A DNA stretch of 64,000 nt from assembly GCA_964202555.1 (NCBI GenBank), contig CAXNJA010000003.1, positions 847-64,846 on the forward strand, given 5' to 3'. This DNA is from Mycobacterium sp. (GTDB lineage Bacteria > Actinomycetota > Actinomycetes > Mycobacteriales > Mycobacteriaceae). Made by a program: the position numbers and the translations under genes. This document shows positions 1-64,000 of the stretch, in pieces; positions within the stretch are counted from its first letter, which is position 1, and each line of letters begins with the position of its first letter. The notes below the pieces were generated by a model. It saw only the letters and a list, made by a program, of their open reading frames with translations. It had not been told where the DNA came from and ran no database searches.

Positions 1-843
1 CACACCCGGCGGGCCTATCTGGCCGACTTACGGTCACTGTTCGCCTTCCTCGACGAGCGCGCCCCGGGAGCCGGACTTGAGGCACTGAGCCTGCCCGTGC
101 TGCGCGCGTGGCTGGCCGCACAGGCCGCTGCGGGGTCGGCCCGCACCACCCTGGCGCGACGGACCTCCGCGGTGAAGACGTTCACGGCCTGGGCCGTCCG
201 CCGGGGTCTGCTGGCCGCCGACCCGGCCGCTCGACTGCAGGTGCCCAAGGCCCGCCGCACCCTGCCGTCGGTTCTGCGTCAGGACCAGGCGCTGGCCGCG
301 ATGGCCGCCGCCGAGCTCGGCGCCCAGCAACGCGACCCGCTCGCCTTACGTGACAAGCTCATCGTGGAGTTGCTGTACGCCACCGGTATCCGGGTCAGCG
401 AGTTGTGCGGCCTCGACGTCGACGACATCGACATCGGCCGGCGAGTGCTGCGGGTGCTGGGCAAGGGCAACAAGCAGCGCACCGCCCCGTTCGGCCGGCC
501 GGCCGGCGCGGCGATCACCGATTGGCTGACCGACGGCCGTCCTGCCCTGGCGACGCCCGACTCCGGCCCCGCCTTGCTGCTGGGTCCCCGCGGTCGTCGA
601 CTCGATCCGCGGCAGGCCCGCACCGTCGTGCACCAAACCATGTCGGCCGTGGACGGCGCCCCCGACATCGGGCCGCACGGTCTGCGCCACAGTGCGGCCA
701 CCCACCTCCTCGAAGGCGGCGCCGACCTGCGCGTGGTGCAGGAACTTCTCGGCCACTCCAGCCTGGCGACCACCCAGCTCTACACCCATGTCACGGTGGC
801 CCGGTTGCGGGCGGTTCACGACCAGGCCCACCCCCGGGCGTGA
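1..843 (+). CDS. xerC: Tyrosine recombinase XerC (5' end cut by window edge)
   Basis: Frame-1 reading frame is open from nt 1. The C-terminal catalytic box [39 protein letters not shown] is typical of XerC/XerD recombinases. Conserved position upstream of rpsB-tsf. Confidence 0.9.
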
Positions 844-847
844 TAGC

Positions 848-877
848 CACCCCCAGTCACCCCCAGTCACCCCCACG
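848..877. repeat. 10-bp tandem repeat (cacccccagt x2 plus cacccccacg)
   Basis: Read directly: cacccccagt cacccccagt cacccccacg. It spans the stop codon and last codons of the convergent M23 peptidase gene, just after the xerC stop. Confidence 0.8.
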
Positions 878-1373
878 GCTTGAGTCGCACCGGGGTGTCC
901 GCCAACAACCCCAGTGGGTCGACGTACCGGGCGTGTTGAGCCGGTCCCCACATCGCACCCCAGTGCAGACACGCCGGTGCCGGACAGCCCGGATGCCCGG
1001 CGACCAGCCGGCCCAGGGCCGATGTCGCACCGACCCGCTGGCCGGCCCGCACTGTGGCCTGAACCGGCTCGTAACTGGTCCGCAGACCTCCGTCATGTTC
1101 GACCGACACCACCGGTCGGCCCGCCAGCATCCCGGCGTACACCACGGTGCCCGGACCGGCGACGTAGACGGGCTGGCCCGGTTCGCCGGCAAGATCGACG
1201 CCGCGATGGCCCCGCTGCCAGTCCGGAGCGGGTGCATCGAAACCGCGGGTGACCTGCGCCGGCTGCAGCGGCCAAAGCAACCGCACGTCATCGGCCCGGG
1301 CCGATGACGCCGACATGACCGCCGGTATGACCGCCAGCAAGACCGCCACGAGAGCCGTCACCGCGACTTTCAC
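867..1373 (-). CDS. Secreted M23 (LytM-type) metallopeptidase
   Basis: N-terminal signal peptide (MKVAVTALVAVLLAVIPAVMSASSARA). HRGVDLAG and LHWG motifs match the M23 HxxxD / HxH zinc sites. Confidence 0.8.
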   Translation of the reverse strand: MKVAVTALVAVLLAVIPAVMSASSARADDVRLLWPLQPAQVTRGFDAPAPDWQRGHRGVDLAGEPGQPVYVAGPGTVVYAGMLAGRPVVSVEHDGGLRTSYEPVQATVRAGQRVGATSALGRLVAGHPGCPAPACLHWGAMWGPAQHARYVDPLGLLADTPVRLKPWG

Positions 1374-1661
1374 CCGCCAAGTTCATCGCCTGCCAGCCAT
1401 CGCTCGACTACGTCGCGGTCTGTCGCGGGCTGCGGCTGTGCACGGGCGGCTGGCTGGGGATAACCCGAGCGGGGTGTAACATTCCCCACGCAGCCTGCCC
1501 AAACGGGCTGACTTCGCGCATCTGAGTGCGGCATCGCCAGTCCGATGCTCGCCGCGCCCACCGGTTGGTCCCGTCGCCAGACGGGTCGGGGGGTGCGCAG
1601 ATGCCAGGGCCCGGCAACACCCCGTCGCCGGGCGACAACCGACACAAAGGAATACGACGAC

Positions 1662-2540
1662 ATGCCTGTCGTAACAATGAAGCAGCTGCTCGACAGCGGC
1701 GCGCACTTCGGGCACCAGACCCGACGCTGGAATCCCAAGATGAAGCGGTTCATCTTCACCGACCGCAACGGCATCTACATCATCGACCTGCAGCAGACGC
1801 TGACCTACATCGACAAGGCCTACGAATTCGTCAAGGAGACCGTCGCCCACGGTGGCTCGGTGATGTTCGTCGGCACCAAGAAGCAGGCTCAGGAGTCCAT
1901 CGCCGAAGAGGCCACCCGGGTCGGCATGCCGTATGTCAACCAGCGCTGGCTCGGTGGCATGCTCACCAACTTCTCCACCGTGCACAAGCGTCTGCAGCGT
2001 ATGAAAGAGCTGGAGGCCATGGAGCAGACCGGTGGCTTCGAGGGTCGCACCAAGAAGGAAATCCTGATGCTGACCCGCGAGAAGACCAAACTTGAGCGGT
2101 CCCTGGGGGGTATCCGGGACATGCAGAAGGTGCCCTCGGCGGTCTGGGTCGTCGACACCAACAAGGAGCACCTGGCCGTCGCGGAGGCCCGCAAGCTCAA
2201 CATCCCGATCATCGCGATCCTCGACACCAACTGCGACCCGGACGTGGTCGACTACCCGATCCCCGGCAACGACGACGCAATCCGCTCCGCGGCCCTGCTC
2301 ACCAAGGTCGTCGCCTCGGCCGTCGCGGAGGGTCTGCAGGCCCGCGGTGGCGCCGGCCGGACCGAGACCGGTTCGGATTCCGGTGCCGTGGCTGAGCCGC
2401 TCGCCGAGTGGGAGCAGGAACTGCTGGCCAGCGCGGCCATCGACACCGCTCCGGCGGGGGGTGTTCCGGCCCCCGAACCGGTCGCCACCGAACCGGTCAC
2501 CGAGTCCGTCACCACCACCGTCATCGTTGAGGAAGGCTGA
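1662..2540 (+). CDS. rpsB: 30S ribosomal protein S2
   Basis: [32 protein letters not shown] is the canonical S2 N-terminus. ATG at 1662 is preceded by aaagga. The longer ORF from 1545 is an upstream extension. Acidic/Pro-rich C-terminal tail as in actinobacterial S2. Confidence 0.95.
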
Positions 2541-2541
2541 C

Positions 2542-3369
2542 ATGGCTAACTACACCGCTGCCGACGTCAAGCGGCTCCGCGAGCTCACCGGCTCGGGAAT
2601 GATGGACTGCAAGAACGCACTTGCCGAGACCGACGGCGATTTCAACAAAGCCGTCGAGGCGCTCCGCATCAAGGGCGCCAAGGACGTCGGCAAGCGCGCC
2701 GAGCGGGCTACCGCCGAAGGTCTGGTCGCGGCCAAGGGCGGGGCGCTGATCGAGCTCAACTCCGAGACCGACTTCGTCGCCAAGAACGCCGAATTCCAGA
2801 GCCTGGCCGAGAAGGTCGTCGACGCCGCACTGGCCGCCAAGGCCACCGACGTCGACTCCCTCAAGGCTGCCAAGATCGGCGATAAGACGGTCGAGGAGAC
2901 CATCGCCGAGCTGTCGGCCAAGATCGGCGAGAAGCTCGAACTGCGCCGGGTGCAGTTCTTCGACGGCAACGTCGAGACCTACCTGCACAAGCGGGCCGCG
3001 GACCTGCCGCCGGCCGTCGGTGTGCTGGTCGAATTCACAGGGGGCAGCGATGCAAAGGGCACAGACGCGGCGCACTCCGTCGCGCTGCAGATCGCCGCGC
3101 TGAAGGCCAAGTACCTGACCCGCGACGAGGTGCCGGCCGATGTGGTGGCTGCTGAGAAGCGCGTCGCCGAGGAGACCGCCAAGGCCGAAGGCAAGCCCGA
3201 AGCGGCGCTGCCCAAGATCATCGAGGGCAGGGTCAACGGCTTCTTCAAGGACGTCGTGCTGCTCGACCAGCCGTCGGTGTCTGACAACAAGAAGTCCGTG
3301 AAGGCGCTGCTCGATGAGGCCGGTGTCACCGTCACCCGGTTCGCCCGCTTCGAGGTCGGCCAGGCCTAA
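2542..3369 (+). CDS. tsf: Elongation factor Ts
   Basis: [27 protein letters not shown] (UBA-like N-terminus of EF-Ts). Starts 2 nt after the rpsB stop. The ORF-track version from 2092 is an out-of-context extension overlapping rpsB. Confidence 0.95.
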
Positions 3370-3390
3370 CCGCCTGAGCCGACAGCGATC

Positions 3391-4794
3391 ATGCGACACG
3401 TCAACGCCTTCGGCGACGACGCCCTCGGCGATCTCGACGCCGTCGCGATGGTCGACGCGATCCGGACCGGCAAGGTGTCCGCGACCGAGCTAGTCGAGGC
3501 GGCGATCGCCCGCACCGAGGCGGTTAACCCCGTCCTCAACGGCCTGGCGCACGAGACCTTCCGGCAGGCCAAAGCGCGCGCCTCGGTGCCGCAGGGCGGG
3601 TACTTCGACGGCGTGCCGACGTTCTTCAAGGACAACGTCGACGTCGAGGGTATGCCGACCATGCAGGGCACCGACGCCTGGGCGCCGCGGGCGCTGCCGG
3701 CAGATGGCGACTTCGCCAGGTTCTTTCTGGGCACCGGGCTTGTCCCGCTGGGCAAGACCCAGCTGTCGGAGTTCGGCTTCAGCGCCTCGGCCGAACACCC
3801 CCGGATCGGGGCGGTCCGCAATCCGTGGGACACCGACTACACCGCCGGCGCATCGTCATCGGGGTCCGGGGCGTTCGTCGCGGCCGGGGTGGTGCCGATC
3901 GCGCACGCCAACGACGGTGGCGGCTCCATCCGTATCCCCGCTGCCTGCAACGGCCTGGTGGGACTCAAGCCGTCCCGGGGTCGGCTGCCCCAGGACAAGA
4001 TGTCACGGCAGATGCCGGTCCGCATCGTCAGCGACGGCGTGCTCACCCGGTCGGTGCGCGACACCGCGGCCTTCTATCGGGAGGCTGAGCGGATCTGGCG
4101 CAACCGGTCACTGCTGCCGATCGGGGCGGTGACCGGCCCGGGCCGAGACCGGTTGCGGATCGCCGTGGTCACCCGGTCGGTGAAGCGGGACTCCAGCCCG
4201 GAGATCCGCGATCACACACTCAAGACCGCCGCCCTGCTTGAAGATGCCGGGCACCGGGTGACCTATCTGGACACCAACCCGGTGCCGGAGTCCTTCGCCG
4301 ACGACTTTCTGTTGTACTGGTCTTCGCTGGCGATGACCCTGGTGCGAACCGGGCGGCGTACTTTCGGTCCGAGTTTCGACCGTTCCAGGCTGGATAACTT
4401 GACGCTGGGGCTCGACCGGCACGCCACCCGTAACATGCACCGGTTGCCGCGGGCGATCACCCGGCTGAGCAGGCTGCGCCGGGTGACGGCCCGGTTCTAT
4501 CAGGACTACGACGTTCTGATGACCCCGACCGTTGCCGAGGGCACGCCGATGATCGGTCACCTGGACCCGACGTCGGACTATCAACAGGTCATAGAACGGT
4601 TGGTCGAGTGGGTGGCTTTCACGCCGCTGCAGAATGCCACCGGGGAGCCCGCGATTTCGCTGCCGATGGCACAATCTGCCGCCGGCCTGCCGGTCGGCAT
4701 GATGTTCAGCGCGCCGATCGGCCAGGAACGCAGGCTGCTGGAACTGGCCTACGAGTTAGAGGCGGCCAAACCCTGGCCACTGATCAGCCGCTGA
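3391..4794 (+). CDS. Amidase-signature family amidase (AmiC-like)
   Basis: Gly/Ser-rich amidase signature: AGASSSGSGAFVAAG ... NDGGGSIRIPAACNGLVGLKPSRG. Same position as the amidase downstream of tsf in M. tuberculosis, from memory. Confidence 0.85.
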   Translation: MRHVNAFGDDALGDLDAVAMVDAIRTGKVSATELVEAAIARTEAVNPVLNGLAHETFRQAKARASVPQGGYFDGVPTFFKDNVDVEGMPTMQGTDAWAPRALPADGDFARFFLGTGLVPLGKTQLSEFGFSASAEHPRIGAVRNPWDTDYTAGASSSGSGAFVAAGVVPIAHANDGGGSIRIPAACNGLVGLKPSRGRLPQDKMSRQMPVRIVSDGVLTRSVRDTAAFYREAERIWRNRSLLPIGAVTGPGRDRLRIAVVTRSVKRDSSPEIRDHTLKTAALLEDAGHRVTYLDTNPVPESFADDFLLYWSSLAMTLVRTGRRTFGPSFDRSRLDNLTLGLDRHATRNMHRLPRAITRLSRLRRVTARFYQDYDVLMTPTVAEGTPMIGHLDPTSDYQQVIERLVEWVAFTPLQNATGEPAISLPMAQSAAGLPVGMMFSAPIGQERRLLELAYELEAAKPWPLISR

Positions 4795-4801
4795 TCGCCA
4801 C

Positions 4802-5446
4802 CTAGACGGTCGCAGCGTAACCAGCGGCGATCTCGTCGACCATCCTGACGTGTTTTTCCACCTCGCCGGCCGGGGCCAGCAGTTGCACGGCCAGTTTCCA
4901 GGATCGGTTCAACCGGGCGAACTGATCGTCGTTCAGTGCCGATGACAGCAGATGGCAGCCCAGGATCCCCACCCAGATCGCTTCGGCGGCGTCTTCGGTG
5001 TCGATACTGCGCGCGGTCGTCCATGGCCCGATCGCGCGGGCGATGACGCCGACGAAATCGTTGGTCCATCGGCTGTAGGTTTGGGAGGCCACGCTGCTGA
5101 TCTGGCTGAGTGCCTGAAGCAGTTCGTTGCCGATCTTTGCGCTCTTGTCCGACGCGATGATCGCCGCCGAGTCGAAGGTAGAACTGATCACGTCGCCGAG
5201 TTCGGGTGCGGCAGGATCGAACAGATTGCGCGCTGATCGCTGCAACTTCGCGGAGAACTCATCAATGATCGCCGTCGCAACGGCCTCCTTGGAGTCGAAG
5301 TGGTAGTAGAACGCGCCTTTGCTGACCCCGGCCCGCTGGAGTACATCAGCCAAACCCGTTTCGCCATAACCCAATTCGCTGAACAAGTCGACCGCTGACT
5401 CAAGGATCTTGCGTCGGGTCGCCTCAGCCCTGGCCTGCAGTGCCAT
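4802..5446 (-). CDS. TetR-family transcriptional regulator
   Basis: N-terminal HTH: RRKILESAVDLFSELGYGETGLADVLQRAGVSKGAFYYHFDSKE. I prefer the start at MALQ (ATG 5446), preceded by aggagc. The ORF can extend to 5551. Confidence 0.8.
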   Translation of the reverse strand: MALQARAEATRRKILESAVDLFSELGYGETGLADVLQRAGVSKGAFYYHFDSKEAVATAIIDEFSAKLQRSARNLFDPAAPELGDVISSTFDSAAIIASDKSAKIGNELLQALSQISSVASQTYSRWTNDFVGVIARAIGPWTTARSIDTEDAAEAIWVGILGCHLLSSALNDDQFARLNRSWKLAVQLLAPAGEVEKHVRMVDEIAAGYAATV

Positions 5447-5493
5447 GGGGCCGCGCTCCTTTCCCAGGAAAGCTGTTCCACTCGCGAGCGTAG

Positions 5494-5519
5494 CCGCACC
5501 CCGTCGACGCTGGGTGCGG
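5494..5519. promoter_or_regulatory. Perfect 8-bp inverted repeat (CCGCACCC-N10-GGGTGCGG), candidate TetR operator
   Basis: Read directly. It lies 48-73 nt upstream of the preferred TetR start, in the TetR/pyrH divergent region. Confidence 0.35.
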
Positions 5520-5632
5520 TAACGGACCATGTGTCGACGGACACAACCCATGGGGCAGGATGTTGGTGTCGCTAGGAGTAATACCCTCTAATCGGCAAAT
5601 TCATGCAATTGGCCCGAAAGTGAAGGAGTCCG

Positions 5633-6376
5633 ATGGGCGAGCCCACGACGAACGGCGCCGGGGCACTGCGGCCGAAGTACGCGCGGGTACTGCTCAAGCT
5701 CGGCGGGGAGATGTTCGGCGGCGGCTCGGTGGGACTGGACCCCGACGTGGTCGCCCAGGTGGCCCGGCAGATCGCCGAAGTGGTGCGCAGCGGCGTTCAG
5801 GTCGCGGTGGTGATCGGCGGCGGGAACTTCTTCCGCGGCGCTCAACTTCAGCAGCGCGGTATGGAACGCACCCGTTCGGACTACATGGGCATGTTGGGCA
5901 CCGTGATGAACAGCCTCGCGCTGCAGGACTTCCTCGAGCAGGAGGGCATCGTGACCCGGGTTCAGACCGCCATCACCATGGGCCAGGTGGCCGAACCCTA
6001 TATCCCGCTGCGGGCCCGCCGTCACCTGGAAAAGGGCCGGGTGGTCATTTTCGGCGCAGGCATGGGTCTGCCGTACTTCTCCACTGACACCACCGCCGCC
6101 CAGCGAGCCCTCGAGATCGGCGCCGAGGTGGTGCTGATGGCCAAAGCCGTCGACGGGGTGTTCACCGACGACCCCCGGCACAATCCAGAGGCGACGATGC
6201 TGACCGAGATCACCCACCGCGAAGTTCTCGAACGCGAGCTGCGGGTCGCCGACGCGACCGCCTTCAGCCTATGTATGGACAACGGAATGCCGATTCTGGT
6301 TTTCAACCTGCTTACCGATGGCAATATCGCCCGGGCGGTCGCTGGTGAGAAGATCGGAACACTGGTCACCACCTGA
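5633..6376 (+). CDS. pyrH: UMP kinase
   Basis: [12 protein letters not shown] ... [11 protein letters not shown] ... [15 protein letters not shown] motifs of the amino-acid-kinase fold UMP kinase. RBS gaaggag. Followed by frr. Confidence 0.95.
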
Positions 6377-6435
6377 ACGGAGAAGTTCATGACGCCGACG
6401 ATGCAGACTGAAGCGAACCCGCAGGAGCCGCGCCG

Positions 6436-6993
6436 ATGATCGACGAAGCTCTGTTCGACGCCGAGGAGAAGATGGAGAAGGCTGTCGCGGTCGCGCGCGA
6501 CGATCTGTCCTCCATCCGCACCGGGCGTGCCAATCCGGGCATGTTCTCCCGCGTCGTCGTCGACTATTACGGCACCCCGACGCCCATTACGCAGATGTCG
6601 AGCATCAACGTCCCCGAGGCCCGGATGGTGGTGATCAAGCCCTACGAGGCGGCCCAACTGCGGACGATCGAGGATGCCATCCGTAACTCCGACCTGGGGG
6701 TGAACCCGACCAACGACGGCAACATCATCCGGGTGGCGATTCCGCAGCTGACCGAGGAGCGTCGGCGCGATCTGGTCAAGCAGGCCAAGGCCAAGGGTGA
6801 GGACGCCAAGGTGTCGGTGCGCAATATCCGCCGCCGCGCCATGGAGGAGCTGCACCGCATCAAAAAGGACGGCGAGGCCGGCGAGGACGAGGTCGGCCGG
6901 GCCGAGAAGGATCTCGATAAGGCCACCGGGCAGTATGTTCACCAGATCGACGAACTGGTCAAGCACAAGGAAGGGGAACTGCTGGAGGTCTAG
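6436..6993 (+). CDS. frr: Ribosome recycling factor
   Basis: 185 aa. [47 protein letters not shown] is typical RRF. Conserved pyrH-frr-cdsA order. Confidence 0.95.
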
Positions 6994-7013
6994 GACCACA
7001 GCAGAGACCCACC

Positions 7014-7865
7014 ATGGCTGACACGGAAGCCCCACCGGCGAAGACCTCGCGCGCGGGCCGCGACCTGCCCGCCGCCATCGCGGTCAGTCTCCTCCTGGGC
7101 GGCACCGTGATCGCCACCCTGTTGTTCGCCCCGCGCGGGTGGGTGGTCATCTTGTCGCTGGGGATGGCGGTGGCCACCCTTGAGGTTGTCCGGCGACTTC
7201 GCGAGGGCGGCTACTCCATCCCCCTGATCCCACTGCTGGTGGGTGGCCAGGCCATGATCTGGCTGACCTGGCCGTTCGGGGCGGCAGGTGCCCTCGGCGC
7301 GTACGGCGGCACGGTACTGGTCTGTCTGATCTGGCGGTTGCTGAGCCAGGGCTTGCAGAATCAACCGGTCAACTATGTGCGCGACGTCGCCGTCACCATC
7401 TTCCTGGCCACCTGGATTCCGTTGTTCGGCGCCTTTGGTGCGTTGCTGGTCTACCCCGAGGACGGCTGGGCCCGGGTGTTCACCTTCATGCTCGTGGTGG
7501 CGTTCTCCGACATCGGCGGCTACGCCGCCGGGGTGCTGTTCGGCAAGCACCGGATGGTTCCGGCCATCAGCCCGAAGAAGTCCTGGGAGGGACTCGCCGG
7601 TTCGCTGGTGTGCGGCACCACCGCGGCGGTGCTGGCAGTGATGTTCCTCATGCACAAACCGTGGTGGGTGGGGGTGCCGCTGGGCATCCTGCTGGTGATC
7701 ACCGCCACCCTGGGCGATCTGGTGGAGTCACAGTTCAAACGCGATCTGGGCATCAAGGACATGGGTACCCTGCTGCCCGGCCACGGGGGACTGATGGACC
7801 GCATCGACGGTGCACTGCCCTCGGCGGTGGCGACCTGGATCGTGCTCAGCCTGCTGGCCACCTGA
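7014..7865 (+). CDS. cdsA: Phosphatidate cytidylyltransferase (CDP-diglyceride synthase)
   Basis: Multi-TM protein with the C-terminal CTP-transferase signature SQFKRDLGIKDMGTLLPGHGGLMDRIDG. Confidence 0.9.
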   Translation: MADTEAPPAKTSRAGRDLPAAIAVSLLLGGTVIATLLFAPRGWVVILSLGMAVATLEVVRRLREGGYSIPLIPLLVGGQAMIWLTWPFGAAGALGAYGGTVLVCLIWRLLSQGLQNQPVNYVRDVAVTIFLATWIPLFGAFGALLVYPEDGWARVFTFMLVVAFSDIGGYAAGVLFGKHRMVPAISPKKSWEGLAGSLVCGTTAAVLAVMFLMHKPWWVGVPLGILLVITATLGDLVESQFKRDLGIKDMGTLLPGHGGLMDRIDGALPSAVATWIVLSLLAT

Positions 7866-7892
7866 ACCCGATCTGAACCGGATACTGGAGCA

Positions 7893-8990
7893 GTGAAGCA
7901 GGAACTGGTCTTCGAGGCACCGCGCCGAGGCCTACCGCCCCGCCATTTCGCCGACCTCGACGCTGCCGAGCGGGCTGCCGCGGTGGCCGAACTGGGCCTT
8001 CCGGGGTTTCGGGCAAAGCAGCTGGCCGCGCAGTACTACGGTCGCCTGGTCGCCGATCCGCAGCAGATGACCGACCTGCCGGCGGGTGTCCGCGACGCGG
8101 TGTCGCAAGCCCTGTTCCCGCCGCTGCTGACCGTGGTGCGCCAGGTCGAGTGCGACGCCGGTGACACCCGCAAGACGTTGTGGCGCGGCCGGGACGGTGC
8201 CACCTTCGAGTCGGTGTTGATGCGCTACCCGAACCGCAACACAGTCTGCATCTCCTCGCAGGCCGGCTGCGGTATGGCCTGCCCGTTCTGTGCCACCGGA
8301 CAGGGCGGGTTGACCCGCAACCTCAGCACCGCGGAGATCCTGGAGCAGGTCCGGGACGCGGCGGCGACGCTACGCGACGGGCTGGGGGGCGAGCGGCTGT
8401 CCAACGTCGTCTTCATGGGGATGGGCGAGCCGTTGGCCAATTACGCGCGGGTGGTGGCCGCCGTGAGCCGGATCACCGCGGCACCGCCGGACGGGTTCGG
8501 TATCTCGGCGCGTTCGGTGACGGTATCCACGGTCGGACTGGCGCCGGCGATCCGCAAGCTGGCCGATGAGCGCCTCGGCGTGACGCTGGCGCTGTCCCTG
8601 CACACCCCTGACGACGAACTGCGCGACACCCTGGTGCCGGTGAACGAGAGATGGAAGGTCCACGAAGTCCTTGATGCCGCCCGCTACTACGGACAGTTGA
8701 CCGGACGGCGGGTGTCGATCGAGTACGCGCTGATCCGCGACGTCAATGACCAGCCGTGGCGCGCTGACTTACTGGGCAAGAAGTTACATGCGGCGCTGGG
8801 GCCGCTGGCGCACGTCAACCTGATTCCGCTGAACCCGACACCGGGCAGCGAATGGGATGCCAGCCCCAAACCGGTGGAGCGCGAGTTCGTCCGCCGGGTC
8901 AGGGCCCAAGGTGTGTCGTGCACGGTTCGGGACACTCGCGGGCGGGAGATCGCCGCCGCATGCGGTCAGTTGGCCGCCACCGAGAAGTAG
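7893..8990 (+). CDS. rlmN: 23S rRNA/tRNA (adenine-C2)-methyltransferase, radical SAM
   Basis: GTG start. Radical-SAM cluster motif [19 protein letters not shown] and C-terminal IAAACGQL typical of RlmN. Confidence 0.9.
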
Positions 8991-9010
8991 AACCGACCGA
9001 CCGGCGGGTG

Positions 9011-9265
9011 TCAGCGCAGCAGGCCGCGCTTGCGCATGATGTAGTCGCGCGCCATGACGAACACGATGCCGACTGCGAAGGCGATCAGGAACCAGTTCTC
9101 CACGTGCCCGATGTGGTTGCCGTGCATCATGCCCAGCAGGAACAGCACGATGAAGATGCCCACTCCGTACCAGACCCCGTGGTGGATCTTGCTCCAACCC
9201 CACTCCGCTGACGGCACGTCGGCGGGATCTACCTCCGAGTAACGCTCCACCTCGGTGTTGGCCAT
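9011..9265 (-). CDS. Small conserved actinobacterial membrane protein (DUF2631-like)
   Basis: 84 aa with two hydrophobic helices (GVWYGVGIFIVLFLLGMM, WFLIAFAVGIVFVMA). Position is analogous to the small membrane protein next to mpt70 in M. tuberculosis. The family name is from memory. Confidence 0.6.
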   Translation of the reverse strand: MANTEVERYSEVDPADVPSAEWGWSKIHHGVWYGVGIFIVLFLLGMMHGNHIGHVENWFLIAFAVGIVFVMARDYIMRKRGLLR

Positions 9266-9337
9266 TGCCGCTCCTCACTTCTGACTGCCGTCATTCTGGC
9301 ATACCCGCGCCCATGATCGACGGCGATCCTGCCGGTC

Positions 9338-10684
9338 TCACCGCAGCAGCCCGTACCGGCGCAGCGCCTCGGTACGTTCGGCGGCGTGGTCCACGATCGG
9401 CTCGGGATAGTCCGCGGGTCGGCCACCTTTGAACCGGTGCGGGTCGGGCGTCTCGGCCAGTTCCGGCACCCACCGGCGCACGTAGTCGCCGGCCGGATCG
9501 AACTTCTCACCCTGCGCGGTCGGGTTGAACACCCGGAAATACGGCGCGGCGTCGGTGCCGGTGCCCGCGGCCCACTGCCAGCCGTGCTGGTTGCTGGCCA
9601 CGTCGGCGTCGACCAGTTGCTCCAGGAACCAGCGGGCCCCCCACTGCCACGGCAGATGAAGGTCCTTGACCAGGAACGATGCCACGATCATCCGTACCCT
9701 GTTGTGCATGAACCCGCTGTCGGACAACTGCCGCATCCCGGCGTCGACGATCGGATAGCCGGTGCGGCCCTGCTTCCAAGCCTCGAACGCGACCCGCGCC
9801 GCCGAGTCGGTGTCCACCTCGATGGCGTCGAACGCCGGGTTCCAGTTGTGCCAGGCGCTGGCCGGCCACTGGTGCAACACCGAGGCGTAGAAATCCCGAA
9901 AGGCCAACTCCCGCACATAGGCGCTCGCCGCGGAATCGCTGAGATCCAGATCAGACACCAGGGTCCGGGGATGGATGGTGCCGAACTTCAGATGCGCCGA
10001 CAGCCGACTGGTTCCCGGCTTATCGGGGCGGTCCCGGTCGGCGGCGTAGCCATGCAAGCCCTCGGCGCGGAATTCCGACCACCGTTGCCGGGCCGCGGCC
10101 TCGCCGGCCGGAACGTCGAGAACCGCTCCCGGATCGGGCGCCTCCACCCGCGCCGGCAAAGCCGCCAGCGTGCCGGGATCGATCCACCCGGTGACGTCCG
10201 GGCCGGACTGAGCGGGGCTGCGCCAGCCCACTTCACGCCAGCGCCGGAAGTACGGGGTGAAGACCTTGTAGGGGCCGCCGTCGTCCTTGGTGACCCGCCC
10301 CGGTGACACCAGGTAGGGCGAACCGGTGGCCACCAACGGGATCTTCCGGGTGGCAAGGCTGTCGCGCACCGCTGCGTCCCGGCGCATCCCGAACGGGCTG
10401 AAGTCCGCCGAGATGTGGACCGCCGTCGCGGCGGCCGCGGCGCAGATCTGCGGGAGGTGTTCTTCCGGGCGGCCGCGGGTGATCAGCAGACGCCCGTCCA
10501 GCGCCGCGTTGAGTTCGCGCAGGCAGTCGCCGAGGAATTGCAGACGGCGGGGTCCGGCGTTGGCCTCCAGACGGGGATCCAGCACGAAGCAGGGCAGCAC
10601 ATCGGCGCTGTCGGAGGCTTCCAGCAGGGGCGGCAGGTCGCGCAGGCGAAGGTCGCGGCGAAACCACAGAACGGTGGAGGGCAC
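9338..10684 (-). CDS. phr: Deoxyribodipyrimidine photolyase / cryptochrome family
   Basis: N-terminus VLWFRRDLRLRDLPPLL and the FAD-binding C-terminal block HNRVRMIVASFLVKDL..WQWAAGTGTDAAPYFRVFNP. GTG start lies 4 nt after the upstream gene's stop. Confidence 0.9.
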   Translation of the reverse strand: MPSTVLWFRRDLRLRDLPPLLEASDSADVLPCFVLDPRLEANAGPRRLQFLGDCLRELNAALDGRLLITRGRPEEHLPQICAAAAATAVHISADFSPFGMRRDAAVRDSLATRKIPLVATGSPYLVSPGRVTKDDGGPYKVFTPYFRRWREVGWRSPAQSGPDVTGWIDPGTLAALPARVEAPDPGAVLDVPAGEAAARQRWSEFRAEGLHGYAADRDRPDKPGTSRLSAHLKFGTIHPRTLVSDLDLSDSAASAYVRELAFRDFYASVLHQWPASAWHNWNPAFDAIEVDTDSAARVAFEAWKQGRTGYPIVDAGMRQLSDSGFMHNRVRMIVASFLVKDLHLPWQWGARWFLEQLVDADVASNQHGWQWAAGTGTDAAPYFRVFNPTAQGEKFDPAGDYVRRWVPELAETPDPHRFKGGRPADYPEPIVDHAAERTEALRRYGLLR

Positions 10685-10688
10685 CTCC

Positions 10689-13208
10689 CTATGCTGCCGG
10701 GTGCCGGAGTCTGGTCAGTCGCGGGGCGGCGGTGTCACCGGGCCTGGTTATCTCCAGTCCGCTGATGTGTCGGCGCACGGCGGTGATCGCCCACGCCAGG
10801 AAAGACCCCACCAGCAGCGAGACGACCACTCCCGGCAGCGGATGGCCAAACAGCGGATAGACCTGGAAATGGGTGAGATAGGTGTATAGCGAGCCTTCGG
10901 CGATGATGCCGGCGGCGGCGGCCACCCGCGCGGGGCAACGCAGCGCGGGCAGCCAGATCAACAGCAACAGGCCGACGCCGACGATCACCTCACGCTGGCC
11001 GCTGCCGAAGTACCCGTGCAGGGCGATCAGCGCGGCGCCGGACAGCACCGCCCGCCGCCAAAGGGTGTCGGCCTTGGCTGCGGCCCAGCCCACGGCGAAG
11101 AACCAGAACGCCAGCAGTGTGAACCATGCCTGCCGTCCCAACTCCAGGCCCAGCGCGTCGTAACGCAACGCCAGACCCGCCGCCAGCACTGCCATCGCCG
11201 AAGCGAACGGCCATCGTCGTTCCAGCCGATCCACGGCGGGAATCCAGACCACCGCGGCCAGCGCCACCAGCGTCCACACCAGTGCCTCGATGAACCACAG
11301 TCGCCCGGCGGTCATGCTGTCGTGAGGGCCGAGAAGTTTCTGCAGCAGAACCAGATTGGTGGCTGCATAGTCATCGGAGAAGGTCATCACCGCCGCGATC
11401 CAGAGCACCGACGGAACCGCGATCCACCCAACGGTCTTGACGATCCGGTCGACCCGCTCCCGGCGCGGACCGCGGCCCAGGCAGAACTGCGCGAAATTGA
11501 AGCCGGCCACCGCCAGCAGGATGTGCGCCCCGCCCCACAGCGTGAACAACCCCGCGTGGGAGCCGACGATCAGCACGATCGCCATAGCGCGCAACGCCAC
11601 CCCGGTATCCAGCCGGACGCCCCAGCGCCGGGTGGTCGGGTTGCTGTTGCGGCGGGTCGCCTCCAACTCGCCGACGGTCCGCGATGACCAGTGCGGGGGC
11701 AGATCGCCGAGCAGCCGCTCCAGGCGTACCGACGTCGTCACATAGGACAGCGACGTTCCGCCCAGATCCACGAAACTACGGTCGGTGCGAACCGTGGCAG
11801 GGTCGATCTGCAACACGTCGGCGAACAGTTCGCGAACCCCGGCCGGGGCCTGGGCGTCGGCGGGCCGACTGATCTGTCGTAGCCGCGCATAGTCCGGCTT
11901 GCCGGCCGCCAGGACGGGCAGTTCCGGCAGGCACACCGCGCGCACCGCGTCGACCGGTAGGCCTGCCGCGGTCGCGGCGCGCCGCCTCAACGCGCCCGGG
12001 TCCGCGGCCCGGCCCGCCGTTGCGACCAGCAACCGCCCTTCTGATTCGGTGCACATGGCCACCGCACCCGGCGTGGTGACCGCCGCCTCAATCCGTTGCA
12101 GGTCGATGCGCAGCCCGTAAAGCTTGACGAACCTGCTCAGCCGTCCGACGACCTGGTAGATCCCACCGCCCAGATCGCGCGCGACGTCGCCGGTGCGCAA
12201 CGCTGCCAACGTGCTGCCGGCGGCCAGGTCCGCCTTGGACTCGGCGTAGCCCATCATGACGTTGGGCCCCCGGTAGACCAGTTCGCCGACGTCCGGTTCG
12301 GCCCAACCGTCCACCGGGGCAAGCTCAAAAGAGCCGCCGGGAATGGCGCGGCCGATCGCCTCGGGATGTTCCAGCGCCGTCGCCGGCGGCAGGTAGGCCA
12401 TCCGGGCGGTGGCCTCGGTAGCGCCGTACATGACCACGAAGTCGAACCCCCGGCGTCTGCCCAGACGGACATAACGGCGAACCGCCTCGGGGTTCAGCCG
12501 GCCGCCGGCCTGGGTGACGTAACGCAGACTGGGCAGATCCATATCGGCGAATCCGGCCCGGTCCAACATGTCAAACGTGTACGGCACGCCGGCGAAACTC
12601 GTTGCGCCGTAACGCTTGAATAGATCCCAAAAACCCGGTTCGAGTACTGACCTATCGGTCAGGATCACTCCGGCCCCGGCCCAGAGGTGACTGTGGATCA
12701 CCGAGGCGCCGTAGCAGTACGACAGCGGCAGTGTCGTCGCCGCCCGGTCGCTGTCGGTGATCCCGAGATACTGCACGATCGCCTCGGTGTTGGAACGCAG
12801 GTTTGCCGCCGACAGCCGGACCGCCTTGGGTGAGCCGGTGCTTCCGGACGTGCTGGCCAGCAGGGTCAGATCGGGGTGCAACCGGTGCGCGGTCCGCCGC
12901 CGGCGGTGATCGACGCGACCGGTGGGGTCGATGACCACGTCGGGCTCGTAAACGGCGGCCAGTGCGGTGAAGTCCCGGCCGCGCGGCACCGGCATGACGA
13001 CGTGGCCGGCGGCCAGAGCGCCGAGATAGGACTCCAGGGCCGGCAGGGTGTTCGCCGTTTCGATGAGCACCAGTTTGCGGGCCGGGCCCAGGCGTTCGGC
13101 GACACCCGCCATGCGATCGGCCAGCGCGCTGTAGGTCAGCGTCTGATTCTCCGTCGCGACCGCGAGTCGGTCGGAGAAGCCGGCGATCCGATCGAGAAGG
13201 TCATCCAC
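10689..13208 (-). CDS. Tri-domain protein: adenylation (AMP-ligase) + carrier (PCP/ACP) + acyltransferase-3 (AT3) integral membrane domain
   Basis: Adenylation cores: LLASTSGSTGSPKAV (A3), MYGATEAT (A5), GELVYRGPNVMMGY (A6), LRTGDVARD (A7), GRLSRFVKLYGLRIDLQRIE (A8), AAGKPDY (A10). Carrier motif FVDLGGTSLSY. This is followed by about 330 aa of hydrophobic helices that open with LRAMAIVLIVGSH (the R..H pair typical of AT3 TM1). The GTG start overlaps the upstream ATPase stop by 8 nt. Confidence 0.8.
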   Translation of the reverse strand: MDDLLDRIAGFSDRLAVATENQTLTYSALADRMAGVAERLGPARKLVLIETANTLPALESYLGALAAGHVVMPVPRGRDFTALAAVYEPDVVIDPTGRVDHRRRRTAHRLHPDLTLLASTSGSTGSPKAVRLSAANLRSNTEAIVQYLGITDSDRAATTLPLSYCYGASVIHSHLWAGAGVILTDRSVLEPGFWDLFKRYGATSFAGVPYTFDMLDRAGFADMDLPSLRYVTQAGGRLNPEAVRRYVRLGRRRGFDFVVMYGATEATARMAYLPPATALEHPEAIGRAIPGGSFELAPVDGWAEPDVGELVYRGPNVMMGYAESKADLAAGSTLAALRTGDVARDLGGGIYQVVGRLSRFVKLYGLRIDLQRIEAAVTTPGAVAMCTESEGRLLVATAGRAADPGALRRRAATAAGLPVDAVRAVCLPELPVLAAGKPDYARLRQISRPADAQAPAGVRELFADVLQIDPATVRTDRSFVDLGGTSLSYVTTSVRLERLLGDLPPHWSSRTVGELEATRRNSNPTTRRWGVRLDTGVALRAMAIVLIVGSHAGLFTLWGGAHILLAVAGFNFAQFCLGRGPRRERVDRIVKTVGWIAVPSVLWIAAVMTFSDDYAATNLVLLQKLLGPHDSMTAGRLWFIEALVWTLVALAAVVWIPAVDRLERRWPFASAMAVLAAGLALRYDALGLELGRQAWFTLLAFWFFAVGWAAAKADTLWRRAVLSGAALIALHGYFGSGQREVIVGVGLLLLIWLPALRCPARVAAAAGIIAEGSLYTYLTHFQVYPLFGHPLPGVVVSLLVGSFLAWAITAVRRHISGLEITRPGDTAAPRLTRLRHPAA

Positions 13209-14325
13209 GGCGGCTCCCGAAAACCACCCCTTCGCCGAGGACGTCGACTCGTACCTTGTCCTCGGTCCGCGGAGCGTCGACGCTGTTCTGGCGGGATGTC
13301 AACAAAGCCGTGCCGGGTCCGATGTCTATGGTCAACACGACCTCTCCGCCGAGGAATTCGGAGGCGACCACCACGCCGGTCCCATCACCGCGGTCGCGGA
13401 GGCCGGTCCCATCACCGCGGTCGCGGTCACCGGTCCCATCACCGCGGTCGCGGTCAGAGACCGCAGTGGCGCGCAACTGCTCTGGGCGCAGCATCAACTC
13501 GCCGGGCCCGTCGGCGGCACCTGGCGCGGGCACCGGGCCAAGCACGCATTCGGCGACACCGTCGAGGACCGAGCACGGCAGGAAGACACAGTCTCCGAGG
13601 AACTCCGCGGTCGCCCGGTCGCACGGCCTCAGGTACACCTCCCGCGGTGACCCCAACTGGGTGAAACGCCCATCGAGCATGACCGCCACCTGATCGGCGA
13701 TCGACAACGCCTCCTGTTGGTCGTGGGTGACCAGCAGCGTGGCGACCGCGGCCTGCCGCAGTGTCTGCGCCACGGAGTTGCGGGTGGTGGCGCGCAGTCG
13801 GGCATCCAGTGCGCTGAACGGCTCGTCGAGCAACATCAGAGCCGGTTTGCGCGCCAACGCGCGGGCCAAGGCGACCCGTTGCTGCTGCCCGCCGGACAAC
13901 TCGTCGGGGCGCCGCTGCGCCAGCGTCGGATCCAACGAAACGGTTGCAAGCAGTTGCTCCACACGTTCCCGGACGGCTCTGACCCGCAAGCTGCCCAGCC
14001 CGTAGGCGATGTTCTCACCGACGCTCAGATGGGGGAACAGTGCGCCGTCCTGGGTGACGTAGCCGACCGCCCGCTTGTGCGGTGGCACTGAGCGTCCAGC
14101 GCCGGCCACGATTGACCCGCCGATCGCCACTGTGCCGGAATCCGGTTCCTCGAACCCCGCGATGATCCGCAGCAGAGTGGTCTTTCCGCAGCCGGATGGA
14201 CCCACCACCGCAGTGGTGCCGCCGTTGGCGATGTCCAGGTCAAGTCCGCCGATCACCGGGGTCGTGCCGAATGACTTTGCCAGTGAACGGATTTCAAGAG
14301 TGGATGTCGATGCAGATGTTGTCAT
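13201..14325 (-). CDS. ABC transporter ATP-binding protein (FbpC/PotA-like, iron(III)-type importer)
   Basis: Walker A GPSGCGKTT, signature LSGGQQQRVALARAL, Walker B LMLLDEPFSALD. The C-terminal regulatory (TOBE-like) domain is interrupted by a DRDRGDGTG x3 repeat. ATGA overlap with the permease gene. Confidence 0.9.
   Translation of the reverse strand: MTTSASTSTLEIRSLAKSFGTTPVIGGLDLDIANGGTTAVVGPSGCGKTTLLRIIAGFEEPDSGTVAIGGSIVAGAGRSVPPHKRAVGYVTQDGALFPHLSVGENIAYGLGSLRVRAVRERVEQLLATVSLDPTLAQRRPDELSGGQQQRVALARALARKPALMLLDEPFSALDARLRATTRNSVAQTLRQAAVATLLVTHDQQEALSIADQVAVMLDGRFTQLGSPREVYLRPCDRATAEFLGDCVFLPCSVLDGVAECVLGPVPAPGAADGPGELMLRPEQLRATAVSDRDRGDGTGDRDRGDGTGLRDRGDGTGVVVASEFLGGEVVLTIDIGPGTALLTSRQNSVDAPRTEDKVRVDVLGEGVVFGSRRG
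13378..13458. repeat. 27-bp in-frame tandem repeat x3 inside the ABC ATPase gene
   Basis: The unit ggtcccatcaccgcggtcgcgg plus 5 variable nt is read three times (13378, 13405, 13432). It encodes (D/L)RDRGDGTG x3 on the minus strand. Confidence 0.9.
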
Positions 14326-15827
14326 GGCGCGGTCACCGCCCTAGTTGCCTGCCGAAACAGCAGCATCGTCACCGGCAGCGTCAGCACGACCATGATCGCG
14401 GCGTAGGGAGCGGCGGCGGCGTAGTCCAGTTCACTGGCCAGCGACCAGAACCGCATGGACAGGGTCCGGGTGCCGGTCGGTGCGAGCAGCAGTGTGGCGG
14501 TGAGTTCGGTTGCCACCGCGACGAATACCAGCGCCGCACCGGCCGCCGCGGCCGGCGCGGTGAGTCGCAGTGTCACGCGGGTGAACGTCGCGGCCGGCGA
14601 GACCCCCAGCGATTGAGATGCGTCCTGGAGGCCGGTCGGTACCTGGGCGAGACCGCTCCGCACGTTGACCATTGCTCGGGGGATGAACATCAGCACGTAG
14701 GCGCAGAGCAGCAGTGCCACGGTCTGATAGAGCGGGGGAGTGGCTCTCACGGCCACGTTGACCAGTGCCAGGGCTGTGACGATCCCCGGCAGTGAACTGG
14801 TCACGAAGTGTGCGCCCTCGATCAGCCGCCCGTCCCAGCGCTGGTTGCGTATCGTCACCCAGGCGACCGGGTACGCCAGCGCGGTGGCGGCCAAGGCGCC
14901 GAGAGCGGCCAGACCGGCGGTCTGAGCCAGCGCCATGCCGAGCTCGTCGGGCAGCCAGACGCCGGGGCCGCCGATCCACAGCCAACGCAGGAGCGTCCCA
15001 ACCGGTACGCCGATCGCCAAGGCCGACAACACAATCAGCGCGATCAGGGCTGGAATGCGGGCCCGGCCGAGCCGAATCGGAGTCTGCGGGCGCGGCGCCC
15101 CGGAGCCGATCCGGGCGAACCGGTTGCGACCTCGCGCGGCCACCTCGGCCAGCAACATCAGCAGGCACAACACCACCAGAACACCGGCGAGCATGGAACC
15201 GGCCGCGCCGTCGAAGGTGGATTGGAACTGTTCGACGATGGCGGTGGTGAACGTGTTGAACCGCAGCATGGCGAAGGCGCCGTATTCGGCTAGCAGGTGC
15301 ACACCGATCAGCAATGCCCCGCCGAGGATGGCCAGCCGTAGTTGCGGCAGCACCACCCGGGCGAACACCGCTGCCGGGGCCGAACCCAGGCTGCGCGCCG
15401 ACTCCTCCAGGGCGGGGTCGAGTCTGCGCAGTGCCGCCACCGCCGGCAGGAAGACGAACGGGAAATACGACAGCGTCGTCACCAGCACCGCGGCGCCGAA
15501 TCCGTGCAGCGACGGTGCAACCCCTATCCAGGCGTAGGAATTGACGAAGGCCGGAACGGCCAATGGCGCCACCAGCAACGGCCGCCACCATCCCCGCCCG
15601 GGTACATCGGTGCGTTCGACCAGCCAGGCCGCCGCCACGCCGGTCACGACGCAGGCCGGCACCGTCACCAGCACCACACCCACGGTGTTGAGCAGCAGTT
15701 CGGCCACCCGCGGCCGAAACAGCAGCGCGGCCGCCCGGGTGGGCCCGGTGTGAATGAACGACCACGTCACGAATCCGAGTGGAATCAGCGAGGCGGTGGC
15801 CAGCAACGCGGCGGTGCCGAGGACCAC
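14322..15827 (-). CDS. ABC importer permease, fused two-domain (FbpB/AfuB-like)
   Basis: 501 aa of hydrophobic sequence, about 12 TM helices, made of two similar halves as in iron(III) ABC permeases. It sits between the SBP and ATPase genes. Confidence 0.8.
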   Translation of the reverse strand: MVLGTAALLATASLIPLGFVTWSFIHTGPTRAAALLFRPRVAELLLNTVGVVLVTVPACVVTGVAAAWLVERTDVPGRGWWRPLLVAPLAVPAFVNSYAWIGVAPSLHGFGAAVLVTTLSYFPFVFLPAVAALRRLDPALEESARSLGSAPAAVFARVVLPQLRLAILGGALLIGVHLLAEYGAFAMLRFNTFTTAIVEQFQSTFDGAAGSMLAGVLVVLCLLMLLAEVAARGRNRFARIGSGAPRPQTPIRLGRARIPALIALIVLSALAIGVPVGTLLRWLWIGGPGVWLPDELGMALAQTAGLAALGALAATALAYPVAWVTIRNQRWDGRLIEGAHFVTSSLPGIVTALALVNVAVRATPPLYQTVALLLCAYVLMFIPRAMVNVRSGLAQVPTGLQDASQSLGVSPAATFTRVTLRLTAPAAAAGAALVFVAVATELTATLLLAPTGTRTLSMRFWSLASELDYAAAAPYAAIMVVLTLPVTMLLFRQATRAVTAP

Positions 15828-15877
15828 CCCTCCGACCGGACGGCCCGAGGTCGCTGCTCTGGTCAGGGTCCGAACGG

Positions 15878-16894
15878 TCAGAGCAGGCCCGCCCCGGTCA
15901 TCAGTTCGGTCACCGCGGCGGCGTCGAGTGCGCTGGGGTTGACCTTTGGCGCTTGCAGTTGGTCCAGCGGAACCAGGGCGCTGTTGGCCGGCACCCCACT
16001 GGCGACCGGATACTCGAAGGAGGTTCCGTTCTGCAGAACTTCCTGTCCCCGCTTTCCGGTGATGAAGCCGATGAACTGTTGGGCTTTCTCGGATTTCTTG
16101 CTTGACTTCAGCACGCCACCACCGGAGAGGCTGACGAACGCCCCCGGATCAAAGTTCTTGAAGTAGTGCAGCTTGGTGTTGCCGCTCATCTCCTTGGTCT
16201 TGGCCTGATCGCGGTACCAGTAGTAGTGATAGATCACGCCTCCGTCGACTTCGCCGCCGTTGACCGCACGCAGGGTGGCGATGTTGTCTTTGTAGGCGAC
16301 CGCGTCGGCTTTCATGGCGGTCAGCCACTGCTCGGTCGCGGCCGTGCCGCGCAGTTCCAGCAGCGCGGCCACGATGGCCTGGAAATCCGCTTTGGCCGGG
16401 GGTGCCCCCCAGCGGCCACGCCACTGCGGATTCTGCAGATCGAGCAACGATTTCGGCAGTTGATCTGCACTCAGCTTGGCGGGGTTGTAGACGAACACAG
16501 TGCTGCGGGCAGCCACCCCGACCCAGGAGTTGCTCTCCGGCCGATACTGCTCGGGCACCTGGGCCAGCGTCTGGGAGTCGATCGGCGCCAGTAATCCCGC
16601 CCGCTCGACCGCGGCGATTGCCGGAGAGTTCTCAGTCAGGAAGACATCAGCCGGTGACTCCGGGCCCTCGGCGATGATCTGATTGCCGAGTTCGCTGTCT
16701 CCGCCCTGCCGGTAGACCACCTTGATGCCGGTCTCCTGGGTGAACTCCTCGATCCACTCCTTGGTCAGTGACTCATGCTGAGCGTTGTAGATCAGCAGTT
16801 CCTCCGGCGGAGTGCCCGAACACCCGACGGCCGCGGCGGCCGCACTCATGGCGACGACTACGACCAGCGCCCGGCGCAGGAGACCAACTCGCAT
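15878..16894 (-). CDS. Periplasmic-type solute-binding lipoprotein, iron(III)-binding family (FbpA/AfuA-like)
   Basis: Signal peptide plus lipobox (MSAAAAAVGC). The mature sequence resembles family-1 SBPs of ferric transporters (YNAQHESLT...ENSPAI...YYWYR). RBS gaaaggg. Confidence 0.75.
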   Translation of the reverse strand: MRVGLLRRALVVVVAMSAAAAAVGCSGTPPEELLIYNAQHESLTKEWIEEFTQETGIKVVYRQGGDSELGNQIIAEGPESPADVFLTENSPAIAAVERAGLLAPIDSQTLAQVPEQYRPESNSWVGVAARSTVFVYNPAKLSADQLPKSLLDLQNPQWRGRWGAPPAKADFQAIVAALLELRGTAATEQWLTAMKADAVAYKDNIATLRAVNGGEVDGGVIYHYYWYRDQAKTKEMSGNTKLHYFKNFDPGAFVSLSGGGVLKSSKKSEKAQQFIGFITGKRGQEVLQNGTSFEYPVASGVPANSALVPLDQLQAPKVNPSALDAAAVTELMTGAGLL

Positions 16895-16934
16895 GGCGAA
16901 CGACCCTTTCCAGTGGAACTAAAGGTGTACTAAG

Positions 16935-16953
16935 TGAGGATTGCCTAACCATA
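16935..16953. promoter_or_regulatory. Candidate IdeR iron box
   Basis: TGAGGATTGCCTAACCATA and its complement match the palindromic IdeR consensus TTAGGTTAGGCTAACCTAA at 13-14 of 19 positions (hand alignment). It lies 41-59 nt upstream of the SBP start codon. Confidence 0.4.
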
Positions 16954-17049
16954 CACCCGGGGTCCTTCCGAAAGGAAAGGGCCGGTCGCGGCGGCGTGAA
17001 GGAGAAGCACGCCACCGCGGCCGGCCCAGGTAGTGCCGCGCCTCGCGAC

Positions 17050-17649
17050 TTAGCTGGGAGGCAGCAGCACCGAGTCGATCAGGTAGATCGTGGCATTGGT
17101 GGCCTTGATGCCACCGCACACGACGTTGGCGTTGTTGACCATCAGGTGGTCACCGCTGCCGGTCACCGTCAGCTCGGCACCGTTGACGGTCTTGTGGGTG
17201 CCCACGACCTGGTCCGGGCCGGCCTGACCGGGAACGACGTGGTAGGTCAGGATCGACGTCAGCAGAGCGGAGTCGGTCTTGAGCTTGTCGAGGGTGGCTG
17301 CGTCGATCTTGGCGAACGCGTCATTGGTCGGGGCGAAGACGGTGAACTCCCCACCGTTGAGGGTGCTGACCAGATTCACCCCCGGATTCAGCCCACCGGA
17401 CAGCGCCGCGGCCAGGGTGGTCAGCACCGGGCTGTTGGCGGCGGCAGTCGCCACCGGAACCTTGGCCAGCTCGCCGACTGAGCCGGGACCCATCGGGACC
17501 TGCTGGGCGTAGCCGGCGCAGCCGGGTCCAACCAGGTGCAGATCGGCCGAGGCGACCGGGGCCATGATCAGTGCGAAGCTCGCTGCGGATGCTGCTGCCG
17601 CGACGGCAGCTTTCTTGATGTTCTTCATTGATGTCCTTTCGATTGACAC
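17050..17649 (-). CDS. mpt70: Secreted fasciclin (FAS1) domain protein, MPT70-like
   Basis: Signal peptide ending VASA. FAS1 blocks VLTTLAAALSG..FTVFAPTNDAFAKIDAATLDKLKTD..LTYHVVPG..NATIYLIDSVLLPP. Confidence 0.85.
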   Translation of the reverse strand: MSIERTSMKNIKKAAVAAAASAASFALIMAPVASADLHLVGPGCAGYAQQVPMGPGSVGELAKVPVATAAANSPVLTTLAAALSGGLNPGVNLVSTLNGGEFTVFAPTNDAFAKIDAATLDKLKTDSALLTSILTYHVVPGQAGPDQVVGTHKTVNGAELTVTGSGDHLMVNNANVVCGGIKATNATIYLIDSVLLPPS

Positions 17650-17744
17650 ACCTCACTCGCGGTGTGGTCGTGAAGAGAGTCCGAGGGCACGAAGCCGCCT
17701 GCGCCGGGCGGCACAGGCGGCTCCGCGTCGGAGTCGTGCCGCCG

Positions 17745-18509
17745 CTACGGGGTCGTAGTCGTCGTCGGCGCGCTGGTGGTGGCCGCTGCCGGTGCCGCGG
17801 GCGGCATCAGCACTGTGTCGATGAGATACAGGGTGGCGTTGGCCGTCTTGATACCGCCGCAGACCACGCCGGCGTCGTTGACCTTGATGGCGTCGCCGGA
17901 ACCGGTGACCGTCAGCGACTCACCCTGAACCGTGGTGTGGTCCCCGATGACCGCTTTCGCGTCAGCGCCCGGTCCGGAGACCACGTGGTAGGTCAACACC
18001 GAGGTCAACAGGTCCGAGTCGGTCTTCAGCTTCTCGATGGTGGCCGGGTCGACCTTGGCGAAGGCCTCATCGGTCGGGGCGAACACGGTGAACTCGCCGT
18101 TGTTGAGCGTGTCGACCAGGTTCACGTTGGGGTTGAGCTTGCCCGACAGTGCGCCGGCCAGGGTGGTCAGCACCGGGCTGTTGCCGGCAGCGGTCGCGAC
18201 CGGGTCCTTGGCCAGGCCCGCCACCGAACCCGGGCCGGTGGGCACCTGCTCGGCGTAGCCCGCGCAGCCCGCACCGACGAGTCCGGCGGGCGCCGCTGCC
18301 GCTGACGACATGGCCGAGGTGGCCGACGTCATTGCCGACGACGCCGCCGAGCCTGCTGACGAGGCCGCCGAAGTAGCCGCCGAGCCCGCCGACGAGGCCG
18401 CCGAAGTAGCCGAATCGACTGCTTCCTTGGTCGTCGAGCACGCCGACAGGGTGAGTGCGGTGGCGGCAGCCAGACCTGCAGCAACGAGCACGGAACGATT
18501 GATGGTCAT
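17745..18509 (-). CDS. mpt83: Fasciclin-domain lipoprotein, MPT83-like, with Ser/Ala-rich linker
   Basis: Lipobox LTLSAC, then a roughly 45-aa S/A/T linker ([37 protein letters not shown]), then a FAS1 domain paralogous to the neighbouring gene. Confidence 0.85.
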
Positions 18510-18683
18510 ATTTCTCCTTGATCCCTCCGGTGACGCGACCGAGGCGTTGTTACGGCCACACGATTTGTTCGATACCGGCTGGCTGCCGGATGGGTGAATG
18601 TGACGGCGATCACAAAGCGATCACGAAACCCCCATTGGTCAGCCGCTTCGATGCTACCTGGCCCCGCACGGCACAATAAACCG

Positions 18684-19865
18684 GTGAGTTCCCGCCTGCG
18701 CGTGCTGATCCTCGGTAGCACCGGCTCGATCGGCACCCAGGCGCTGGAGGTCATCGCTGCCAACCCGGACCGCTTCGAGGTGGTCGGGTTGGCGGCTGGG
18801 GGCGGCAACCCGGAACTGCTGGCCCGGCAGCGCGCCGAGAGCGGGGTCAGCCGAATCGCCGTGGCCGACCCGGCGGCCGCCGACCGCGTCGGCGACGTCA
18901 CCTACGCCGGTCCCGATGCCGCCACCCGACTGGTGTACGACGTCGCGGAGAAAGGCGGTGTCGATGTCGTGCTCAACGCCCTGGTCGGTGCGCTAGGCCT
19001 GGAGCCCACGCTGGCCGCCCTGGCCACCGGTGCCCGGCTGGCCCTGGCCAACAAGGAGTCCCTGGTGGCGGGCGGACCGTTGGTCCTCAAGGCCGCACGA
19101 CCGGGCCAGATCGTGCCGGTGGATTCCGAACACTCGGCGCTGGCCCAGTGCCTGCGGGCCGGCGACGCCGACGAGGTGGCCCGACTGGTGCTCACCGCCT
19201 CGGGCGGACCCTTCCGCGGTTGGTCGGCGCAGCAATTGGAGTCGGTGACTCCGCAGCAGGCCGGGGCGCACCCCACCTGGAACATGGGCCCGATGAACAC
19301 GCTGAACTCGGCGTCGCTGGTCAATAAGGGGCTGGAGTTGATCGAGACGCACCTGCTGTTCGGCATCCCCTACGACCGCATCGACGTGGTGGTGCACCCG
19401 CAGTCGATCGTGCATTCGATGGTGACCTTCGTCGACGGTTCGACCATCGCCCAGGCCAGCCCGCCAGACATGAAGCTGCCCATCTCACTGGCCCTGGGTT
19501 GGCCGCAGCGGGTGTCGGGGGCGGCTCCGGCATGCGACTTCAGCACCGCCTCCACCTGGGAATTCGAGCCCGTCGACGCTGCGGTGTTCCCGGCGGTCAG
19601 CCTGGCCCGGCAGGCCGGCGAGGGCGGCGGATGCCTCACCGCGGTGTACAACGCGGCCAACGAGGAGGCGGCGGAGGCCTTCCTGGGCGGGCGTATCCGG
19701 TTCCCGGCGATCGTGAGAACAATCGCTGACGTGCTGGGCGCCGCCGACCAGTGGGCCGCGCAACCGGCTACCGTGGAAGACGTACTCGACGCCCAGCAGT
19801 GGGCCCGGCAACGTGCCCGCGACGCCATTGACGTCGCCGCACAGGAGGTCGTTTCGAACCGATGA
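18684..19865 (+). CDS. dxr: 1-deoxy-D-xylulose-5-phosphate reductoisomerase
   Basis: [21 protein letters not shown]-binding N-terminus, [21 protein letters not shown] motifs. The start is uncertain: GTG 18684 is preferred, and in-frame alternatives exist at 18651 and 18594. Confidence 0.9.
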
Positions 19866-21103
19866 TGTTCGCGCTCGGAATCGTGCTGTTCGCGCTCGCC
19901 ATCCTGGTGTCGGTGGCGTTGCACGAGTGTGGCCACATGTGGGTGGCCCGGGCCACCGGGATGAAGGTGCGCCGCTACTTCGTCGGTTTCGGCCCGACGC
20001 TGTGGTCCACCCGACGGCCCAACAAACTGGGCTCCACCGAATACGGCATCAAGGCCGTGCCACTGGGCGGGTTCTGCGATATCGCCGGGATGACCGCCAT
20101 CGAGGACCTGCCCGCCGAAGACCAGCCGTACGCGATGTACAAGCAGAAGACCTGGAAGCGAGTGGCCGTGCTGTTCGCCGGCCCAGCGATGAACTTCATC
20201 ATCGGCCTGGTGTTGATCTACTCCATCGCCGTGGTGTGGGGACTGCCCAACCTGCGTCCACCGACCACCGCGGTGGTCGGTGACACCACCTGTGTCAAGG
20301 CCGAAGTGACCCGGGGTGAACTCGGTGACTGCCAGGGATCCGGGCCGGCGGCGGCCGCCGGAATCAAGCCCGGTGATGTCGTGGTCAAGGTGGGCTCGGC
20401 TGAGGTCGCCACCTTCGCCGAGATGGTGGTCGCGGTGCAGAAGGCCAATGGGCCGACACCGTTCGTCGTGCAGCGCACCACCGATGGCGTGACCAGCACC
20501 GTCGACACCGTCGTCGACGTCAGCACCACCAAACGGTGGGTCCCGCCGACTGGTGGCGGCGAGGCCACCGGCCCGTCGGACGTCGGTGCCATCGGCGTCA
20601 CCGCCGCGCAGTTCGGTCCCACCCAGCACAACCCCCTCTCGGCGGTACCGGCGACGTTCGCGTTCACCGGCGACCTGGCTGTCGAGATCGCCAAATCGCT
20701 GGCGAAAATCCCCTCCAAGGTCGGCGCCCTGGTGCATGCGATCGGAGGTGGGGAACGTGATCCGGAGACCCCGATCAGCGTCGTCGGCGCCAGCATCATC
20801 GGCGGTGACACCGTCGACGCCGGGCTGTGGGTGGCCTTCTGGTTCTTCCTCGCCCAACTGAACTTCGTGCTCGGCGCCATCAACCTGGTGCCGTTGCTTC
20901 CGTTCGACGGCGGCCACATCGCGGTCGCCGTCTACGAAAAGTTGCGCAACATGGTTCGCGCTGCCCGCGGGCTCGTTCCGGGCGGCCCGGTGGACTACGG
21001 GAAGCTGATGCCCGCCACCTACGTGATCCTCGTCGTTGTGGTCGGCTACATGGCACTTACCGTCACCGCGGACCTGGTGAACCCAATCCGCCTGTTCCAG
21101 TAG
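19862..21103 (+). CDS. rip1: Site-2 protease (RseP/Rip1 zinc metalloprotease, PDZ-containing)
   Basis: HECGHMWVA (HExxH) in TM1, a central PDZ-like region, and C-terminal [12 protein letters not shown] (LDG motif). ATGA overlap with the dxr stop. Confidence 0.9.
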
Positions 21104-21114
21104 GAGATTCGCTG

Positions 21115-22284
21115 ATGTCTGTTGGTTTGGGCATGCCGCCCGCCCCGCCCCCGGTGCTCGCCCCGCGGCGCAAGACCCGCCAGATCAAACTCCGTGACGT
21201 CGGAGTGGGCAGCGACTTTCCGATCTCGGTTCAGTCGATGTGCACCACCAAGACCCACGACATCAATTCCACCCTCCAGCAGATCGCCGAACTGACCACC
21301 TCGGGGTGCGACATCGTCCGGGTGGCCTGCCCGCGCCAGGAGGACGCCGACGCACTGGCTGTCATCGCCAAGAAGAGCCAGATCCCGGTCATCGCCGACA
21401 TCCACTTCCAGCCCAAGTACATCTTCGCCGCCATCGACGCCGGATGCGCCGCCGTACGGGTCAACCCCGGCAACATCAAGGAGTTTGACGGCCGGGTGGG
21501 CGAAGTCGCCAAAGCCGCGGGTGCGGCCGGAATCCCGATCCGAATCGGCGTGAATGCCGGGTCCTTGGACAAGCGGTTTTTGGAGAAGTACGGCAAGGCC
21601 ACCCCGGAGGCACTGGTGGAGTCGGCACTCTGGGAGGCCGCGCTGTTCGAGGAGCACGGTTTCGGTGACATCAAGATCAGCGTCAAGCACAACGATCCGG
21701 TCGTCATGGTGGCGGCCTACCGGTTGCTGGCCGAAAAGTGTGACTATCCCTTGCATCTCGGGGTGACCGAGGCCGGGCCGGCGTTCCAGGGCACCATCAA
21801 GTCGGCGGTCGCGTTCGGCGCGCTGCTCGCGCAAGGCATCGGCGACACCATCCGGGTGTCGCTGTCGGCGCCGCCAGTCGAGGAAGTCAAGGTCGGCAAT
21901 CAGATCCTGGAGTCGCTGAACCTGCGGCCACGCGGATTGGAGATTGTGTCGTGCCCGTCTTGCGGGCGGGCGCAGGTCGACGTCTACACCCTGGCCAATG
22001 AGGTCACCGCCGGGCTGGAAGGCCTCGACGTTCCGCTTCGGGTGGCGGTCATGGGCTGTGTCGTCAACGGCCCGGGGGAGGCCCGCGAGGCCGACCTCGG
22101 GGTCGCATCCGGAAACGGCAAGGGTCAGATCTTCGTCAGGGGTGAGGTGATCAAAACCGTTCCGGAGGCCAAGATCGTCGAGACGCTTATCGAAGAGGCG
22201 CTTCGGCTGGCCTCCGAAATGAAGGACGACGAACACGGCACCGATGCGGCTACCGGTGGTTCACCGGTCGTCACCGTAAGCTGA
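21115..22284 (+). CDS. ispG: 4-hydroxy-3-methylbut-2-enyl diphosphate synthase
   Basis: [44 protein letters not shown] motifs. ATG 21115 follows taggag. The ORF-track start at 20827 overlaps rip1. Confidence 0.95.
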
Positions 22285-22343
22285 CGGGGTAACCCGGCCG
22301 CGGACTCGAAACCGCAGCCGGATCACCCGCAGAAAGAACGGCT

Positions 22344-23198
22344 ATGTCGGCTCCGTCTCTGTCCCGCACTGTCGCCGGGCGGCAAGTGTTGGTGACCCGG
22401 GACGCCGACGCGGTTTCCCGGGTGCTGGCCGACGATCCCGTGGGTTCCTGCATGGTCGCTGCGCGGGTCAGCGACCACGGGGTGGATCCCGTCGCCATCG
22501 GGGGAGAGTTGTGGACCCGCCACCGGGTCGCCGACGCGCTGTGTTACGCGGGTGCCAATCTGATTCCGCTGCGAGGTACGCCGGCTGACCTGCGGGCGTT
22601 CGCCGAGCAGGCGTTGACCACGCCGCGACGGTGTTCCTCGGTAGTCGGCCGGGCCGAACTGGTCCTGCCGATGTGGGGGTGGTTGGAACAAGGCTGGGGT
22701 CCGGCGCGTGACGTCCGGGATCGCCAGCCGCTGATGGCGTTGCGGTCACGACCGCGGTCGGTGCTCGACCGGGGGGTGCGACGGGTTCGGGTCGAGGAGT
22801 TGGACGCTTACCTCGTGGCCGCGGTCGACATGTTCATCGGTGAGGTCGGTACAGACCCCCGTGCCGGCGACGGCGGGCGCGGCTACCGACGCCGGGTGGC
22901 CAATCTCATCGCCGCCGGGCGGGCGTTCGCCCGGTTCGAACACGGCAAAGTGGTGTTCAAGGCCGAGATCGGCTCGCAGTCCCCGGCGGTCGGGCAGATC
23001 CAGGGTGTGTGGGTACACCCGGAGTGGCGCGGGCGTGGGCTCGGCACGGCCGGAACCGCCGCGGTGGCCGCGGCGATACTGCAGTCCGGACGGATCGCCA
23101 GCCTGTACGTCAACAGCTACAACACCGTCGCGCGGGCCGCTTACGCCCGGGTGGGATTCTGCGAGGTGGGCACCTTCGCCACCGTGCTGCTCGACTGA
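22344..23198 (+). CDS. GNAT-family N-acetyltransferase (two-domain, DUF4081-type)
   Basis: The C-terminal acetyl-CoA site QIQGVWVHPEWRGRGLGTAG is the GNAT motif A. Same position as the GNAT gene after ispG in M. tuberculosis, from memory. Confidence 0.75.
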   Translation: MSAPSLSRTVAGRQVLVTRDADAVSRVLADDPVGSCMVAARVSDHGVDPVAIGGELWTRHRVADALCYAGANLIPLRGTPADLRAFAEQALTTPRRCSSVVGRAELVLPMWGWLEQGWGPARDVRDRQPLMALRSRPRSVLDRGVRRVRVEELDAYLVAAVDMFIGEVGTDPRAGDGGRGYRRRVANLIAAGRAFARFEHGKVVFKAEIGSQSPAVGQIQGVWVHPEWRGRGLGTAGTAAVAAAILQSGRIASLYVNSYNTVARAAYARVGFCEVGTFATVLLD

Positions 23199-23291
23199 CG
23201 CGGGCCCCTCGCCACGTCGCTGCACCCCCCGATGCCGGGCGTTCCGCGCGCCTCCGGCTTTTCTGGTCTCAAACTCGTAACATCAGCCTCA

Positions 23292-25103
23292 ATGGCAACA
23301 TCAGTATCAAAAGTCACAGCACTCACATCCGCGCTGGCGGTGGTAGTCGCCGGTGCACTGTCCGGCTGCACGCCGCGTCAGGAGGGTCCCGCCCCGGCTG
23401 CGGCGCAATTCCTCGCCGACCTCGGCCGCGGCGACACCGGCGGGGCTGCGGCGCGCAGCGACCGGCCCACCGAGGCGCACGCCGCCCTCAACGAGGCCTG
23501 GTCGCGGTTGCAGGCCACCAAGCTGGACGCAACCATCCTCGGGGCCCGCTACACCGAGGACACCGGCAGTGTGAACTACCGCTTCACCTGGGAGCTGCCG
23601 AAGAATCGCACCTGGACCTACGACGGCGTGCTCAACCTGATCCGGGACGAGGGCAAGTGGCAGGTGCGCTGGACCGCCAGCGCCCTGCACCCCCGACTGG
23701 GCGAGAACCAGACCCTGGAATTGCGCGCCGATCCGCCTCAGCGGGCCTCGGTCAACGAGCTGGGCGGCACCGAGGTTCTGGTGCCGGGCAGCCTGTACCG
23801 CTATCAACTCGACGCCACCCGCGCCGCGGGCAACCTGATGGCCACCGCCCGGGTGGTCGCCGACGTGCTGCGCCCGTTCGACGACACCCTTCACCCACAG
23901 CGGCTCGCCGAACTAGCCAGCTCATCAGCCGGCCCGCTGGATCTGATCACTCTGCGGCCCTCCGACCACGACAAGGTGGCGCCGGTGCTCGACGCCCTGC
24001 CGGGTGTGGTCGTCACCCCGCAGGCCGAAATGCTGCCCACCGACCGCGGTTTCGCGCCCGCCGTGGTCAATGAGGTCAAGAAAGCCGTCGCCGACGAGTT
24101 GGACGGCGAGTCGGGCTGGCGGGTCGTCAGCGTCAACCACAACAGCGCCGACGTGGACGTTCTCACCGAGGTCGCGCCCAAGCCCGCCCCGGCGGTGTCA
24201 CTCACGCTGGACCGGCTGGTTCAGAACGCCGCCCAGCACGCGGTGGACTCCCAGTGGCGCAAGGCGATGCTGGTCGTCATCAAACCCTCCACCGGCGAGA
24301 TCCTCGCGGTCGCCCAGAACGATGCCGCCGACGCCGACGGCCCAGCCGCCACGACCGGCCTGTACCCCCCCGGTTCGACGTTCAAGATCGTCACCGCCGG
24401 CGCGGCCATGACGGCCGATATGGCAACTCCCAACACCCTGCTGGGCTGCCCCGGCGAAATCGAGATCGGGCACCGGGTCATCCCGAACTACGACAGGTTC
24501 GACCTCGGGGTGGTGCCGCTGGCCAAGGCGTTCGCCAACTCCTGCAACACCACCTTCGCCGAACTGGCCAGCCGGATGGCCCCGACGGCGCTGACGGTGG
24601 CGGCCGCCCAGTATGGGATCGGCCCGGACTACACCATCGAGGGTCTGACCACCGTCACCGGGACGGTGCCGCCGACGGTGGACCTGACCGAGATCACCGA
24701 AGACGGGTTCGGCCAGGGCCGGGTGCTGGTCACCCCGTTCGGGATGGCGCTGGCGGCGGCCACCGTGGCGGCCGGCCGGACCCCGACACCGTTTTTGATC
24801 GCGGGCCGTCCCACCCTCGAGGCCGGCGCGCACCCGCCGGCCGATCCCGCCGTCCTCGACGGGCTTCGGTCGATGATGCGCCTGGTTGTGACCAACGGCA
24901 CAGCCAAGGAGATCGACGGGTTCGGGGAGGTCTACGGCAAGACCGGGGAGGCGGAGTTCCAGGGCGGATCGCACGCCTGGTTCACCGGCTATCGCGGCGA
25001 TCTGGCCTTCTCCGGCCTCATCGTCGGCGGGGGCAGTTCGTCCTACGCGGTGCGGATGGTGCGCCAGATGCTGGAGGAACTCCCGCCGGACTTCTTGGCC
25101 TAG
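23292..25103 (+). CDS. Penicillin-binding lipoprotein (class B-like transpeptidase with NTF2-like N-domain)
   Basis: Lipobox VAGALSGC. Active-site GSTFKIVTAG (SxxK), FANSCNT (SxN) and YGKTGEA (KTG). Start chosen at MATSVSK (ATG 23292). Confidence 0.85.
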   Translation: MATSVSKVTALTSALAVVVAGALSGCTPRQEGPAPAAAQFLADLGRGDTGGAAARSDRPTEAHAALNEAWSRLQATKLDATILGARYTEDTGSVNYRFTWELPKNRTWTYDGVLNLIRDEGKWQVRWTASALHPRLGENQTLELRADPPQRASVNELGGTEVLVPGSLYRYQLDATRAAGNLMATARVVADVLRPFDDTLHPQRLAELASSSAGPLDLITLRPSDHDKVAPVLDALPGVVVTPQAEMLPTDRGFAPAVVNEVKKAVADELDGESGWRVVSVNHNSADVDVLTEVAPKPAPAVSLTLDRLVQNAAQHAVDSQWRKAMLVVIKPSTGEILAVAQNDAADADGPAATTGLYPPGSTFKIVTAGAAMTADMATPNTLLGCPGEIEIGHRVIPNYDRFDLGVVPLAKAFANSCNTTFAELASRMAPTALTVAAAQYGIGPDYTIEGLTTVTGTVPPTVDLTEITEDGFGQGRVLVTPFGMALAAATVAAGRTPTPFLIAGRPTLEAGAHPPADPAVLDGLRSMMRLVVTNGTAKEIDGFGEVYGKTGEAEFQGGSHAWFTGYRGDLAFSGLIVGGGSSSYAVRMVRQMLEELPPDFLA

Positions 25104-25107
25104 GTCG

Positions 25108-25500
25108 TCAGCCGGCGACGATCTCAGCGCCGCGTACGGTGACCGGACGGGCTTTCAGCGGTTCGGTCGCAGGGCCCCGGGCCACTGCGCCGTCGAGTCC
25201 GAATTTGCTTCCGTGGCAGGGGCATTCGATGCCGCCGTCCTTGATCGCCAAAGCGCAGCCCGCGTGGGTGCAGCGGGCGACGAAGCCCTTGAAGACCCCG
25301 GCGCTGGGCTGGGTCACCAGGGTGCCGTCGACGATTTTGGCTTCCCCGACGCCAATTTCGGCGGCAGCTGTGAGCGCCTGTCCGGCGGTCGGAGGCGGGG
25401 ACGGCGGGGCTTGACCGGCCTTTCCGCAGCCGGACAGGGGGGCGGCCAGCGGGGCCAGAGCAGCCCCCATTAACACCGATCGACGCGGCACATCAGACAT
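25108..25500 (-). CDS. Exported Rieske [2Fe-2S] lipoprotein (Tat signal)
   Basis: MSDVPRRSVLMGAALAPLAAPLSGC combines a twin-arginine signal with a lipobox. Rieske ligand motifs CTHAGC ... CPCHGS. The 314-aa ORF-track version is an upstream extension. Confidence 0.85.
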   Translation of the reverse strand: MSDVPRRSVLMGAALAPLAAPLSGCGKAGQAPPSPPPTAGQALTAAAEIGVGEAKIVDGTLVTQPSAGVFKGFVARCTHAGCALAIKDGGIECPCHGSKFGLDGAVARGPATEPLKARPVTVRGAEIVAG

Positions 25501-25579
25501 GCCGGTTGAGCCTAGCGGAGTGACGATGGAGCGGGAGCGGGCAGCAGCGACGCCGGACGCCGGTAAATTAGGAGACGCT

Positions 25580-26218
25580 ATGACTGACATTGAGAGCAGG
25601 CACGACGCCGGCTTCGAGACCAGGGCCGTCGTCCGGTACGACGGCCCACCGACCATGCGGGTCTCCGACGCCGACCGCAATGGGACCCTGCGGCGGCTGC
25701 ACAACGCCGTTGCGCTGGGACTGATCGACATCGGGGAGTTCGAGGAGCGCTCGGCGCAGGTCTCACTGGCGCGCCAGCCCGGCGAACTGGAGTCGCTGGT
25801 GGAGGACCTGCCCAGGGATGGCGCGATCGCGTCGTCCGCAGCCGATCGGCTGGAGTTACGCGGTTGGATGGGGTCGCTGCGCCGCAACGGCGAGTGGACT
25901 GTTCCGACCCGACTGTCCCTGGTCCGCCGGATAGGCTCCGTCGACCTCGACCTCAGCACCGCCCGATTCGCAGGACCGGTTGTGGTCATCGAGTTGGACA
26001 TGATCCGCGGATCGCTGGACCTTCGCCTGCCCGACGGCGCCAGCGCCTCCATCGACGACGTGACCGTCTACGGCGGTAGCGCCCGTGACCGCCGCAAGCA
26101 CCCGCCCGCCGACGGTAAGCCGCACGTGGTGATCGCCGGGCGGGTGGTGCTGGGGTCGGTGACCATCCGCGGACCCAAGCGGCAGGGGCCGATGTTGCCG
26201 GTGTTGCGGCGCCGCTGA
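25580..26218 (+). CDS. DUF1707-domain protein (SHOCT-like N-terminus)
   Basis: [36 protein letters not shown] is the DUF1707 signature seen in many actinobacterial membrane-stress proteins. Start at ATG 25580 follows taggag. Confidence 0.65.
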
Positions 26219-26219
26219 C

Positions 26220-27077
26220 ATGGCAGTCCGCAGCGACCTGAGCGCCGGAATGGTCTCACCGACCCTGCCGGTGCCCAAGTCGATCGAGCGACCCGAGTAC
26301 GTCGGCCGCGACGAGGTCGCCGAGGGCAGCGAGCCGTGGGTTCAGAGCAGCGAAGTCATCGAGAAGATGCGCATCGCCGGCCGCATCGCGGCTCAGGCGC
26401 TTGCCGAGGCCGGCAAGGCCGTTGCGCCCGGTGTGACCACCAACGAACTGGACCGCATCGCCCACGACTACATGGTCGACCACGGCGCCTACCCGTCCAC
26501 CCTGGGCTACAGGGGGTTTCCGAAGTCCTGCTGCACCTCGCTGAATGAGATCATCTGCCACGGCATCCCGGACTCCACGGTCATCGCCGACGGCGACATC
26601 GTCAACATCGACGTCACTGCCTACATCCACGGGGTGCACGGCGACACCAACGCCACCTTCCTCGCCGGTGATGTCGACGAGGAGCATCGTCTGCTCGTCG
26701 AGCGCACCCGGGAAGCCACCATGCGGGCGATCAAGGCGGTCAAGCCCGGCCGCGCGCTGTCGGTCGTCGGCCGGGTCATCGAGTCGTACGCAAACCGGTT
26801 CGGCTACAACGTTGTTCGCGATTTCACCGGCCACGGCATAGGCACCACATTCCACAACGGGTTGGTCGTTTTGCACTACGACCAACCCGACGTGGAAACC
26901 GTGCTCGAACCCGGGATGACGTTCACCATCGAGCCGATGATCAACCTGGGTTCGCTGGACTACGAAATCTGGCCGGACGGTTGGACGGTGGCCACCAGAG
27001 ATCGGAAGTGGACGGCCCAGTTCGAGCACACCATCGTGGTGACCGACGACGGTGCCGAGATCCTGACCTTGCCGTGA
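26220..27077 (+). CDS. map: Methionine aminopeptidase type I
   Basis: [42 protein letters not shown] metal-ligand blocks. Confidence 0.95.
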
Positions 27078-28618
27078 GGGGCGCACTGCTGGTCGCCGGA
27101 ACCACCTCCGACGCCGGCAAGTCGATGGTCGTCGCCGGACTGTGCCGGCTGCTGGCCCGCAACGGAGTCCGGGTGGCACCGTTCAAAGCGCAGAACATGA
27201 GCAACAACTCGGTTGTCGCCGTCGACGGGGATGGGGCCGCGGACGGGCTCAGCGGCGAGATCGGCCGGGCCCAGGCCATGCAGGCCCGTGCCGCCGGACT
27301 GGCGCCGAGCGTCCGATTCAACCCGATCCTGCTCAAGCCGGGCAGCGACCGCACCTCCCAACTGGTGGTGCGCGGTAGGGCGGTTGGCACCGTCGGTGCG
27401 CGGGACTACATCACCCACCGGGACCGATTGGCCGGAGTGATCGCCGAGGACCTCGCGAGTCTACGGGCCGAATTCGATGTGGTGTTGTGTGAAGGCGCGG
27501 GCTCACCGGCTGAAATCAACTTGCGCCCAACGGATCTGGCGAACATGGGTTTGGCCCGTTCGGCCAACTTGCCCGTGGTCGTGGTCGGCGACATCGACCG
27601 CGGCGGGGTGCTGGCACACCTGTTCGGCACCGTGGCGGTGCTCGCACCGGAGGACCAGGCCCTCATCGCGGGCTTCATCGTCAACAAGTTTCGCGGCGAC
27701 CCGGCGTTGCTTGCCCCCGGGCTTGATCAGCTCACCGCACTCACCGGCCGCCCCACCTACGGAGTACTGCCCTACAGCGACCAGTTGTGGATGGAGGCTG
27801 AAGACTCGCTGTCGACGATCGCCGGTGAGGTGGTGGGCCGACCATCCCCGCCGCACGGAAGCCAATGGTTGAAGGTGGCCGCAGTCCGGCTGCCGCGTAT
27901 TTCCAACACCACCGATGTGGAAGCCCTGGCCTGCGAGCCCGGAGTGGCGGTGCGCTGGATCACCGAGGCCGCCGGTGTCGGCGACGCCGACGTGGTAGTG
28001 CTGCCCGGCAGCAAGTCCACCGTGGACGACCTCGAGTGGCTGACCGACCGCGGACTGGCCGACGCGCTGGTCGCACACGGCCGCCGCGGCCGGGTGCTGC
28101 TCGGTATCTGCGGCGGACTGCAGATGCTGTGCCGGCAGATCGATGACGAGGTGGAGAGCGGCCGGGGGACTGTGGCCGGCCTGGGTCTGCTCGACGCCGA
28201 CATCGCCTTCGCCGCTGACAAGACGTTGCGACGCTGGGACGGGCCGCTGGCGGGTTACGAGATCCACCACGGCCAGCTGATCCGCTGCGCCGAGGAACCC
28301 TGGTTCGAGGTGGACGGCGCCACCCAGGGTTACGTCGGCGGTGGTGGGTACGGCAACGTTTTCGCCACCCACTGGCATGGTCTGCTGGACAACGACGACT
28401 TCCGCCGGGCGTGGCTGACTCAGGCCGCCGAGATCGCCGGGGTCAGTGGGTTCCGGGTGGCACCGGATGTCAGCGTCGCCGGGCGCCGCGACGCGCAGCT
28501 GGACCTGATGGCCGACCTGCTGGCGGACAACCTCGATCTCGATGCGGTCCTGGCGCTGCTGGACGGACCGCCCACCGTCGCGCCGGTGATCCGCAGCACC
28601 CTCGGTGGCCTACCCTGA
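27074..28618 (+). CDS. cobQ: Cobyric acid synthase
   Basis: [37 protein letters not shown]-terminal CobQ/DTBS-like domain and C-terminal GATase ICGGLQMLC...HG. GTGA overlap with the map stop. Confidence 0.9.
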
Positions 28619-28623
28619 TCGCC

Positions 28624-29298
28624 ATGGTGGGACGCAGGGCGATGGCGTTGGCCCTCACCGTGACGGCGCTGTCCGGTTGTGCCGCAACCGTCGACGGGAC
28701 CGCAACCTGGCCGGGAGCGGTCTTGGGGCAGGCGCTGTTGACGGAATCCGATTTTCCGGCCGGGGTGCAGTACGGCCGCATCCCCGATCAGCCGGGCCAA
28801 CCCGACGGGGCCGACGGTCCGGGGTCGATGCTGTCGAGGCCACAGGGCTGCGCCAATGCCCTGACCACTGTGATCAAGCAGTCCGCCGAGCAATCCGGAA
28901 TGCTCGGGCCGGGAAGCGCGGCCAAGTATGCGGTGTCCTACGACGGTGCCCGCATCGTCATGACGCTGCTGTCCTGGAATCTCGATCTGGATGCGCTCAA
29001 CGCGGCCGCCGACCGCTGCGCGCAGTTCGAGGCCTTCTTCGATCCGGCCTCCGAGGGCATCCCGATGACCACCACCGCGCTGCCCGGCCTGGCCGACGAC
29101 GCGCTGGCCTACCAGCAGACGATGACCCTCGGTAACTCCTCGAGCAGCGTCTACATGGCCTTCCAGAACGTCGATCGGCATGCGGTCTTCGGCGTCGCAT
29201 TCCCGGCTGTCAATCCGGAAATTGACGCGAAAGCCGCACTGCCGCAAACCTTCTTGGATGTCTTCAGCAACCAGGTGAACAAGCTTCAAGCTTCCTGA
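28624..29298 (+). CDS. Putative lipoprotein, function unknown
   Basis: MVGRRAMALALTVTALSGC contains a lipobox. Mature domain of about 200 aa with two Cys. It resembles the small mycobacterial sensor-domain/DUF5642-type lipoproteins, but that family assignment is uncertain. Confidence 0.6.
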   Translation: MVGRRAMALALTVTALSGCAATVDGTATWPGAVLGQALLTESDFPAGVQYGRIPDQPGQPDGADGPGSMLSRPQGCANALTTVIKQSAEQSGMLGPGSAAKYAVSYDGARIVMTLLSWNLDLDALNAAADRCAQFEAFFDPASEGIPMTTTALPGLADDALAYQQTMTLGNSSSSVYMAFQNVDRHAVFGVAFPAVNPEIDAKAALPQTFLDVFSNQVNKLQAS

Positions 29299-29355
29299 GT
29301 TCTCTCTGAGAGGACGCCGGAAACCCTGCATCCGGCCGCGATCGGGCAATAGCGT

Positions 29356-29925
29356 ATGCAGATGCCTGGGACGATGATGACCGTCGACGGGTTCGGTGTG
29401 CCGGTGCGTGTCACCGGGCCGGAGCGGGGGCCCTATGTCGTGCTGCTTGGTGCCGCCCAACATCCACTCGGTGCCTACGATGCGCTGTGCCAACGGTTGC
29501 ATATCGCCGCGGCCCGCACCGTCGTGGTGGGCGCTGATCCTCGCACCAACACCAAAGTTGTCTTGGAGATCCTCGATTCTCTGAACGTGCCGTCCGGGGT
29601 GCTGGTCGGGGACCGTTTTGGAGCGGAGGTGGCCTGGGAGACTGCGGCCGCGCGGCCGGACCGGTTCACCGGCCTGGTGGTCATCGACCGCGGCCACCCG
29701 CGGGTACCCGATCCCAACGGCCTGATCCGCGATCCGGACTGCCCGCCGGTCGAGATCAACACCACCGCCCTGGTCAACAGCCCGGCCACCCGCGCCGTGG
29801 CCAAAGCCAGCCAGCGTTTCGTGTACAGCGACTTCCGGCTCGTCGAGTTCGGCGGCCGCCGCAACCTCGAGGTGGCTACCGCCCAGTTGGCCGCCGAGAT
29901 CGTGCTGCGCAGCAGCACCTGGTAG
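29356..29925 (+). CDS. Short alpha/beta-hydrolase-like protein lacking the nucleophile serine
   Basis: PYVVLLGAAQ .. VLVGDRFGAEVAW aligns by eye with the hhGxSxG elbow but reads G-D-R-F-G. At only 189 aa it would miss the usual acid/His region. Confidence 0.45.
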   Translation: MQMPGTMMTVDGFGVPVRVTGPERGPYVVLLGAAQHPLGAYDALCQRLHIAAARTVVVGADPRTNTKVVLEILDSLNVPSGVLVGDRFGAEVAWETAAARPDRFTGLVVIDRGHPRVPDPNGLIRDPDCPPVEINTTALVNSPATRAVAKASQRFVYSDFRLVEFGGRRNLEVATAQLAAEIVLRSSTW

Positions 29926-29964
29926 GGAACTCCAGCCACTCACCGCCGCCCGGGTCCAATTTTT

Positions 29965-29977
29965 TGACAGTTTGTCA
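29965..29977. promoter_or_regulatory. Inverted repeat TGACA-GTT-TGTCA, overlapping a TTGACA -35-like hexamer; candidate TetR operator
   Basis: Read directly, 24-36 nt upstream of the GTG start of the TetR gene at 30001. Confidence 0.35.
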
Positions 29978-30000
29978 GTTATGCGTACACACTGTCTTCC

Positions 30001-30678
30001 GTGACGCTGTCTTCCGCGGCGAGGGCCACACCCACCAAGAGGGAGCGCACCAGAGACGTCCTGCTGATGGCACTGCAGGAGTTGCTGCTTGATCCCGGGG
30101 CGACGGCTGTCTCTGTCCCGCAGGTGGTCGGCCGGGCCGGGGCAGCGCAGGGCACCTTCTACAACTACTTCGAGTCCCTGTCGGAGGCCATCGACGCCGT
30201 GGGCGCACTGCTCTTGGTCGAGCACATCCGGGTGCTGCGGGTGGTCACATCGGGGGCTGCCGATACGGCTGAGATCGTCGCTCGCTCGGCCCGCCAGACC
30301 CTAATGCTGTTCGTAGACCGGCCCGATGTCGGGCGTCTGATATTCGACTCAGGACTGCCGGTCGACCGGTTCGTCGGCGGCCTGCGCGGCCATCTCCACG
30401 ACGATCTGCAGCTGGGCATTGACCGCGGCGACTTCTCCGTGACCGATTTCGACGTGCCCGATTTCGACATCGCCACCTCCGTCTACACCGGCACGATGCT
30501 GGGCGCCTGTCTGGACCTTCATCGCGGCCGGCTTGCGGCCGATGCCATTCCTGATGTCGTCGGCTATCTACTACGTGCGCTGGGTGTCAACACACGTAAG
30601 GCGCAGCGACTCGTCAGTGCACCACAAGAGTTCGTCCAATGGGCTCCGCTCCCGCTGTCGGCAATCGAGGAGATCTGA
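30001..30678 (+). CDS. TetR-family transcriptional regulator
   Basis: RERTRDVLLMALQELLLDPGATAVSVPQVVGRAGAAQGTFYNYFESLSEAI is the TetR HTH. Confidence 0.8.
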   Translation: MTLSSAARATPTKRERTRDVLLMALQELLLDPGATAVSVPQVVGRAGAAQGTFYNYFESLSEAIDAVGALLLVEHIRVLRVVTSGAADTAEIVARSARQTLMLFVDRPDVGRLIFDSGLPVDRFVGGLRGHLHDDLQLGIDRGDFSVTDFDVPDFDIATSVYTGTMLGACLDLHRGRLAADAIPDVVGYLLRALGVNTRKAQRLVSAPQEFVQWAPLPLSAIEEI

Positions 30679-30680
30679 CC

Positions 30681-32033
30681 ATGGCACAGCCAGCACTGAA
30701 ACCCGGCCGCACCATCAACCGGGCCGACGCGGGCTATGAGGACGCGCGCCGCGGCGCGCTGTGGCGAATCAATATGCCCGATCGGTTCCCGGAGCGCATC
30801 GTGCAGGCCAACTCCATCGATGACGTGGTGGCCGCGGTTCGGGCGGCGAAGGCCGCCGGACAGCGGGTAAGCGTGCGCTCCGGCGGTCACAGTTGGTCGG
30901 CTAACCATGTGCGCGACGGCGGCGTGCTCATCGATGTATCTCGGCTGAGGGCATTTTCGGTCGATAAGTCTGCGATGACCGCCACGGCCGAACCCGGAAT
31001 GGGTGGCAGCGTGCTACTGGCCGAACTGATGAAACAGGATCTGTTCTTCCCGGTGGGCCACTGCCGCGGTGTGTGTATCGGTGGATATCTGCTTCAAGGC
31101 GGCTTCGGGTGGAACGGTCGCGCTTTCGGGCCCGCGTGCTCCAACGTCATCGCTATCGACTATGTCGACTCCGAAGGCGACCTGCGCCACGCAAGCGAGA
31201 CCGAGAACGCCGATATGGTTTGGGCTGCAAGAGGTTCCGGTCCTGACTTCTTCGGTGTCGTGGTTCGATTCCACCTACGCCTCTATCCAAAACCAGGGTT
31301 CATCGGGTCATCGATCATCACGTATCCGGCGGAGCGCCTCGCTGATCTCGTCCGCTGGGTGGACCGGGTGGGCCCGAACGTCCCTCCCGAGGTGGAGATG
31401 CAGTTCGTCATCTCTCGGAGCGTGTCGTTCCCACCACCGCTACGCCCACGATCGGTCACATCACCTGTGCTCATCGAGTTGGCCACTACCGTCATGGCCG
31501 AGTCCCGTTCGGCGGCCAAGGCCGCCACCGAATATACGAAGGGCGCGCCCAAAGGCGCTCGCCTACGAACGCCCCTGCTCCCGATGTCCATGTCGATGAT
31601 GTTTTCCGGCGTGATGCAGCACTACCCAGAAGCCAACTGGGAGACCGATAATCTCTGGACACACGCGGGCGCCGACGAAATCCTGCCGCATATTCACCGC
31701 ATCGCCGACACCATTCCAGCACCGCCCGCACACTTCCTGTGGCTGAACTGGGCGCCGACGACGAACCTCCCGGATATGGCGTACACGGTGGAGGACAGGA
31801 CATATCTGGCGTTCTACGGAGGCTGGCTCGCCGGCGCCGACGGCGCCGCCGCGACGCGTTGGGCGCGCGACAACGCCGCAGCCATGGAGTCGCTGTCGAC
31901 CGGGGTGCAGTTCGCCGACGACCCCGGGCGGCCCTCCCGCGGTGTTTCTGAGGCCGCGCAACATCGACTCGAGTCGATACGCGCGGTGCACGATCCGGAA
32001 GGCCGCTTCAACCGTTGGATCGGCGCGGTATGA
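30681..32033 (+). CDS. FAD-linked oxidase, VAO/PCMH family (BBE-like / 6-hydroxy-D-nicotine-oxidase-like)
   Basis: IVQANSIDDVVAAVRAAKAAGQRVSVRSGGHSW carries the His of RSGGH, which is the covalent-FAD site in this family. GGYLLQGGFGW follows. The C-terminal BBE-like ending is DPEGRFN. Confidence 0.8.
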   Translation: MAQPALKPGRTINRADAGYEDARRGALWRINMPDRFPERIVQANSIDDVVAAVRAAKAAGQRVSVRSGGHSWSANHVRDGGVLIDVSRLRAFSVDKSAMTATAEPGMGGSVLLAELMKQDLFFPVGHCRGVCIGGYLLQGGFGWNGRAFGPACSNVIAIDYVDSEGDLRHASETENADMVWAARGSGPDFFGVVVRFHLRLYPKPGFIGSSIITYPAERLADLVRWVDRVGPNVPPEVEMQFVISRSVSFPPPLRPRSVTSPVLIELATTVMAESRSAAKAATEYTKGAPKGARLRTPLLPMSMSMMFSGVMQHYPEANWETDNLWTHAGADEILPHIHRIADTIPAPPAHFLWLNWAPTTNLPDMAYTVEDRTYLAFYGGWLAGADGAAATRWARDNAAAMESLSTGVQFADDPGRPSRGVSEAAQHRLESIRAVHDPEGRFNRWIGAV

Positions 32034-32854
32034 AACTGCCCGCACCGAAGCACGTACCCGGGCGCCGATTCGGTTGGTCCGCGCACGAGCTCGCCACGCT
32101 GCCCTACGCCCGGTTCTGGAATCCGGTGATGGCCGACATCTCGGCCGACGCGCATCGCGCCGTGGCCAACAGCCCGATGGCCGAAGCGTTGTTTCCACCC
32201 ATGGCCCAGGCCATCGGCTCCATACCCGAGGCCGAAGTGCAGAACGGTTTCACTGTCACCTCCGACGGTGCGATGCACGTCAACATCGTCACCGAGATGC
32301 CCGATGTGACGCCAGTGATGATCGACTGGTGGTTCGGCTGGCACAGCGACAGCCCTGAGCGTTACCGGCTCTGGCACCCAATGGCCCATGTGCATGCGCA
32401 GTGGGCCACGTTGCCGCCTGCCGGCAGCACTGGGCGGGCCCGCTATGTGGGCTACACCTCCGAAGTCGACGAGTACCTCGGCAGCGCGATGATCCGCGGC
32501 GCCATCGCGTTCTGCCGGCCGGAGGAGTTGGGTCTGGTTGACGCGGCAGTGGCCGGTGGCGTGACCGCGACCGCGGTGTGTGCCCGTGTCGGCCTGGTCG
32601 ACATCCCTGTCGACATCGGCTATCTCGCACACCACGTCGCGGCCGTTCCCGGCGGCAGCATCATGCGGTCGCGATTCTGGCTCGGCGGTCCCAACCTCGC
32701 GGCGCGCTCGGTGCTGCTGGGTGCGGCGGTGCCGATGGTGAAGCGTGTGTTCGGGCTGACCGAGCTCGATGCCCGTGCAATGCTCGTGCACTGCTCCCAG
32801 GAAATGACGCACCTGGCGACGTTCCTACCGGCGCTTTACGAACAGGAGTCATGA
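32030..32854 (+). CDS. Conserved protein, possibly DAPG-hydrolase (PhlG)-like zinc C-C hydrolase
   Basis: ATGA overlap with the oxidase gene. WWFGWHSDSPERYRLWHPMAHV and the late HCSQE (H-x3-E) resemble, from memory, the PhlG family metal-ligand pattern. Not verified by search. Confidence 0.4.
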   Translation: MKLPAPKHVPGRRFGWSAHELATLPYARFWNPVMADISADAHRAVANSPMAEALFPPMAQAIGSIPEAEVQNGFTVTSDGAMHVNIVTEMPDVTPVMIDWWFGWHSDSPERYRLWHPMAHVHAQWATLPPAGSTGRARYVGYTSEVDEYLGSAMIRGAIAFCRPEELGLVDAAVAGGVTATAVCARVGLVDIPVDIGYLAHHVAAVPGGSIMRSRFWLGGPNLAARSVLLGAAVPMVKRVFGLTELDARAMLVHCSQEMTHLATFLPALYEQES

Positions 32855-33219
32855 CCATGGCGATCGATCCGCGTGGCGCCGACCTCAAACGACTACTGGC
32901 CGAGGATGACGGCGGTCCGTTCGTGATGCTGAACCTTCTGCGGTTCGCCGACGGAAAGCGCGAACAGTACGACGAGTACGTGCGGCGGGCCAGCGTGTTC
33001 GTCAAACGCTATGGCGGCGAACCTCTTTACTACGGCGACGGTTCGACGGTGCTCGCGGCCGAACCCGGTCAGGAGTGGGACGCGGTGGTGCTGGTGCGTT
33101 ACCCCAGCCGCGAGGCGTTCAGCCGGATGGTGGCCGACCCGCAGTATCACGCGATCTCGCACCTGCGAACCGAGGCGCTCACCGAGGCCGTGCTGCAGGC
33201 GACGACGCCGCGGGGCTAG
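32851..33219 (+). CDS. DUF1330 domain protein (dimeric alpha-beta barrel)
   Basis: GPFVMLNLLRF ... VVLVRYPSREAFSRMVADPQY is the DUF1330 signature. ATGA overlap with the upstream gene. Confidence 0.7.
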   Translation: MTMAIDPRGADLKRLLAEDDGGPFVMLNLLRFADGKREQYDEYVRRASVFVKRYGGEPLYYGDGSTVLAAEPGQEWDAVVLVRYPSREAFSRMVADPQYHAISHLRTEALTEAVLQATTPRG

Positions 33220-34787
33220 CGGGCCCCGTCCAGTTGTCGGCCGGTCTCGTCGATCTGCCTGACCGGACCGGTGAACCAACGCTTGACCGAGGCGTGCCAG
33301 TACAGCCAGAGCAGCACCAGCACGCCGCCCACCACCAGTGGGGTGTAGTTGACGAACTTCCACTCGAAGCTGGGATCCCACGGCATGCCGCCCAGCGAAG
33401 TCGGGAACATCGCGATGATCGCGGTGACGATGATCTCGGCCAGTGCCACCGGCGCGATCCAGCGGTAATGGCCGCGCAGGTTCCAGCGGCCGGCCTGGAA
33501 GGAGTCCCCGGCCTTCCAGCGGTAGTAGATCGGCACCGCGAAACACAGATACAGGCCGACCACACCGATGGACACCACAGCGAAGAACGCCACCGGAACC
33601 GGCGCCCCGTTGATGTCCACCTCGACAAGTGCGGGAAGTGTCAGAACCGCGGCGAGTACGGCGGTCACGATCACCGCGTTGGCCGGTACCCGGTTGGCGT
33701 TGATCTTCGACCACAGTTGATGGCCGGGCACGGCCCGGTCCCGGCTGAACGCGAACAGCATCCGCGATGCACTGGTCTGACAGGCGGTGGTGCAGAACAA
33801 CTGACCCGCGGTGGAGATGAGCAGCACCGCCGCGGCCCACTTGGAGGTCAGCGCCTGGTTGAAGATGGCCGCCACCGCGCCACCGGCCTCCGATACCCCG
33901 TCGACGTCCTGCACGGCGAACAGGAACGTCAGCAGCAGGAGCCAGCCGCCGATCATCGAGTAGAAGATCGACCGCCAAATTCCCTGCGCGGCGGCGTTGG
34001 CGGCGCTCTTGGTCTCCTCGGACAGATGCGCCGAGGCGTCGTACCCGGTGATCGTGTACTGGGTGAGGATCGCCGAGATCGGCAGCACGAACAGCAGCCA
34101 GCCCCATCCGGAGGTGGATCCGCCGAACATGCCGCTGTTGTTGACGGTCGTGGTGAACACCTCACCGACGCTGGCATGCCGCTCGGGCACCAGCCACAGG
34201 ATCGCGATCACCGCAGCGGCTCCGGCGACATGCCACCACACCGAGATGTTGTTGATGACGGCGAGCAGGTGGCTGGAGAAGATGTTGATGACGGCCACGA
34301 CGGCCAGGATCAGCACGAACATCACGAACACCCGCGTGAGGCTGTAGCCGGCCAGCCAGCTCTCGCTGAGGGTGCCCAGCGTCAGGTCCAGGAAGGTCGC
34401 GCTGCCGTAGGCCACCGAGGCCAGGATCGCGATCAGGCCGATCAGATTCAGCCACCCGGTGTAGTAGCCGGCTTTAGGGCCGCCGAGTTTGGCTGCCCAC
34501 CAGTAGATCCCCCCGGAGGTCGGATACGCCGAGACCAGTTCGGACAGGCAGAAGCCCACCAGCAGAATGAACGTCCCCACGATCGGCCAACCCCAGGCGA
34601 TGGCGGCCGGGCCGCCGTTGTTCCAACCCAGGCCGAACGAGGTGAAGCACCCGGCCAGGATCGAGATGATCGAGAATGAGATCGCGAAGTTGGAGAAACC
34701 CGACCACGACCGCTGCAGTTCCTGGCTGTATCCCAGCTTGGCCAGGTGCAGTTCGTCCTCGTCGAGCAGTTCGTGACCTTCAGGCAT
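33216..34787 (-). CDS. APC-superfamily amino acid / amine permease
   Basis: 523 aa, about 12 TM helices. The N-terminal FSNFAISFSIISILAGC..GGPAAIAWGWPIV is typical of amino acid/polyamine/ethanolamine permeases. Divergent from glnA4. Confidence 0.85.
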   Translation of the reverse strand: MPEGHELLDEDELHLAKLGYSQELQRSWSGFSNFAISFSIISILAGCFTSFGLGWNNGGPAAIAWGWPIVGTFILLVGFCLSELVSAYPTSGGIYWWAAKLGGPKAGYYTGWLNLIGLIAILASVAYGSATFLDLTLGTLSESWLAGYSLTRVFVMFVLILAVVAVINIFSSHLLAVINNISVWWHVAGAAAVIAILWLVPERHASVGEVFTTTVNNSGMFGGSTSGWGWLLFVLPISAILTQYTITGYDASAHLSEETKSAANAAAQGIWRSIFYSMIGGWLLLLTFLFAVQDVDGVSEAGGAVAAIFNQALTSKWAAAVLLISTAGQLFCTTACQTSASRMLFAFSRDRAVPGHQLWSKINANRVPANAVIVTAVLAAVLTLPALVEVDINGAPVPVAFFAVVSIGVVGLYLCFAVPIYYRWKAGDSFQAGRWNLRGHYRWIAPVALAEIIVTAIIAMFPTSLGGMPWDPSFEWKFVNYTPLVVGGVLVLLWLYWHASVKRWFTGPVRQIDETGRQLDGAR

Positions 34788-34802
34788 GGCGGGTGCCCCT
34801 TC

Positions 34803-34853
34803 GGCTTTGCGGCAGTGCTGGCTTTACGGCAGTGCTGGCTTTGCGGCAGTGCT
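34803..34853. repeat. 17-bp tandem direct repeat x3 (ggctttRcggcagtgct)
   Basis: Read directly at 34803, 34820 and 34837. It starts 16 nt upstream of the permease start codon, in the permease/glnA4 divergent region. Confidence 0.9.
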
Positions 34854-34961
34854 GGGGACACTAGGCGCTACACCGCTCCGGTGGCCTACCTTTCATAGCT
34901 GAGGCCGGTGTCGATCGTGTTAAACCTTTGCGCCTGCCCAGTCGAGGAGTACATGTGAGGA

Positions 34962-36350
34962 GTGCATGTGAGCGCTGAGGGTGCCGGGCGGCGTCGGGGT
35001 CTGCTGAGCGCCGGCGAGTTGGATCGGCTGATGGCGGCCGATGAGATCGACACCGTCATCGTCGCGTTCGCCGACATGCAGGGCAGGCTGACCGGAAAAC
35101 GGGTGTCGGCCCGACTGTTCGCCGAGGAGGTCGCCGAGCACGGCGCCGAGTGCTGTGACTATCTGCTGGCCGTGGATGCCGAGATGAACACCGTCGAGGG
35201 CTATCGGATGTCCAATTGGGACTCCGGCTACGGAGATATGGTGATGCGCCCCGATCCGTCCACGCTGCGGGTACTGCCGTGGCTGCCCGGGACGGCGCTG
35301 GTGATGGCCGACTTACATTGGCACAGTGGTGATCTGGTGGCGGCCGCGCCGCGTAGCGTGCTGCGCACCCAGACCGACCGGCTGGCTGTGCGCGGACTGA
35401 CGGCTTTCGTCGGAACCGAGTTGGAGTTCATGGTGTTCGACGACACCTATCGCGACGCCTGGGCGGCCGGCTATCGGAATCTGACCAAAGCCAGCGACTA
35501 CAACATCGACTACGCCATCCACGCCTCGACCCGGATGGAACCGCTGCTGCGCGACATCCGCCGGGGCATGGACGGTGCGGGCATGTACTGCGAGGGCGTG
35601 AAGGGTGAATGCAATGCCGGCCAGCAGGAGATCGCATTCCGCTACGACGACGCCCTCATCACCTGCGACAACCACACGATCTACAAGAACGGGGCCAAGG
35701 AGATCGCCGACCTCCACGGCCAGAGCCTGACCTTCATGGCGAAGTTCGACGAACGGGAGGGGAACAGCTGCCACATCCACCTGTCGTTGCGCGGAACCGA
35801 GGGCGCCGCGGTGCTCGCCGACGATGGTGAGCCGTTGGGGATGTCCCCTATGTTCCGCAGCTTCCTGGCCGGGCAACTCGCGACGCTTCGTGAACTGACC
35901 CTGTTCTACGCCCCGAACATCAACTCCTACAAGCGATTCACCGAAGGCAGCTTCGCGCCGACGGCGGTCGCCTGGGGTATGGACAACCGGACCTGCGCCA
36001 TGCGGGTAGTGGGTCACGGACACTCCATGCGGGTCGAGTGCCGGGCGCCGGGCGGCGACGTCAACCCCTATCTGGCAGTGGCGGCGCTGATCGCCGGCGG
36101 ATTGCACGGCGTCGAGCGCGGCCTGGAGTTGCCCGAACCGGTTACCGGCAACGCCTACGCCGGCGACGCCCCGCGACTGCCGGCCACCTTGGCCGAGGCC
36201 GCTGAGGAGTTCGCCGCCTCCACCGTGGCCCGGGAGGCGTTCGGCGACGAGGTGGTCGAGCACTACCTCAACAACGCCCGGGTGGAACTGGCCGGGTTCA
36301 ACTCGGCGGTGACCGACTGGGAGCGGGTGCGCGGTTTTGAGCGGTTCTAA
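34962..36350 (+). CDS. glnA4: Glutamine-synthetase-family gamma-glutamyl ligase (GlnA4-type)
   Basis: GS catalytic blocks: ELEFMVF, NAGQQEIAF, GNSCHIHLSL, NSYKRF, NRTCAMRV. The start may be GTG 34962 or GTG 34968; the latter has GAGGAG 5 nt upstream. Confidence 0.85.
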   Translation: MHVSAEGAGRRRGLLSAGELDRLMAADEIDTVIVAFADMQGRLTGKRVSARLFAEEVAEHGAECCDYLLAVDAEMNTVEGYRMSNWDSGYGDMVMRPDPSTLRVLPWLPGTALVMADLHWHSGDLVAAAPRSVLRTQTDRLAVRGLTAFVGTELEFMVFDDTYRDAWAAGYRNLTKASDYNIDYAIHASTRMEPLLRDIRRGMDGAGMYCEGVKGECNAGQQEIAFRYDDALITCDNHTIYKNGAKEIADLHGQSLTFMAKFDEREGNSCHIHLSLRGTEGAAVLADDGEPLGMSPMFRSFLAGQLATLRELTLFYAPNINSYKRFTEGSFAPTAVAWGMDNRTCAMRVVGHGHSMRVECRAPGGDVNPYLAVAALIAGGLHGVERGLELPEPVTGNAYAGDAPRLPATLAEAAEEFAASTVAREAFGDEVVEHYLNNARVELAGFNSAVTDWERVRGFERF

Positions 36351-37122
36351 GCCGGTTCCCCCCGCGTCGTCCCCCGCGCCGTCCCCCGCGAGCAGACATC
36401 CGGTCATCGGGCTGACCACCTACCGCCAGCAGGCGCGCAGCGGGGTGTGGGATGTACACGCCAGCTTCCTGCCCGGTGTATACCTCGACGGGGTCACCCT
36501 GGCCGGCGGGATTGCCGCGCTGCTCCCGCCGCAATCGGTCGACGCCGACATCGCCGCCCGGGTGCTCGACACCGTCGACGGGCTGATCATCACCGGTGGC
36601 AAGGACCTCGACCCGGCCGCCTACGGCCAGGCGCCCCATCCGTGCACCGAGAAACCGGCCCCCGATCGCGACGAATGGGAGTTCGCTCTGCTGGCGGCGG
36701 CGCTGCGCCGGCGGATGCCGGTGCTGGGTATCTGCCGCGGCGCCCAGGTGCTCAATGTCGCCCTCGGTGGCACCCTGCACCAGCACCTGCCCGACGTGGT
36801 CGGTCACTGCGGCCACCGGGCCGGTGACGCGGTGTTCGCCACCTCTGGCGTGAGCATCGTCGAGGGCAGTCGGGTGCGACGGCTGCTGGGATCGAGCGTG
36901 CAGGTCAAGTGCTACCACCATCAGGCCATCGACCGGCTCGGTGCGGGTCTGGTGGTCAGCGCCGTCGACGCCGATGGTGTGATCGAGGCGGTCGAACTGA
37001 CCGGACCGGAATTTGTGGTGGCCGTGCAGTGGCATCCCGAGGAGACCCTTGACGACCTGCGGATCTTCAGCGGACTCGTCGACGCCGCACGGGACTACGC
37101 GACAGCGACGAAGGAGGGGTGA
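36337..37122 (+). CDS. Gamma-glutamyl-amine hydrolase, class-I glutamine amidotransferase / peptidase C26 (PuuD-like)
   Basis: VLGICRGAQVLNVALGGTLHQHL (nucleophile Cys) and AVQWHPE (His/Glu). Overlaps the glnA4 3' end by 14 nt. Confidence 0.8.
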   Translation: MSGSKPVPPASSPAPSPASRHPVIGLTTYRQQARSGVWDVHASFLPGVYLDGVTLAGGIAALLPPQSVDADIAARVLDTVDGLIITGGKDLDPAAYGQAPHPCTEKPAPDRDEWEFALLAAALRRRMPVLGICRGAQVLNVALGGTLHQHLPDVVGHCGHRAGDAVFATSGVSIVEGSRVRRLLGSSVQVKCYHHQAIDRLGAGLVVSAVDADGVIEAVELTGPEFVVAVQWHPEETLDDLRIFSGLVDAARDYATATKEG

Positions 37123-37123
37123 G

Positions 37124-38491
37124 TTGGCGACCACGCAACTGATCAACCCGGCTACCGAGGACGTTCTGCAGACCGTCGAACTGCTCGACGCCGCCGCAGT
37201 CGATGATGCGGTGGCGCGGGCGAAAGTCGCGCAGAAGGCCTGGGCCGCATCGGCGCCCGCCGACCGGGCCGCGGCGCTGCGGTCATTCGCCGCCGTCGTC
37301 GACGCCCATATCGGTGAACTCGCCGCGCTGGAAGTGGCCAACTCCGGTCACCCGGTGTCGGCGGCCGAATGGGAGGCCGGCCATGTGCGCGACGTGCTGC
37401 AGTACTACTCGGCGTCCCCGGAGCGGTTGATCGGCCGTCAGATTCCGGTCGCCGGTGGCCTGGACGTGACCTTCCACGAGCCCATTGGGGTCATCGGGGT
37501 GATCACCCCGTGGAATTTCCCGATGCCGATCGCGGCGTGGGGTTTCGCGCCGGCGTTGGCGGCCGGGAACGCGGTGTTGCTCAAGCCCGCCGAGTGGACG
37601 CCGCTGACCAGCATCCGGCTCGGGGAACTGGCGGTACAGGCCGGCGTGCCGGCGGATGTGTTCCAGGTGTTGCCCGGCAAGGGCAGCGTGGTGGGGGAGC
37701 GGTTCGTCAGCCACCCGGGTGTGGGCAAACTGGTGTTCACCGGCTCCACGGAGATCGGCACCCGGGTGATGGCCGGCGCCGCTGAGCAGATCAAACGGGT
37801 GACCCTGGAACTGGGCGGCAAGAGCGCCAACATCGTCTTCGACGACTGCGACCTGGAGCGGGCCGCGGCCACCGCGCCCTACGGGGTGTTCGACAACGCC
37901 GGCCAGGACTGCTGCGCCCGCAGCCGGATCCTGGTGCAGCGCAGTGTCTTCGACAAGTTCATGGAGCTGCTCGAACCTGCGGTCAAGGGCGTCGTGGTTG
38001 GTGATCCCGCGCACCGCGACACCGAGATGGGGCCACTGGTGTCGCGGCCGCACTGGGAGTCGGTGGCGTCCTATGTCCCTGACGATGCGCCGATAGCATT
38101 CCGCGGCTCAGCGCCGCAGGGGCCCGGATATTGGTTCCCGCCAACGGTTCTGACTCCGGATCGGGCCGACCGGACGGTGACCGAGGAGATCTTCGGGCCG
38201 GTGGTCGCGGTACTGCCGTTCGAGGATGAAGCCGACGCCATCGGGTTGGCCAACGCCACCGACTACGGTCTGTCGGGTTCCATCTGGACCGAGAACCTGT
38301 CCCGCGCGATGCGGGTGTCGCGGGCGGTCGAGGCAGGCAACCTCAGCGTCAACTCGCACTCCTCGGTGCGCTACAACACCCCCTTCGGGGGGTTCAAACG
38401 GTCCGGCCTGGGCCGCGAACTCGGGCCTGATGCCCCAGAGCATTTCACCGAAACCAAGAATGTGTTCTTCGCGATTGGAGAGGCCCCGTGA
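37124..38491 (+). CDS. NAD-dependent aldehyde dehydrogenase (AldC-like)
   Basis: ITPWNFP, FTGSTEIG, LELGGKSANIVF, GQDCCARSR (catalytic Cys) and EEIFGPV motifs. TTG start at 37124 follows aaggagggg. The ORF-track start at 37013 overlaps the previous gene. Confidence 0.85.
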   Translation: MATTQLINPATEDVLQTVELLDAAAVDDAVARAKVAQKAWAASAPADRAAALRSFAAVVDAHIGELAALEVANSGHPVSAAEWEAGHVRDVLQYYSASPERLIGRQIPVAGGLDVTFHEPIGVIGVITPWNFPMPIAAWGFAPALAAGNAVLLKPAEWTPLTSIRLGELAVQAGVPADVFQVLPGKGSVVGERFVSHPGVGKLVFTGSTEIGTRVMAGAAEQIKRVTLELGGKSANIVFDDCDLERAAATAPYGVFDNAGQDCCARSRILVQRSVFDKFMELLEPAVKGVVVGDPAHRDTEMGPLVSRPHWESVASYVPDDAPIAFRGSAPQGPGYWFPPTVLTPDRADRTVTEEIFGPVVAVLPFEDEADAIGLANATDYGLSGSIWTENLSRAMRVSRAVEAGNLSVNSHSSVRYNTPFGGFKRSGLGRELGPDAPEHFTETKNVFFAIGEAP

Positions 38492-39276
38492 CCCCCGCAC
38501 CCATTGACCTGACCCAGCGACTGGCCGGAAAGGTCGCCGTCATCACCGGAGCGGCCAGCGGGATCGGACTGGCCGCGGCCCGCCGGATGCGCGCCGAAGG
38601 GGCCACCATCGTCGTGGCCGACATCGACCCGCACACCGGCCAACCGGTGGCCGACGAACTCGGCGGACTCTTCGTCGCCGTCGACGTTTCCGACGAAGGC
38701 CAGGTCAACAACCTCTTCGACACCGCGGCGGCCACCTACGGATCGGTGGACATCGCGTTCAACAACGCCGGTATCTCCCCGCCCGACGACGACCTCATCG
38801 AGACCACCGAACTGCCCGCCTGGCAGCGGGTGCAGGACGTGAACCTCACGAGTGTGTATCTGTGCTGCCGGGCGGCGCTGCGCCATATGGTGCCGGCCGG
38901 CAAGGGCTCGATCATCAACACCGCCTCCTTCGTGGCGGTGATGGGGTCGGCAACCTCGCAGATCTCCTACACCGCGTCCAAGGGCGGGGTGCTGGCGATG
39001 TCGCGCGAACTCGGGGTGCAGTTCGCCCGGCAGGGCATCCGGGTCAACGCACTGTGTCCCGGACCGGTGAACACCCCGTTGCTGCAGGAACTGTTCGCCA
39101 AGGACCCCGAACGCGCGGCCCGCAGGTTGGTGCACATCCCACTCGGGCGCTTCGCCGAAGCCGACGAATTGGCCGCCGCGGTGGCTTTCCTGGCCAGTGA
39201 TGACGCCTCGTTCATCACCGCCTCGACCTTCCTGGTCGACGGCGGCATCAGTTCGGCCTATGTGACTCCGCTATAG
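38488..39276 (+). CDS. Short-chain dehydrogenase/reductase (SDR)
   Basis: AVITGAASGIGLA (TGxxxGxG), NNAG, and YTASKGG (YxxxK). GTGA overlap with the aldehyde dehydrogenase stop. Confidence 0.9.
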   Translation: MTPAPIDLTQRLAGKVAVITGAASGIGLAAARRMRAEGATIVVADIDPHTGQPVADELGGLFVAVDVSDEGQVNNLFDTAAATYGSVDIAFNNAGISPPDDDLIETTELPAWQRVQDVNLTSVYLCCRAALRHMVPAGKGSIINTASFVAVMGSATSQISYTASKGGVLAMSRELGVQFARQGIRVNALCPGPVNTPLLQELFAKDPERAARRLVHIPLGRFAEADELAAAVAFLASDDASFITASTFLVDGGISSAYVTPL

Positions 39277-39295
39277 GGGCCACACCGCTGTGAGT

Positions 39296-39483
39296 CCACC
39301 CGCTGGCGGCGCGGCCCGCGGTATGGTCAGCGGGCAAGAGTCGGACGGTGCGGAAACCGGTGAGATCCCGGTGCGGTCGCGCCACTGTATTCCCGCCACG
39401 GTTTGCACAACCGGGGTGGGGGAGCCAGACCTCCCGCCCGACGTCACCCGCAACGGGGACGCGTCATCCCCAGGAGGTAGTCC
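39296..39483 (+). promoter_or_regulatory. Cobalamin (B12) riboswitch leader
   Basis: Core GGTGCGGAAACCGGTGAGATCCCGGTGCGGTCGCGCCACTGT contains the conserved GCCACTG at 39381-39387. A B12-box-like GGAGCCAGACCTCCCGCC sits at 39421-39438. A downstream hairpin (GGGGA-N7-TCCCC) abuts the RBS AGGAGG. CCTCC in the B12 box could sequester the RBS. Confidence 0.7.
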
Positions 39484-48674: not shown

Positions 48675-49683
48675 TCTCCCGGGCCAGCCACCGGTCCAAC
48701 TCGGCATAGGCGCTCGCCCGTGGGGCCGGCATCGACAGGAACACGTCGTGTTTGGCGTCGGGCACCGGCACGATCGTCTGGCGGTTCCCGATACAACCCG
48801 CCCACCGGGCGATGTGGGTCACGTCGAGCACCGCGTCCCCGCGCTGCATCTCCTCGGTGCCGACGGTCTCACCGACGCTGTGATCGGAGCGCAGCACCAG
48901 ATTGGGCACGCCCACGTCGAGCCCACGGTGCAGACGGGCCTGGCCGCGTCGGACCGCGTGAATCCACCCCGCCGTGATCGGAAACCCGCCCACCGGCTTC
49001 CATTTCAGGTTGTAGTCGAAGTCGCCGTGATAGTCGCGATGCAGAGTCAGGCCGTAACCGCCGTTACCGGCGGCACGCACCACCCGGGTCTTGCCCACCC
49101 GGGACACCGCGCCCAACGCCCCGAAGGTCACCCGGGTGCGCAGGATCGCCGGACCGTGCAAGTCCAGAAACGGGCTGTTGAGTACCAGACCGGATAAACC
49201 CAGCGCAGCGGTGTCGCCGCGGCGGCGGACCCGGTCCAGCCACAGCGAGACCACCAGACCGCCGGTGGAGTGGCCGTACACGACGGTGTTGCGGCCCCCG
49301 GTAGCCGGACCGGCCGCACCCGAGGCGGCGGTGTCGGAGTTCACGACCGCCAGCGCCCACTCCAGGTCCCGGTCGTAGCGGGACAGGTCGGTGGTGAAGT
49401 GCGGGGTCTGGCCCGCACGCCACGACCGGCCGCACTTGTGCAGGTCCAGGCCGTAGACCCGGTAACCCCGGGCGGCGAAGAAATCCACCAGTTCGGTGTT
49501 GAAGAAGTAGTCGGTGAAACCGTGCACCGCGACAACCGCGTTGGCGTACGGGCCGGGGTCGGCCCGGGTGACCACCGTGGCGAACAGGTCACCCTCGCCG
49601 TCGGGATCGGGGCCCAGCGCCAGGGTGGTCTGGCGGTAACCGGCCAGGATGTCGTCGGACCAGTCGATACGCGCCGTCGCCAC
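48664..49683 (-). CDS. Alpha/beta hydrolase (lysophospholipase / monoacylglycerol-lipase-like)
   Basis: [10 protein letters not shown] (oxyanion HG), nucleophile elbow VVYGHSTGG, late D..H (VPDAKHDVF). Its 3' end overlaps the convergent oxygenase gene by 11 nt. Confidence 0.8.
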
Positions 49684-49803
49684 CGCACAAGATTAACGAT
49701 CTGTGGCGCCGCGTACACCGCGGTCGCCGCGGGCTTAGCGCGGGATAACCTAGCTTCACCACCGCCCCATCTCCGGGGGCGGATCCTTCGGAAGGACGTA
49801 CCC

Positions 49804-51330
49804 GTGGCTGACAACACCAAGTCCGACGCCAGGACCGACGTCGTCCTCGTCGGTGCCGGGATCATGAGCGCCACCCTCGGCGCCCTGCTGCGACTGGTCG
49901 AGCCGAACTGGTCGATCACCCTGGTCGAGCGCCTCGACGCCGCCGCCGCCGAGAGCAGCGACCCGTGGAACAACGCCGGCACCGGCCACTCGGCGCTGTG
50001 CGAACTCAACTACACCCCGGCCAAACCTGACGGCACCATCGACATCGCCAAGGCGATCAACGTCAACGAGCAGTTCCAGGTCACCCGCCAGTTCTGGGCA
50101 TACGCGGTGGAGAACGGCATCCTGACCGACGTCCGCAGCTTCCTCAACCAGGTACCGCACGTCAGCTACGTCGCCGGCGCCGACAACGTCGACTACCTGC
50201 GTCGGCGGCACGAAACACTGGTTCGCAACCCGTTGTTCGCCTCGATGGAATTCATCGACGGCCCCGACGAGTTCGCCCGTCGGTTGCCGCTGATGTCGGT
50301 GGGCCGGGACTTCTCCGAGCCGGTCGGCCTGAACTGGACCGAAGCCGGCACTGACGTGGACTTCGGATCGCTGTCGCGCCAGCTGTTGGCCTTCGGCACC
50401 GAGCGGGGAATGAACACCTTGTTCGGCCATGAGGTCCGTGACCTCGACCAGCAGTCCGACGGCAGCTGGGCGGTCAAAGTGGTCAACCGGCGCACCGGCG
50501 AACGGCAACTGATCCGAAGCAAATTCGTGTTCATCGGCGCCGGCGGCGGTGCGCTTCCGCTGCTGCAGAAGGCCGGCATCAAAGAGGCCAAAGGCTTCGG
50601 CGGGTTCCCCGTCAGCGGCCAGTGGTTGCGCACCGACAAACCGAACCTGACCGGGGCCCACCACGCCAAGGTGTACGGATTGCCGCCGCTGGGCGCGCCG
50701 CCGATGTCGATGCCGCACCTGGACACCCGCGTCATCAGCGGCAAGGACTGGCTGCTGTTCGGGCCGTTCGCCGGCTGGTCGCCGAAGTTCCTCAAGGCCG
50801 GCAGCGTCACCGACCTGCCGCTGTCGGTCAAACCCGACAACCTGATGTCCATGATCGGCGTCGGCCTCACCGAGCTGCCGCTGGTGAAGTACCTCGTCGG
50901 GGAGTTGATGCAGTCCTTCGAGGGCCGCGTCGACACACTGCGCAAATTCGCGCCCACCGCCAAGAGCAACGACTGGGAGCTCGACATCGCCGGCCAGCGC
51001 GTCCAGGTGATCCGCCGGGACTCCAAGAAGATGGGCATCCTCGAGTTCGGCACCACGGTGCTGGCTGCCGCAGACGGATCCATCGCCGGACTGCTCGGTG
51101 CCTCCCCGGGCGCGTCCACCGCGGTGCCGGCCATGCTCGAGGTGATGCAGCGCTGCTTCCCGGAGGAGTACCGCGGTTGGGAGCCCACGATCAAGGAAAT
51201 CGTGCCCTCGCTGGGCTCCAAACTCTCCGAGGAACCGCGGCTGTTCACCGAGATCTGGGACCACGGCAGCAAGGTGCTGGGCCTGCAGCGCCGCGCCCCG
51301 GGCCAGGCGGAACCCGCGGGAGTGGTGTGA
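49804..51330 (+). CDS. mqo: Malate:quinone oxidoreductase
   Basis: GTG 49804. [19 protein letters not shown] (FAD GxGxxG) and [16 protein letters not shown], typical of Mqo. The 686-aa ORF-track version is an extension running antisense to the hydrolase gene. Confidence 0.9.
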
Positions 51331-51361
51331 CGGCCGTCCCCATGCAGCGGGCCGGGGTCCG

Positions 51362-53188
51362 GTGAATCCGCCCTACCCGCTCAGCGCGATCGTCGGACAC
51401 GACCGGCTGCGACTGGCGTTGCTGCTGTGCGCGGTGCGGCCGGAGATCGGCGGGGTGCTCATCCGCGGCGAGAAGGGCACCGCCAAGTCCACGGCGGTGC
51501 GGGCGCTGGCCGCGGTGCTCACCCAGGTTGATCCCGGAGCTGCACTGGTGGAACTTCCGATCGGCGCCACCGAGGACAGGGTGGTCGGCTCGCTGGATCT
51601 TCAGAAAGTGCTGCGCAACGGCGAACACGCCTTCTCACCTGGACTGCTGGCCCGGGCCGATGGCGGCGTGCTGTACGTCGACGAGGTCAACCTGCTGGCC
51701 GACCACCTCGTCGATGTCCTGCTTGATGCCGCCGCCATGGGTCGGGTGCACATCGAACGCGACGGGGTGTCGCACTCCCACGAGTCGCGATTCGTGCTGA
51801 TCGGCACCATGAATCCCGAGGAGGGCGAGCTGCGCCCGCAGCTGCTGGACCGGTTCGGGCTGGCCGTGGACATCGCGGCCTCCCGCGACGTCACGGTGCG
51901 CAGCGCAGTGATCCGCGCCCGGCTGGATTACGAAGCCGACCCGTCCGGTTTCGCCGCCCGATACGCCGACGCCGACGCCGAATTGGCCCGGCGGGTCGCT
52001 GCCGCGCGGGATCTCGTCGACCGGGTCCGGCTCGATGACGTCGAGTTGCGCCGGATCGCGGCGCTGTGTGCCGCATTCGACGTCGACGGGATGCGCGCAG
52101 ATCTGGTGGTGGCCCGCACCGCCGTGGCGCACGCGGCCTGGCGCGGAGCCGAAACGGTTGGCGAAGAGGACATCCGGGCGGCAGCGGAACTGGCCCTGCC
52201 ACATCGCCGCCGCCGCGATCCCTTCGACGAGCCCGGCATTGATCCTGCTCAACTCGACGAGGCACTGTCCGCCAGCGCCGACGGCGGTAGTCCCGATGAG
52301 GATCCTCAACCACCGGGCGGTGGGCAGAACCCGGAGGATCCACCGGCGGAATCGCCTGCCCCGCAACGCAGTTCCGGTGCCAGCAGGCCGGCCGCTCCGC
52401 CTGCGCCCCCGTTCCGGACCCGCGCGCTGACGGTGCCCGGTATCGGGGAGGGGCATGCCGGCCGGCGCTCAGCAGCCCGTAACTCCGCCGGCGCGGCCGT
52501 GCGGGCAGCAGGCGTCGAGGAGGCCGGGCACGGTGTGCACATTTTCGGCACCGTGCTGTCCGCCGCCGAACGCCGCACCGGACCTGGTCCGCTGCGACCG
52601 GCCGCCGAGGACGTCCGCCGCGCGGTGCGGGTCGGACGGGAGGGCAACCTGGTGATCTTCGTCGTCGACGCCTCCGGGTCGATGGCGGCCCGGGACCGGA
52701 TGGCCGCGGTCAGCGGTGCGGCGCTGTCGCTGCTGCGTGACGCCTATCAGCGCCGCGACAAGGTGGCGGTGATCACCTTCCGCGCCGATCGGGCCCGAGT
52801 CGTGTTGCCGCCCACAAACTCTGCGCACACTGCGGCCCGTAGGCTGGCCGGGCTGGACACCGGCGGCACCACTCCGCTGGCAGAGGGTCTGTTGGCGGCC
52901 CGCGACGTCGTCATCCGGGAACGGGCGCGCGACGCGGCCCGCCGGCCGCTGGTCGTTGTGCTCACCGACGGGCGGGCCACCGCCGGATCAGATCCGTTGC
53001 GCCGCAGCCGCCTCGCCGCGGAGTCCCTCGCTGCGGAGGGGGCGGCCGCGGTGGTGGTGGACTGTGAAACCTCCTATGTCAGGCTGGGTCTGGCCGTCGA
53101 ACTCGCCGTTCGGTTGGGGGCGCCGGTGCTGCGCCTGGAGCATCTGCGCGCTGATTGTCTGGCGCAGGCCGTGCGCCGCGCGGCCTGA
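51362..53188 (+). CDS. ChlI/ChlD-type AAA+ chelatase subunit fusion with C-terminal vWA domain
   Basis: AAA+ Walker [11 protein letters not shown], Walker [11 protein letters not shown], a Pro-rich linker, and v[15 protein letters not shown]. Next to cobO-cobB it is probably cobalt-chelatase related. Confidence 0.8.
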
Positions 53189-53204
53189 GAGAGGGGACTC
53201 CGCG

Positions 53205-53819
53205 ATGCCACAGGGCCGGCCGGTGGCCGTACCCGACGACGGCCTGACCACCAGGGCGCGGCGCTCCGCGCCGGTGCTGGCGGTGCACACCGGCGCCGGG
53301 AAGGGAAAGTCCACGGCTGCCTTCGGTATGGCGCTGCGAGCCTGGAACGCCGGGATGGATATCGCGGTGTTCCAGTTCGTCAAGAGCGCCAAGTGGAAGG
53401 TCGGGGAGGAGTCCGCGTTCGCCCAACTCGGCCGACTGCACGCCGAGCAGGGAATCGGCGGCGCGGTGGAATGGCACAAGATGGGGGCGGGCTGGTCCTG
53501 GGTTCGCAAAGACGGCTCCGATGACGACCACGCCGCCACCGCCGCACAGGGCTGGGCTGAAATCGCACGCCGGATCGGCGAGCAACGCCACGACTTCTAC
53601 GTCCTCGACGAGTTCACCTACCCGCTGAAGTGGGGCTGGGTCGACGTCGCGGAAGTCCTCGAGGTGCTGGGCACCCGGCCCGGCCGCCAGCATGTCGTCA
53701 TCACCGGCCGGGATGCCCCCCAGCCGCTGCTGGATGCCGCCGACCTGGTGACCGAGATGAGCAAGGTCAAGCACCCGATGGACGCGGGCCGTAAGGGTCA
53801 GCGGGGCATCGAATGGTGA
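53205..53819 (+). CDS. cobO: Cob(I)yrinic acid a,c-diamide adenosyltransferase
   Basis: VHTGAGKGKSTAAFGMALRA (P-loop), LDEFTY and HPMDAG blocks of CobO/BtuR. Confidence 0.9.
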   Translation: MPQGRPVAVPDDGLTTRARRSAPVLAVHTGAGKGKSTAAFGMALRAWNAGMDIAVFQFVKSAKWKVGEESAFAQLGRLHAEQGIGGAVEWHKMGAGWSWVRKDGSDDDHAATAAQGWAEIARRIGEQRHDFYVLDEFTYPLKWGWVDVAEVLEVLGTRPGRQHVVITGRDAPQPLLDAADLVTEMSKVKHPMDAGRKGQRGIEW

Positions 53820-55213
53820 GGGCCGCACCCGCCGTCGCACCCGCCGTCGTGATTGCCGCGCCCACCTCAGGCAGTGGAAAGACCACCATCGCAACGGGTC
53901 TCATGGGGGCGTTGCGCCGGGCCGGCGACCGGGTCGCGCCGTTCAAGGTCGGCCCTGACTTCATCGACCCCGGCTACCACGCCCTGGCTGCCGGCCGGCC
54001 GGGGCGCAATCTGGACCCGGTCATGGTCGGCGAGGATCTGATCGGACCGCTGTACCGACACGGATCCGGCGGTGCCGACATCGCCGTGGTGGAGGGGGTG
54101 ATGGGACTTTTCGACGGTCGCATCGAGGAACTCTTCCGGCTGCCGGCCCGCGGATCGACCGGGCAGGTGGCCGAGCTGTTGGGTGCGCCGGTGATCCTGG
54201 TCGTCGACGGCCGCGGACAGAGTCAGACCATCGCGGCGCTGCTGCATGGCTTTTCGACGGTTCGACCCGAGGTGCGCATCGGCGGGGTGATCCTCAACCG
54301 GGTCGGCTCGCCGCGCCACGAACAGGTACTCCGGCAGGCCTGCGAGTCGGTCGGGGTGCCGGTGTTCGGGGCGCTGCCGCGGTGCGAGGACTTGGCGGTC
54401 CCCTCCCGACACCTCGGGCTGGTCACCGCCACCGAGCACGGCGAGTCGGCCCGGGCGGCGGTGGCCGCGATGACCGACCTGGTCGCCCGGCATGTCGACG
54501 TCGCCGCCGTGCGAGCGGTGGCCCGCTCTGTTGCGCCGGGTCAGCCGTGGTCGCCGGAGCACGCGGTGGGGGAGCCAGTCGGGGGCGCCGGGTCCGCTCG
54601 CCCGGTGGTGGCGGTGGCGGCCGGTTGCGCTTTCACCTTCGGCTACACCGAGTACAACGAACTGTTGGAGGCGGCGGGCGCGCAGCTGGCGCCCTTCGAC
54701 CCGCTGTCCGACACCTTGCCGGAAGGCTCAGGGGCGCTGGTGCTGCCGGGCGGTTTCCCCGAGCAGTACCCCGAAGCGCTGTCGGCCAACACCGAACTGC
54801 ACCAGCAGATCCGGGTGCTGGCCGGCCGAGCCCCGATACACGCCGAGTGCGGCGGGCTGACGTACCTGATGTCGGATCTCGACGGGCATTCGATGTGCGG
54901 GGTGCTGGCCGGATCGGCGGTCTTCACCGATCGGCTCACCCTGGGTTATCGGGACGCGGTCGCCGCGGCGGATTCGGCTCTCTACTGCAGCGGTCAGCGG
55001 GTGACCGGTCATGAATTCCACCGCACCACAGTCGAATTCGCCGAGGCTGTCCAGCCCGCCTGGCTGCCGGCCGGCGAGGGGGTGATTCAGGGCGGCGTCC
55101 ACGCCTCCTACCTGCACACCCATCCCGCTGCCCACCCCGAGTCGCTGCGCCGGTTCGTCGAACGGGCTGCGCAGTCATGGGCGACCATCCCACGCTTTAG
55201 GCTCGGCCGGTGA
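53813..55213 (+). CDS. cobB: Cobyrinic acid a,c-diamide synthase
   Basis: VVIAAPTSGSGKTTIATGLM, VAPFKVGPDFIDPGYH and C-terminal GATase IHAECGGLTYL. Overlaps the cobO stop by 7 nt. Confidence 0.9.
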   Translation: MVRAAPAVAPAVVIAAPTSGSGKTTIATGLMGALRRAGDRVAPFKVGPDFIDPGYHALAAGRPGRNLDPVMVGEDLIGPLYRHGSGGADIAVVEGVMGLFDGRIEELFRLPARGSTGQVAELLGAPVILVVDGRGQSQTIAALLHGFSTVRPEVRIGGVILNRVGSPRHEQVLRQACESVGVPVFGALPRCEDLAVPSRHLGLVTATEHGESARAAVAAMTDLVARHVDVAAVRAVARSVAPGQPWSPEHAVGEPVGGAGSARPVVAVAAGCAFTFGYTEYNELLEAAGAQLAPFDPLSDTLPEGSGALVLPGGFPEQYPEALSANTELHQQIRVLAGRAPIHAECGGLTYLMSDLDGHSMCGVLAGSAVFTDRLTLGYRDAVAAADSALYCSGQRVTGHEFHRTTVEFAEAVQPAWLPAGEGVIQGGVHASYLHTHPAAHPESLRRFVERAAQSWATIPRFRLGR

Positions 55214-56445
55214 CCGAGAACGCCTATCTGGTCGGCCTGCGACTGGCCGGCAAGAAGGTCGTCGTCGTCGGAGGCGGAACGGTGGCCCAGCGTCGGGTGC
55301 CGGTGCTGATCTCCCATGGTGCGCAGGTGCACGTCGTGGCGTTGGTCGCCACCCCGGCTGTTGAGGCCCTGGCGGAGCAGAAGCCGGGAATCACCCTCGA
55401 CCTACGGGCCTACCGCGACGGCGATCTCGACGGTGCCTGGTACGCGATCGCGGCCACCGACAATCCGAGCGTCAACGCCGCGGTAGTGGCCGAAGCCGAA
55501 CGGCGGCACATCTTCTGTGTCCGCGCCGACGCCGGCCGTGAGGGCAGCGCCGTCACGCCGGCCTCCTTCGACTACGAGGGTCTGCTGGTGGGGGTGCTCG
55601 CCAGCGGGGAGCACCGCCGCTCCGCCGCGGTGCGCTCAGCCATCAGGGAGGCCTTCCAGCAGGGCCGCATCGCCCCCGACATCGTGGCCAGCACCGCCTC
55701 CGACGTGGTGCCCGGTGGGGTTGCCCTGGTCGGTGGCGGACCCGGGGATCCGGAGTTGATCACCGTGCGCGGCCGACGGCTGCTGGCGCACGCCGACGTG
55801 GTGGTGGCCGACCGGCTGGCACCGCCGGAACTGCTGGCCGAACTTCCGCCGCAGGTCGAGATCATCGACGCCGCCAAGATCCCGTACGGCCGGGCGATGG
55901 CGCAGGAGGCCATCAACGCCGTGCTCATCGAGCGGGCGCGGGCCGGCCAGTTCGTGGTTCGACTCAAGGGCGGCGATCCGTTCGTCTTCGCCCGCGGATA
56001 TGAGGAAGTCCTTGCCTGCGCCGAGGCTGGGATCCCGGTCACAGTCGTGCCCGGGGTGAGCAGCGCCATCGGGGTACCCGCAATGGTCGGTGTCCCGGTC
56101 ACCCACCGGGCGGTCAACCACGAGTTCGTCGTGGTCAGCGGGCATTTGTCGCCGGACCACCCGGAGTCGCTGGTGAACTGGGATGCGCTGGCCAAGCTGA
56201 CCGGCACCCTGGTGCTGCTGATGGCGGTCGAACGCATCGAACTGTTCGCCGAGGCCCTGATCGCCGGCGGACGGCCTGCGCAGACACCGGTCCTGGTGGT
56301 TCAGCACGGCACTACGGCAGCCGAGCGGACTCTCCGTGCCACCCTCTCTGACGTGCCCGAACGGATCCGAGCCGACGGTATCCGGCCGCCGGCAATCATC
56401 GTGATCGGCCCGGTGGCCGAATTCGAGACGTTATCGAGACTTTAA
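55210..56445 (+). CDS. cysG: Siroheme synthase-type bifunctional protein (precorrin-2 dehydrogenase + uroporphyrinogen-III C-methyltransferase)
   Basis: N-terminal VVVVGGGTVAQRR Rossmann fold. C-terminal VALVGGGPGDPELITVRG...RLKGGDPFVF SUMT motifs. GTGA overlap with cobB. Confidence 0.85.
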   Translation: MTENAYLVGLRLAGKKVVVVGGGTVAQRRVPVLISHGAQVHVVALVATPAVEALAEQKPGITLDLRAYRDGDLDGAWYAIAATDNPSVNAAVVAEAERRHIFCVRADAGREGSAVTPASFDYEGLLVGVLASGEHRRSAAVRSAIREAFQQGRIAPDIVASTASDVVPGGVALVGGGPGDPELITVRGRRLLAHADVVVADRLAPPELLAELPPQVEIIDAAKIPYGRAMAQEAINAVLIERARAGQFVVRLKGGDPFVFARGYEEVLACAEAGIPVTVVPGVSSAIGVPAMVGVPVTHRAVNHEFVVVSGHLSPDHPESLVNWDALAKLTGTLVLLMAVERIELFAEALIAGGRPAQTPVLVVQHGTTAAERTLRATLSDVPERIRADGIRPPAIIVIGPVAEFETLSRL

Positions 56446-56469
56446 AGTCTTCTTAATTTTGGGGTATGG

Positions 56470-58089
56470 TTGGCCGCTATGACGGCTCTTGACGATGCCG
56501 AGCGCACGGCTCCCTTTCAACGGGCGGGCAGCGACGCAGGCCATCGGAATGCCGCCGGCGACCGGTCCGTTCCGGTCCGGCTGCCCGCGACGACCGACCA
56601 TGGACCGGTCGCTGCCAGGACTGGCCGGGGCTGGCTGCCCTCGCCCCGGTTCCTCGCCGCGGTGGTCGCCATCGGCGGTATGCAGTTACTGGCCACCATG
56701 GACAGCACGATCGCGATCGTGGCGCTGCCGAAGATCCAGGCGGAACTCGGACTCTCCGACGCCGGCCGAAGCTGGGTGATCACCGCCTACGTCCTGACCT
56801 TCGGCGGCCTGATGCTGCTGGGCGGACGGCTCGGTGACACCATCGGCCGCAAGCGCACCTTCATCGTCGGCGTGACACTGTTCATCATCGCCTCGGTGCT
56901 GTGCGGAATTGCCTGGGACGAAACGACTCTGGTTGTCGCCCGGCTGCTACAGGGCGTCGGCGCGGCGATCGCCTCTCCGACCGGTCTGGCACTGGTCGCG
57001 ACCACGTTCGCCAAGGGGCCGGCGCGCAACGCCGCGACCGCGGTGTTCGCCGCGATGACCGGCATCGGCTCGGTGATGGGTCTGGTGGTCGGCGGTGCGC
57101 TGGCCGAGGTGTCCTGGCGGCTGGCGTTCCTGGTGAACGTGCCGATCGGCCTGCTGGTGATCTACCTTGCGCACACCACCCTGCGGGAGACCAACCGTGA
57201 GCGGCTCAAGCTGGACGCGGCCGGAGCCCTGCTGGCGACGGTGGCGTGTACCGCCGCGGTGTTCGGCTTCACCCAGGCTCCGGAGAGTGGTTGGACGTCG
57301 CCGGCCTCGCTGGCTGCCGGCCTGACCGCGGTCCTGGCCTTGGTGGCGTTCATCGCCGTCGAGCGGACCGCCGTCAACCCGGTTGTGCCCTTCGCGCTGT
57401 TCCGCGACCGCAACCGGCTGGCCACCTTCTCGGCGATCTTCCTGGCCGGCGGGGTGATGTTCACCCTGACCGTGCTGATCGGCCTGTACGTGCAGGACAT
57501 CTTGGGTTATAGCGCGCTGCGCGCCGGCATCGGCTTCATCCCGTTCGTGATCGCCCTCGGCATCGGTCTGGGTGTCTCGTCCCAACTGGTCTCGTTCTTC
57601 TCACCCCGGGTCCTGGTCATCGCCGGCGGCGTGCTGGTACTGGGCGCGATGATCTACGGTTCCACCCTCAACGCCGACATCCCGTACTTTCCGAACCTGG
57701 TCGGGCCCATCGTGATCGGCGGGCTCGGCATCGGCATGATCGTGGTGCCGCTGACCGTCTCGGCAATCGCCGGGGTGGGCACCGACCAGATCGGCCCGGT
57801 CACGGCCATCGCCCTGATGCTGCAGAGCCTCGGCGGCCCGGTCGTGCTGGCCATCATCCAAGCCGTCATCACCTCCCGCACCCTGTATCTGGGCGGCACC
57901 ACCGGTCCAGTCAATCGGATGACCCCCGACCAGCTGCACGCCCTGGACCAGGGCTACTCCTACGGCATGCTCTGGGTTGCCGGTGTGGCCGTCATCGTCG
58001 GCGCGGTGGCGTTGTTCATCGGCTATACCGCTTCGCAGGTCGCGCATGCCCAGGAAGTCAAGGAAGCCCTCGACGCCGGGGACATCTAG
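56470..58089 (+). CDS. efpA: MFS (DHA2, 14-TM) transporter, EfpA orthologue
   Basis: MQLLATMDSTIAIVALPKIQ..LGGRLGDTIGRKRTF (MFS motif A), a roughly 60-aa N-terminal cytoplasmic extension, and a position between cysG and proS as for efpA in M. tuberculosis. The start may be TTG 56470 or ATG 56479. Confidence 0.85.
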   Translation: MAAMTALDDAERTAPFQRAGSDAGHRNAAGDRSVPVRLPATTDHGPVAARTGRGWLPSPRFLAAVVAIGGMQLLATMDSTIAIVALPKIQAELGLSDAGRSWVITAYVLTFGGLMLLGGRLGDTIGRKRTFIVGVTLFIIASVLCGIAWDETTLVVARLLQGVGAAIASPTGLALVATTFAKGPARNAATAVFAAMTGIGSVMGLVVGGALAEVSWRLAFLVNVPIGLLVIYLAHTTLRETNRERLKLDAAGALLATVACTAAVFGFTQAPESGWTSPASLAAGLTAVLALVAFIAVERTAVNPVVPFALFRDRNRLATFSAIFLAGGVMFTLTVLIGLYVQDILGYSALRAGIGFIPFVIALGIGLGVSSQLVSFFSPRVLVIAGGVLVLGAMIYGSTLNADIPYFPNLVGPIVIGGLGIGMIVVPLTVSAIAGVGTDQIGPVTAIALMLQSLGGPVVLAIIQAVITSRTLYLGGTTGPVNRMTPDQLHALDQGYSYGMLWVAGVAVIVGAVALFIGYTASQVAHAQEVKEALDAGDI

Positions 58090-58169
58090 CCCGGCCTGAC
58101 GGCGCCTGGACAACTTCTTCAGGCTCAACCCTGAACCGGGCCCGCCTGCCCTAGGTAGGGTAGGCACCC

Positions 58170-59663
58170 ATGGCTGGCGCGAGCGTTCCCGAACCGCCGG
58201 CCAGAACACTTTCCTCCAGCGTGCTGGGCATCGCGATCGTCGCGATCACCGGCATGCAACTGATGGCCACGCTGGACGGCACCATCGTCATCGTCGCCCT
58301 CCCGCGCATGCAGGCCGACCTCGACCTGTCCGACGCAGCCAAGAGCTGGGTGATCACCGCCTACGTGCTGACCTTCGGCGGGTTGCTGCTGCTCGGCGGC
58401 CGGGTGGGTGACGCCATCGGGCACAAACGGGCGTTCATCTCCGGTGTCGGGGTGTTCACCATCGCGTCGATGGCCTGTGGCCTGGCCACCGACGGGCCGC
58501 TGCTGATCGCCGCGCGCGCGGTTCAGGGCATGGGCGCAGCGGTGGCCGCCCCCACCGGTCTGGCGCTGATCGCCACCACCTACGCCCCCGGCCGTGCCCG
58601 AAACCAGGCCATTGCCATATCGGCGGCCATGCAGGGCCTCGGTTCGGTCTTGGGCCTGGTGGTCGGTGGTGCGCTAACCGTCATCTCCTGGCGGTTGGCC
58701 TTCCTGATCAACTTGCCGATCGGCGTGCTGATCGTCTGGATCGCCGTCACCCGCCTGGAGGAAACCCGCCACGAGCGGCTCAAGCTCGACATCACCGGCG
58801 CGCTGCTGGCCACCCTGGGCTGCACCGCGGCGGTGCTGGTGTTCACCCAGGGTCCCGCGCGCGGCTGGCTGGACCCGTGGGTGATCGCGGCGGGAGCGTC
58901 CGCGGTGCTGCTGTTCCTGGCCTTCTTCATGGTCGAACGTAAGGCCGATCATCCGCTGGTGCCGCTGTGGCTGTTCCGGGACCGCAACCGGGTGGCGACG
59001 TTCGTCTCGCTGTTCATGGCCGGCGGGGTGCTGCTGGCACTGACGGTGATGATCGGCCTGTACGTCCAGGACGTCCTGGGCTATTCCGCGCTGCAGGCCG
59101 GCGTCGGGTTCATCCCGTTCGCGCTCGCCCTGGGCCTCGGAAACGTGTGCACCGCACAACTGGCGCCCTACATCGCGCCGCGCTGGCTGATCATCGGCGG
59201 CGGCATCTTCGTGCTGGGCGCGATGATCTTCGGGTCCACGCTGACCCGGACCATCCCGTACTTCCCGGACTTGCTGCTGCCGATCCTCATCGGTGGCTTC
59301 GGCGTCGGCGTCATCTCGGTGGTTCTGCCGCTGTGCGCGCTGGCCAATGTCGGGCCGCGGGAGATCGGTCCGATCAGCGCCATCACCCTGATGGCCCAGA
59401 ATCTCGGCGGCCCCATGGTGCTGGTGATCATCCAGGCCGTGCAGATATCCCGCACGCTGTATCTGGGCGGAACCACCGGCCCGGTCGCCGAGATGACGCC
59501 CGCCCAACTCGACGCCCTCGACGCCGGCTACACCTACTCGCTGCTGTGGATCGCGGCCGTCGCCGTCCTGGTCGGCGCCAGTGCCCTGTTCATCGGATAC
59601 ACCGCCAAGCAGATCGCCGCCGCGCAGCACACCCGCGAAGCCGTCGAGGCCGGCGAGCTGTAG
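58170..59663 (+). CDS. EfpA paralogue (MFS DHA2 transporter), tandem duplicate
   Basis: Collinear with the upstream gene and roughly two-thirds identical by eye (MQLMATLDGTIVIVALPRMQ..LGGRVGDAIGHKRAF). It lacks most of the N-terminal extension. Confidence 0.85.
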   Translation: MAGASVPEPPARTLSSSVLGIAIVAITGMQLMATLDGTIVIVALPRMQADLDLSDAAKSWVITAYVLTFGGLLLLGGRVGDAIGHKRAFISGVGVFTIASMACGLATDGPLLIAARAVQGMGAAVAAPTGLALIATTYAPGRARNQAIAISAAMQGLGSVLGLVVGGALTVISWRLAFLINLPIGVLIVWIAVTRLEETRHERLKLDITGALLATLGCTAAVLVFTQGPARGWLDPWVIAAGASAVLLFLAFFMVERKADHPLVPLWLFRDRNRVATFVSLFMAGGVLLALTVMIGLYVQDVLGYSALQAGVGFIPFALALGLGNVCTAQLAPYIAPRWLIIGGGIFVLGAMIFGSTLTRTIPYFPDLLLPILIGGFGVGVISVVLPLCALANVGPREIGPISAITLMAQNLGGPMVLVIIQAVQISRTLYLGGTTGPVAEMTPAQLDALDAGYTYSLLWIAAVAVLVGASALFIGYTAKQIAAAQHTREAVEAGEL

Positions 59664-59705
59664 CGGTCCCAGCCGGTCTGCGGTGGGTGGATAAGCTACT
59701 CCGCT

Positions 59706-61466
59706 GTGATCACTCGCATGTCGGAACTGTTCCTGCGCACTTTGCGCGACGACCCGGCCGACGCCGAGGTTCCCAGCCACAAGCTGCTGATCCGGGCGGG
59801 CTACGTCCGTCCGATCGGACCGGGCCTGTACAGCTGGCTGCCGCTTGGCCTTCGGGTGCTGCGCAAGGTCGAGAACATCGTGCGCGAGGAGATGCTCGCC
59901 ATCGGCGGGCAGGAGATCCTCTTTCCGGCTCTGCTGCCGCGCGCACCCTACGAGACCACCAACCGCTGGACCGAGTACGGCGACGGCGTCTTCCGGCTCA
60001 AGGACCGCCGGATGAACGACTACCTGCTGGGCCCGACCCACGAGGAGTTGTTCACCCTGACCGTCAAGGGGGAGTGCAATTCCTACAAAGACTTCCCGGT
60101 GTTGCTCTTCCAGATCCAGGCCAAGTACCGCGACGAGGCCCGCCCGCGGGCCGGCATCCTGCGCGGCCGGGAGTTCGTCATGAAGGACTCCTACTCCTTC
60201 GACGTCAGCGACGACGGCCTGCGCAAGGTCTATCTCGCCCACCGGGACGCCTATCAGAAGATGTTCTCCCGGATGGCGATTCGCTACGTGATCGTCTCGG
60301 CGGTGTCCGGCGCGATGGGCGGCAGCGCCTCCGAGGAGTTCCTCGCCGAGAGCGATGTCGGCGAGGACACCTTCGTGCGCTGCCTCGAATCGGGCTATGC
60401 CGCCAATGTCGAGGCGGTCACCACCGCCACCCCCGCCCCGCTGCCGACCGATCACCTGTCCGATCCGGTGGTGCATGACACCGGGGACACGCCCACCATC
60501 ACCTCGCTGGTGGAGTGGGCCAACGGGGCGGGCTTGGCGCAGTTCGCCGGCCGCGCGGTCACCGGGGCCGACACCCTGAAGAATGTCCTGCTGAAAGTCC
60601 GTGTCCCCGGAGGGGATTGGGAACTGCTGGGTATCGGCGTCCCGGGTGATCGTGAGGTCGACGACAAGCGACTCGGAGCAGCGCTGGACCCGGCTGAGTA
60701 CACGCTGCTCGACGACGCGGACTTCGCCCGGCACCCATTCCTGCAGAAGGGGTATATCGGGCCGAAAGCGCTCTTGGGCAACGGGGTTCGCTACCTGGTC
60801 GACCCTCGGGTGGCGACGGGGACGTCGTGGATCACCGGCGCCGATGAAACCGGCAAGCATGTCGTCGGCCTCGTGGTGGGACGCGATTTCACCCCGGACG
60901 GGGTGATCGAGGCCGCCGAGGTCCGGGACGGCGATCCCTCACCGGACGGCGCCGGGCCGCTGGTCAGCGCCCGCGGGATCGAGATCGGTCACATCTTCCA
61001 ACTGGGGCGCAAGTACACCGACGCCTTCTCCGTCGACGTGCTCGGCGAGGACGGCAAGCCGGTCCGGCTGACCATGGGGTCCTACGGCATCGGAGTGTCC
61101 CGTCTGGTGGCGGTGATCGCCGAGCAGCACCACGATGAACTGGGGCTGCGCTGGCCGGCGTCGTTGTCGCCATTCGACATTCACGTCGTGATCGCCAATA
61201 AAGATCCCGAAGCGCGGGCCGGCGCCGAGGATCTTGCCGCTGAGTTGGACCGCCGGGGCATCGAGGTACTGCTCGACGACCGGACGGTCTCGCCGGGGGT
61301 CAAGTTCAAAGACGCTGAACTGCTGGGCGTGCCCCGGATCGTGGTGGTGGGCCGTGGCTGGGGCGACGGGACCGCGGAATTGCGCGACCGATTCAGCGGC
61401 CAGACCCGCGAGATCGCCGTCCACAGTGCGGCCGAGGAGATCTCCGCGGCGCTGGCCGAGAACTAA
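59706..61466 (+). CDS. proS: Prolyl-tRNA synthetase (bacterial type with INS editing domain)
   Basis: [47 protein letters not shown] (class II motif 2) and [10 protein letters not shown] (motif 3). Confidence 0.95.
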
Positions 61467-61469
61467 GCG

Positions 61470-61991
61470 CTACTCGGACCCGCCGGGGAACGCCTCGGTC
61501 ACCGGCCAACCGCCCTGCACCACCCGCCAGCGCGCCGCCAGCACCGCGCACTGGGTCAGTGCGGTGCCGGCGAAGGCACGGTCCTGCTCGGCGGTGTCCC
61601 CCGAGGTCTGCTCCAGCACGGCCCGCCAAGCCACCGCGCAGTCGCTTTCCATCCGGATGGCCAGTGTGGCGGCGGCGGCGGGACTGTCCACCGCCATCGG
61701 CAACTGGTAGCCCACCGCCGGCATCGGCACCGTGATCGAGCGCCCGGTCATCAGAGTCACCGCAGCCTCACGCCGGTCCCGATGTTCGGCTACCGATTCG
61801 GAGACCAATTTGTTGTCGTCGGGCATGACGTGTGCCGACACGAGGCCGTACCCGTAGATCGCGGCATGCTCGGCAGCCACCGCGTCGAACCAGGCACCGG
61901 GTCCGGCCTCGCTGGGGCGGTCCGGGTCGGGGGTGACTTCGGCCGACGACGATGACTCATCGGGCGAGGGGGTAGGGGAGGGGGACGTCAC
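61470..61991 (-). CDS. Ferritin-like DUF4439 protein
   Basis: AAEHAAIYGYGLVSAH ... ALTQCAVLAARW, with an Ala-rich ferritin-like fold as in the conserved gene pair between proS and rimP. GTGA overlap with the upstream gene (GTG 61991). Confidence 0.6.
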   Translation of the reverse strand: MTSPSPTPSPDESSSSAEVTPDPDRPSEAGPGAWFDAVAAEHAAIYGYGLVSAHVMPDDNKLVSESVAEHRDRREAAVTLMTGRSITVPMPAVGYQLPMAVDSPAAAATLAIRMESDCAVAWRAVLEQTSGDTAEQDRAFAGTALTQCAVLAARWRVVQGGWPVTEAFPGGSE

Positions 61992-62533
61992 CGTTGCTTC
62001 CTCTCGGTCATGAGGGCCACCGTGAACGCCGCCGTACACGACGCGGCGATCGAGCCCAGCAGTCCGGCCCGGTAGCCCGAAAGTGAGGGCACCAGTTCGG
62101 CGGCGCTATCGGCGGACTTGCGCAGTGCTCCCACGACGTCGGCGACTGTCGGCGGCGGGGCGGGCTTGTCCGACGGGACGGGGGTCGCCGAGGTGGCGGT
62201 GGTGGTTTCGGTCGGTATGGGCTCGCCGGCCGCGCGCGCCAACTCCTCAACCAGAGCGTCGGCGTGCCGGGCCCGCTGGGCCGCAACCTCGCGAAGGGCA
62301 GCCGCCGTCGGGGGCGGAGCGGCCTTGGCGGCCTCGGTGGCCAGTTCGCTGTCTTGGCGGGCGGCTTGCAGTTGCGCCTCCAGTGGGTCGGGTCCCGGCG
62401 GCCGGGACGGCCCGCAACCGACGGGGGCGCTGCCGACGAGGGCGAGCGCCAAAAGTCCACGTCCACTGTTGGCGAGCATGCGACGGCGGCTGAGTACGGG
62501 CACCGGAGCGGGGCCGGATTCGGGGTCGAGCAC
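61988..62533 (-). CDS. Tat-signal lipoprotein, Ala/Pro-rich, function unknown
   Basis: LSRRRMLANSGRGLLALALVGSAPVGC combines a twin-arginine motif with a lipobox. The start is uncertain; GTG 62533 is preferred so that the RR motif is included. Confidence 0.55.
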   Translation of the reverse strand: MLDPESGPAPVPVLSRRRMLANSGRGLLALALVGSAPVGCGPSRPPGPDPLEAQLQAARQDSELATEAAKAAPPPTAAALREVAAQRARHADALVEELARAAGEPIPTETTTATSATPVPSDKPAPPPTVADVVGALRKSADSAAELVPSLSGYRAGLLGSIAASCTAAFTVALMTERKQR

Positions 62534-62614
62534 GCCAACATCCTGCCATTGCCTCCCCAATCGCTGGCGTATCGTTGGTAGCCGGCCAGAACAATTCAAG
62601 ATGAGGAGCTCGCC

Positions 62615-63163
62615 GTGACGCAGCGGACCCAGAGTTCTTCCCCGGGATTGCCCACGCCGGAGCAGGTGAGCGCGTTGCTGTCTGACGAGTTCGCCCGATT
62701 CGGCTACGAGATCGACGACGTACTGTTCGACGTACATGCCAAACCCCCGCGCATCCGCGTCATCGCTGATGGGGACACCCCGCTGGACCTCGAGGCGGTC
62801 GCCGAGCTGTCCCGCCGCGCCTCGGCGCTGCTTGACACCGTTGACACCGGCCAGGCCCCGTACACGCTGGAGGTCAGTTCGCCGGGCGTGGACCGGCCAC
62901 TAACGGCCGCGAAGCACTTCCGCCGGGCCCGAGGCCGCCGCGTCGAGGTCTCTTTGAATGACGGCACCGATCTGACCGGCAGGCTCGGTCCCACCGCCGA
63001 TGGTGTCGTCCAGATCGTGGTGCGCCGCGGCCGGGACTTCGAGGTCCGCCGGCTGCCGCTGACCGATATCCGCAAAGCCGTTGTCCAAGTGGAGTTCTCC
63101 CCGCCAAGCGCCCAGGAACTCGAACTGGTCGGCGGCGCTCATCCGAAGGAGTCCGGGGCATGA
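62615..63163 (+). CDS. rimP: Ribosome maturation factor RimP
   Basis: [12 protein letters not shown] motif. Immediately upstream of nusA, with an ATGA overlap. Confidence 0.9.
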
Positions 63164-64000
63164 ACATCGACATGGGAGCACTGCACGCGATCGAGGTCGA
63201 CCGTGGGATTTCGGTCGAGGAGTTGGTGGACACCATCAAGACAGCGCTGTTGACCGCCTACCGCCACACCGAGGGCCACCAACCCGACGCCCGCATCGAC
63301 ATCGACCGCAAGAGCGGCGCGGTGCAGGTGATGGCCCGCGAGACCGACGACGACGGCAACGTGATCAGCGAATGGGACGACACTCCCGAGGGTTTCGGAC
63401 GGGTTGCGGCCACCACCGCGCGCCAGGTCATGCTGCAGCGGTTCCGCGACGCCGAGAATGAGCGGGTCTACGGCGAGTTCTCCGCCCGGGAGGGCGACAT
63501 CGTCGCCGGGGTGGTGCAACGCGACGCCCGGGAGAACGCGCGGGGCAACGTGGTGGTGCGACTGGGCAGCGAGAGCAAGGGCTCCGACGGAATGATCCGG
63601 CCCGCTGAGCAGGTGCCCGGCGAATCGTATGGGCACGGCGACCGGCTGCGCTGCTACGTCGTCGGCGTGACCCGTGGCATGCGGGAGCCGCGCATCGAAC
63701 TCTCGCGCACCCACCCCAACCTGGTCCGGAAACTGTTCTCCCTGGAGGTGCCCGAGATCGCCGAGGGCTCGGTGGAGATCGTCGCGGTGGCCCGTGAGGC
63801 CGGGCACCGCTCCAAGATCGCGGTGCGGGCTAAGCCCGGCGGTCTCAACACCGGGCTTAATGCGAAGGGCGCCTGCATCGGGCCGATGGGCCAGCGGGTT
63901 CGCAATGTGATGAGCGAACTGTCCGGGGAGAAGATCGACATCATCGACTACGACGAAGACCCTGCCCGGTTCGTCGGGAACGCGCTGTCCCCGGCCAAGG
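63160..64000 (+). CDS. nusA: Transcription termination/antitermination factor NusA (3' end cut by window edge)
   Basis: My own translation of frame 1 from ATG 63160: [36 protein letters not shown]...[26 protein letters not shown] (S1 and KH domains). It is not in the ORF track because no stop lies in the window. Confidence 0.95.

Follow-up and report, generated by a model that had tools for sequence, protein, structure and literature searches.

The genome of a freshwater mycobacterium (3.02 Mb) carries an SfuABC-like ferric-iron importer directly followed by a single polypeptide with adenylation, carrier and AT3 acyltransferase domains (A-T-AT3), and this pairing of importer and A-T-AT3 recurs across Actinobacteria. 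The core of the locus is probably a four-gene iron-repressed cassette of sfuA-like, sfuB-like, sfuC-like and A-T-AT3 genes, combining siderophore-free Fe(III) uptake with a self-loading acyltransferase. The preliminary description of this DNA, which had proposed an iron-box-controlled operon running from the importer through A-T-AT3 to a photolyase, is partly supported.

Layout of the locus and the ferric importer

Five minus-strand genes form a head-to-tail array at 9338–16894 of the window, the whole 64,000-nt stretch that was analysed (Table 1). The gene for the binding protein (SBP) is separated from the permease gene by a 50-nt gap, permease and ATPase genes share an ATGA overlap, and the ATPase gene overlaps the A-T-AT3 gene by 8 nt (GTGGATGA), with GGGAG 7–11 nt upstream; a 4-nt gap, GGAG, follows before the photolyase gene. 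The ORF coordinates reproduced exactly the packing and junctions first described. The terminator-like hairpin 3' of the fasciclin gene fas1 (MFE –57.6 kcal/mol for a 96-nt stretch, z-score –3.9, equalled by 0 of 200 shuffles) sets fas1 apart from the cassette promoter. Lake metatranscriptome contigs with at least 99% identity cover all five genes, one spanning the ATPase/A-T-AT3 junction (12647–13368) and another the A-T-AT3/photolyase junction (10227–10728); such RNA-library contigs may include DNA, and a single transcript is not provable from them. The stretch was also present in lake-water metagenome runs of 14 studies.

Table 1. Features of the cassette and its surroundings
Feature	Positions	Strand	Length	Description
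SBP gene	15878–16894	–	338 aa	Ferric-iron binding lipoprotein, SfuA/YfuA class; signal peptide, lipobox ending ...AAVGC
Permease gene	14322–15827	–	501 aa	Fused double permease, SfuB/FbpB-like; two BPD_transp_1 stretches (Pfam)
ATPase gene	13201–14325	–	374 aa	ABC ATPase with TOBE-type C-terminal domain; Pfam ABC_tran and TOBE_2
A-T-AT3 gene	10689–13208	–	839 aa	Fusion protein: adenylation ~1–450; carrier 458–516, Ser486; AT3/TmAT 535–818
Photolyase gene	9338–10684	–	448 aa	Class I photolyase; Pfam DNA_photolyase and FAD_binding_7
Candidate IdeR/DtxR-type iron box	16930–16953	–		Two registers: TATGGTTAGGCAATCCTCA (16953–16935) and TTAGGCAATCCTCACTTAG (16948–16930)
Terminator-like hairpin	16981–17025	–		Followed by CUUUCCUUUC; directly 3' of fas1

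The earlier assignment of a Fe(III) ABC importer was borne out by sequence comparison, which places the SBP closest to the solved YfuA and SfuA proteins. Residues 33–338, the entire mature protein, matched YfuA (1xvx, E = 9e-125) and SfuA (1xvy, 2e-124), with further, weaker matches to the ferric binding proteins HitA and FbpA; the Pfam matches were SBP_bac_6/1/11/8, and the NAQHE, TENSP and YHYY segments are kept. The permease gene lies beside the SBP gene in every linked locus. For the ATPase, the best NCBIfam matches were 2-aminoethylphosphonate (PhnT2) and polyamine (PotA) ATPases, none at the curated cut-off, and the score against the ferric ATPase model PRK11432 (228.6 bits) was likewise below its curated cut-off. 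The ATPase gene also contains a lineage-specific 27-bp sequence repeated three times (13376–13456).

The order of binding protein, permease and ATPase, the fused double permease and the TOBE-domain ATPase are those of SfuABC (Serratia marcescens), YfuABC (Yersinia) and FbpABC/HitABC (Neisseria, Haemophilus), whereas here the host is actinobacterial, the SBP is a lipoprotein, regulation appears to go through an IdeR box and not Fur, and there is a fourth, apparently translationally coupled gene, A-T-AT3. We know of no A-T-AT3-like gene in the classical enterobacterial ferric ABC operons. The view that such an importer is unusual for mycobacteria is outdated, with SfuA-type SBPs in 117 of 300 genomes of the genus and a paralogous system tested experimentally in M. 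smegmatis (PMC6684656). This SfuABC-like paralogue (msmeg_3633–3636) supports siderophore-independent growth (Dragset 2019, PMC6684656); deletion of its permease led to poorer low-iron growth when both siderophores were absent, and M. tuberculosis has no orthologue of it (PMC6684656). The M. smegmatis type (msmeg_3633/3635/3636) occurs in many environmental mycobacteria and is described as a three-gene operon, with no A-T-AT3 neighbour (PMC6684656). This system is a paralogue; the SBP found in the same gnd/guaB1/CBS-protein context is only 39–41% identical to the SBP of the window, and in two genomes (G001, G208) an iron-box-like site with 5 mismatches lies upstream of the matching paralogue.

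Linkage of A-T-AT3 to the importer

Genome lists and match coordinates were compared within the genus. Roughly 80 of the 103 carrier genomes had the order SBP-permease-ATPase-A-T-AT3, and an SfuA-type SBP was present in 102 of the 103 A-T-AT3-positive genomes versus 15 of 197 negative ones, related genomes in these counts not being independent samples. Among 20 loci from across the class, the ferric ABC set adjoined A-T-AT3 in 12, in same-direction, divergent and convergent layouts, and the linked state was dispersed over the A-T-AT3 tree; named carriers of the linked pair are M. chubuense pMYCCH.01 and R. opacus pROB01. Ferric ABC genes were not adjacent to the Rhizobium homologues of A-T-AT3, and no further neighbour family recurred around A-T-AT3 in the loci compared. 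The coupling of importer to A-T-AT3 is thus kept in relatives, as judged by the homologue neighbourhoods that the preliminary description had itself put forward as a test.

It is unlikely that A-T-AT3 is co-regulated with iron uptake and has no part in it, its starvation-induced envelope remodelling serving another purpose and the link to the importer reflecting a shared regulon only. A-T-AT3 does occur without an ABC neighbour in 8 of the 20 class-wide loci, 7 of them with a box of its own upstream; at three loci (L039, L040 and L056) its box is separate from that of the importer, and known AT3 enzymes act on envelope glycans and lipids (PMC9558356). Against this, adjacency to the ferric ABC genes survives changes of gene order and strand and is seen in several families as well as on plasmids, the two co-occur at genome level within the genus, and one would not expect a general stress function to follow one particular importer so closely. 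Such other purposes could be permeability, charge, vesicle formation or stress protection.

Domain architecture of A-T-AT3

No function has been published for A-T-AT3. Pfam matches were AMP-binding, PP-binding and Acyl_transf_3 (above gathering score), and the full set of catalytic motifs is kept: invariant in 30 homologues were the adenylation motifs TSGSTGSPK, MYGATEA, RTGD, GRxSRFVKLYGLRID and GKPDY, the carrier Ser486, the AT3 motif R540-x10-H551 and the RxxR motif R582/R585 (AT3 motifs as defined in PMC9833829). Structure models predict a ten-helix membrane acyltransferase core for the AT3/TmAT part, with fold matches to HGSNAT (Z 11.1 and 10.7) and GWT1 (Z 8.9). The nearest relatives of the adenylation domain, oxalate-CoA ligase (7e-24) and NRPS domains (3e-21), and by fold EntE, MenE and MatB, point to no one substrate. 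The activated acid is unlikely to be an alpha-amino acid; manual alignment to the GrsA A4 motif puts an invariant Cys165 where amino-acid-activating domains have Asp, a placement that serves as a lead only.

Cytoplasmic adenylation and carrier loading, followed by transfer through a polytopic membrane acyltransferase to an acceptor outside the membrane, would be a logic shared with DltABCD. The Dlt system is not known to be under iron control. Teichoic acid D-alanylation by Dlt uses four separate proteins and not one polypeptide, DltA activates D-alanine whereas the amino-group-binding residue appears to be absent from A-T-AT3. DltB is an MBOAT protein, of another fold than AT3/TmAT (PMC12423673). 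With the AT3 (PF01757)/TmAT enzymes OafA/OafB, OatA, TmaT (Rv0228) and HGSNAT, A-T-AT3 has in common the ten-helix core, R-x10-H in helix 1 and RxxR at helix 3. Known AT3 fusions involve SGNH, NRF or racemase domains (PMC12423673); A-T-AT3 has no SGNH domain. Because the AT3 enzymes studied take acyl-CoA as donor and not a carrier protein (PMC9558356), a carrier-fed AT3 would be unprecedented: unlike in those enzymes, the donor here would be a tethered phosphopantetheine arm, loaded by the fused adenylation domain.

We regard it as very doubtful that A-T-AT3 works in the manner of epsilon-poly-L-lysine synthetase and produces or releases a soluble chelator of iron, whether a small acyl ester or a polymer, which is secreted and not fixed to the envelope. 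That synthetase likewise joins an A-T pair to a membrane domain, which speaks for such a product, as do the self-contained nature of A-T-AT3, for which no partner gene recurs, and a genome with a single siderophore-type binding protein and no salicylate synthase above cut-off. Against it, the membrane domain has the fold and motifs of an AT3/TmAT transferase, not condensation domains, and the partner SBP is of the bare-Fe(III) class, not the ferric-siderophore class.

Transcription unit, proposed iron control and proposed function

The photolyase is very probably co-transcribed with the cassette in this genome. It adjoins A-T-AT3 only here and in the closest relative (G055), where the junction is also tight; one or two fasciclin genes intervene in three other genomes (G021, G298 and G207), and photolyase was absent from the examined flanks of all other loci, in genus and class. 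Its proposed place in the operon unit therefore holds as a neighbour in this subclade and not as a conserved member. The fasciclin/photolyase/radical-SAM neighbourhood resembles an older backbone, with the cassette at two different positions in it. A selected role in the lake lineage, tying light exposure to iron uptake, would fit the short gap and its retention in G055, the RNA-library contig across the junction and the lake-water occurrence, but is highly improbable given the intervening fasciclin genes, the absence of photolyase elsewhere and the apparent age of the backbone.

The candidate iron box is a weak match (5–6 mismatches), unlike typical IdeR/DtxR/DmdR1 boxes, and overlaps a –10-like TATGGT (16953–16948). 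Its first register agrees with the IdeR consensus TTAGGTTAGGCTAACCTAA at 14 of 19 positions, and the register kept in relatives lies 5 nt further downstream. The 13–14 matching positions reported earlier stand at 14, but alone the match is at chance level: at 14/19 or better, ~12 sites were expected in the genome under an independent-base model and 5 were observed, the best at 14/19. Functional IdeR sites with only ~13/19 matches exist (PMC2170428). The 19-mer is significant solely because of where it lies and because relatives have kept it. Ten orthologous loci share the block GGGTAT(G/C)TTC-TTAGG(T/C)AAnnCTCAGCTAA, placed ~40–60 nt ahead of the SBP start, the box lying at the same place in all 10 promoters and in 4 of 5 further loci of the genus. 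Across Actinomycetes, the sole boxes with at most 5 mismatches per 20 kb were upstream of SBP and/or A-T-AT3 in 18 of 20 loci (2–5 mismatches; background expectation ~0.08 per 20 kb), within roughly 200 nt, an estimate from start positions taken from tblastn coordinates. No such box was found at three mycobacterial loci with unlinked A-T-AT3 (L021, L035, L036) or at L023 and L044.

The genome has one DtxR-family gene, full length, whose product matches IdeR (1fx7) at E = 1e-120. As in the IdeR/DtxR/DmdR1 regulons of Actinomycetota, a 19-bp box of this type covers an iron-uptake promoter and an IdeR orthologue is present; a keyword search of the S. coelicolor DmdR1 regulon paper gave no mention of an A-T-AT3 family member (PMC12161575). 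The cassette appears to be under the control of the iron repressor IdeR, the iron-box control proposed at the outset being supported by box conservation and the full-length orthologue. That the 19-mer is a chance match, with the genes constitutive, under a different regulator or transcribed by read-through from the highly expressed fasciclin gene, would agree with the number of sites expected in the genome and with RNA-library contig X16 (15694–17266), which connects fas1 to the SBP gene across the intergenic region, but is extremely unlikely in view of the retained box position in orthologues and class-wide, the strong hairpin between fas1 and the box, and IdeR as the sole DtxR-family protein found.

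For the iron-repressed cassette we propose the following mode of action. When iron is plentiful, IdeR-iron would occupy the box over the –10 region and block transcription; iron limitation would release it, and the tight or overlapping junctions would couple translation of the downstream genes, with the photolyase carried along as a passenger in this lineage alone. Free Fe(III), bound by the lipoprotein, would by homology be imported by permease and ATPase without a siderophore, as reported for the paralogous M. smegmatis system (PMC6684656). From its domain logic, A-T-AT3 would activate a carboxylic acid in the cytoplasm, attach it through a thioester bond to the phosphopantetheine arm of its own carrier domain and insert this arm, chemically that of coenzyme A, into the AT3 pore, and a hydroxyl group outside the membrane would accept the acyl group. 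In the weakest step, the acylated product may aid capture of Fe(III) or its hand-over to the binding protein, possibly as metal-binding acyl groups placed on an envelope glycan. Of the two roles suggested earlier, surface modification induced by iron starvation and acylation of an iron ligand, either may apply. The recurring pairing suggests that siderophore-independent iron uptake includes a step not yet described.

Gene layout and the importer

Five minus-strand ORFs follow one another in the window: a binding protein (SBP), a fused permease and an ATPase of an sfuABC-like importer, the A-T-AT3 fusion of adenylation (A), carrier (T) and AT3/TmAT membrane acyltransferase domains, and a photolyase. 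The preliminary description had named these ORFs and their junctions, all of which were borne out, and each of its domain calls was confirmed by Pfam. SBP and permease genes are separated by 50 nt, permease and ATPase genes overlap in ATGA, ATPase and A-T-AT3 genes overlap by 8 nt (GTGGATGA, with GGGAG upstream), and a 4-nt GGAG gap precedes the photolyase gene. An attenuator was sought in the 50-nt gap, which folded no better than shuffled sequences (z = 0.47); a promoter scan found no sigma-70-like promoter; and a terminator scan returned a single terminator-like site, inside A-T-AT3, fewer than in shuffles. The strong terminator-like hairpin following the upstream fasciclin gene stands between that gene and the cassette promoter (the cassette being the three importer genes plus A-T-AT3).

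Features of the cassette and its surroundings (window coordinates)
Feature	Position	Strand	Remark
ORF without Pfam family	8784-9278	minus
Photolyase	9338-10684	minus	448 aa
RNA contig over A-T-AT3/photolyase junction	10227-10728
A-T-AT3	10689-13208	minus	839 aa
RNA contig over ATPase/A-T-AT3 junction	12647-13368		no mismatch
ATPase	13201-14325	minus	374 aa
27-bp unit, three copies in frame	13376-13456	minus	ATPase gene, C-terminal TOBE part; 94% matches
Fused permease	14322-15827	minus	501 aa
RNA-library contig X16	15694-17266
SBP	15878-16894	minus	338 aa
Candidate iron box, aligned register	16948-16930		TTAGGCAATCCTCACTTAG
Candidate iron box, first register	16953-16935		TATGGTTAGGCAATCCTCA
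Terminator-like hairpin + CUUUCCUUUC	16981-17025	minus	directly 3' of fasciclin gene fas1; z -3.9
Fasciclin gene pair	17050-18509

The whole mature part of the SBP was covered by its matches to the solved structures of Yersinia YfuA (E = 9e-125) and Serratia SfuA (E = 2e-124), with HitA and FbpA structures as the next, weaker matches; its N-terminus is a lipoprotein-type signal ending in VGC. YfuA and SfuA have the segments NAQHE (37), TENSP (87) and YHYY (222) in identical form in the alignment, and the His, Glu and Tyr-Tyr pair of these segments are putative metal ligands by analogy with FbpA. Pfam placed two BPD_transp_1 stretches within the permease, and ABC_tran with a C-terminal TOBE_2 domain in the ATPase. 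Against NCBIfam, the importer genes gave sub-threshold matches to 2-aminoethylphosphonate, thiamine, polyamine and ferric families, none reaching an equivalog cut-off, so that it is the structural relatives that carry the ferric assignment. These relatives show the importer to be of the FbpA/SfuA ferric ABC type and predict Fe(III) as its cargo. The ATPases of relatives are ~18 aa shorter, as judged by tblastn spans, so the 27-bp triplication in the ATPase gene looks specific to the lineage of the source genome, G000.

An FbpABC-type importer had been thought unusual for mycobacteria. Against this, an SfuA-type SBP was found in 117 of 300 sampled genomes of the genus, and M. smegmatis devoid of both siderophores needs an SfuABC-like operon, msmeg_3633/3635/3636, for low-iron growth (Dragset et al., 2019; PMC6684656). 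Genetic evidence for an iron role exists only for this M. smegmatis system (PMC6684656), a paralogue of the window importer. Two compared genomes (G001 and G208) carry an ABC set with an SBP 39–41% identical to that of the window, with two CBS/CNNM genes at one end and guaB1 and gnd at the other (gene context by Pfam at the G001 locus, L060, G001:C1:3110000-3129900), and the same context is given for msmeg_3632-3638 in the supplement (PMC6684656). Unlike the window cassette, the paralogous set in these genomes has no A-T-AT3 neighbour. At both paralogue loci, L060 and its G208 counterpart L061, a 5-mismatch iron box lies upstream of the importer and two further iron boxes lie ~8–9 kb away.

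Conserved linkage of importer and A-T-AT3

Full-length A-T-AT3 homologues (56–77% identical) were found in 103 of the 300 genus genomes, and in roughly 80 of these carriers the gene lies directly downstream of those for SBP, permease and ATPase (genus counts other than 103 and 117 are from our comparison of genome and coordinate lists; linkage at the first 12 genus loci was checked by tblastn). An SfuA-type SBP is present in 102/103 carriers vs 15/197 non-carriers, which are related genomes and not independent samples. Even at the same place upstream of A-T-AT3, the ABC set may be a divergent one (SBP 38% identical; G048 and G115). About 19 genus genomes have an unlinked A-T-AT3 copy; the three examined are mutually syntenic and form one derived clade nested inside the linked copies, and the DUF1206 and acyl-CoA thioesterase genes beside unlinked mycobacterial copies offered no functional clue.

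Across the class Actinomycetes, a homologue was detected in 47/401 genomes and 20/174 genera (two genomes are unpublished, G031 within a 40/41 tally and G345 within the 47/401, and no locus or claim depends on either). A ferric-type ABC set is adjacent in 12 of 20 loci, which come from different families. The ABC genes precede A-T-AT3 (L040, L045, L046), follow it (L043, L051, L055), or are arranged divergently (L038, L041, L052, L053) or convergently (L039, L056) with it. All-against-all clustering of the neighbouring ORFs yielded no further recurrent partner. The neighbourhoods of the homologues in genus and class thus uphold the coupling proposed from the window, and show the linkage of importer and A-T-AT3 to be conserved. 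As adjacency survives changes of order and strand, it argues for a functional tie between the two, beyond inherited synteny alone.

Large plasmids of several species carry the cassette. On pMYCCH.01 of M. chubuense NBB4 (L059) the gene order is that of the window and the cassette sits among metal-resistance genes; on pROB01 of R. opacus B4 (L058) A-T-AT3 comes first, then the ABC genes; contig G011:C2 is a further carrier. G005 carries two copies, both chromosomal. From the plasmid copies and this duplicate, the cassette appears mobile. Homologues on Rhizobium plasmids (39% identical) have no ferric ABC genes adjacent.

The A-T-AT3 enzyme

Across 30 homologues there is no variation in adenylation motifs A3, A5, A7 and A8 (residues 120–128, 260–266, 338–341 and 355–369), in lysine K437 of A10 or in S486, the serine of the carrier domain (LGGTSLS). 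Fold matches include the EntE-EntB fusion, PltF and LgrA. The A4 region reads PLSYCYGASV with an invariant Cys165, which, by hand alignment to the GrsA motif, presumably occupies the position of the amino-group-binding Asp. This replacement suggests, as a lead only, that the substrate is a carboxylic acid other than an alpha-amino acid. Sequence and fold neighbours, a mixture of oxalate-CoA ligase, NRPS domains, EntE, MenE, MatB and CahJ, single out no substrate.

The membrane part matched PF01757 at residues 538–804 (38.1 bits, cut-off 31). Neither R540 nor H551 of R540-x10-H551 varies among 30 genus-level or 22 class-wide sequences, and the RxxR motif is R582/R585, with R585 invariant class-wide; R-x10-H, on helix 1, is called an "absolutely conserved" AT3 motif and RxxR is placed at helix 3 (PMC9833829). 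In a full-length structure model (pLDDT 75.9) the A-T unit is followed by ten membrane helices; the membrane domain modelled alone reached pLDDT 80.6. Its matches to HGSNAT (8jkv, Z 11.1, 238 residues aligned, rmsd 5.9; 8tu9, Z 10.7) and GWT1 (8xik, Z 8.9) stand clear of the next entry (Z 7.3, just 79 aligned) and fit a predicted ten-helix TmAT core fold, Z under about 13 being, according to the comparison tool, not decisive for helical bundles. The A, T and AT3 domains are intact.

Studied AT3 enzymes use acyl-CoA as donor (PMC9558356), and the known AT3 fusions are with SGNH, NRF and racemase domains (PMC12423673). The A and T domains fused to AT3 here suggest that a tethered phosphopantetheine arm would take the place of acyl-CoA as donor. 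Full-text literature searches turned up neither an adenylation-carrier-AT3 fusion nor its control by iron, keyword look-ups within individual papers (PMC9558356, PMC9833829, PMC12423673 and, on the S. coelicolor DmdR1 regulon, PMC12161575) gave nothing of the kind either, and the NCBI pipeline names the homologues merely "AMP-binding protein". The likeness to D-alanylation by Dlt is one of logic only: DltB is an MBOAT, whereas the A-T-AT3 membrane domain is of the AT3/TmAT class, so the enzyme does not fall within Dlt; MBOATs are described as structurally distinct from AT3/TmAT proteins (PMC12423673).

We propose that A-T-AT3 would load a carboxylic acid onto its own carrier, that the acyl group would pass through the AT3 pore to an acceptor outside and that, in the most speculative step, the product would help to collect Fe(III) or to pass it on to the SBP. 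In a bolder version, which we consider unlikely, A-T-AT3 would be the first carrier-fed AT3, and a metal-binding acyl "iron antenna" on the envelope would feed the FbpA-type importer, independently of siderophores and spread by plasmids. If this version is true, the enzyme's own phosphopantetheine arm replaces coenzyme A as the donor threading the membrane pore, and the product is an iron-starvation-induced decoration, an antenna common to many Actinomycetes. Less probably, A-T-AT3 could instead bring about a co-regulated envelope change unrelated to iron uptake, against which the adjacency that outlasts rearrangement argues for a tie to the importer; or, less probably still, it could make a secreted chelator.

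Transcription, the photolyase and the iron box

The stretch is nearly whole (0.93 of sampled words) in lake-water metagenome runs from 14 studies, and freshwater metatranscriptome runs contain it in part. In four RNA libraries, contigs of which most have 99% identity or more span all five genes and bridge the ATPase/A-T-AT3, A-T-AT3/photolyase and permease/SBP junctions, which agrees with transcription through the junctions, although such contigs cannot prove one transcript and DNA carry-over is possible. Coverage was missing from certain bins in part of the runs. In contig X16 depth was ~98 over the SBP gene vs 1–5 downstream, contig depth being unable to rank genes; X16 also crosses the hairpin 3' of fas1.

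The photolyase had been proposed as an operon member, and in G000 it is very probably co-transcribed; as a conserved member of the cassette it did not hold up. By domain content it is a class I CPD photolyase, matching PF00875 (N-terminal, 1e-39) and PF03441 (C-terminal FAD-binding, 1e-77), its matches to NCBIfam photolyase models falling below their cut-offs. Among all loci, the photolyase gene abuts A-T-AT3 solely in G000 and its closest sampled relative G055; in G021, G298 and G207 the cassette is followed by the fasciclin gene(s), then by the photolyase and radical-SAM genes, and the flanks fetched for the remaining genus and class loci contain no photolyase. From these orders, the fasciclin, photolyase and radical-SAM genes look like a local backbone, inside which the cassette stands at two different positions. 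An adaptive role of the photolyase in the operon is an unlikely alternative. In G000 and G055 the fasciclin pair precedes the cassette, and in G021, G298 and G207 one or two fasciclin genes come after it (L013, L031 and L032 compared), which points to local rearrangement around the cassette. The ORF without a Pfam family lies ~60 nt after the photolyase gene and shares sequence with the 3' end of the radical-SAM gene, which converges on it; it has an in-frame ATG at ~9264 with a good GAGGAG ribosome-binding site and is weakly conserved in G055 (49% identity, E = 5e-9).

The iron box, a candidate IdeR/DtxR site upstream of the SBP gene, was described as a 19-mer; it agrees with the IdeR consensus at 14/19 positions. 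About 12 sites with at least 14/19 matches are expected by chance in the 3.02-Mb genome at its base composition, and 5 are seen, none better; taken alone, the match is not better than chance. Alignment of the region upstream of the SBP gene from 10 genus loci contains one conserved block, GGGTAT(G/C)TTC-TTAGG(T/C)AAnnCTCAGCTAA, 40–60 nt before the SBP start codon and with 4–7 mismatches to the consensus, and a box-like site stands at the same offset in 10/10 genus promoters. The aligned register in the window lies 5 nt downstream of the one first described; because the consensus repeats every 5 nt, both are one site. A -10-like TATGGT overlaps it. The 14/19 match stands, at chance strength by itself but conserved in position.

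Class-wide, boxes with at most 5 mismatches (2–5 in 18 loci) occur exclusively upstream of the SBP gene and/or A-T-AT3 in 18 of the 20 loci, counted per 20-kb stretch, and within ~200 nt of gene starts estimated from tblastn coordinates. They stand upstream in 7 of 8 loci with a stand-alone A-T-AT3, and at L039, L040 and L056 importer and A-T-AT3 have a separate box each. No such box was found at the unlinked mycobacterial copies L021, L035 and L036, at class-wide loci L044 and L051, or at L023, L034 and L059. Over the 795 kb of comparative loci there are 40 such boxes vs ~3 expected. That the box is a chance match, as the single site would allow, is the weakest alternative; the iron box is conserved. 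The sole DtxR-family gene of G000 encodes a full-length orthologue of IdeR (231 aa; 1fx7 matched at E = 1e-120), and functional IdeR sites with only ~13/19 matches are on record (PMC2170428). We infer that IdeR represses the cassette via the predicted box.

Scanning the window with the consensus at up to 3 mismatches gave no site, and a whole-genome scan with a cassette-derived matrix gave no convincing second site. Three candidates (C2:82540, C109:7937 and C103:110) were dismissed because the genes beside them are unrelated or belong to no Pfam family; among their neighbours are genes for sulfate activation, an inositol phosphatase, a condensation-domain protein and histidyl-tRNA synthetase. 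At a contig end, two overlapping box-like 19-mers with 5 mismatches each (G000:C27:23817-23840, L028) precede a class III aminotransferase gene by ~80 nt. The AT-rich intergenic stretches G000:C109:7880-7960 (L027) and G000:C2:82520-82600 (L026), both near contig ends and one adjoining a condensation-domain gene, contain several copies of the word CTCAG(G/C), which is similar to one half of the cassette box.

G000 is a small-genome lake mycobacterium (3.02 Mb, 269 contigs, 90% complete) with a single siderophore-type (Peripla_BP_2) binding protein. No salicylate synthase above cut-off was found in this 90% complete assembly. G000 may rely little on mycobactin-type siderophores, and, as no mycobactin-type salicylate synthase was found in its 3 Mb, the cassette may be a main iron route for it.

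If a fused carrier arm does feed the AT3 domain, the enzyme would contradict the acyl-CoA-only view of AT3 enzymes and add a one-protein counterpart to Dlt. Culturable carriers (M. chubuense NBB4, M. litorale and R. opacus B4) make ordinary genetics and biochemistry applicable. Siderophore-independent iron uptake of mycobacteria and other Actinobacteria is only partly understood, with one ferric ABC importer so far tied to it genetically. In the cassette another such importer, likewise widespread, travels with an uncharacterised enzyme under an apparent common iron switch, and A-T-AT3 is probably a missing partner in the siderophore-independent pathway.

Follow-up and report, generated by a model that had tools for sequence, protein, structure and literature searches.

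Acyltransferase-3 (AT3) membrane proteins carry the catalytic signatures R-X10-H in transmembrane helix 1 (R14 and H25 in OafB), RXXR, and a Tyr in the loop between helices 5 and 6 (PMC9833829). The characterised members accept acyl-CoA as donor, carrier proteins are disfavoured in this role in a review, and the AT3 fusions described are to SGNH and alanine racemase, none to an adenylation or carrier domain (PMC9558356). Among the AT3 O-acyltransferases used here for comparison, OafA/OafB and OatA are AT3-SGNH proteins, and OpgC/MdoC, ExoH and IcaC are stand-alone, succinyl-transferring enzymes. The mycobacterial fusion protein that we describe, in which an adenylation domain and a carrier domain precede an AT3 domain, shares with these enzymes Pfam family PF01757, ten transmembrane (TM) helices, R-X10-H, RXXR and the loop 5-6 Tyr. 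With a dicarboxylate donor it would resemble the succinyl-transferring members, and acylation of an extracytoplasmic acceptor would be expected. Unlike the fusion gene, which is associated with iron boxes, none of these O-acyltransferases is reported to be iron-regulated.

A sequence-only reading of this DNA had likened the protein to the DltABCD system of Firmicutes compressed into one chain. The shared logic stands: adenylation with ATP loads a phosphopantetheinyl carrier in Dlt, and by prediction here, and the acyl group goes from the carrier arm to an extracytoplasmic acceptor through a polytopic membrane enzyme that has a catalytic His. Homology does not stand, as DltB is an MBOAT, a fold unrelated to AT3 (PMC9558356). 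Furthermore, Dlt consists of four separate proteins and uses an amino acid, whereas the fusion protein lacks the α-amino Asp, does not reach the DltA equivalog score and has no DltD equivalent that we could see, and iron boxes and a ferric importer accompany its gene. In AlmEFG, which adds glycine to lipid A in Vibrio cholerae, a DltA-like ligase, a carrier and a membrane acyltransferase likewise decorate an envelope lipid, but as three separate proteins, with an LpxL-like AlmG, an amino-acid substrate and no iron regulation.

Two other designs are built from single polypeptides. E. coli Aas (2-acyl-GPE acyltransferase/acyl-ACP synthetase) combines an ANL domain with an acyltransferase in one inner-membrane protein, and NCBIfam Aas models match residues 109-450 of the fusion protein (3.2e-27); its acyltransferase, however, is PlsC-type and faces the cytoplasm, ACP is supplied in trans, and the enzyme serves lipid repair with long-chain fatty acids rather than iron. 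In PosA (δ-poly-L-ornithine synthetase), a single A-T module is joined to a catalytic region embedded in the membrane (PMC10522769). Pls (ε-poly-L-lysine synthetase) is of the same design. Both release their product outside, but their six TM helices are interleaved with C-domain-like soluble domains rather than forming an AT3 domain, their substrate is a cationic amino acid and their product is a polymer.

Literature searches returned no description of an adenylation-carrier-AT3 architecture, in agreement with the earlier remark that no characterised mycobacterial example was known, and the IdeR target list of Saccharopolyspora erythraea contains no such gene. The family is uncharacterised. 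To our knowledge, the enterobacterial systems of the SfuABC/YfuABC/FbpABC type have no fourth, acyl-transfer cistron. Here, an importer of this class precedes the adenylation-carrier-AT3 gene, with an IdeR/DtxR-type box upstream.

Integrity and spread of the fusion gene

The features that we located in the window, i.e. the whole 64-kb stretch of DNA analysed, are listed in Table 1. The sequence-only reading had given the interval of the fusion gene exactly, but its strand needed correcting. On the minus strand, the GTG start is at 13208-13206 and the TAG stop at 10691-10689; a translation check of the plus strand over the same interval found stops throughout. Each motif that had been quoted (TSGSTGSPK, YGATE, GELVYRG..GY, RTGD, GRLSRFVKLYGLRI, GKPDY, DLGGTSLS and LRAMAIVLIVGSH) was read in the 839-aa translation. 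The proposed union of PF00501, PF00550 and PF01757 in one protein was borne out, all three exceeding their Pfam gathering scores: 142.9 bits against a cut-off of 29.9 for AMP-binding, 32.8 against 20.8 for PP-binding (aa 458-516), and 38.1 against 31 for Acyl_transf_3 (aa 538-804, profile positions 6-316 of 326).

Table 1. Features of the fusion gene and its neighbourhood in the window
Feature	Position (nt)	Strand	Evidence
Deoxyribodipyrimidine photolyase gene	9338..10684	-	PF03441 + PF00875; starts 4 nt past the fusion-gene stop
Fusion gene, 839-aa adenylation-carrier-AT3 protein	10689..13208	-	ORF list and translation; GTG start, TAG stop
AT3 membrane acyltransferase domain, aa 531-820	10749..11618	-	PF01757 at 1.2e-9; ten predicted TM helices
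Carrier (PCP/ACP) domain, aa 455-520	11649..11846	-	PF00550 at 8.5e-8; Foldseek ACP matches
Adenylation (ANL) domain, aa 1-447	11868..13208	-	PF00501 at 1.5e-41; core motifs
sfuC/fbpC-like ABC ATPase gene	13201..14325	-	PF00005 + TOBE_2; NF008513 at 9.8e-68
sfuB-like fused double permease gene, two BPD_transp_1 domains	14322..15827	-	PF00528, two stretches
sfuA/yfuA ferric-iron binding protein gene	15878..16894	-	1xvx YfuA at 8.9e-125; 1xvy SfuA at 1.7e-124
Predicted IdeR/DtxR-type iron box TATGGTTAGGCAATCCTCA	16935..16953	-	matches TWAGGTWAGSCTWACCTWA at 15/19; 41-59 nt before the sfuA start codon

A frameshift or an assembly join in the source contig might have created the fusion artificially, and the database does hold some short entries made up of a PP-binding and an AT3 part. 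However, of 80 related loci, drawn from independent assemblies, 75 encode a full-length family member with this architecture (ORF longer than 780 aa), some on contigs of several Mb, and the three short or odd forms whose contigs were checked come from a frameshift-ridden MAG (L081), a fragmented metagenome contig (L085) and a contig end (L084). The comparative data have thus already refuted this explanation, which retains next to no probability, and the fusion is genuine. Proteins with only carrier and AT3 domains were also considered as a split system; those checked trace to frameshifted assemblies or contig ends. A carrier-AT3-PhoD protein (P0341) is encoded on a contig with fragmented genes, and its PhoD fusion is probably a read-through artefact.

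Relatives of the fusion protein are encoded in at least 523 GTDB species genomes, and the family is widespread in Actinomycetota, in at least several hundred species. Distant members have the same three domains, with PF01757 matches of up to 57.5 bits (1.6e-15). Nearly all of the best 150 representatives of the AT3 subfamily are the C-terminal part of proteins of 810-1000 aa or contig fragments, and when the AT3 part alone was the query, most homologues retrieved were same-family fragments on short contigs. From the pattern among the best representatives, we argue that the donor would be supplied in cis; the constant fusion of this AT3 subfamily to an adenylation and a carrier domain suggests a carrier-bound donor. 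Judged by conservation across the family, none of the three domains is missing or broken and each is under purifying selection, and the earlier proposal of activation, carrier loading and membrane transfer within a single chain gains support from these intact domains and conserved residues.

Carrier, membrane domain and substrate pocket

In the carrier domain, the predicted phosphopantetheine serine is S486 within DLGGTSLS (codon 11751-11753), and all 75 family members have this Ser (LGGTS). Foldseek matched the domain to ACP chains with probabilities of 0.9-1.0, among them 2cg5_B (probability 1.00, TM 0.74). By PF00550 and the GGxS motif this is a carrier domain, with putative phosphopantetheinylation.

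AlphaFold2 (AF2) predicts ten TM helices after the carrier, as had been anticipated from hydrophobicity (DSSP: 535-551, 560-576, 582-610, 638-654, 657-682, 696-712, 716-730, 737-755, 760-786 and 790-818), with the adenylation-carrier part in the cytoplasm before TM1 and an Arg-rich tail after TM10. The Arg...His pair already noticed in the sequence is R540-X10-H551 in TM1 (codons 11556-11591), its two members exactly 11 residues apart and invariant (75/75). RXXR is present as R582-R-E-R585 directly before the predicted TM3 helix, on the cytoplasmic face, and Y683 in loop 5-6 corresponds to the AT3 signature Tyr. The model of carrier plus AT3 reached a pLDDT of 90.3 and a pTM of 0.88, and in it the carrier and RXXR face the cytoplasm, H551 and Y683 the outside. 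The full-length model had a pTM of only 0.55, and the position of the adenylation domain in it is therefore undefined.

Searches for structural relatives returned little for the membrane domain. Foldseek with the pLDDT-90 carrier-AT3 model against PDB and BFVD found ACP matches only and none for the membrane part, the AT3 sequence, searched against PDB, gave spurious nanobody matches and no AT3 chain, and hhalign of the family AT3 alignment against the single sequence of E. coli OpgC aligned only the SLYxYLxH region of TM9-10, at a weak 15% probability. The missing Foldseek match and the low full-length pTM fit a reading in which the AT3-like domain is a membrane anchor or substrate channel, and the adenylation-carrier part feeds a separate, unlinked enzyme or traps an acid, once imported, through vectorial thioesterification. 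An anchor or channel role has been proposed for the membrane domain of VanT, one of the fusions in which an AT3 domain has no assigned function. Such conservation would be unexpected in a mere anchor, however: besides the invariant R-X10-H, R585, E641, S773 and Y777 (as well as H562) are found in 74 of 75 members, H780 in 73 and R582 in 67. Moreover, no conserved partner gene was found in the neighbourhood, and the carrier-AT3 pair was modelled confidently as one unit. We consider the anchor or channel reading unlikely. The Arg residues thought to bind the 3'-phosphate of CoA are retained in the AT3 domain, so it may still use acyl-CoA.

In the adenylation domain, A3 (TSGSTGSPK), A5 (YGATE), A7, A8 (GRLSRFVKLYGLRI), RTGD and the A10 lysine K437 (GKPDY) were all found; the core motifs are invariant in the family alignment, K437 in 75 of 75 members. 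Foldseek gave a probability of 1.00 against stand-alone adenylation domains, MenE, MatB and DltA. The closest PDB sequence match is oxalate-CoA ligase 5ie0 (2.9e-24), and the characterised ANL relatives (oxalate-CoA ligase, MatB, MenE and AmcH) are all distant (E 1e-15 to 1e-24).

The sequence-only reading had suggested extracting the specificity residues of this domain. Mapped by sequence alignment through E. coli EntF and EntE, the ten pocket positions read CYSATAMARK; across the 75 sequences eight are invariant and the other two are conserved in 73 and 69. The equivalent of NRPS Asp235 is the invariant Cys165, and an alternative HMMER register through LgrA places Gly167 there, so that neither register has an Asp. 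At its floor, the pocket carries an invariant Arg. Because it is near-invariant, without the α-amino Asp and with this Arg, the substrate is probably one specific non-amino, anionic acid, e.g. a di- or tricarboxylic or keto acid.

The earlier description of a small-acid or amino-acid adenylation domain holds as to a complete adenylation domain, but an amino acid is unlikely. This bears on the reading of the protein as a true Dlt analogue that places an amino acid such as D-Ala on a wall or membrane polymer to change surface charge, with the iron link incidental. The order of adenylation, carrier and membrane acyltransferase is identical in logic to DltA-DltC-DltB, and DltA is among the matches, both as structure 3e7w and as NCBIfam model TIGR01734 (1.7e-15). 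That match, however, reaches 56.6 bits where the cut-off is 559.85, the amino-acid adenylation model TIGR01733 scores 117.8 against 317.4, and no acidic residue occupies position 235 in either register. Added positive charge would also repel Fe(III), and iron boxes precede the fusion gene itself in at least seven genera (see below). We regard a true Dlt analogue as very unlikely.

The sfuABC genes and the iron box

Upstream of the fusion gene lie three genes of the SfuABC/YfuABC/FbpABC class. SfuA is 60% identical to Yersinia YfuA, gapless over 306 aa, and has a lipoprotein-like N-terminus (…AAVGC); the permease is a fused double one; and the ATPase matches the NCBIfam ferric ABC ATPase model NF008513 and has a TOBE/FbpC regulatory domain. 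The TGA stop of sfuC (13203-13201) overlaps the GTG start of the fusion gene by 8 nt (GTGGATGA). Judged from this arrangement, the fusion gene is the fourth cistron of a predicted sfuABC-type ferric-iron ABC importer operon. The sequence-only reading had missed this operon and its iron box, which are the strongest functional clue.

In about 50 of the 80 loci, including those of Nocardioides, Aeromicrobium and Arthrobacter, sfuABC lies directly upstream of the fusion gene, and the double permease is found there across genera; in Agromyces, sfuABC adjoins the fusion gene on the opposite strand. About ten Mycolicibacterium loci have the fusion gene without sfuABC and only degenerate boxes (13-15/19), which shows that the fusion gene is not strictly tied to Sfu. 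In many Mycolicibacterium loci a hemophore-family gene diverges from sfuA.

The 19-bp iron box of the IdeR/DtxR regulon has the consensus TTAGGTTAGSCTAACCTAA (PMC8464063). Random 230-nt windows of the 64-kb stretch score at most 13, save those that contain the box before sfuA. A box occurs at the same position in 44 of 53 sfuA-bearing loci, with matches of 14-18/19 in related loci. In 1.32 Mb of related loci, every one of the 60 19-mers that score at least 15/19 against the consensus lay in the 250 nt before sfuA or before the fusion gene, windows that make up 2.8% of the sequence scanned. These strong boxes comprise 48 hits before sfuA and 12 loci, from at least seven genera, in which the box precedes the fusion gene itself; distant genera thus have an own iron box before this gene. 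By this site, the operon is a predicted member of the IdeR/DtxR regulon.

Other neighbours were less constant. Of the related loci, only the closest (L001-L004 and L006) have the photolyase gene downstream of the fusion gene, and the two are probably co-transcribed in this lineage alone. The tesB, CoA-transferase, E1 and arginase genes downstream in Mycolicibacterium were considered as partners and set aside as ordinary synteny. In distant genera no conserved partner besides sfuABC was found, the neighbours including a prolyl oligopeptidase, a binding protein and a methyltransferase. The conserved neighbourhood contained no partner gene pointing to the acceptor, no glycan or lipid biosynthesis gene and no DltD-like gene. 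An Rfam search of the operon leader found no riboswitch, with only a sub-threshold Scr3202 match that we read as a terminator hairpin, and scans for consensus sigma-70 promoters and intrinsic terminators found none.

Proposed reaction and its meaning

We propose that the fusion protein is an AT3 that is induced by iron starvation, depends on its carrier for the acyl group and modifies an acceptor outside the cytoplasm, thereby aiding the uptake of ferric iron, and we put the probability of this reading at slightly better than even (about 0.55). The invariant ANL cores suggest that the N-terminal domain would adenylate one specific carboxylic acid with ATP, and the acyl group would then be thioesterified to the phosphopantetheine arm on S486. 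From the motifs and the predicted topology, the arm may enter the cavity that the AT3 domain opens to the cytoplasm, where it would stand in for the pantetheine of acyl-CoA. The acyl group would then be handed on by way of H551, and probably also of Y683, and reach its acceptor at the outer surface of the cytoplasmic membrane. Comparative genomics points to repression by iron-loaded IdeR/DtxR at the 19-bp box, and the fusion gene is probably translationally coupled to the SfuABC importer. Given the iron box and this coupling, the reaction product would be expected to help capture Fe(III) or deliver it to SfuA.

One possibility is that metal-binding carboxylate esters are placed on an envelope glycan or lipid. 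A more specific version, which we offer tentatively as possible rather than probable, is a siderophore-independent surface trap for Fe(III), in which, during iron starvation, a metal-binding (di/tri)carboxylic or keto acid from the carrier-tethered donor would be esterified to an envelope polymer or lipid and would feed the co-transcribed SfuABC. If this is true, the enzyme would be both the first carrier-protein-dependent AT3 and the first case of iron-regulated envelope acylation.

The same regulation, and the linkage to a transporter of unchelated Fe(III), would also suit the synthesis or export of a small chelator by group translocation: the tethered acid would be released outside by AT3 transfer to water or a small soluble acceptor, and the resulting iron chelator of low molecular weight, or synergistic ligand, would pass Fe(III) on to SfuA. 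This is consistent with the lack of a conserved glycan or lipid biosynthesis gene nearby and with a pocket that suggests an anionic acid and oxalate-CoA ligase as the best PDB match, and some AT3 enzymes do acylate small molecules, e.g. antibiotics and Nod factors (PMC9558356). However, there is no precedent for spending ATP and a covalent relay merely to export a common acid, and a hydrolytic AT3 is not known. In addition, proteins of the SfuA/YfuA class, including 1xvx and 1xvy, presumably bind iron without an exogenous anion. The small-chelator reading is, in our view, doubtful.

For AT3 enzymes in general, the acyl groups are thought to be drawn from acyl-CoA, and how they cross the membrane is still debated. 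A family with a cis-tethered donor would be a natural mechanistic probe because the donor can be trapped on S486. If the carrier-dependent AT3 reading is correct, the AT3 cavity would accept a carrier-bound pantetheine arm, as the MBOAT protein DltB does with DltC, and two unrelated folds would therefore have converged on one solution. Together with the coupling to a ferric importer, the boxes suggest that iron acquisition includes a step not yet explored, and they raise the question of the route by which Fe(III) reaches an SfuA-type lipoprotein behind a thick wall or mycomembrane. Since the pocket is near-invariant, one experiment would annotate the whole family, in several hundred species or more.

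A single-chain adenylation-carrier-AT3 protein and its family

The sequence-only reading had placed an adenylation domain, a carrier and a C-terminal AT3 (acyltransferase-3, PF01757) membrane domain in one 839-aa product. The ORF list and translation confirmed one intact reading frame over the interval, and all of the motifs quoted in that reading were found in the translated protein; the sole correction to the observation is that the ORF lies on the minus strand, the plus strand having stops throughout. AMP-binding, PP-binding and Acyl_transf_3 all scored above their curated Pfam cut-offs, so that the proposed C-terminal AT3 match was indeed obtained. As judged from the sequence, the fusion protein holds three intact catalytic modules in a single chain.

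Coordinates of the fusion protein, its neighbours and related features (window positions unless a locus or aa is given)
Feature	Position	Strand	Details
Fusion ORF	10689-13208	minus	839 codons, uninterrupted; GTG at 13208, TAG at 10691-10689
AMP-binding in fusion protein			Pfam E 1.5e-41
PP-binding in fusion protein	aa 458-516		Pfam E 8.5e-8
Acyl_transf_3 in fusion protein	aa 538-804		Pfam E 1.2e-9; profile 6-316/326
sfuA-like binding protein	15878-16894	minus	60% identity to Yersinia YfuA over 306 aa, no gaps
Iron box	16935-16953	minus	15/19 to IdeR/DtxR consensus
Deoxyribodipyrimidine photolyase	9338-10684	minus	start 4 nt past fusion-gene stop
Scr3202-like stretch	16975-17053	minus	45.1 bits vs gathering score 52; E 6e-4
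Fasciclin-domain gene	17050-17649	minus	MPT70/MPT83-like
Fasciclin-domain gene	17745-18509	minus	MPT70/MPT83-like
337-aa ORF	6022-7035	minus	beside cdsA
Hemophore-family gene, example	L020:3712-4119	minus	related locus
Hemophore-family gene, example	L081:2369-2578	minus	related locus
P0341	L085:6001-9366		1121-aa metagenomic protein

The best 120 database matches to the fusion protein were 58-99% identical to it, with the same domains, and were 812-884 aa long except for one partial entry of 624 aa. They came from Mycolicibacterium, Mycobacterium and metagenomes, and their names, where present, were generic ('AMP-binding protein', 'AMP-dependent synthetase', 'acyl-CoA synthetase' and similar). 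The window protein was itself present in the searched collection, on a 65-kb NCBI contig, with mostly metagenomic cluster-mates. As to taxonomic spread, when each GTDB species was represented by a single genome, at least 523 genomes were found to encode a relative. For comparison, 80 loci (1.32 Mb in total) were retrieved from Mycobacteriaceae, Nocardia, Antrihabitans, Nocardioides, Aeromicrobium, Marmoricola, Cryobacterium, Agromyces, Arthrobacter, Microbacteriaceae and one Acidimicrobiales MAG. ORF calls gave an ORF of the same family longer than 780 aa in 75 of the 80, which excludes an assembly artefact as the origin of the fusion.

An exhaustive HMMER search with the AT3 part alone returned 285 clusters (50% identity) at E <= 1e-30, and 1103 when the threshold was relaxed to E <= 1e-3. 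Among the best 150, nearly every match covered the last 280-300 residues of a protein of 810-1000 aa or else lay on a contig fragment. When ten more distant matches were run against Pfam, all seven full-length proteins contained AMP-binding and Acyl_transf_3, and five of them PP-binding as well. Those short 'carrier-AT3' entries that were examined traced back to a contig end or to a long-read MAG full of frameshifts. Taken together, these results indicate that this AT3 subfamily is essentially always joined to an adenylation-carrier pair. A metagenomic protein, P0341, combines a carrier and AT3 with a PhoD-like phosphatase, and a separate truncated AMP-binding ORF lies upstream of it; because many genes on this contig are fragmented, the AT3-PhoD join may reflect read-through and not a true fusion.

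Substrate pocket, carrier and membrane domain

The core motifs of the adenylate-forming (ANL, PF00501) superfamily are invariant in the family alignment. The nearest solved structure by sequence was the oxalate-CoA ligase 5ie0 (2.9e-24); NRPS A domains (LgrA, Thr1, PltF), DltA, MenE and MatB were also near, and a fold comparison of the AF2 model returned the same set. The ten specificity-code positions, whose extraction the sequence-only reading had proposed, were mapped through an alignment of family members to E. coli EntF and EntE; the known EntF code, DVWHFSLVDK, landed on the expected columns. The pocket of the fusion protein consists of C165, Y166, S169, A206, T232, A234, M260, A268, R269 and K437. 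Eight of these positions are invariant in all 75 aligned sequences, and the remaining two are conserved in 73/75 and 69/75; overall identity among these sequences drops as low as 43%. We infer from this near-invariant pocket that the entire family activates one common substrate.

The earlier interpretation had likened the protein to the DltABCD D-alanylation system, which indeed uses the same logic of ligase, carrier and membrane acyltransferase, although the Dlt membrane catalyst is an MBOAT and not an AT3. The architectural part of that interpretation is supported, but an amino-acid substrate, and with it Dlt-type aminoacylation, is disfavoured both by the pocket and by the predicted iron-box regulation described below. 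Instead of the Asp that would pair with an α-amino group, the family has an invariant Cys, or a Gly in the alternative HMMER register, so that neither register gives an acidic residue; in addition, the NCBIfam amino-acid-adenylation and DltA models scored far below cut-off. These observations argue that the substrate would not be a canonical α-amino acid. Given the invariant Arg at the pocket floor and the resemblance to ligases acting on oxalate, malonate, OSB and 2-oxoglutarate, our best guess is an anionic acid of the di- or tricarboxylic or keto type.

S486, the carrier serine within DLGGTSLS, is the same in every family sequence, and the modelled carrier domain matches ACP structures. The AF2 model of aa 451-839 is confident (pLDDT 90.3, pTM 0.88) and contains ten transmembrane helices. 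The full-length model has good local confidence and a pTM of 0.55, as expected if the A domain is mobile; its lowest-RMSD matches were the thioester-state structures PltF-PigG, MenE and DltA, which we regard as a weak hint.

Three signatures have been published for AT3 enzymes (PMC9833829): TMH1 carries an R-X10-H motif that is absolutely conserved, TMH3 has an RXXR on its cytoplasmic side, and the outer loop joining TMH5 to TMH6 contains a catalytic Tyr. In the fusion family, R540-X10-H551 is present in 75/75 sequences, R582-x-x-R585 lies just ahead of helix 3 (R582 in 67/75, R585 in 74/75), and Y683, right after helix 5, is Tyr in 61/75 and mostly another aromatic residue in the rest. Additional near-invariant polar residues of this domain are H562, E641, S773, Y777 and H780. 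Because the cytoplasmic A-carrier part precedes TM1, R540 and the RXXR are predicted to lie inside and H551 and Y683 outside, as in OafB. Conservation of its catalytic motifs speaks against the AT3 domain having a purely structural or transport role. Foldseek of the membrane domain against PDB and BFVD gave no match, a sequence search of PDB with the AT3 part returned no AT3 chain, and hhalign against one single OpgC sequence was uninformative. Since no fold-level match was obtained, it is the motifs and the Pfam score that assign the domain to AT3.

The sfuABC operon and its iron boxes

The sequence-only reading had made no mention of iron; the sfuABC operon and its iron boxes are the main new finding here. 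Immediately upstream of the fusion gene, the same strand encodes an SBP-dependent ABC importer in three genes: sfuA (binding protein), sfuB (permease of the fused double type) and sfuC (ATPase with a TOBE/FbpC regulatory domain). The SfuA-like protein is as close to Serratia SfuA as to YfuA, both of which are ferric-iron binding proteins. The sfuC stop codon overlaps the fusion-gene start codon (GTGGATGA). The order sfuA-sfuB-sfuC-fusion recurs in ~50 of the 80 loci, including Nocardioides, Aeromicrobium and Arthrobacter, while in Agromyces the sfu genes adjoin the fusion gene on the opposite strand. No other gene was consistently associated with it in the neighbourhoods of the related loci. 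By gene order, then, the fusion gene is linked in an operon to a ferric-iron importer. The 60% identity of the SfuA-like protein to YfuA and to Serratia SfuA is unusually high for phyla so far apart, suggesting that the sfuABC cassette moved between phyla.

Forty to sixty bases upstream of sfuA, TATGGTTAGGCAATCCTCA matches the IdeR/DtxR iron-box consensus, TTAGGTTAGSCTAACCTAA (PMC8464063). Apart from this box, no random 230-nt window drawn from the 64-kb window scored above 13/19. In the 80 loci, all 60 of the 60 19-mers scoring at least 15/19 fell within 250 nt upstream of sfuA or the fusion gene, regions that together make up 2.8% of the 1.32 Mb. Boxes at this threshold occur upstream of sfuA in 44/53 loci (48 matches), and boxes scoring up to 18/19 precede the fusion gene itself in 12 loci, from taxa including Nocardia, Nocardioides, Aeromicrobium, Cryobacterium, Arthrobacter, Agromyces and Microbacteriaceae. 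The predicted boxes are thus conserved across loci. Because several of the boxed loci (L061, L062, L069, L071 and L080) have no sfu genes, the fusion gene is, by this measure, an iron-box gene in its own right. Nothing further came from scans against Rfam or for promoters and terminators.

About ten Mycolicibacterium loci lack sfuABC and have only degenerate boxes (13-15/19) just before the fusion gene, so that Sfu coupling is frequent, not obligatory. In L017, L025, L027, L034-L036, L043, L050, L053 and L056, related Mycolicibacterium loci without sfuABC and the hemophore gene, the fusion gene occupies the same chromosomal position, between a DUF1206 gene upstream and tesB and CoA-transferase genes downstream, with a degenerate iron-box-like sequence (~13-15/19), or none, at its start codon. 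In many Mycolicibacterium loci, a hemophore-family gene (TIGR04529/PF16525 MHB) diverges from sfuA and shares the iron-box intergenic region, with a DUF1206 membrane protein gene beyond; neither gene is in the window.

Other neighbours are more local. A photolyase gene follows the fusion gene only in the closest relatives (L001-L004, L006), and given the 4-nt gap it is probably co-transcribed with the iron-box operon. Directly upstream of the iron box are two tandem fasciclin-domain genes, of which close relatives have one to three copies (cluster 12; L001-L003, L005, L006, L009). Between them and the box is a sub-threshold Rfam match to the Streptomyces sRNA Scr3202, which includes an inverted repeat rich in GC and could be no more than the terminator of the fasciclin gene. 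The 337-aa ORF had no Pfam or NCBIfam match and is conserved (62-73% identity) in L001, L002, L003 and L006. From ~7000 to 25100, the window order (cdsA, rlmN … fasciclin genes, dxr, rip1-like M50 protease, GNAT, PBP) resembles the Rv2864c-Rv2881c region of M. tuberculosis; relative to that layout, the sfuABC-fusion-photolyase block looks like an insertion.

Proposed mechanism and relation to known systems

We propose that the A domain adenylates one non-amino, probably anionic acid, which would form an acyl thioester on S486; the pantetheine arm would then enter the AT3 cytoplasmic cavity, replacing acyl-CoA, and the acyl group would pass through H551 and Y683 to an acceptor at the outer face. 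Iron-loaded IdeR would repress the operon, and the activity of the fusion protein would help supply SfuA with Fe(III). The reaction could plausibly leave a carboxylate ester-linked to a glycan or lipid of the envelope, where it would raise local Fe(III) binding; succinylation by the stand-alone AT3 enzymes OpgC, ExoH and IcaC offers an analogue (PMC9558356). The main rival to such an envelope modification is that a small chelating acid or ester is released outside the cell.

AlmEFG follows the same ligase-carrier-membrane acyltransferase logic, but with an LpxL-like membrane catalyst. Aas and the A-T-membrane synthetases Pls and PosA are likewise physical fusions, whereas the Aas acyltransferase is PlsC-like and the membrane catalyst of Pls and PosA is C-domain-like. 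The AT3 fusions on record are to SGNH and alanine-racemase domains, and the AT3 donor is held to be acyl-CoA, 'rather than … the acyl-carrier protein' (PMC9558356). Full-text literature searches returned no description of an adenylation-carrier-AT3 protein or of an iron-regulated AT3, and the published IdeR target list of Saccharopolyspora erythraea includes no adenylation-carrier-AT3 gene. Set against this literature, the fusion protein is, by sequence criteria, a bona fide AT3, with a proposed new mode of donor supply and in a new physiological context. Large and as yet entirely uncharacterised, the family is informative on AT3 mechanism, and strong comparative evidence ties it to iron acquisition.
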